Shown in pieces: positions 1-20,769 of a stretch of 20,769 bases of DNA; position 1 is the stretch's first letter; every line of letters starts with the position of its first letter. The notes beneath the pieces were generated by a model, which saw nothing but the letters and a program-made list of their open reading frames with translations, searched no databases and had not been told where the DNA came from. Made by a program: the position numbers and the translations under genes. Origin of the DNA: a virus; IMG/VR virus record IMGVR_UViG_3300025326_000238, positions 1 through 20,769 of that record, one strand, 5' to 3'.

Positions 1-73
1 TCCAGGCCACGCTAATTGCGCCCGATCACGTGCCTCCTTGGCGGGATGAGCCACGTTGTATCAATCCACTGAA

Positions 74-442
74 CTACGTAGGGTCAGCGATTTCCACGTC
101 CCAGACCGGGAAGTCAACCGTATTCCCAGAGGTCAAAGCCTGCGATGTACAAGTGGTGACGTAGAGCAATCGCGTCGCATCACAGAGGGCTACATGCGTT
201 GCAGTCCCAGAAGTCCCCACAGAAACCCCGGTCTTGGTTGCCATACGCACCTTGCGCCCGTTGGTATCACCGTTAGAAATCGTGTAGTCCGTCGCCGGTG
301 TCATAGCCGTTGACGCAAGCGAATAGGTACTCACGGCCTGAGCGCGTGTAGTAGGTTGAGTCCCACAGGCTGTCATCTGGTTAGCATTATCCAAAACCAG
401 AAAGGCACCATCCAGTACATCGTCATGCACTATCTTTGCCAT
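74..442 (-). CDS. Putative virion structural protein (122 aa, Thr/Ala/Gly-rich, beta-strand-like)
   Basis: Strong RBS (AAGGAG) before ATG. MAKxxHDDVLDG at the N-terminus and TSGNTVDFP at the C-terminus resemble small siphovirus virion proteins as I recall them. Lies downstream of portal. Confidence 0.55.
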   Translation of the reverse strand: MAKIVHDDVLDGAFLVLDNANQMTACGTQPTTRAQAVSTYSLASTAMTPATDYTISNGDTNGRKVRMATKTGVSVGTSGTATHVALCDATRLLYVTTCTSQALTSGNTVDFPVWDVEIADPT

Positions 443-587
443 CTTCGTTCTCCTTTTGCTTGATTTGTGACATTACATCCACTGTACTGTTCTGGATTTC
501 CAACGTCTGTTTCTCTCGCGGCTTTCCTTCAGCGTTCAATCCCTTCCCATACTTTCGATCCAGCTCCTCCTCATTTGTCATAGTCAT
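423..587 (-). CDS. Small hypothetical protein (54 aa, MTMTNEEELDRKYGKG...GKDSA), below the ORF-track cutoff
   Basis: Hand translation. GAGGT RBS 5 nt before ATG at 587; TGA at 423-425. Fills the gap between portal and the 122-aa gene and overlaps both. Confidence 0.5.
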   Translation of the reverse strand: MTMTNEEELDRKYGKGLNAEGKPREKQTLEIQNSTVDVMSQIKQKENEDGKDSA

Positions 588-2457
588 AGATTACCTCACT
601 GTCATGTCCCAGGAGCTGACCCTTCTTATCCCGACGGACTTTGGACTGTTCTCTATGTCCCGTGAGCTTCGGAGGGCGAGCATCCACATTCACCACTGGA
701 GCAGCCTGTTTAGGAACACTCACTTGAATTGTTGGAGGAGCTGCTTTCACCTCCACGTTCACTATAGGAGCGGGTTGCTCAGGGACATTCACCACAACCG
801 GAGGTTGCACCAATTTCACTTCAGGCTTGTAATCCACCTGATCGGTGTGGATCGTCAACCCATCCAATCCACCCTTTTCTTGCCGGCCAGCCACAAGAGC
901 TAGAATGGCCTTCAAGAAATCATCGTTCCGCTGGGAAACTACAGCGCGCAGATCCTCCCGCAATCCCTTGATCTCATCGCGTGTCTCTTTGTCCATGTCT
1001 CCATCCTCTACTACTTTACCATTGCCGTAATGAGGTACTTCTACTCCGGGATAATCCCCCCAAGCACCTGTCGCATGGAAGATTTCTTTCACTTCCATCG
1101 CGGACTTCGCCTGTTCTAGCTGTCCCTCTATGGATCTTTTGAGAGTTTTCGGAACATGGCTGGTATTGAAGACCCTGAACGGTTGTCCTCTCTTCACTCG
1201 ATTGACCGCGAACCGCTCGAACTGGCGCATCTCTTCCTGAAACTCTCCTCGTCCATTCGTCCGCGGTTGCTGTGCAAAGACCGGGAACTCTCTCTGCTTC
1301 GGCTCTTTAGCAGGTTCTACTTCCAATTCTTCGGCAGCCGATACAGGATCTTCGATCCCCTCCCTTACCAGGGTAGCGTGTCTCTCCGCCTCGGATTTCT
1401 TGTCCTCTGCCATCACATCCAACTTATCAAATCGCCAGCGCATCCTGAGGCTCGGATCGAACTCGCGGAATAGCTCTCCTTCTAGCACCCCAGAGAGATA
1501 TTCACATCGAGGCTTCATCGTTCCTGTCTGAAGAAACCTCATCTGCTCCTTAGCAGTAGCGTAGTTCGCTGCCTCCCACGCGCCAGCGAGGGCCGGAGGG
1601 ACTCGAAAGACTGCGCAGATATCCCTTCGTACTTCATTCAACAACTCACCCAATGCGAGGTCCTTCGTGGGATATCCGATGATATTCGGCTTCATCCCGT
1701 GGGTGGTGAAGCCTGCTTTATGCTGTTGGCTCTTTCCAGAGAATCTACGCTTCCACCAATCCACCATCTTGTCTAAAGTGGACTCGTCTACATTCTGGTC
1801 GGTGGAGAATACCAAGGGGGGAACTGCGTAGTTCTTGAAGAACGCTGCAGTGTACTCGGCGGTGTTAATCCCAGCACTTGCAGCCGCCATCGCGACTGAT
1901 AGTTTAGAGAGTCCTCCCAAGTCATTGGAGGGATGATACTCCCGGAAGTAGACTACATCCTTCCGTTGGAATAGTCTCTCGTACTGCTGTGCTCCGGGAA
2001 CTCTCTGGATGAATCCCTGAATGCCTGTGCTATCTGCCTTGAGCTGCATCGTGGTGGGGTTGAGGCGCATCAAGCCTTTGGGTTTACCTGTCCCTCCACC
2101 GCGGACCTTCTCCCAGTAAGCTACCCCGTAAATATCCATATCGTTCTCTAGCGATCTAGCTAGATCGTTCCAGTTCATCTCTGGATTGACTTCATGCAAG
2201 AGGGTGACTAGAGGATGGTCGTCACTGAGAGGACTATCCTTATCCTCCCAAGGAGTGATTTCCCATTCAAGCCCTGCTAGTGCATCTGCTCTAAGAGTGA
2301 TGCACGCATATGCCCACACACTTGCTGTGTATATCTTCGCCAGTTCAGATAGGGAGGTCTCATCCCGCTCCCAGATCTTATCGGCTTGCCAACCTGGGAT
2401 AGATACGATGGCCTTGAAGTCTTGTCCATTGATCTTCCCGAGGTTGATTACGCCCAT
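571..2457 (-). CDS. Phage portal protein (HK97/lambda-like portal core) with a C-terminal extension of about 230 aa
   Basis: Position after TerL. Portal-like motifs VYACITLRADALAGL, LLHEVNPEMNW, DVVYFREYHPSNDLGGLS and ICAVFRVPP..AG...ANYAT. Confidence 0.9.
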   Translation of the reverse strand: MGVINLGKINGQDFKAIVSIPGWQADKIWERDETSLSELAKIYTASVWAYACITLRADALAGLEWEITPWEDKDSPLSDDHPLVTLLHEVNPEMNWNDLARSLENDMDIYGVAYWEKVRGGGTGKPKGLMRLNPTTMQLKADSTGIQGFIQRVPGAQQYERLFQRKDVVYFREYHPSNDLGGLSKLSVAMAAASAGINTAEYTAAFFKNYAVPPLVFSTDQNVDESTLDKMVDWWKRRFSGKSQQHKAGFTTHGMKPNIIGYPTKDLALGELLNEVRRDICAVFRVPPALAGAWEAANYATAKEQMRFLQTGTMKPRCEYLSGVLEGELFREFDPSLRMRWRFDKLDVMAEDKKSEAERHATLVREGIEDPVSAAEELEVEPAKEPKQREFPVFAQQPRTNGRGEFQEEMRQFERFAVNRVKRGQPFRVFNTSHVPKTLKRSIEGQLEQAKSAMEVKEIFHATGAWGDYPGVEVPHYGNGKVVEDGDMDKETRDEIKGLREDLRAVVSQRNDDFLKAILALVAGRQEKGGLDGLTIHTDQVDYKPEVKLVQPPVVVNVPEQPAPIVNVEVKAAPPTIQVSVPKQAAPVVNVDARPPKLTGHREQSKVRRDKKGQLLGHDSEVIYDYDK

Positions 2458-3746
2458 GCGAAGCTCGGCTCTCCCTGTAGCATCAACTCAGTGAAGCCCC
2501 ACACGCACGCATCCATTCTATCCGGGGAGTCATCCCCTGGCACCCATGTACACTGTTGATCCTCTAATTCGGGATAGGTCCCAACATGATGAATCTTGCC
2601 TTGCTCATAAAGAGCGGCTATGGGTTCGGCTCGGGTGTACTTGCCTCTACTCGCACGGATACGCTTGATGCTCACCCCAACTCCCATGTTCTTAGCCGTG
2701 GTGCGGACAGTGTACTCCACCATCTCCCCACCGTTGTTGTCCTCTGCCACGATCAGGTTAGCTTTGTGGTTCACGTAGGCATTCACCACTGCAGTAGCCC
2801 ACTGTTCAGGCGTCCCTGTTAGGGTCCTGTCATCAACCACATACCCCTCATCCCCCAGCTTCCCACATACGACGATTCCGGTTTGGTTAGCTTCATCACT
2901 TGAAGTGACCGCGGGGTCCACCCCGATGACCACCCTTGAGAGTTCGGGAGCTGTCTTTACTCGCCCGTCTTCGATGTGAAACCTGCGCCACAAGGCTCCT
3001 GGAGTATCCTCTAGGAGTTCGGCGTAGAGTTCCTGCCTTCCTAGTCTCGTCCCCTCGTACTGTCTTAGGATCTGATCCTTGAACGGTCCTGCTAGGTTGT
3101 GGATGTTCTCGAAGGTCGATCCCTTGGTAACAACAACATCCTGCCCGTCTCTTGCTACCAAGTCTCTAATGTGCTTAGTAGGTCTAGGGGTGGTTGTTGC
3201 AATCACCTGAGGATTCAATCCTACCCGCATCCCCAGCATGAGCATGTCCCACGCCTCGGGATACCTCCAAGCTGCTAACTCATCAGCCCATGCCTTTTCG
3301 TGCTGTGGTCCCCTCAATTGATCGGGTTTGTCCCCCGTGAAGGTTGTGGCTACCGCTCCATTAGGCCAGGTGATACGTCGCTTGGTGGGTTCGTAGTGTG
3401 GTCGATTCCAGGGTGGACACACCGAGAGAATGCCTGTCTCTCCCTCAACCATCACATCTCTTACATCGGAGGCAGTCCTACCAATGAGTGCTATTCGTTT
3501 GACTCCCTTTTCTACCTGATCGCGGGTCCACTCTGCGCCGGTCCTAGTCTTCCCCCATCCTCGGCCAGTCAAGATCAACCAGATAGTCCAATCACCCGGA
3601 GGGGGAAGTTGCTTCTCCCGCGCCTTGAGTGTCCATCTATACCTTATCTCAAGAGCTAGTTCCCTAAGTCTGTCCTGCTTTTCCTTCGGCAACGAGCGAA
3701 GCAAACTCTCGGACAACTTCGGAATCTGTGAGGTATCTATGCTCAT
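2448..3746 (-). CDS. terL: Terminase large subunit (ATPase plus RNase H-like nuclease)
   Basis: Walker A GRGWGKT, Walker B-like WADE, TTTP coupling motif, nuclease VIGVDP, and C-terminal SPDRMDA. Confidence 0.95.
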   Translation of the reverse strand: MSIDTSQIPKLSESLLRSLPKEKQDRLRELALEIRYRWTLKAREKQLPPPGDWTIWLILTGRGWGKTRTGAEWTRDQVEKGVKRIALIGRTASDVRDVMVEGETGILSVCPPWNRPHYEPTKRRITWPNGAVATTFTGDKPDQLRGPQHEKAWADELAAWRYPEAWDMLMLGMRVGLNPQVIATTTPRPTKHIRDLVARDGQDVVVTKGSTFENIHNLAGPFKDQILRQYEGTRLGRQELYAELLEDTPGALWRRFHIEDGRVKTAPELSRVVIGVDPAVTSSDEANQTGIVVCGKLGDEGYVVDDRTLTGTPEQWATAVVNAYVNHKANLIVAEDNNGGEMVEYTVRTTAKNMGVGVSIKRIRASRGKYTRAEPIAALYEQGKIHHVGTYPELEDQQCTWVPGDDSPDRMDACVWGFTELMLQGEPSFAWA

Positions 3747-4230
3747 GCTCTATCTTGCCTGAAAGCTCCAACCGATCTGTAAAGGCTTGATGATGCTTCC
3801 CAAGAAGCTCAAGTGCCCGTTGTGCATCGTGCAGGGTAAGCTCTAGGCTGGTGTACTCGAACTGATCCCCCTTCTCTGAATACTTCACTGTGGTCTTAGC
3901 CCGAATGCTTTTGATGAGATGCCCATTCTGTCTCACGAATTCAGGATCGAAGGCCATGCGGTCTCCATCAGGGTTGATCACCAAGAAGTTAGCAATGGAG
4001 GCTGTGGCTTGCTCTTCTAGTCGTGCAAGTATCTCATCGAGGCTGAGGGCCCGCTGCTTGAACTCGTACTCTATCGCATCCTTGATGTTGGGTTTTCTTA
4101 TGTTCTCATGACCAATGAGAGTGGCAGACTTGACTGAGTAGCCAGCCCTGATAGCAGCCTGCGTTGCATTGAAGTCTTTGGGATACTCAAGCACAAAGGC
4201 CCGCTGTTTAGCGGTAAGCGTAGGGGTCAC
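3664..4230 (-). CDS. terS: Terminase small subunit
   Basis: N-terminal LTAKQRAFVLEY..DFNATQAAIRAGYS is the typical TerS HTH signature. Directly upstream of terL. Confidence 0.9.
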   Translation of the reverse strand: MTPTLTAKQRAFVLEYPKDFNATQAAIRAGYSVKSATLIGHENIRKPNIKDAIEYEFKQRALSLDEILARLEEQATASIANFLVINPDGDRMAFDPEFVRQNGHLIKSIRAKTTVKYSEKGDQFEYTSLELTLHDAQRALELLGKHHQAFTDRLELSGKIEHEHRYLTDSEVVREFASLVAEGKAGQT

Positions 4231-4236
4231 GCTATC

Positions 4237-4265
4237 AATCTAGCATAGATATGGGGGGAACGCAA
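4237..4265 (-). promoter_or_regulatory. Putative sigma70-type promoter for terS (leaderless)
   Basis: Minus strand TTGCGT, 17 nt, then TAGATT with a TGn extension. The GTG start lies 6 nt after the -10 and no SD is present. Confidence 0.55.
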
Positions 4266-4274
4266 GAAGTGTTG

Positions 4275-4955
4275 CTAGATCGGAAGTAACATTTGCATCT
4301 GGGCTTCGGCTATCCGCTTCTGAGCGACAGCGAAATGGCCGGGGTCGATCTCTATGCCGATAAAGTTTCGTCCAGTCTTAGCACAAGCCACACCAGTCGT
4401 ACCGCTGCCCATGAAGATATCAAGAACCGTATCGCCGGGCCGAGTGCTAATTTCAACTAACCATTGAACAAGCTCAAGCGGCTTCTCGGCTGGGTGTCCA
4501 TTCGGTTTTGTTGCCGTCCACATACAGCGCCGAATATCGGGGATGCCCCTGTTGGCGATGGCGAAGTCGTCTCCGATCCATAATGCCACGAATTCATAGG
4601 AAGGGCGAAGCCCAGCATGTCCACCGGGACCAATCCAGATCTTATCCCAAACAAGAAGCGACTCAATTGGCCAGGAAATGTCGTCGGCTGCTTTCTGGAA
4701 GGTCACAAATGATCGCCAATTCAGGAACGACCATAGGCATCCTTTCCCAAGCATAAGACTACGGCAGCGCCTAATCCATTCGGCATACCAGAAAGACGAG
4801 TTGATCCGGTCGCCCCAGGGGTTGAGTTTGCCTTGGCCGTCAGACTTCGTATTGATACTATAAGGCGGGTCGGTCACTACTGCATCTGCGCATCCAGCAG
4901 GCAACGTCTTCATCACCTCTAGACAGTCACCCAATCGTAGGTCTACCGTCGTCAT
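4275..4955 (-). CDS. Site-specific DNA methyltransferase, N4-cytosine/N6-adenine type (beta class)
   Basis: GDCLEVM start, catalytic DPPY, HPAEKP, and SAM-binding VLDIFMGSGTT followed by FIGIEID. The motif order is beta class. Confidence 0.95.
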   Translation of the reverse strand: MTTVDLRLGDCLEVMKTLPAGCADAVVTDPPYSINTKSDGQGKLNPWGDRINSSFWYAEWIRRCRSLMLGKGCLWSFLNWRSFVTFQKAADDISWPIESLLVWDKIWIGPGGHAGLRPSYEFVALWIGDDFAIANRGIPDIRRCMWTATKPNGHPAEKPLELVQWLVEISTRPGDTVLDIFMGSGTTGVACAKTGRNFIGIEIDPGHFAVAQKRIAEAQMQMLLPI

Positions 4956-5641
4956 TGATACCTTCCCCTCGCCATCTCAATCTCCCTCCCCGCTGTCCCA
5001 TCTGCATTGAATCTCGCCTCGGCTTGATCGGGTCTCTTGAGGTAGATCCCTAGTGGTATTCTCAGATGGTGGAAGGTCTCATTGTGTGCTGCTAGTCTGA
5101 GCCAGAATTCGTAGTCTCCTGCACTCTGAAATGAGGCATCAAAGGGGCCGTACTTATCATGCAGTGACTTCCTCCACATCGGCTGAGGTCCTAGAAAGCA
5201 GTGCTTCATGAGTTCATCGAATCCTCCCTCGGCCCATTTGAAGTATCCCGTCCTCCAAGCAAGATCAAAGCCTCCTGTGAGGTCCTCTACGATATCCACG
5301 TCGGCATAGGCTACTGCATGGTTGGGATTCCGGTCCAATGCGGAGGCTAAGAACTCAATCGCATAACCGGCTAGTCGATCATCACTGTTCGCATTCGTGA
5401 TGTATTCTCCTCTTGCTGCTTCAACGCCAAGGTTCCAAGCCCCGTATATAATGGGGATGTCTGGGGTGTCGATCAATACATCCTCGCCATTCAACATCCC
5501 TTCGGCTATCCTCAGTTCTTTGGATTTCTCTTGTGCCACTACAACGATCTGGGGGCGGAGCGTCTGTTGCTGGAGATTTAGGATACGCCCCTCGATATAG
5601 GGTTCGGCATAGTAGGCTGAGACGATGGAAGAGACTTTCAT
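4952..5641 (-). CDS. Glycosyltransferase family 2 (GT-A fold)
   Basis: KVSSIVSAY start, YITNANSDD (DxD-like), FDASFQSAGDYEFWLRL. The likely start is the ATG at 5641 (ATGA overlap), not 5656. Confidence 0.85.
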   Translation of the reverse strand: MKVSSIVSAYYAEPYIEGRILNLQQQTLRPQIVVVAQEKSKELRIAEGMLNGEDVLIDTPDIPIIYGAWNLGVEAARGEYITNANSDDRLAGYAIEFLASALDRNPNHAVAYADVDIVEDLTGGFDLAWRTGYFKWAEGGFDELMKHCFLGPQPMWRKSLHDKYGPFDASFQSAGDYEFWLRLAAHNETFHHLRIPLGIYLKRPDQAEARFNADGTAGREIEMARGRYQ

Positions 5642-5763
5642 AACCAGATATACCATCCTTCTGGTATCAATCCCTCCGCTAAAAGCCGGAATGCGAATTC
5701 TCTAGGGATAAACCATCCTCCCTTGAAGTCAGAGGAACAGACATTAACATAGTCAAGCATCAT
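5638..5763 (-). CDS. Small hypothetical protein (41 aa, MMLDYVNVCSSDF...WYIWL)
   Basis: GGAGG RBS. ATGA overlap with the FkbM stop upstream and with the GT2 start downstream. Confidence 0.5.
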   Translation of the reverse strand: MMLDYVNVCSSDFKGGWFIPREFAFRLLAEGLIPEGWYIWL

Positions 5764-6509
5764 CGCCTCCCAAACAGCGTGCTGTGATCCGGCCAGATCG
5801 TCCCCAGCTTGTATCGCTCTACCACCATCTTCTCTCGGTTCACCCAATCCAGTTTGTAGCCGTCATCCTTCAACAACCTCGCTAGGTTATCCTGCGCATT
5901 TGGATTAGTCTGGTTCCCTGAATGCGCCTCGATAATCCATGAGTCCACATTGCAGGTCGCTAACCCATCGGGAACCACGGTGTACTCCGCCCCTTCGATG
6001 TCCAGCTTCACCACTTTAGGATTCAGGTCTGCCAATCGAATGGAATCAACCTCTATCCCCTCTCCGAATGAAATGGCCCCATTGGATTGTCCGTCATAGT
6101 TGATCTTCCCGGTCTGATTCCAGAATGCTGCACACCTAAGACTCATCCCACGATGGAGGCAGTTCAGGAACATGTTGACTTCTGCTATATCCAGATTAGC
6201 GATATGAGGATCCACCATGATGAGCTGCTTGGGTGACTTCTGAGCCAAGACTAAAGAGTAATGCCCATGATGACATCCCCCATCTATGACTACTCTCCCC
6301 TTGAGGGGGATATTCTCCGCCACCCATTGGTATTCCAAAAGAATGTAGGATTTAGGAGGCTCGTACCAATCTCGCGCGAGTGGTGTCGCGATGAAGAAAT
6401 CTAGATTCCTAAATCCATGCTGAATGATGTAAGGTTCAAACATCTCCATCCTCCAATGCCCCGTCCTCAATTCAAAATGACGCTTTGAAGTGTTTGGATA
6501 CCAGCTCAC
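5760..6509 (-). CDS. FkbM-family SAM-dependent methyltransferase
   Basis: VVIDGGCHHGHYS SAM motif and VVKLDIEGAE signature. The true start may be the ATG at 6449 or 6443, since GGAGG precedes 6443. Confidence 0.85.
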   Translation of the reverse strand: MSWYPNTSKRHFELRTGHWRMEMFEPYIIQHGFRNLDFFIATPLARDWYEPPKSYILLEYQWVAENIPLKGRVVIDGGCHHGHYSLVLAQKSPKQLIMVDPHIANLDIAEVNMFLNCLHRGMSLRCAAFWNQTGKINYDGQSNGAISFGEGIEVDSIRLADLNPKVVKLDIEGAEYTVVPDGLATCNVDSWIIEAHSGNQTNPNAQDNLARLLKDDGYKLDWVNREKMVVERYKLGTIWPDHSTLFGRR

Positions 6510-7101
6510 GATAACTCTCGAAGTCCGCTATGTCGTAGTAGTAGTCCATCTGGAAGGTCTCATGCGGGGTCAGTTCTAAGGCTAGATTGAACGCCTCAGT
6601 ATGCTCCGTAAGATAGGTCTCTCGAAGTATCTGCATCGCTGAGTAGGGCCATCCCAATAGCCCCCAGGCTTTCTTGGGAAGTCCTTCATTCTCGGGATTC
6701 TTGTCGTCGATCATCCCGTTCCAGACACCAAACTTATGCCCCTCAGTCGTATCGAACAGCCCTATCATGAACTTGCTCTCGTCTATCTCCTTGGGGAAAT
6801 CTGAAAATAGAGTATCTGGCATCGCAAAGAGGTAGTAGTCCGCTTTCAATGTGACTGACTTGATCGCCGCTAGAAGATTGGTCCCTTGCTGGACGACTAG
6901 ATAGACGTTCCCGAATGGCGCTAGCTCCCAGGAATGCGCCGCGATCTTCTGGGGATTCGTTATCACCACAACGTAGTCACATCTTGCCATCAGAATACGG
7001 ACGGTCCTTCGGAGGAAGGATTCTCCCTCGTAGGGTAACAATTCTTTGAGGGTCCCCCCGAAGCGTTCTGACTTACCCGCGGCTGGGACAATACCAATCA
7101 T
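6472..7101 (-). CDS. Sugar-phosphate nucleotidyltransferase (NTP_transferase family)
   Basis: N-terminal GIVPAAGKSERFGG..KELLP matches the GxGxR/K.L.P signature; later FAMPDT. Confidence 0.8.
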   Translation of the reverse strand: MIGIVPAAGKSERFGGTLKELLPYEGESFLRRTVRILMARCDYVVVITNPQKIAAHSWELAPFGNVYLVVQQGTNLLAAIKSVTLKADYYLFAMPDTLFSDFPKEIDESKFMIGLFDTTEGHKFGVWNGMIDDKNPENEGLPKKAWGLLGWPYSAMQILRETYLTEHTEAFNLALELTPHETFQMDYYYDIADFESYRELVSKHFKASF

Positions 7102-7379
7102 GGCCGGGAAAAATCATAATGAACGTGACTTCCTAAACAATCCTCGGGCCATTTCAAAAAGCCATCTGGAACACGCCCCAGGAAATCTTCCTCCGATTCC
7201 AGATAACCGCGCCTTGGATCGGCCCATCCGCCATACGTCCCATTGTAAGTTCCAAGAAAGTTATGCAAGGCACAACGGCATTTTCTGTCCACTTGTTCAA
7301 CCCAGTCTTCATGTGAGGAATATCCACCTTTGAGAACTATGTCATAGGGTTTCCAGGTAGGATCACTATAGTTGTTCAA
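7098..7379 (-). CDS. Hypothetical protein (93 aa, MNNYSDPTWKPY...YDFSRP)
   Basis: TTG start overlaps the GT2 stop (TTGA) and the stop overlaps the NTase ATG (ATGA), filling the operon gap exactly. Confidence 0.55.
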   Translation of the reverse strand: MNNYSDPTWKPYDIVLKGGYSSHEDWVEQVDRKCRCALHNFLGTYNGTYGGWADPRRGYLESEEDFLGRVPDGFLKWPEDCLGSHVHYDFSRP

Positions 7380-8017
7380 TCGAAGACTGTCCAATCTTCC
7401 TGCTCCCCGATCTTGAGATTGTGCTTCGCTTCCAGATAGGCTTTGTTCTTCAGCCGGATTCCCTCGTAGCCTGGGATCTCCCATCTCGTCTTCCCCCAAT
7501 GGTGCTTTACCGGAATGGATGACTTCTCAATCCTGAAGCCTAGCTTTGCGGCCCTGAAACAGTAGTCCGCATCATCAAAGCCGCAGATCTCAAAGTTCTC
7601 ATCGAACAGCCCGACCTCATTACGGACCTCACGGGGGATGGCGAATAGCCACAGTCCTAACCACCTCATATCTTTATGGATGATGAGCTGGTTCCCCCAC
7701 AAAGTATCAGGAGTCATCCAGGCTAAGGATTCACGGATTGAACCTGTAGCTGTGATGTCATTGTTCAGGATGATGTACCAATCAGATTCCAGTTGACTAT
7801 CCGCTGAAGCAATCCCGAAGTTGATCGCCTTGGAGTAACAGACTCTTTCCAGAGATTGGATGATGTGTGCTCCCTTCTCTTGGGGATACGGAGGATCGGA
7901 GGCGTTGTCTATTACGAAAAGATCTATCCCCGGATCAAAGGAGAGGATGGATCTTATGGCAGGACGGGTGAACTCCTCCCATTGGTTGATGCCGACGAGG
8001 ATTACGACGGTGTTCAT
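7376..8017 (-). CDS. Glycosyltransferase family 2 (GT-A fold)
   Basis: LFVIDNAS, YIILNNDI, VGLFDENF..CGFDDADYCFRA..LGF are typical GT2 motifs. Confidence 0.85.
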   Translation of the reverse strand: MNTVVILVGINQWEEFTRPAIRSILSFDPGIDLFVIDNASDPPYPQEKGAHIIQSLERVCYSKAINFGIASADSQLESDWYIILNNDITATGSIRESLAWMTPDTLWGNQLIIHKDMRWLGLWLFAIPREVRNEVGLFDENFEICGFDDADYCFRAAKLGFRIEKSSIPVKHHWGKTRWEIPGYEGIRLKNKAYLEAKHNLKIGEQEDWTVFD

Positions 8018-8325
8018 TCGTTGGCGTTTTCCATCGCTTCATTCGCCAACTCCACTATTGCTTCACCAAACATGACGCTGGCATTTCCGATGCCATCAAG
8101 GTCTTTCGCAAGAGATCCAATGATGTCCAACAGTTCAAGCACAAATGAACGCCATTCTGGATGAATAGGTGCCATGATCTGTCGGCACAAAGGAAGAACG
8201 ATATTGACCCGCCGCGTGTGAGTCAAGATGTGATCATGAATCCGTGTCATCTCATCCATTGCTGGTTTGAGTCGGTCAGAGAATTCTACAAACGCCTCCG
8301 CTTTCACTTGCCCCAGTTCGTCCAT
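8014..8325 (-). CDS. Hypothetical helical protein (103 aa)
   Basis: Overlaps both neighbours in the operon. No recognisable motif. Confidence 0.6.
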   Translation of the reverse strand: MDELGQVKAEAFVEFSDRLKPAMDEMTRIHDHILTHTRRVNIVLPLCRQIMAPIHPEWRSFVLELLDIIGSLAKDLDGIGNASVMFGEAIVELANEAMENANE

Positions 8326-9728
8326 GAGTCCCTCTCGAATACATCAAGTGCAGAATTCGGCGTCAGATTGATTATTCGCCGTCCGTCTGCCTCGAATGCC
8401 CCTCTCGCCATCTGATACGCCTCTGCGCTTTTCTCCAGATCCGGCGCGTGCCACTTCGTCCCATCGGAGAAGTAGGACTCATCCGCATGATTCTTGTCAG
8501 GCCCTTGCGCAACAAGCTCCTGATTTGGATTTCCCTCAAACGAATACCGATGGTCAACCCCTACCAAGAGAATCATAGAGAAGCCCATCCAGTAAGCAAT
8601 TTGAAGACAGACGAACGTAACCGTGTGCCCCTCGTAAAGTCCTAATGTGGGATCGGGGAAGAACTTCCTATCCGCTAAGGACTGGATGGGGACTACCGCG
8701 GGTTGTTCCTTGATCGGATTCCCTCTTAAGTAATTCGCCGCCAGGAAGAACCTCCGCACCCTCCCCTTGTACTTCTGGATCATCCCAGCCCCGAATTGAT
8801 TTAGGACAAGGGGATTCACCGAACAGTAATAGGTTGGATAAAAGCCTTCCAAGTGCCTGATGGCATAGATGCGGTTAGTCCCGAATGAGGAATGCTTTTG
8901 AAGGAACTCAACCGGGATCTCCTTGAGAGAAGGTCCGTTGCCAATGACGATGCAAGTCTCTCCCTTATGGGAATCCTTCAGTTCGGCCCACTTTGAATTG
9001 TCCTCTTGGAACCACGGCTCCGGATTCATACGTGCTTTCTCGTCTGGGATCAATAGATTCTGTCTCATCAGCCAGGGCTTCTCGTCAATCCAGAGAATGT
9101 CCTGATGAGGGGGAACGATCCTCATATCACAATAGAGTTTGATCCCCGCAGCTCTACAGATTTCAGAGAAGTACCAATCCTCTCCCAAGAAGGTATCCGA
9201 AGAATCCTCGTACTTCATTCGGAACCAGGGATAGTGAAAGCCCTTCTCCTCCAGTTCCATGAACACCTTACGCCGAATGCAGATTGCTGCGGACCCAATG
9301 ATGTCCACTTCCAAGAGACCGGGCTTCCATTCGACGGGTTGTTTGAGATCCTCCCCATCTAAGACATACGCCTGGGGATCGTAGGGTTCTCCCCTCCTGA
9401 ATGCCAAAGCACCCACCACTGGCATATCATCTTCAATCAACCGTAAGACAACATCATGAGGCTGTAAGTGGTCTGTATCTAACATGATGAGGGCAGATTC
9501 AGGATCAGTAGTGATGTCCATGAACTTCTTGGCTATTCGGTTTCTGGAAACATCAACCCGCGCGTATGGGTGTCTGATTCGCCTGACGCCATGCAGTGCG
9601 CAGAATGCTGCCACATCCTCCCGCGCATCAGTAGCCTCAGCGGAAATAGACCGTTCATTGAGAACGGCATACCAATGCTGAGGCTTGTTCTCTAACTTCC
9701 GATGTGATCTGCGGGTTCGTTTACTCAC
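8304..9728 (-). CDS. Two-domain glycosyltransferase: N-terminal GT-A (GT2-like) plus C-terminal DUF115/Maf/CstII-like domain
   Basis: N-domain: VDVSRN, LIMLDTD, PVVGAL, IIGSAAICIRRKVF, GEDWYF. C-domain: CIVIGNGPSLKEI, FGTNRIY, AYWMGFSMILLVGVDH. Confidence 0.8.
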   Translation of the reverse strand: MSKRTRRSHRKLENKPQHWYAVLNERSISAEATDAREDVAAFCALHGVRRIRHPYARVDVSRNRIAKKFMDITTDPESALIMLDTDHLQPHDVVLRLIEDDMPVVGALAFRRGEPYDPQAYVLDGEDLKQPVEWKPGLLEVDIIGSAAICIRRKVFMELEEKGFHYPWFRMKYEDSSDTFLGEDWYFSEICRAAGIKLYCDMRIVPPHQDILWIDEKPWLMRQNLLIPDEKARMNPEPWFQEDNSKWAELKDSHKGETCIVIGNGPSLKEIPVEFLQKHSSFGTNRIYAIRHLEGFYPTYYCSVNPLVLNQFGAGMIQKYKGRVRRFFLAANYLRGNPIKEQPAVVPIQSLADRKFFPDPTLGLYEGHTVTFVCLQIAYWMGFSMILLVGVDHRYSFEGNPNQELVAQGPDKNHADESYFSDGTKWHAPDLEKSAEAYQMARGAFEADGRRIINLTPNSALDVFERDSWTNWGK

Positions 9729-9780
9729 ATCTCGGCCCCGGAAGAATCCAAGCTAGAAATCGAAGCAACCATTCCTTCAT
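9721..9780 (-). CDS. Possible 19-aa hydrophobic micropeptide (MKEWLLRFLAWILPGPRCE)
   Basis: Hand translation. ATGA overlap with the upstream micro-ORF; its stop overlaps the GTG start at 9728. Confidence 0.3.
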   Translation of the reverse strand: MKEWLLRFLAWILPGPRCE

Positions 9781-9878
9781 GGCCCACTACTCAAAGAACG
9801 ATACGCCACATAGATCGTCCCGGCAAAGAAGATAGCCCATGCTAACCATAGAATAAACGCGCTAACTTTTTGCTTCAC
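9777..9878 (-). CDS. Possible 33-aa single-TM micropeptide (MKQKVSAFILWLAWAIFFAGTIYVAYRSLSSGP)
   Basis: Hand translation from a GTG inside the RHH 3' end. Basic N-terminus plus a hydrophobic run of about 20 aa. Weak RBS. Confidence 0.4.
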   Translation of the reverse strand: MKQKVSAFILWLAWAIFFAGTIYVAYRSLSSGP

Positions 9879-10023
9879 GCTTGCTCAGTTTGAGATAGGC
9901 TTCCTTGATGAGCTGCCGTAGTACCGCAGACATAGAACGGTCCTGGTCCTTGGCTAGCTCAAGAAGCATTCGGCGGTCTTCGGGGTCGGTTTGGAACGTG
10001 GTGAGCTTCAGTTCGGCTTCCAT
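9862..10023 (-). CDS. Ribbon-helix-helix (CopG/Arc-like) DNA-binding regulator (53 aa)
   Basis: TTFQTD beta-strand followed by LLELAKDQDRSMSAVLRQLI helix pair. The ATG at 10023 is preferred because the track start (10044) lies upstream of the -10 box, within the promoter. Confidence 0.7.
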   Translation of the reverse strand: MEAELKLTTFQTDPEDRRMLLELAKDQDRSMSAVLRQLIKEAYLKLSKREAKS

Positions 10024-10032
10024 CCTAGAGGG

Positions 10033-10060
10033 ATTATAGACCAATTACTTGACTTGTCAA
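10033..10060 (-). promoter_or_regulatory. Leftward sigma70-type promoter
   Basis: Minus strand TTGACA, 16 nt, TATAAT (both hexamers consensus). Confidence 0.75.
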
Positions 10061-10077
10061 GGGTTTGGGTGTACGAT
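10049..10077 (+). promoter_or_regulatory. Rightward sigma70-type promoter
   Basis: TTGACT, 17 nt, TACGAT. Its -35 abuts the leftward -35. Confidence 0.7.
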
Positions 10078-10108
10078 AGTGTACAGTAGACACTGAGAGG
10101 AGAACACC

Positions 10109-10288
10109 ATGAACCCACGAATTGAGTACCAAGGCTACACCATTGTCGTACACTCTCCAGAGCCTCATTGGTACATGGCTGAGATCCTGCGCAACGACAA
10201 GTCCCTTGGAATGACACGCCCCTACTACACCGTAGACGCCGCAAGGGGTGATGCCCTAATCGTGATCGCCAAGTTGAACAGGAAGTAG
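10109..10288 (+). CDS. Hypothetical protein (59 aa, MNPRIEYQGYTIVV...AKLNRK), first rightward gene, below the track cutoff
   Basis: Hand translation. GAGGAG RBS; TAG at 10286-10288. Confidence 0.7.
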   Translation: MNPRIEYQGYTIVVHSPEPHWYMAEILRNDKSLGMTRPYYTVDAARGDALIVIAKLNRK

Positions 10289-10342
10289 CTCGGCCCTCCC
10301 GCCTGCTTCCAAACTCTTTGGAGGCAGGAAGGCTAGACCGAG
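10289..10342 (+). other. Intergenic stem-loop
   Basis: CCTGCTTCCAAA (10302-10313) pairs with TTTGGAGGCAGG (10317-10328), one G-U pair. CTCGG/CCGAG closes it. No U-tract. Confidence 0.55.
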
Positions 10343-10351
10343 GAGAACCCA

Positions 10352-10402
10352 ATGTCTCAGCATACAGCAGGACCAATTGAACTGAGTGATGGCACGTCCT
10401 AA
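10352..10402 (+). CDS. 16-aa mini-ORF (MSQHTAGPIELSDGTS), possibly a truncated gene
   Basis: Strong GAGGAG RBS. The start resembles the common phage N-terminus MSKHTPGP. Confidence 0.3.
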   Translation: MSQHTAGPIELSDGTS

Positions 10403-10443
10403 TTGCAGCTTGAACCAAGCTTCGCCCTACCAAGGAGACTGAC

Positions 10444-10878
10444 ATGAAACCCCTAGATTTCGCCTATGATGACGGAGGACGCCAAGAAGCTGGATATATC
10501 GGCTATACGGGCGATTGTGCCTGCCGAGCTGTGGCTATTGCCTTGCAACGTCCCTACCAAGAGATCTACCGAGAACTGTCCTCATATGCTCAACTCGAAC
10601 GGCCGCGCGGGCGGGGTCGTCGATCACATGCTAGAACTGGCTACCACGCTCGAACGCTGCGCAAATACCTCGCTGACCACGGGTGGAATTGGCATCCCAC
10701 AATGCAGGTAGGTCAAGGCTGTCAGACTCATCTCCGCGCTAATGAATTACCAAGAGGCCGTCTCATCACACAGGTGAGTAAACACTACGTCGCAGTCATT
10801 GACGGCACGATGCACGATATATCAGATCCCAGCCGCAATGGTACACGCTGTGTATACGGCTATTGGAGTCAATCATGA
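10444..10878 (+). CDS. Phage protein with a putative Cys-His-Asp (papain-like) triad
   Basis: AAGGAG RBS; motifs GDCACRAVAIA, SKHYVAVIDG, HD and CVYGYW. Confidence 0.7.
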   Translation: MKPLDFAYDDGGRQEAGYIGYTGDCACRAVAIALQRPYQEIYRELSSYAQLERPRGRGRRSHARTGYHARTLRKYLADHGWNWHPTMQVGQGCQTHLRANELPRGRLITQVSKHYVAVIDGTMHDISDPSRNGTRCVYGYWSQS

Positions 10879-11078
10879 AACCCCTTGATGAACGTCTCAG
10901 GAATCTCAAACTCATCCGCCCTCCAGCTCTCTATACCTTCTTGGAGCAGTGCGCGGACCAAGCTACCTCCTTGCAGATCCAGGTCCGTTGTCTCCAGAAG
11001 GCCAATGCAGAGCTTGTGGATCAACTCAACTCACTCTATTGGGTCCGAGAAAGAGAGCACATGGATGTCCCCTTCTAG
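10875..11078 (+). CDS. Hypothetical protein (67 aa, coiled-coil)
   Basis: ATGA overlap with the previous gene; GGAG RBS. Confidence 0.65.
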   Translation: MKPLDERLRNLKLIRPPALYTFLEQCADQATSLQIQVRCLQKANAELVDQLNSLYWVREREHMDVPF

Positions 11079-11145
11079 ATCAACCCTCGTCATCGTGGTT
11101 CTCTGGGCCCTGTTCATCATCTTTGGGATATTGGAGGCGCAATGA
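11065..11145 (+). CDS. Possible 26-aa membrane micropeptide (MSPSRSTLVIVVLWALFIIFGILEAQ)
   Basis: Hydrophobic run; fills the gap; ATGA overlap with the next gene. Confidence 0.4.
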   Translation: MSPSRSTLVIVVLWALFIIFGILEAQ

Positions 11146-11372
11146 CCCCCGACGTTCCGCACCAGTGGATTCTCGATAAGCTGACCGCCCTTTGCCTCAT
11201 GGGTGAAATGGATAAAGAGGAAGTAGACAGAATCTATGCCCTGTTTGTCCAGCGCTTCCCAGATGAAGTGGCACACATGAAGCTGGAACTAGCAATCCTT
11301 CGTGGATACTCGCCTTTCATGGACCTCGAACAGCAAGGGGATAACTACATCACGGAGTCAGCACGTGAGTAG
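11142..11372 (+). CDS. Hypothetical protein (76 aa)
   Basis: GGAGG RBS; coupled to its neighbours. Confidence 0.65.
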   Translation: MTPDVPHQWILDKLTALCLMGEMDKEEVDRIYALFVQRFPDEVAHMKLELAILRGYSPFMDLEQQGDNYITESARE

Positions 11373-11583
11373 CTTCACCGCCAAGTTCCCCGGTAGGTGC
11401 GGTATCTGCCGTATGCGTATCCGCAAAGGAGATGAAGTCGTTTGGATCCCACCTACCAACATCGAACTTCCTGATCCCTACGACTACGAGAAGCAACAGG
11501 GAGGCGGGAAGAAACTCATGACTACCAAACTCGTGCACGCATCCTGTCAGCGCATCATGGAAGGAAAGGAAGCAGATGAGTGA
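11365..11583 (+). CDS. Small Zn-binding protein (72 aa; CxxC...HxxC)
   Basis: GTG start after GGAG; AKFPGRCGICRMRIRKGDEV...HASC. Confidence 0.65.
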   Translation: MSSFTAKFPGRCGICRMRIRKGDEVVWIPPTNIELPDPYDYEKQQGGGKKLMTTKLVHASCQRIMEGKEADE

Positions 11584-11827
11584 CCCGTGGAAGATGACAA
11601 GGCTGCTTTTTGATGATTTGCGGGCTCCTGTTGTCGTTCGTGATGATCCCGTTCGTGCGGCCAAACACCTCCGAGAATTGTTGGCCGACGCCGATGCGCT
11701 GCTGGCCCTAGTCATTCCAGCCCAGGAAGCCTTTGACTACTTCGAGGCCGACTATGACCAGCCCGAATGGTTTATGGCCCTTGAACGAGCATTGTCGCAT
11801 CTATCCCCGCATCTGAAAGGCGAATGA
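11576..11827 (+). CDS. Hypothetical protein (83 aa)
   Basis: Overlaps the previous stop; purine-rich RBS. Confidence 0.65.
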   Translation: MSDPWKMTRLLFDDLRAPVVVRDDPVRAAKHLRELLADADALLALVIPAQEAFDYFEADYDQPEWFMALERALSHLSPHLKGE

Positions 11828-11828
11828 C

Positions 11829-12737
11829 ATGAACGAGGAATCTACCGACATCGTAGCTGTCCCCAATCAGGTTCAGTTAGGGACGATCCAGATGCGGCCC
11901 GAAGAAGTGATCGAACGGGCCTCTCAGATCGCCACGCAACTAGCCAAGATTATCAAGGATCGGCAGCTCTCAACTCGCATTCGGGACAAGGATCACGTCC
12001 GAGTGGAGGGCTGGACTACCCTGGGGGCCGTCCTGGGCGTCATCCCAAGAGAGCGGCAGACCACGAGGACCGAACAGGGATTCGAATCCTACGTTGAATT
12101 GATCCGTACCTCGGATGGTCTTGTAGTCGGAGGCGCTTCCGCTATCTGCTCTTGGGCCGAACCAAGATGGTCCAAGGCCGATGACTACGCGGTCAGGTCA
12201 ATGGCTATCACCAGAGCTACAGGGAAAGCCTACAGGCTGGGCTTCTCTTGGATCATGGTCCTAGCTGGTTACTCACCTACTCCAGCCGAGGAGATGGATC
12301 AGGTCATCGAAGGAGTGGTGAAAGAGACCAGCCCAAAAGCCAGTACGTCTCAGTCGTCAGCGGAAGCGGCCCAGCTTGGCAGAACCACGAAGCCGATGGA
12401 AACTGGTACGCCGAAAGCAGAGCCGACATCGCTGACTGGTACTAGGCAGAAGAACCAATGGCCTGATGCCCAGAAGATTCTCAAAACCCTAATGCAAGAT
12501 GGCCTGATCGACTCAGTTGAACACGCCGTGGGCATCCTGAACCACTCCGTGTTCATGAACGTGGCTGAGGGGAAGCTGGAGCTGTACGACATCGCCGTCT
12601 ATCTCTGCGGATGGCAGAGCCTACCCGAAAATCTCAGCACAAACGACAAGGCCGAACTCACCAATGAGAAGTACCTAGCCGGTGCCCCGAAAGAGTGGGA
12701 AGACGCCGCCAAGCATATCCTGGGGATGAAACTATGA
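11829..12737 (+). CDS. Putative ssDNA-annealing/recombination protein (302 aa)
   Basis: Early-region position. N-domain has HVRVEGWTTLG, SMAITRATGKAYR and TPAEEM (compare the RecT/Redbeta-type ...EEM end), then a low-complexity linker and a helical C-domain. Function is inferred. Confidence 0.5.
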   Translation: MNEESTDIVAVPNQVQLGTIQMRPEEVIERASQIATQLAKIIKDRQLSTRIRDKDHVRVEGWTTLGAVLGVIPRERQTTRTEQGFESYVELIRTSDGLVVGGASAICSWAEPRWSKADDYAVRSMAITRATGKAYRLGFSWIMVLAGYSPTPAEEMDQVIEGVVKETSPKASTSQSSAEAAQLGRTTKPMETGTPKAEPTSLTGTRQKNQWPDAQKILKTLMQDGLIDSVEHAVGILNHSVFMNVAEGKLELYDIAVYLCGWQSLPENLSTNDKAELTNEKYLAGAPKEWEDAAKHILGMKL

Positions 12738-13066
12738 GTGACGCACTCTTCGCCATCGGACTGACCGAAGCAAAAGCGGCGGCTGAGAAAGAGACGACGC
12801 TTCAGGCTCAGATGGATGCCGCAATGAAACTGATGCAACATCACTGGATGATCTTGGACGAGGACTTGCAGTTCCGTTGCGCGGTTGGCGCACTGCTCAT
12901 GATTGTGGATGAACAGACACAAGAGACGATCAAAGAGGAAATGGCGTCCCTCAAAGCACTATCGGCCTTGATGTCTGGAATCCCAGTAGACATGGAGCGT
13001 GTCACCGTTCCACAGAACCCATTGGGACTCATGAAACGATGGAAAGAGCTCAAGGTTCAGCCATGA
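12734..13066 (+). CDS. Hypothetical protein (110 aa)
   Basis: ATGA overlaps at both ends. Confidence 0.65.
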   Translation: MSDALFAIGLTEAKAAAEKETTLQAQMDAAMKLMQHHWMILDEDLQFRCAVGALLMIVDEQTQETIKEEMASLKALSALMSGIPVDMERVTVPQNPLGLMKRWKELKVQP

Positions 13067-13260
13067 CCACCAATGGCAGGAAGCGCCGCCTCGGAATGTC
13101 CCCCGAAGGACGGAGGATTCTACAGATGCGGAATGAAGCCATCTGGAAAGGATGGTCTGAGGGAGGCAAGTCATTCGGGACGCTGGCTTTGGAATTCCAA
13201 TTGGCGAGGTCCACGATCCAAAAGATCGTGGAACAGCAACGCAAGGGAAAGGAGCAGTGA
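13063..13260 (+). CDS. Small HTH DNA-binding protein (Mor-like C-terminal HTH), 65 aa
   Basis: RNEAIW...LALEFQLARSTIQKIV pattern. Confidence 0.6.
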   Translation: MTTNGRKRRLGMSPEGRRILQMRNEAIWKGWSEGGKSFGTLALEFQLARSTIQKIVEQQRKGKEQ

Positions 13261-13261
13261 G

Positions 13262-13450
13262 ATGGACATTTACAGAGTGAAATGCAGCAATACACAGATA
13301 CTCGGAGAACGACGGGAGTACATTGTTCTCGCCAAGACTCTAGGCGATGCTGAGGTCAAGGCAGTCGCCAAGATGAAGCAAGAGTTGAAGGGCGAGCGGG
13401 GCGTGAATTACGCATACGAAGCTGCCCTTCTTGGCCCCTTGACGAAATAG
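13262..13450 (+). CDS. Hypothetical protein (62 aa)
   Basis: ATG 1 nt after the previous stop, GGAG upstream. The 5' part of the 125-aa track ORF is probably non-coding extension. Confidence 0.6.
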   Translation: MDIYRVKCSNTQILGERREYIVLAKTLGDAEVKAVAKMKQELKGERGVNYAYEAALLGPLTK

Positions 13451-13490
13451 CATCTAGACTCGTCCATGTCGTCTAACGCTGGACCGGCCT

Positions 13491-13540
13491 CTGGCCCCGG
13501 TGCAACCTCCAAGGTTGTTCCCCTCTCAACCGGGGCCCAG
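13491..13540 (+). other. Intergenic nested stem-loop
   Basis: GGCCCCGGT (13493-13501) pairs with ACCGGGGCC (13529-13537) and encloses CAACCT-CCA-AGGTTG (13503-13517). Confidence 0.55.
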
Positions 13541-13558
13541 GAATCATAGGAGGACATC

Positions 13559-13918
13559 ATGGGATACATGCGACACCACACTATCATCGTTAGTAGTTGG
13601 GATGCCGAGGCTATTGAGTTGGCACACAAACAGGCCAAGGAAACACTGACCAAACTTGTCTCGCCCATCATGGGACCATTCACGAATGGCTATGCTTCAT
13701 TCTTCGTGGCCCCCGATGGCAGCAAGGAAGGCTGGGAGACATCGGATACCCACGATCTGCAACGGGCTGTATTTACTGAGTGGCTCAACACACAGCGATA
13801 TGAAGATCGTTCATCATGCTTTGCTTGGGTAGAGGTTCAATTCGGCGATGACGAATTGGAAACCCGCATCGTCAATGACAACGATGCACTTATTCGTGAT
13901 CGAGGTCTCAAAGAATGA
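13559..13918 (+). CDS. Hypothetical phage protein (119 aa)
   Basis: GGAGG RBS; motifs MGYMRHHTIIV and FFVAPDGSKEGW. Confidence 0.75.
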   Translation: MGYMRHHTIIVSSWDAEAIELAHKQAKETLTKLVSPIMGPFTNGYASFFVAPDGSKEGWETSDTHDLQRAVFTEWLNTQRYEDRSSCFAWVEVQFGDDELETRIVNDNDALIRDRGLKE

Positions 13919-14097
13919 CCCTCTGGCACATCATCCGCTTCACCACCATACGCCACCTGTGGCTTGTCATTCTCACATGCAATCCAGCCAATAAGCAGAG
14001 CTTGTGGACTGAGAGATGGGTGGCAGTCAAACAACGGAATGCAGTAGCATGGGATCCCAATGAGTTGCATCGCTTCTTGAAGGGAGAATTGCAATGA
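13915..14097 (+). CDS. Hypothetical protein (60 aa)
   Basis: ATGA overlaps at both ends. Confidence 0.5.
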   Translation: MTLWHIIRFTTIRHLWLVILTCNPANKQSLWTERWVAVKQRNAVAWDPNELHRFLKGELQ

Positions 14098-14708
14098 GGG
14101 AGTACGAGAAGATACAGTCTATCTACAAACGGGACGACAAGACTCACCGTTTCATAGATGAGCAATGGTCTACGCCTGAGATCGCCTATCTTGCTGAATG
14201 CGAATGGGAGTGGACCGAAAAAGTGGACGGGACGAATATCCGTGTTGGTTGGAATGGGGCTATCGTTGAGTTGGGAGGGAGAACGGCGGCTGCACAGATA
14301 CAAGCCAGCCTGATAGCACGATTGCAAGAGTTGTTTCCCTCAACTATCTTCGCCGCCTATCCAGCTGGCATCGTTCTATATGGCGAGGGGTACGGCGCAA
14401 AAGTCCAGAAAGGCGGAGAGAACTACAAGGCCAATGGCGTTGACTTTGTTCTGTTTGATGTGCTGGTCGGAGACTGGTGGCTTTTGCATGAGGATGTGGA
14501 GGATGTAGCCCGTCAACTGGGGATTGCTACGGTGCCCGTCATCGGAAGGGGACCTATCTCCCAAGCCGTTGATATTGTGAGGGGCGGATTTCCATCGAAG
14601 TGGGGAGCATTCCCAGCAGAGGGATTGGTATTACGCACCCCCGTTGGACTTTGCGGTAGGAACGGCCATCGTGTCCTTGCGAAACTAAAGACAAAAGACT
14701 GGGCTTGA
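14094..14708 (+). CDS. RNA ligase, Rnl2-type nucleotidyltransferase domain
   Basis: Motif I TEKVDGTN, III LYGEGYG, IIIa FVLFDV, IV EGLVLR, V AKLK. Confidence 0.85.
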   Translation: MREYEKIQSIYKRDDKTHRFIDEQWSTPEIAYLAECEWEWTEKVDGTNIRVGWNGAIVELGGRTAAAQIQASLIARLQELFPSTIFAAYPAGIVLYGEGYGAKVQKGGENYKANGVDFVLFDVLVGDWWLLHEDVEDVARQLGIATVPVIGRGPISQAVDIVRGGFPSKWGAFPAEGLVLRTPVGLCGRNGHRVLAKLKTKDWA

Positions 14709-14730
14709 CACACAAGCAGGATGAGGCCAC

Positions 14731-14759
14731 TTGACAGGCTGGCAGGATAAGATGATAAT
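14731..14759 (+). promoter_or_regulatory. Sigma70-type promoter upstream of the replication gene
   Basis: TTGACA, 17 nt, GATAAT. Confidence 0.75.
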
Positions 14760-14774
14760 GAGTGCACAATATAA

Positions 14775-14888
14775 GGCCCCGCCGTGGGCCAAAGGCCAGG
14801 GATGAACCGCCTCCTGGGCGGTTCGCAGTTTTCCCTAAACCCTGGCCGGGAATACGGCGAACTGCGGGCCGACCAAGAGGCGGTTTTT
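14775..14888 (+). promoter_or_regulatory. Structured 5' leader with two alternative folds (attenuator or RBS-sequestering switch)
   Basis: A 26-nt inverted repeat (14805-14830 with 14860-14885) competes with the stems 14794-14801/14840-14847 and 14804-14811/14817-14824. Confidence 0.65.
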
Positions 14889-14889
14889 C

Positions 14890-15468
14890 GTGCCTAGCAA
14901 ATACTGGATCAAGCTCTACCACGAAATCATTGACGATCCGAAGATGATGCGTATGCCGGATGAGATGTTTGCCAAGACAATCAAGCTCTTCCTCCTAGCT
15001 GGAGACCACGACCAAGACGGCGAGCTACCTTCGCCAGAGGATATTGCGTGGCGCTTGCGTTACGATCCCAGTGACGTTGATGTAACGCTTCGTTACTTAG
15101 AGCGTAACGGCATCATTTCACAGAACGGATCTGGGGCATGGTGCATAAGCAAGTGGGCAGATAGGCAAGGCCCCATATCTGGCGCTGAGAGGGTCCGCAG
15201 ACACCGTATATCCCGTAGAAACGAACCTGTAACGAATCGTTACACAGAATCAGATCAAGAATCAGATACAGAAGAGATGAGATCAACATCCACAAGCGTT
15301 ACAGACCTGTTCCACTTCGGAGTTCCGCTAGACGCTGCACGACAGTACGTTGAGAGAGTGGGAGAAGAGAGAGCGAGAGAACTTAATACTCTTTTGTTCA
15401 AGGGAAAGATGGACAAGACCATCCGATCACCCAAAGCATACGCACTCAAAGTAATCTCAGAGGAGTAG
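14890..15468 (+). CDS. Phage replication initiator (replisome organiser N-terminal domain type)
   Basis: YWIKLYHEIIDDPKM start, KLFLLAG, a wHTH-like segment, ERVRRHR, ESDQESDTE linker and a C-terminal SPKAY. Confidence 0.8.
   Translation: MPSKYWIKLYHEIIDDPKMMRMPDEMFAKTIKLFLLAGDHDQDGELPSPEDIAWRLRYDPSDVDVTLRYLERNGIISQNGSGAWCISKWADRQGPISGAERVRRHRISRRNEPVTNRYTESDQESDTEEMRSTSTSVTDLFHFGVPLDAARQYVERVGEERARELNTLLFKGKMDKTIRSPKAYALKVISEE
15058..15302. repeat. Iteron-like GTAACG/CGTTAC cluster, candidate replication origin
   Basis: Seven hexamers at 15058, 15082, 15091, 15104, 15229, 15238 and 15297, including two GTAACG-N3-CGTTAC palindromes. AGAATCAGAT direct repeat at 15246 and 15258. Confidence 0.65.
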
Positions 15469-15510
15469 GTGGAGATACCGCGCCTAAAGACAACCCTAGA
15501 CAGGAGAAGG

Positions 15511-15753
15511 ATGATGCACACACGAAACCCTAATGTCAATACAGTCTGGAACTTGCTTGCCCCTTACATTGCATCAGAGAATCCGCCCGATCTAGGCAAT
15601 GAGGAACAGGCCGAACTATTGATAGCGAATGTCCTGCCTACTGTTTGGGATCTGATGCTGGCCGTTGAGAAGGAATTGGACAGCATCAAGCAAGCCCTAA
15701 GCGAAATCTACCATATCTGTGAATACGAGTACCCGGAGCTGCTGGATATATAG
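15511..15753 (+). CDS. Hypothetical protein (80 aa)
   Basis: AGGAG RBS before ATG 15511, preferred over the GTG at 15469. Confidence 0.6.
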   Translation: MMHTRNPNVNTVWNLLAPYIASENPPDLGNEEQAELLIANVLPTVWDLMLAVEKELDSIKQALSEIYHICEYEYPELLDI

Positions 15754-15784
15754 CTAGCCCCTGCGCCTACAAAGGAGAAGGACG

Positions 15785-15979
15785 ATGACCTTTGTTGAAC
15801 GTGCTGATTGGATTGATGTGAAAGAAGGCCAAACCTCGGGCGTCATTCGGAGGATGGGGCGCGTCAAGCCGTGCGCTAATTGCGGGAAGTTGACACCGTT
15901 CTTCGACGAATACCGAGATCGTCGCATCTGTTCCAAGAAATGTCTGATCGAGGATCGCGAGAAGAAAGGATGGAACTGA
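15785..15979 (+). CDS. Small Zn-finger protein (CxxC...CSxxC)
   Basis: AAGGAG RBS; CANCGK and ICSKKC. Confidence 0.65.
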   Translation: MTFVERADWIDVKEGQTSGVIRRMGRVKPCANCGKLTPFFDEYRDRRICSKKCLIEDREKKGWN

Positions 15980-16008
15980 TGCCAGTGAGTAGCCCATCAG
16001 GAGGAACG

Positions 16009-16287
16009 ATGCACACCCACGTCTGGCGACACTTCAACCAGGACATCCCGTTCCTATGCCGATTGGGGGACTGCGCGGCACAACTGACTTGGGAGGAAGC
16101 CGAGCGCCGCTTGAATGCCGTGGAGATGCTGCCTGTTGAGAAGGCGAAGGAGATTATCGAGGGCGTCTTGAAACTGGCCCATTTTGTAGGCGATGTGATA
16201 GATGACGATGAGTTGAAGACTATCGCCATTAACCCAAACAAGGATCTGTTGGCCTACGCCAGCATCTTAGAAGGGGAGACGACATGA
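16009..16287 (+). CDS. Hypothetical protein (about 92 aa)
   Basis: GGAGGA RBS before ATG 16009. An alternative coupled start is at 15979. Confidence 0.6.
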   Translation: MHTHVWRHFNQDIPFLCRLGDCAAQLTWEEAERRLNAVEMLPVEKAKEIIEGVLKLAHFVGDVIDDDELKTIAINPNKDLLAYASILEGETT

Positions 16288-16814
16288 GTGAGAAGTTGAC
16301 GCGTAAATACAGCGAGATCGTGGGAACTACATTTGTTGGCGGTGAATGGCAAGACCACGATTTGTTGTCTGTCATTGGCGACCTTGAATCTGAGCTCGCC
16401 CAAGCCCAGGCCGACGTGGAGGCGCTGCGAACTGCCATTGCGGACCTTGGGGAGGAGTGGGATAAGTCTAGCATTCATCAAGAAATCCACACAACAAGTC
16501 TAGGCTGGTTCATACGGCTGTGTCGGGAAGTCTCCCTCTCCCGAGCACTTGAGAGGAACAAGCAGATGAATGAGAAGCTGAGTCTGCACGATCATGGCAA
16601 TTGCGAACTATGCGATCAGCTCGAATCCGAACTCGCTCTACTGAGAAGGGCGGTGAAGGAACTGGATCATGACTTGCACCGCAAATGCAAGGTCATTGCA
16701 ATTCTGCAGAATGGGGGACAGGTCGGGCCCGCCGCGGGCGCTCCACATCTGCCGCTAGACGTACTGGAATTCATCAAGGAGCAGGAAGGTGCTAGTCTGG
16801 CTGAAGACCGCTAA
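16284..16814 (+). CDS. Hypothetical coiled-coil protein with a CxxC motif (176 aa)
   Basis: ATGA overlap; heptad-like LESELAQAQADVEAL; HGNCELC. Confidence 0.65.
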   Translation: MSEKLTRKYSEIVGTTFVGGEWQDHDLLSVIGDLESELAQAQADVEALRTAIADLGEEWDKSSIHQEIHTTSLGWFIRLCREVSLSRALERNKQMNEKLSLHDHGNCELCDQLESELALLRRAVKELDHDLHRKCKVIAILQNGGQVGPAAGAPHLPLDVLEFIKEQEGASLAEDR

Positions 16815-17055
16815 CGGGAAGGTAGCTCATGGCTGGGATCTCCGCTGGCCCAGACAGAGGAAGTTCGTCTCCCTCTGCTATCAATGGCGGGAGTGGGATG
16901 AGTTGGGCAGACCTGCAACAAGGAAGTGTCGGAGCTGTCAGAGAGTGTTCAAGCGGTTTCAGAAGAGAAGTAGGGGATTGAATCTCGAAATGCCTGTAGC
17001 GTGGTTCAATGCGGAGTGGAGATATGGAACCCATACACAGAGCCATTCTGAGTGA
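16789..17055 (+). CDS. Small basic Cys/His protein (88 aa)
   Basis: H...SLC...CRSC pattern; fills the gap. Confidence 0.5.
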   Translation: MLVWLKTANGKVAHGWDLRWPRQRKFVSLCYQWREWDELGRPATRKCRSCQRVFKRFQKRSRGLNLEMPVAWFNAEWRYGTHTQSHSE

Positions 17056-17380
17056 ACTCGGCGTCGGGAAGTTCCACTCCCTCTCTAGGGATGAACTCCG
17101 CCTCCGTGTTGGGTATTGGATGGATCGGGAAGTCTCCGACCGAGAGCTACGAGCGGCGATTGAGTGGCTTAGGGCTAACGATCCTCGTGGTGCTTGGATC
17201 ATCTCAGACTCAGCATGGCAGGGCTATTGGTTCGGGGAGTCCATCGAAGAAGTCAAGGAACACTGTAGAGTAACCAGGAACACAGCTTACACGCTGTTCA
17301 GGAGAGCACGACAGCAGGTGAAGTTGGCTGAACTAGCACTTAGAGAAGTCCGCGTAGAACAACTGGAGATGGCGATATGA
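17024..17380 (+). CDS. Putative winged-helix phage protein
   Basis: SRDEL...SDRELRAAIEWLR...IIS...GYW pattern; GGAG RBS before ATG 17024. Confidence 0.6.
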   Translation: MEPIHRAILSELGVGKFHSLSRDELRLRVGYWMDREVSDRELRAAIEWLRANDPRGAWIISDSAWQGYWFGESIEEVKEHCRVTRNTAYTLFRRARQQVKLAELALREVRVEQLEMAI

Positions 17381-17682
17381 GCAAGCTGCTTAGTGAATAT
17401 CTCAACGAGTTCGCCTCTGCACATGGCTTGCGGATGGCGAACGCCGGCTTACCTAGCGGCTACGATACTATCATGGGCTTTGCTGAATTGGCGATCAAGA
17501 TGCAGACTGAGAACGCCGAACTGAAGCGGCGGGTGGACATAGTAGAAGCACAACTCAAGATGGTCTGCGAGTCTGAGGAAATCCATCATCCAGATTGTCC
17601 ACAGTTCACTGGCCCCTACGATCTTGGAGAACTAGAGCCAGCATGTATCTGTGGGCTGGATCAGATGTTGGCCCATGACTAA
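17377..17682 (+). CDS. Hypothetical protein (101 aa; H..C...CxC tail)
   Basis: ATGA overlap; GGAG RBS. Confidence 0.6.
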   Translation: MSKLLSEYLNEFASAHGLRMANAGLPSGYDTIMGFAELAIKMQTENAELKRRVDIVEAQLKMVCESEEIHHPDCPQFTGPYDLGELEPACICGLDQMLAHD

Positions 17683-17887
17683 CTGGCACGCCTCCTACTT
17701 CCACCCCAAGCCCGCGGAATATCCCTCCGATCTCCTCCCCCATCAAGTGGAGTGGATTCGGGTGAACCAGTCGTATATCGACGCTGGATCTTCTGAGGAC
17801 ATGCGGGAACTCTGTAGTTCCTTTCATGGGAAAGAGGAGCTGTGTAGGTATGTGGCGAGGAAGGGGAGGAATAGCTGTGGGAGGTAG
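17675..17887 (+). CDS. Hypothetical protein (70 aa)
   Basis: Overlaps both neighbours. Confidence 0.45.
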   Translation: MTNWHASYFHPKPAEYPSDLLPHQVEWIRVNQSYIDAGSSEDMRELCSSFHGKEELCRYVARKGRNSCGR

Positions 17888-18194
17888 CAAATTCAAGAAT
17901 ATCCCGAAGCGGGTTGACGGCATCCTGTTCCAGAGTACCAAGGAAGCCCGGCGCTATACCGAACTCAAGGCGCTCCAACAGGCGGGCGTCATCAGCGATC
18001 TGGAGACGCAGCCCAAGTACCGCCTTGACGTGAATGGTGTCCATATCACGAACTACTTTGCGGACTTCAGGTACTTCGACAAAGAGCGCCAGCAGCAGGT
18101 AGTTGAGGACGTAAAAGGTGTCCGCACTCAAATCTACATTCTGAAAAGCAGGTTGATGGAGGCCATTCATGCGATTGAAGTTGAAGAAGTCTGA
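17877..18194 (+). CDS. DUF1064-family PD-(D/E)xK nuclease-like protein
   Basis: SKFKN...VDGILFQSTKEARRY, YFADFRY, VVEDVKG. GTG start after GGAGG. Confidence 0.85.
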   Translation: MGGSKFKNIPKRVDGILFQSTKEARRYTELKALQQAGVISDLETQPKYRLDVNGVHITNYFADFRYFDKERQQQVVEDVKGVRTQIYILKSRLMEAIHAIEVEEV

Positions 18195-18891
18195 CGCACC
18201 GCTCCAGATCAGATTCCGATGTCACTATTGCGGCTGCTGGGATTTGGTAAACCGGAGTCAACTCAATCACTACAAAGGTGCAGGGACATTCTGTTCTCGC
18301 CAATGTGCCTTCTCTTACTATCGGGAACATCCCGAAGAAAGGCAAAACTACAACAACGGTAGGACCATTGACGGTAATGGATACGTCCTGATGAGAGATC
18401 CGAGAATTCCCAAGAACGAGCCAGTGATCCGCGTGCGTGAACATCGGTTGATTATGGAGCAACACCTTGGACGCAGGCTCGATGGCTGGGAGCACATTCA
18501 TCATAAAAACGGCAACAAGATCGACAATCGAATTGAGAATCTCGTCATCATGGACGAGGCCAGTCACCATCTCTTACATAGCGACGACAGTCCAATGTGG
18601 GGAAAGCCAGCAGGATGGTTGGAATGGGACTTCTCGGTAGAACCCGAAACATGGATAAATCCGAAAGAAATCATTCTCGATCCATTTATTGAACTAGATA
18701 TTGTAGATCTATATCTTGACGGGCTTGGCATGGCCCGCATTGGCAAACTTTACGGGCATTCTCGCGAGCTAGTTAAGAGGGTTCTGCGGGATTATGGAAT
18801 TCCTTTTCGAAAGTGGGGCAGACACCGTGGCACTTGGTCGGAAGAGGCTTACGAAGCCCTGAGGTTGAGGGCGCAGGAGGTGAAGAAGTGA
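18169..18891 (+). CDS. HNH homing-type endonuclease (N-terminal Zn finger, HNH_3 core, C-terminal HTH-like)
   Basis: CHYC..FCSRQC; EHRLIMEQHLGRRL; HIHHKNGNKIDNRIENL. Confidence 0.85.
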   Translation: MRLKLKKSDAPLQIRFRCHYCGCWDLVNRSQLNHYKGAGTFCSRQCAFSYYREHPEERQNYNNGRTIDGNGYVLMRDPRIPKNEPVIRVREHRLIMEQHLGRRLDGWEHIHHKNGNKIDNRIENLVIMDEASHHLLHSDDSPMWGKPAGWLEWDFSVEPETWINPKEIILDPFIELDIVDLYLDGLGMARIGKLYGHSRELVKRVLRDYGIPFRKWGRHRGTWSEEAYEALRLRAQEVKK

Positions 18892-19127
18892 ACCGATCAG
18901 AAGCACACATGGCCGCAGCAAAGTATCTAGCTCAGAACGCCGCAATGAAGTCACAGATCAGATGGTTTCGGAAGATGTTGCGAGAGTTTGTCTGGCTCTA
19001 TCAACACGAATCGCCCAATGATCTCGGTTCATTTACGGAGATCCAGCGGCATGAATGGGTGATGCGACGGGATGCCGCAATAGCCACAGTCTTAAGAAAC
19101 TTGAAATACAGAGCGAGGAAGAAATGA
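18888..19127 (+). CDS. Hypothetical protein (79 aa)
   Basis: GGAGG RBS; GTGA overlap. Confidence 0.6.
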   Translation: MNRSEAHMAAAKYLAQNAAMKSQIRWFRKMLREFVWLYQHESPNDLGSFTEIQRHEWVMRRDAAIATVLRNLKYRARKK

Positions 19128-19312
19128 CTCTCCGCGAAGGTCTCTTATGGCAGTTCAACATCTTGAAAATCTCGACCTGGAGAAAATTCCGAAGGGCCAC
19201 ATGGGGCATTCTATGGTGCGCCATTCGCGGATATCATCTGTGGCATGGTGGCGGGATAAGGGACTTTCGCTGTCTGATGTGTGGCGAACGATACAAGGAT
19301 GGAATGCCATGA
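19124..19312 (+). CDS. Small basic protein (62 aa) with a C-terminal C...H...CxxC motif
   Basis: ATGA overlap; begins MTLREGLLWQ. Confidence 0.6.
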   Translation: MTLREGLLWQFNILKISTWRKFRRATWGILWCAIRGYHLWHGGGIRDFRCLMCGERYKDGMP

Positions 19313-19338
19313 CCCTCCGCGAAGGTTTACTTTGGCAG
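19124..19338 (+). repeat. 30-nt imperfect direct repeat at two consecutive gene starts
   Basis: 19124-19153 versus 19309-19338. The differences are synonymous. Confidence 0.8.
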
Positions 19339-19530
19339 CTCCGAAAAGGCCTCACCCAGGAAGCCGTGGAGGAGGCCAAGAGAGTCTACTTCTCCAAGTA
19401 CGGGAGTGAACCTAGAGAAGTTCTTTGTTCGCAGGCGCACTCACCCATTCCAGGAGTAACCCAGGATCGAGGCATACCCTTGGGCGTATTGCTTTTGACA
19501 TTCTCCCAAGAGAGGCCAGATGGGGCGTAA
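19309..19530 (+). CDS. Hypothetical protein (73 aa)
   Basis: ATGA overlap; begins MTLREGLLWQ; GLLW...EEA...Y..KYG..P motif. Confidence 0.65.
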   Translation: MTLREGLLWQLRKGLTQEAVEEAKRVYFSKYGSEPREVLCSQAHSPIPGVTQDRGIPLGVLLLTFSQERPDGA

Positions 19531-19583
19531 CGGGTTTGGTATAGGGGAAAGACAATCTCCGATAACCACCTTGGATGCCAACC

Positions 19584-19611
19584 TTGACATCCGTAAAGTT
19601 ACGAGTAGAAT
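19584..19611 (+). promoter_or_regulatory. Sigma70-type promoter for the second HNH gene (leaderless)
   Basis: TTGACA, 16 nt, TAGAAT; GTG start 6 nt downstream; no SD. Confidence 0.7.
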
Positions 19612-19617
19612 TGGCGT

Positions 19618-20115
19618 GTGGCAAAGACCCGCTCGTTGTACGGAAGCATCATGCTTGAGCGTCAAATCTGTCCGAAATGCGGGGAGTGGTGTCTTATCAA
19701 GCAGGGTAAAACAGCCTGTTGTGATGAGATTGCTGAGACTACGGCCAAGCGTCGTGCTCAGAGAATGTCAGGCGGATCAGGCGTTCGCCACATTCCAACA
19801 AAGGACGAGCGTAACCGCATTCTCTGGAAGCAGAAGCAATCATGTTTCTACTGCGGTAGGTACTTTGGGTCGGCGGTATTTCGCAATGGCAATATCATCC
19901 TGCTCAGGCTAGAATGGGATCACTTCGTACCGTTCTCTTTTACGCTTGCCCGACAGAACTTCGTCGCCGCTTGTCATATTTGCAATCGGATCAAGGCAAG
20001 CATGGTGTTCGAAACACCAGAAGAAGCTAGGCAATATGTCTCCAAGACGCGCGAGGCGAAAGGCTACAGCGAAGTGCCTAAAGTGTGGCCTGGAGTATCA
20101 GAAGAAGAGGAGTGA
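19618..20115 (+). CDS. HNH endonuclease, Zn-binding McrA-like type
   Basis: CFYCG...EWDHFVP...NFVAACHICNRIK, with an extra N-terminal CPKC..CC. Confidence 0.85.
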   Translation: MAKTRSLYGSIMLERQICPKCGEWCLIKQGKTACCDEIAETTAKRRAQRMSGGSGVRHIPTKDERNRILWKQKQSCFYCGRYFGSAVFRNGNIILLRLEWDHFVPFSFTLARQNFVAACHICNRIKASMVFETPEEARQYVSKTREAKGYSEVPKVWPGVSEEEE

Positions 20116-20197
20116 CCAACGCTACTGTAGTACATCCTGTCGCGTCAGGGCATGGCAACTCCGAACATTCATTCGCAAGAGCGAGGTTGGTGAGTGA
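20036..20197 (+). CDS. Small Zn-finger protein (53 aa)
   Basis: CLKCGLEYQKKRSDQRYCSTSCR motif; overlaps the HNH 3' end. Confidence 0.55.
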   Translation: MSPRRARRKATAKCLKCGLEYQKKRSDQRYCSTSCRVRAWQLRTFIRKSEVGE

Positions 20198-20430
20198 TCT
20201 CGAAGGCCGATCTCTTGAGAATGTACGAGGACATGGGTTCTTGGCACAGATTGGGACACGATATGGACATTCCCGCCATGACACTGTGGCGCTATGCCAA
20301 CGACCCCGACTATGAACCAAAGCGTAAGGACATCCGAATGAAACTAGATCTAGACCCCGCTTACCATGTCTTCTATGTCCGCCAAATACGCAATGCTGGG
20401 GGCCGCTTCGCAAAGGTGAACAATGGGTGA
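20194..20430 (+). CDS. Small putative HTH DNA-binding protein (78 aa)
   Basis: GSWHRLGHDMDIPAMTLWRYA is HTH-like; GTGA overlap. Confidence 0.55.
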   Translation: MISKADLLRMYEDMGSWHRLGHDMDIPAMTLWRYANDPDYEPKRKDIRMKLDLDPAYHVFYVRQIRNAGGRFAKVNNG

Positions 20431-20656
20431 CCGATACTTCCTCACGGTCCTCTGTCCAGAGTGCGGAGCCAAGCACTTGGATGTGTACTATGCCCCCACT
20501 TGTGAGATCAATACCTTCCGGTGTCCTTGTGGGAACATTATTGATCTGGAGGAGTACAGCGGGATTTCCTATGAAGACGCCAGCAACGCCTCTGAGATCA
20601 AGGCAATCGCAGATGGTTGGCTTCTTAGTGACGGACATCGTGCGGGACACGGATAG
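20423..20656 (+). CDS. Zn-ribbon protein (77 aa)
   Basis: CPECG...CPCG. Confidence 0.6.
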   Translation: MGDRYFLTVLCPECGAKHLDVYYAPTCEINTFRCPCGNIIDLEEYSGISYEDASNASEIKAIADGWLLSDGHRAGHG

Positions 20657-20659
20657 CCA

Positions 20660-20769
20660 ATGATCCGCCTCCTCCCCATCTTCCTGCTGCTCGCGGCCTG
20701 CTCCGTTCAGGTTCAACCTCTGCCTACAGTTCATCCTCAGGCAATAGAGACCTTAGCCCCTGATGAAAG
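20660..20769 (+). CDS. Predicted lipoprotein, truncated by the window end
   Basis: MIRLLPIFLLLAACSVQVQPLPT... has a basic n-region, a hydrophobic h-region and lipobox LAAC. Confidence 0.6.
   Translation, partial: MIRLLPIFLLLAACSVQVQPLPTVHPQAIETLAPDE

Follow-up and report, generated by a model that had tools for sequence, protein, structure and literature searches.

A candidate bistable RNA leader ahead of a phage replication gene and similarly organized cassettes in uncultured phages

In the P4 CI and P1 C4 systems, transcription starts from a constitutive promoter, and RNA-RNA complementarity in the leader decides whether it terminates prematurely, before the replication or lytic genes. The pyr attenuators of Bacillus (PyrR) occur as several leaders per cluster, each with a terminator, an antiterminator, and a third structure, and they combine covarying stems with a conserved protein-binding motif. 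In the rep attenuators of plasmids pT181 and pIP501, a terminator-like stem-loop that includes the ribosome site sits directly upstream of the rep start, and read-through becomes possible when a pre-emptor sequence pairs with the 5′ arm of the terminator (PMC5703833). HK022 putL/putR and Tn916 canT are cis-acting antiterminator RNAs that need no protein (PMC9378689, PMC11658703); put is ~70 nt long and made up of two stem-loops side by side (PMC9378689), binds polymerase, works processively across distances of kilobases, and shares no strand with a terminator.

Here we describe a leader found in a 20,769-nucleotide stretch of viral DNA (IMG/VR record IMGVR_UViG_3300025326_000238), hereafter the window. 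As in pT181 and pIP501, a terminator-like stem-loop with the ribosome site lies directly 5′ of a rep start, and, like the pre-emptor, an inner hairpin and a helix that we call the clamp pair with the region of the terminator 5′ arm in a way that would allow read-through. Unlike these plasmids, in which an antisense RNA is made from a leader-internal promoter, the window contained no such promoter in a consensus scan; it has instead a second long helix that joins the 5′ end to the terminator apex, and the element is phage-borne, portable, and multicopy in relatives. The leader resembles P4 CI and P1 C4 in that its internal complementarity, ahead of a replication gene, is proposed to decide termination. 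However, the pairing lies within one leader, no covariance model matches, and no repeated target sites flank a processed RNA within the window, which represents ~53% of the genome. An Rfam cmscan of the whole window at the gathering score returned 0 matches, and one of 14400-15100 with E up to 10 returned only P9 and sR53, both chance matches. Thus, membership of the C4/CI family falls away, and the suggestion in an earlier note on this DNA that the family may be undescribed stands.

The same note described a near-consensus promoter followed by a leader of about 125 nt, and both are present. A sigma-70-type promoter (TTGACA, 17-nt spacer, GATAAT) occupies 14731-14759 on the plus strand, with the −35 box at 14731-14736 and the −10 box at 14754-14759, and scores 11/12. 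Transcription is predicted to start near 14766, which gives a leader of ~124 bases and a cassette of ~190 bp including the promoter. A consensus scan of 1000-20769 found only three sites scoring at least 11/12, this promoter among them; another, which scores 11/12 at 19584, has no leader behind it. Two direct repeats of 22 nt (14704-14725 and 14730-14751, plus strand), 77% alike and 26 nt apart, both open with CTTGACA, and the −35 box comes from the second copy. The CTTGACA...TAnAAT form also occurs in the rRNA promoters of three Chloroflexota genomes that carry rep relatives. A −10-like TATAAG lies at 14770-14775; a related contig departs from it at two bases.

The gene behind the leader (14890-15468, plus strand, GTG start, 192 aa) had been called a replication initiator. 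Weak profile matches to Phage_rep_org_N and DnaD-like families agree with a replisome-organiser/DnaD-like protein. Because its N-terminus, M-x-S-K-Y-W-I-K-L-Y-H-E-I, is conserved in 38 homologues, the GTG start at 14890 is confirmed. The rep relatives P0002 and P0003 are 90% identical, and relatives of the gene are located in Chloroflexota (Anaerolineae) genomes. In the phage collection, blastn with 14600-15000 gave no match, and tblastn with Rep gave a single weak match, to a Limnohabitans phage. Upstream lies an RNA ligase family gene (14094-14708, plus strand; PF09414, 66.6 bits). Palindromes inside the rep gene are suggestive of an internal origin.

The minimum free energy (MFE) structure of the leader is a terminator-like hairpin that abuts the gene. 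Its 5′ arm (14805-14830) and 3′ arm (14860-14885), both on the plus strand, were counted pair by pair and form 22 Watson-Crick pairs, two G-U pairs (14822-14868 and 14823-14867), and two mismatches (14814/14876 and 14818/14872), exactly as first reported; the helix is extendable to 38-nt arms. The Shine-Dalgarno sequence GAGG (14877-14880) is buried in the 3′ arm. At the hairpin foot, just before the GTG, is a T-run (U-run in RNA; 14884-14888, plus strand), whose first two U residues pair with 14805-14806. The MFE of 14765-14895 is −70.1 kcal/mol, compared with −50.0 ± 3.8 kcal/mol for 200 dinucleotide shuffles (z −5.34), none of which equals it. A 5′ hairpin at 14775-14790 (plus strand) is predicted in the terminator state. 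A terminator-like hairpin can also be read on the minus strand, at 14790-14775.

Beside this structure, a rival fold of −57.9 kcal/mol was found. Both pairings previously assigned to it are present, GGCCAGGG with CCCTGGCC (14794-14801/14840-14847) and the inner hairpin GAACCGCC/GGCGGTTC (14804-14811/14817-14824), and both belong to a larger structure than had been seen. Its main element is the clamp, a 17-bp interrupted helix of 16 Watson-Crick pairs and one G-U pair (−33.6 kcal/mol), in which the 5′ strand at 14780-14801 (14780-14786, 14789-14790, and 14794-14801) pairs with the 3′ strand at 14840-14859, at the apex of the terminator hairpin. Tested against single-strand shuffles, the clamp gives z −3.7 (p ~0.002) and z −2.9 (p ~0.007), and in a separate test with 16 cassettes z −4.5. 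It encloses the inner antiterminator hairpin (plus strand, 14803-14825, with the core pairs given above), whose 3′ strand is part of the terminator 5′ arm. As 14780-14786 joins the clamp, 14775-14779 pairs with 14866-14870, so that the first pair of the clamped fold is at 14775, ~+10 from the predicted transcript start. GAGG then lies in the 7-nt loop of a weak 4-bp hairpin. The linkers from the clamp to the terminator arms are only 3 nt and 0 nt, and the full clamp and full terminator helices therefore cannot coexist as a pseudoknot. The two folds are mutually exclusive, as had been proposed, and both are stronger than chance.

The order of folding was followed in nascent prefixes. The clamped fold stays the MFE structure until ~14880, and the terminator enters it only once 24 of the 26 bases of its 3′ arm have been made. 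When the 5′ region and loop were shuffled 200 times, a mean of 10.9 3′-arm bases was needed, and six shuffles reached 24. Along a direct path, refolding of the clamped structure into the terminator faces a barrier of ~43 kcal/mol, an upper bound. These energetics favour read-through as the default of the nascent transcript. Were the clamped fold to win every time, the terminator would have no effect, and so the model requires a trigger. Candidates for it were sought in the 20.8-kb window, and neither an antisense promoter nor a complementary site elsewhere was found. On the minus strand, a consensus scan found no promoter-like site of at least 8/12 within 200 nt of the start codon in either direction, which argues against control by a countertranscript of the plasmid type; minus-strand promoter-like sites in other cassettes are weak and inconsistent in position. 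A comparison of leader segments with the rest of the window, on both strands of this ~53% of the genome, gave no match of at least 11 nt except for imperfect 13-14-nt matches at the contig ends, two of which were read and judged chance. Three open reading frames overlap the leader (14554-14922 and 14513-14767 on the minus strand, 14762-14947 on the plus strand) and have no PHROG match. A leader peptide was considered as the trigger, given a 30-codon frame that runs from an ATG at 14802 to a TAG at 14895-14897, 5 nt beyond the GTG; it was rejected because no comparable frame is conserved, by eye, in lineages L005, L009, L016, and L026.

The comparison contigs for the window's own leader are metagenomic and come from DNA sequencing runs. 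One contig shows 19 differences over 253 nt; among the nine listed, six fall at 14741-14773, three at 14890-14937, and none in the block 14774-14889, and one turns the GTG at 14890 into TTG. The flanks of this block diverge by ~14% in metagenome contigs, and the single-stranded 5′ bases 14764-14773 vary between contigs. In a second contig, similarity is confined to 14703-14886, with unrelated flanks and 10 nt absent at 14721; past 14886, a different ribosome site and an ATG can be read by eye, and another gene lies downstream. In the close metagenome relatives L079 and L080, the leader matches that of the window at 100% identity. An exact-pattern scan of viral contigs for the window hairpin returned only known loci and chance matches in coding DNA.

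A similar layout, consisting of a promoter, a 5′ clamp that pairs with the terminator loop, a terminator-like hairpin, usually a U-run, and a gene start, recurs in 15 further cassettes whose arms are unrelated in sequence; these too are missing from RNA databases. When 475 kb of rep loci were scanned for crossing helices (score ≥32), 15 cassettes emerged, compared with ~1 in dinucleotide shuffles; L025 was dropped as a family member because its clamp has a z of −0.4. One 45-kb phage contig (G001) carries four cassettes, which follow one another on a single strand within a 9-kb early region. In five rep lineages (L005, L009, L016, L026, and L038), the leader sequence is unrelated, the promoter scores 11-12/12 (10/12 in L038), and prefix folding shows the same behaviour as in the window. 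A 5′ segment in each of these five is complementary to the loop of the rep-abutting hairpin, with z −3.2 to −7.3; the per-lineage p-values are not fully blind, since the clamp had been noticed in some lineages before the selection rules were set. Across 16 curated cassettes, the clamp energy is −34.0 kcal/mol for cognate and −16.5 kcal/mol for non-cognate partners, and the terminator energy is −32.4 and −11.3, respectively. The cognate partner is the best in its own row in 15/16 cases for the clamp and in 15/16 for the terminator, and the clamp has z ≤ −3.5 in 15/16 cassettes.

All copies of the window's leader are identical and therefore uninformative about covariation, so that such evidence comes only from other cassettes. 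In an alignment of 12 of them (A5, without the window), with clamp columns counted on a hand-set structure, 89.7% of cells are paired, compared with 30-42% when the strands are slid; 10 of the 12 clamp pairs change on both sides, and the covariation score is 0.457 versus 0.195, with none of 500 shuffles reaching 0.457. In these cassettes, covariation supports the clamp helix, and a comparable two-fold layout recurs in relatives. RNAalifold found no consensus on A5, in which MAFFT cannot align arms of unrelated sequence. The helices of six cassettes contain 13 G-U pairs and two A-C mismatches, and U-runs occur on the gene strand only, which favours an RNA of the plus strand as the folding molecule. 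Minus-strand fold energies are about equal to plus-strand ones, with no clear asymmetry. At full length, the MFE is the clamped fold in four cassettes and the terminator fold in the others, pointing to near-balanced bistability.

The window's leader had no blastn similarity to 61 other rep leaders. By eye, an inner hairpin like the window's is present in L013_2, L054, and L050. The window's clamp core resembles that of L050 at 7/8 bases, also by eye. Exact-pattern scans of viral contigs with an L005/L009 17-mer and with the shared motif plus TTTTGC gave known loci and chance matches in coding DNA. The larger cassettes have a common unpaired motif, which starts U-rich and continues as an ACAAC-C-ACAUAUC-like stretch, as well as a third short helix whose strands immediately precede the two terminator arms; the window, with only 3 nt between clamp and terminator arm, lacks both. 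The four G001 cassettes with their shared unpaired motif recall the pyr attenuators; unlike pyr, no PyrR-like protein or motif is present, and the window's cassette is without the shared motif. Anaerolineae rRNA leaders have only the (U)UACAAC core in common with this motif, and the idea that it is a boxA was reduced to a weak lead, the window lacking the motif. A riboswitch is not supported: homologous leaders share no conserved ligand-binding core, given the absence of similarity to the 61 rep leaders, the negative Rfam scan, and arms that differ completely between cassettes.

The earlier note had tied the leader to the control of a replication initiator, and this specificity did not hold. 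Cassettes precede replication genes, other early operons, and homing-endonuclease genes, with HNH or homing-endonuclease genes after 5/16, and the window's own cassette stands before a different gene in the second contig described above. The cassettes stand at the head of replication and early operons of uncultured phages, with rep relatives in Chloroflexota (Anaerolineae) genomes. The proposal of an attenuator or translational switch fared unevenly. A U-run follows the stem in most cassettes but is absent in L016 and weak in L026 and L050, and termination may not be universal among cassettes. Cassettes do not generally bury the ribosome site: in L005, L009, L016, L038, and most others it is located outside the hairpin. 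Control of expression by the cassette is a proposed role.

We read the window's leader most readily as a bistable transcription attenuator that would here also act on translation. In the computed folding of the growing RNA, the inner hairpin at 14804-14824 occupies part of the terminator 5′ arm, and the long clamp, in which 14780-14801 pairs with 14840-14859 and 14775-14779 with 14866-14870, then locks this state. The terminator-like hairpin becomes the lowest-energy fold only once the 3′ arm at 14860-14885 is nearly complete. The outcome of this folding race would decide whether the polymerase stops at the U-run at 14884-14888 or enters the replication gene, and transcripts that later relax into the terminator fold would have a hidden ribosome site and be translationally silenced. 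The terminator would then represent the off state, into which the leader would pass if some agent, whether a protein, an RNA, or the speed of the polymerase, kept the clamp from forming or made it form late. With moderate confidence, we favour a cis-acting bistable leader that gates a strong host-type promoter and is a member or structural analogue of an undescribed family of portable cassettes. Judged by layout, the window's cassette may be a compact representative of that family, or at least a structural analogue with no sequence similarity to it.

The alternative that survives best, though we consider it unlikely, is a terminator-gated operon, in which the terminator is constitutive and read-through depends on processive antitermination by a Q/N-like protein, a Nus/boxA-type complex, or a put-like leader; the clamp would then be part of a polymerase-modifying RNA and not a competing fold. 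In lambda, PR′-6S-tR′ runs from a strong promoter straight into a terminator before an operon, and the window likewise has a strong promoter and an intrinsic-terminator-like hairpin within ~120-200 nt of it. A lambda-type unit has a Q-family gene nearby and a −10-like pause element among the first transcribed bases; here TATAAG at 14770-14775 is −10-like, the upstream gene is the RNA ligase, no Q-like gene or Q-binding element was identified, and no antiterminator family, Q/N-like proteins included, was hit among ~30 open reading frames tested. The lambda unit has no competing antiterminator fold and gates late genes, whereas the cassettes gate replication or early genes. The serial arrangement in G001 and the (U)UACAAC core shared with Anaerolineae rRNA leaders would suit antitermination. 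However, the window is without a boxA-like motif, and its single-stranded 5′ segment is variable. As with put and canT, a structured RNA lies at or near the transcript 5′ end, downstream of early promoters, in several copies per genome. The protein-independent putL is likewise located at the very start of its transcript (PMC9378689), and Tn916 couples terminators that serve as insulators to an antiterminator RNA acting in cis (PMC11658703). Yet put is two side-by-side stem-loops, whereas the window's alternative fold is a clamp that encloses one hairpin and competes with the adjacent terminator. The terminator-gated operon also leaves unexplained the strand-sharing inner hairpin, seen by eye in the window and three cassettes, and the energetic balance between clamp and terminator.

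Quite improbable, in our judgement, is a stand-alone small RNA gene, whose product would be an abundant structured RNA of ~120 nt acting in trans, either in P4 CI-like immunity or in self-titration, with the exposed clamp strand of finished molecules pairing with nascent leaders. The cassette is a complete promoter-to-terminator unit, portable between contexts, and its 116 nt are invariant, loops included, among the differences listed while the flanks diverge; in most larger cassettes, the terminator loop is open and holds the clamp 3′ strand, which would leave that strand available to a second molecule. However, Rfam gives no C4/CI match, no complementary target exists elsewhere in the window, and taking part in two competing folds would be enough on its own to constrain nearly every base. 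The hairpin, moreover, always abuts a same-strand gene start, which points to a role in cis.

We assign a similarly small probability to a purely post-transcriptional device with little or no termination, in which the long duplex would serve as an RNase III-type processing site, as a 5′-end stabiliser, or as a translational timer that exposes the ribosome site in the nascent fold alone. The burial of GAGG before a GTG start, and its release into the loop of a weak hairpin in the clamped fold, would suit a timer; a duplex of 26-38 bp is long enough for double-strand-specific RNases, and the clamp pairs the transcript 5′ end in most cassettes. Against these points, most other cassettes have their ribosome site beyond the hairpin, as described above, and the U-run is mostly present. 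Very improbable is a DNA-level element, that is, interleaved inverted repeats associated with an origin or with recombination or homing and having no RNA role: it would accord with the adjoining replication gene and its palindromes, the HNH or homing-endonuclease genes behind five cassettes, the mosaic boundaries, and the similar fold energies of the two strands, but orientation relative to promoter and gene is constant, U-runs are confined to the coding strand, the helices contain more G-U pairs than A-C mismatches, and cassettes also precede non-replication genes.

Beyond the preferred reading of the window as a bistable leader, we raise tentatively, and consider it rather doubtful, that the cassettes form a class of self-contained phage RNA devices. 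Each would consist of a portable promoter and a bistable leader whose clamp joins the 5′ end to the terminator loop and thereby determines what the polymerase does, with the arms, which differ from copy to copy, as specificity determinants. Such a device could antiterminate in a promoter-specific way or insulate successive early operons from one another, shut off expression when a factor binds the shared unpaired motif, or operate by self-titration, in which finished leaders would pair with nascent leaders in trans. It might also spread as a mosaic along with homing-endonuclease genes.

If the cassette works as we infer, phages would gate early and replication operons by RNA folding alone, in a manner that has not been described. 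The cassette is compact, modular, and diversified into many versions that do not cross-pair, which makes it relevant to co-transcriptional folding, kinetic traps, and terminator control, and a source of orthogonal regulatory parts. To our knowledge, the Chloroflexota are a major, poorly studied phylum of soil and sludge with no model phage; a working cassette would provide a first view of gene regulation in their phages.

Upstream of the leader is an RNA-ligase-family gene (14094-14708; PF09414, 66.6 bits); downstream is rep, a 192-aa gene with weak matches to families of replication-initiation proteins, DnaD-like helicase loaders, and replisome organisers. The GTG start of rep at 14890 is fixed by an N-terminus conserved with 37 homologues. 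The 20,769-bp IMG/VR record, ~53% complete, carries portal and terminase genes on the minus strand; small early genes form a block that runs rightward from ~10,444. No tRNA was found. Searches of phage collections with the leader region and Rep found no close relative among cultured phages. In bacterial collections with one genome per species, nearly all rep relatives are Chloroflexota, chiefly Anaerolineae (Pelolinea, Bellilinea, Anaerolineaceae), and the window promoter shares its CTTGACA...TAnAAT form with the rRNA promoters of three Chloroflexota genomes that carry rep relatives. These comparisons make Chloroflexota the likely host group and a sigma-70-type reading of the promoter reasonable. 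Near-perfect palindromes within rep (TGTAACG-N2-TCGTTACA at 15081-15096 and 15228-15244, also 15058-15109), with more GTAACG/CGTTAC copies nearby, may be the sign of an origin within the initiator gene, like that of lambda O.

The near-consensus promoter described in the earlier note scores 11/12 at 14731-14759; the transcript start is a predicted position. The scan of 1000-20769 gave only two others that reach 11/12: a leftward 12/12 site at a divergent control region (10033-10060, minus strand) and an 11/12 site (19584-19611, plus strand) directly 5′ of ORF 19618-20115, which lacks a structured leader. The promoter region 14704-14751 is a tandem 22-nt repeat, CTTGACA-N5-GCAGGAT-R-AG, spaced 26 nt. 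This repeat varies: one metagenome contig lacks 10 nt at 14721, and a second seems to have ~156 extra nt inserted between the two copies.

The leader region folds much better than shuffled sequences (z -5.34). The long hairpin 14805-14830/14860-14885 has exactly the 22 Watson-Crick pairs, two G-U pairs, and two mismatches claimed for it, and its pairing continues beyond 14830/14860 toward the apex. As also claimed, its 3′ arm buries the GAGG ribosome site (14877-14880), and TTTTT (14884-14888) sits at its foot, directly before the GTG. The rival, clamped fold, comprising GGCCAGGG/CCCTGGCC and an inner hairpin, is present and larger than first described, with further pairings at 14780-14786/14853-14859, 14789-14790/14849-14850, and 14775-14779/14866-14870. 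Its clamp is a 17-bp interrupted helix of -33.6 kcal/mol, stronger than when either strand is shuffled (z -3.7 and -2.9; z -4.5 in a second test). Because 0 nt separate the clamp 3′ strand from the terminator 3′ arm, and 3 nt the clamp 5′ strand from the 5′ arm, the full helices cannot coexist, which bears out the mutual exclusivity first proposed. A 30-codon ORF (14802-14897) covers the whole leader and stops 5 nt past the rep GTG; it could link translation to the opening of the hairpin. Other cassettes, read by eye in L005, L009, L016, and L026 (described below), conserve no comparable ORF.

Over the same 127 nt, the clamped fold reaches -57.9 kcal/mol versus -65.6 kcal/mol for the terminator fold, and its equilibrium share is negligible (~6e-6). 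When the growing transcript is folded, no structure has a lower energy than the clamped fold up to ~14880, and the terminator helix joins the minimum-free-energy (MFE) structure only once 24 of its 26 3′-arm bases are made. With the 5′ region and loop shuffled, a mean of 10.9 bases suffices, and 6 of 200 shuffles reach 24. The barrier from clamped to terminator fold is ~43 kcal/mol along the direct path, an upper bound; the energy models leave out pseudoknots and proteins. Computation shows two competing folds, each individually significant, with the nascent chain favouring the clamped one.

Natural variation was read from two metagenome loci with 99% identical Rep, in which the leader is identical, and from contigs of four metagenome runs. 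A 254-nt wastewater contig differs from the window at 19 positions; the nine differences listed all lie outside 14774-14889 (six at 14741-14773, three at 14890-14937), including a GTG-to-TTG change of the rep start at 14890. By our arithmetic, 19 random changes on 253 nt would all miss this 116-nt block with a chance of ~1e-5. A 669-nt soil contig resembles the window only at 14703-14886, with three substitutions and the 10-nt deletion at 14721; it has unrelated sequence on both sides and, read by eye, a different ribosome site and an ATG downstream. The unchanged block and the unrelated flanks indicate, at the level of sequence, that the promoter-leader-hairpin unit is constrained and portable. 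Because the two folds between them pair nearly all bases, the invariance would follow from a two-structure constraint; a recent mosaic transfer would account for it too.

Among 77 viral loci carrying a rep homologue, no leader resembles that of the window in sequence; the window leader is likened to the others by layout. In five rep lineages (L005, L009, L016, L026, and L038, of which L005 and L009 are mutually homologous), a 10-12/12 promoter precedes a non-coding leader in which a 5′ segment can pair with the loop of a hairpin adjoining the rep start. This complementarity exceeds shuffles (z -3.2 to -7.3), and in all five the nascent MFE remains the clamped fold until the hairpin 3′ arm is nearly finished. 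Compensatory changes in both helices, read from the leaders, distinguish L005 and L009. A scan of 93 non-redundant sequences (475 kb) for helices interleaved in the order 5′ clamp strand, 5′ terminator arm, 3′ clamp strand, 3′ terminator arm returned 30 hits at scores of at least 28 versus ~5 in dinucleotide shuffles, and 15 versus ~1 at scores of at least 32. Requiring an upstream promoter of at least 10/12 gave further cassettes in loci L013 (three), L054, L050, L045, L060, L030, L025, and L104. L025, which does not pass the clamp test, was later removed; L104 was not among the 16 cassettes of the set curated partly by eye.

In the cassettes, the clamp 5′ strand begins a few bases past the -10 box, and the terminator loop contains the clamp 3′ strand. 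Most have a U-run 3′ of the hairpin, and most have a ribosome site and start codon within ~40 nt of it. An inner hairpin using the terminator 5′ arm as its 3′ strand was read by eye in L013_2, L054, and L050. Across the 16 cassettes, cognate pairings average -34.0 versus -16.5 kcal/mol for non-cognate clamp strands and -32.4 versus -11.3 kcal/mol for terminator arms; for each helix, 15/16 rows have the cognate partner as their best. In a 12-cassette alignment, 89.7% of cells in the clamp columns are paired, against 30-42% when slid and 69.9% when shuffled. No shuffle of 500 matches the clamp-column score, and 10 of 12 clamp pairs change on both sides. The full-length MFE is the clamped fold in four cassettes and the terminator fold in the rest. 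The layout recurs in relatives, with covariation in the clamp.

The 45-kb phage contig that contains L013 (also read as L119) has a series of four cassettes, all on the same strand of a 9-kb stretch of replication and early genes (L119 10541-10666, 9260-9404, 6112-6270, and 1869-2023, minus strand); none was found elsewhere in this contig. The L013_3 cassette and the fourth are paralogues: they differ by compensatory changes in the clamp and a third helix, and A-to-G substitutions on both arms of the terminator produce G-U pairs. This third, short helix, found in the larger cassettes, crosses both clamp and terminator helices. An unpaired U-rich/ACAAC-type motif is likewise common to the larger cassettes and is absent from the compact cassette of the window. 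Found only through this motif, two copies of a small hairpin followed by CAACAACCAC (TTGCA...TGCAA-CAACCAC), both inside a stretch of ~80 nt of an unrelated viral contig (L129, ~11000-11110), may be a nut-like site. Three Chloroflexota rRNA leaders (L126, L127, and L128) carry a conserved element, ACCUUAACAACUGAA-R-W-GUGAUAGGAAG, 3′ of the proximal promoter in the last 100 nt before 16S rRNA and, farther upstream, a common hairpin with a UUACAAC-like box 3′ of it; the leaders probably have their boxA/boxB-type antitermination signals here.

The predicted hairpin would act as an intrinsic terminator, with a folding race between clamp and terminator setting read-through; in the window, the terminator fold would also block translation. 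The clamped fold forms a deep kinetic trap, so this model expects read-through by default and termination if the clamp is kept from forming or forms late. The serial cassettes and the motif of the larger ones suggest that a common factor acts on them, and processive antitermination (Q/N, put, canT, boxA) is the main rival to the folding race. Less likely are a small RNA acting in trans, a role in translation or processing alone, and a role at the DNA level. The nearest known mechanism is the pT181/pIP501 rep attenuator, which places a terminator and ribosome site next to the rep start and adds a pre-emptor; its defining antisense promoter is absent from the window leader, as judged by a consensus scan. 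The suggested parallel with P4 CI RNA and P1 C4 RNA survives in logic only: the Rfam search, C4 included, gave no match for the leader at any threshold, which speaks against family membership, and none at the cassette loci.

Rep lies directly downstream of the cassette in six lineages, the window included. HNH/homing-endonuclease-like genes follow 5 of the 16 cassettes: L013_2 (L013 2090-2500), L013_3 and the fourth on that contig (L119 5096-6097 and 1459-1860, minus strand), L050 (800-1237), and L030 (1560-2228). Other cassettes are followed by a helicase-methylase fusion, a primase-like gene, or small unknown genes. L013 and L050 both have an HNH gene between cassette and rep, so the endonuclease genes look like insertions behind the cassette; either such genes have the expressed slots as their targets or the cassettes move along with them. 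At or near the promoters of prophage-like rep loci in four Chloroflexota contigs (L107, L108, L117, and L118), GAAC-N4-GTTC palindromes (e.g., TAGAAC-N4-GTTCTA) lie 60-200 nt upstream of rep and resemble Gram-positive-type LexA boxes; if they are such boxes, these rep relatives use SOS control in place of the leader cassette. The cassette is not tied to the replication gene that the earlier note placed behind it: cassettes also precede endonuclease, helicase-methylase, and primase-like genes. Judged by these varied downstream genes, the cassette is a general head of early operons rather than a rep-specific element.
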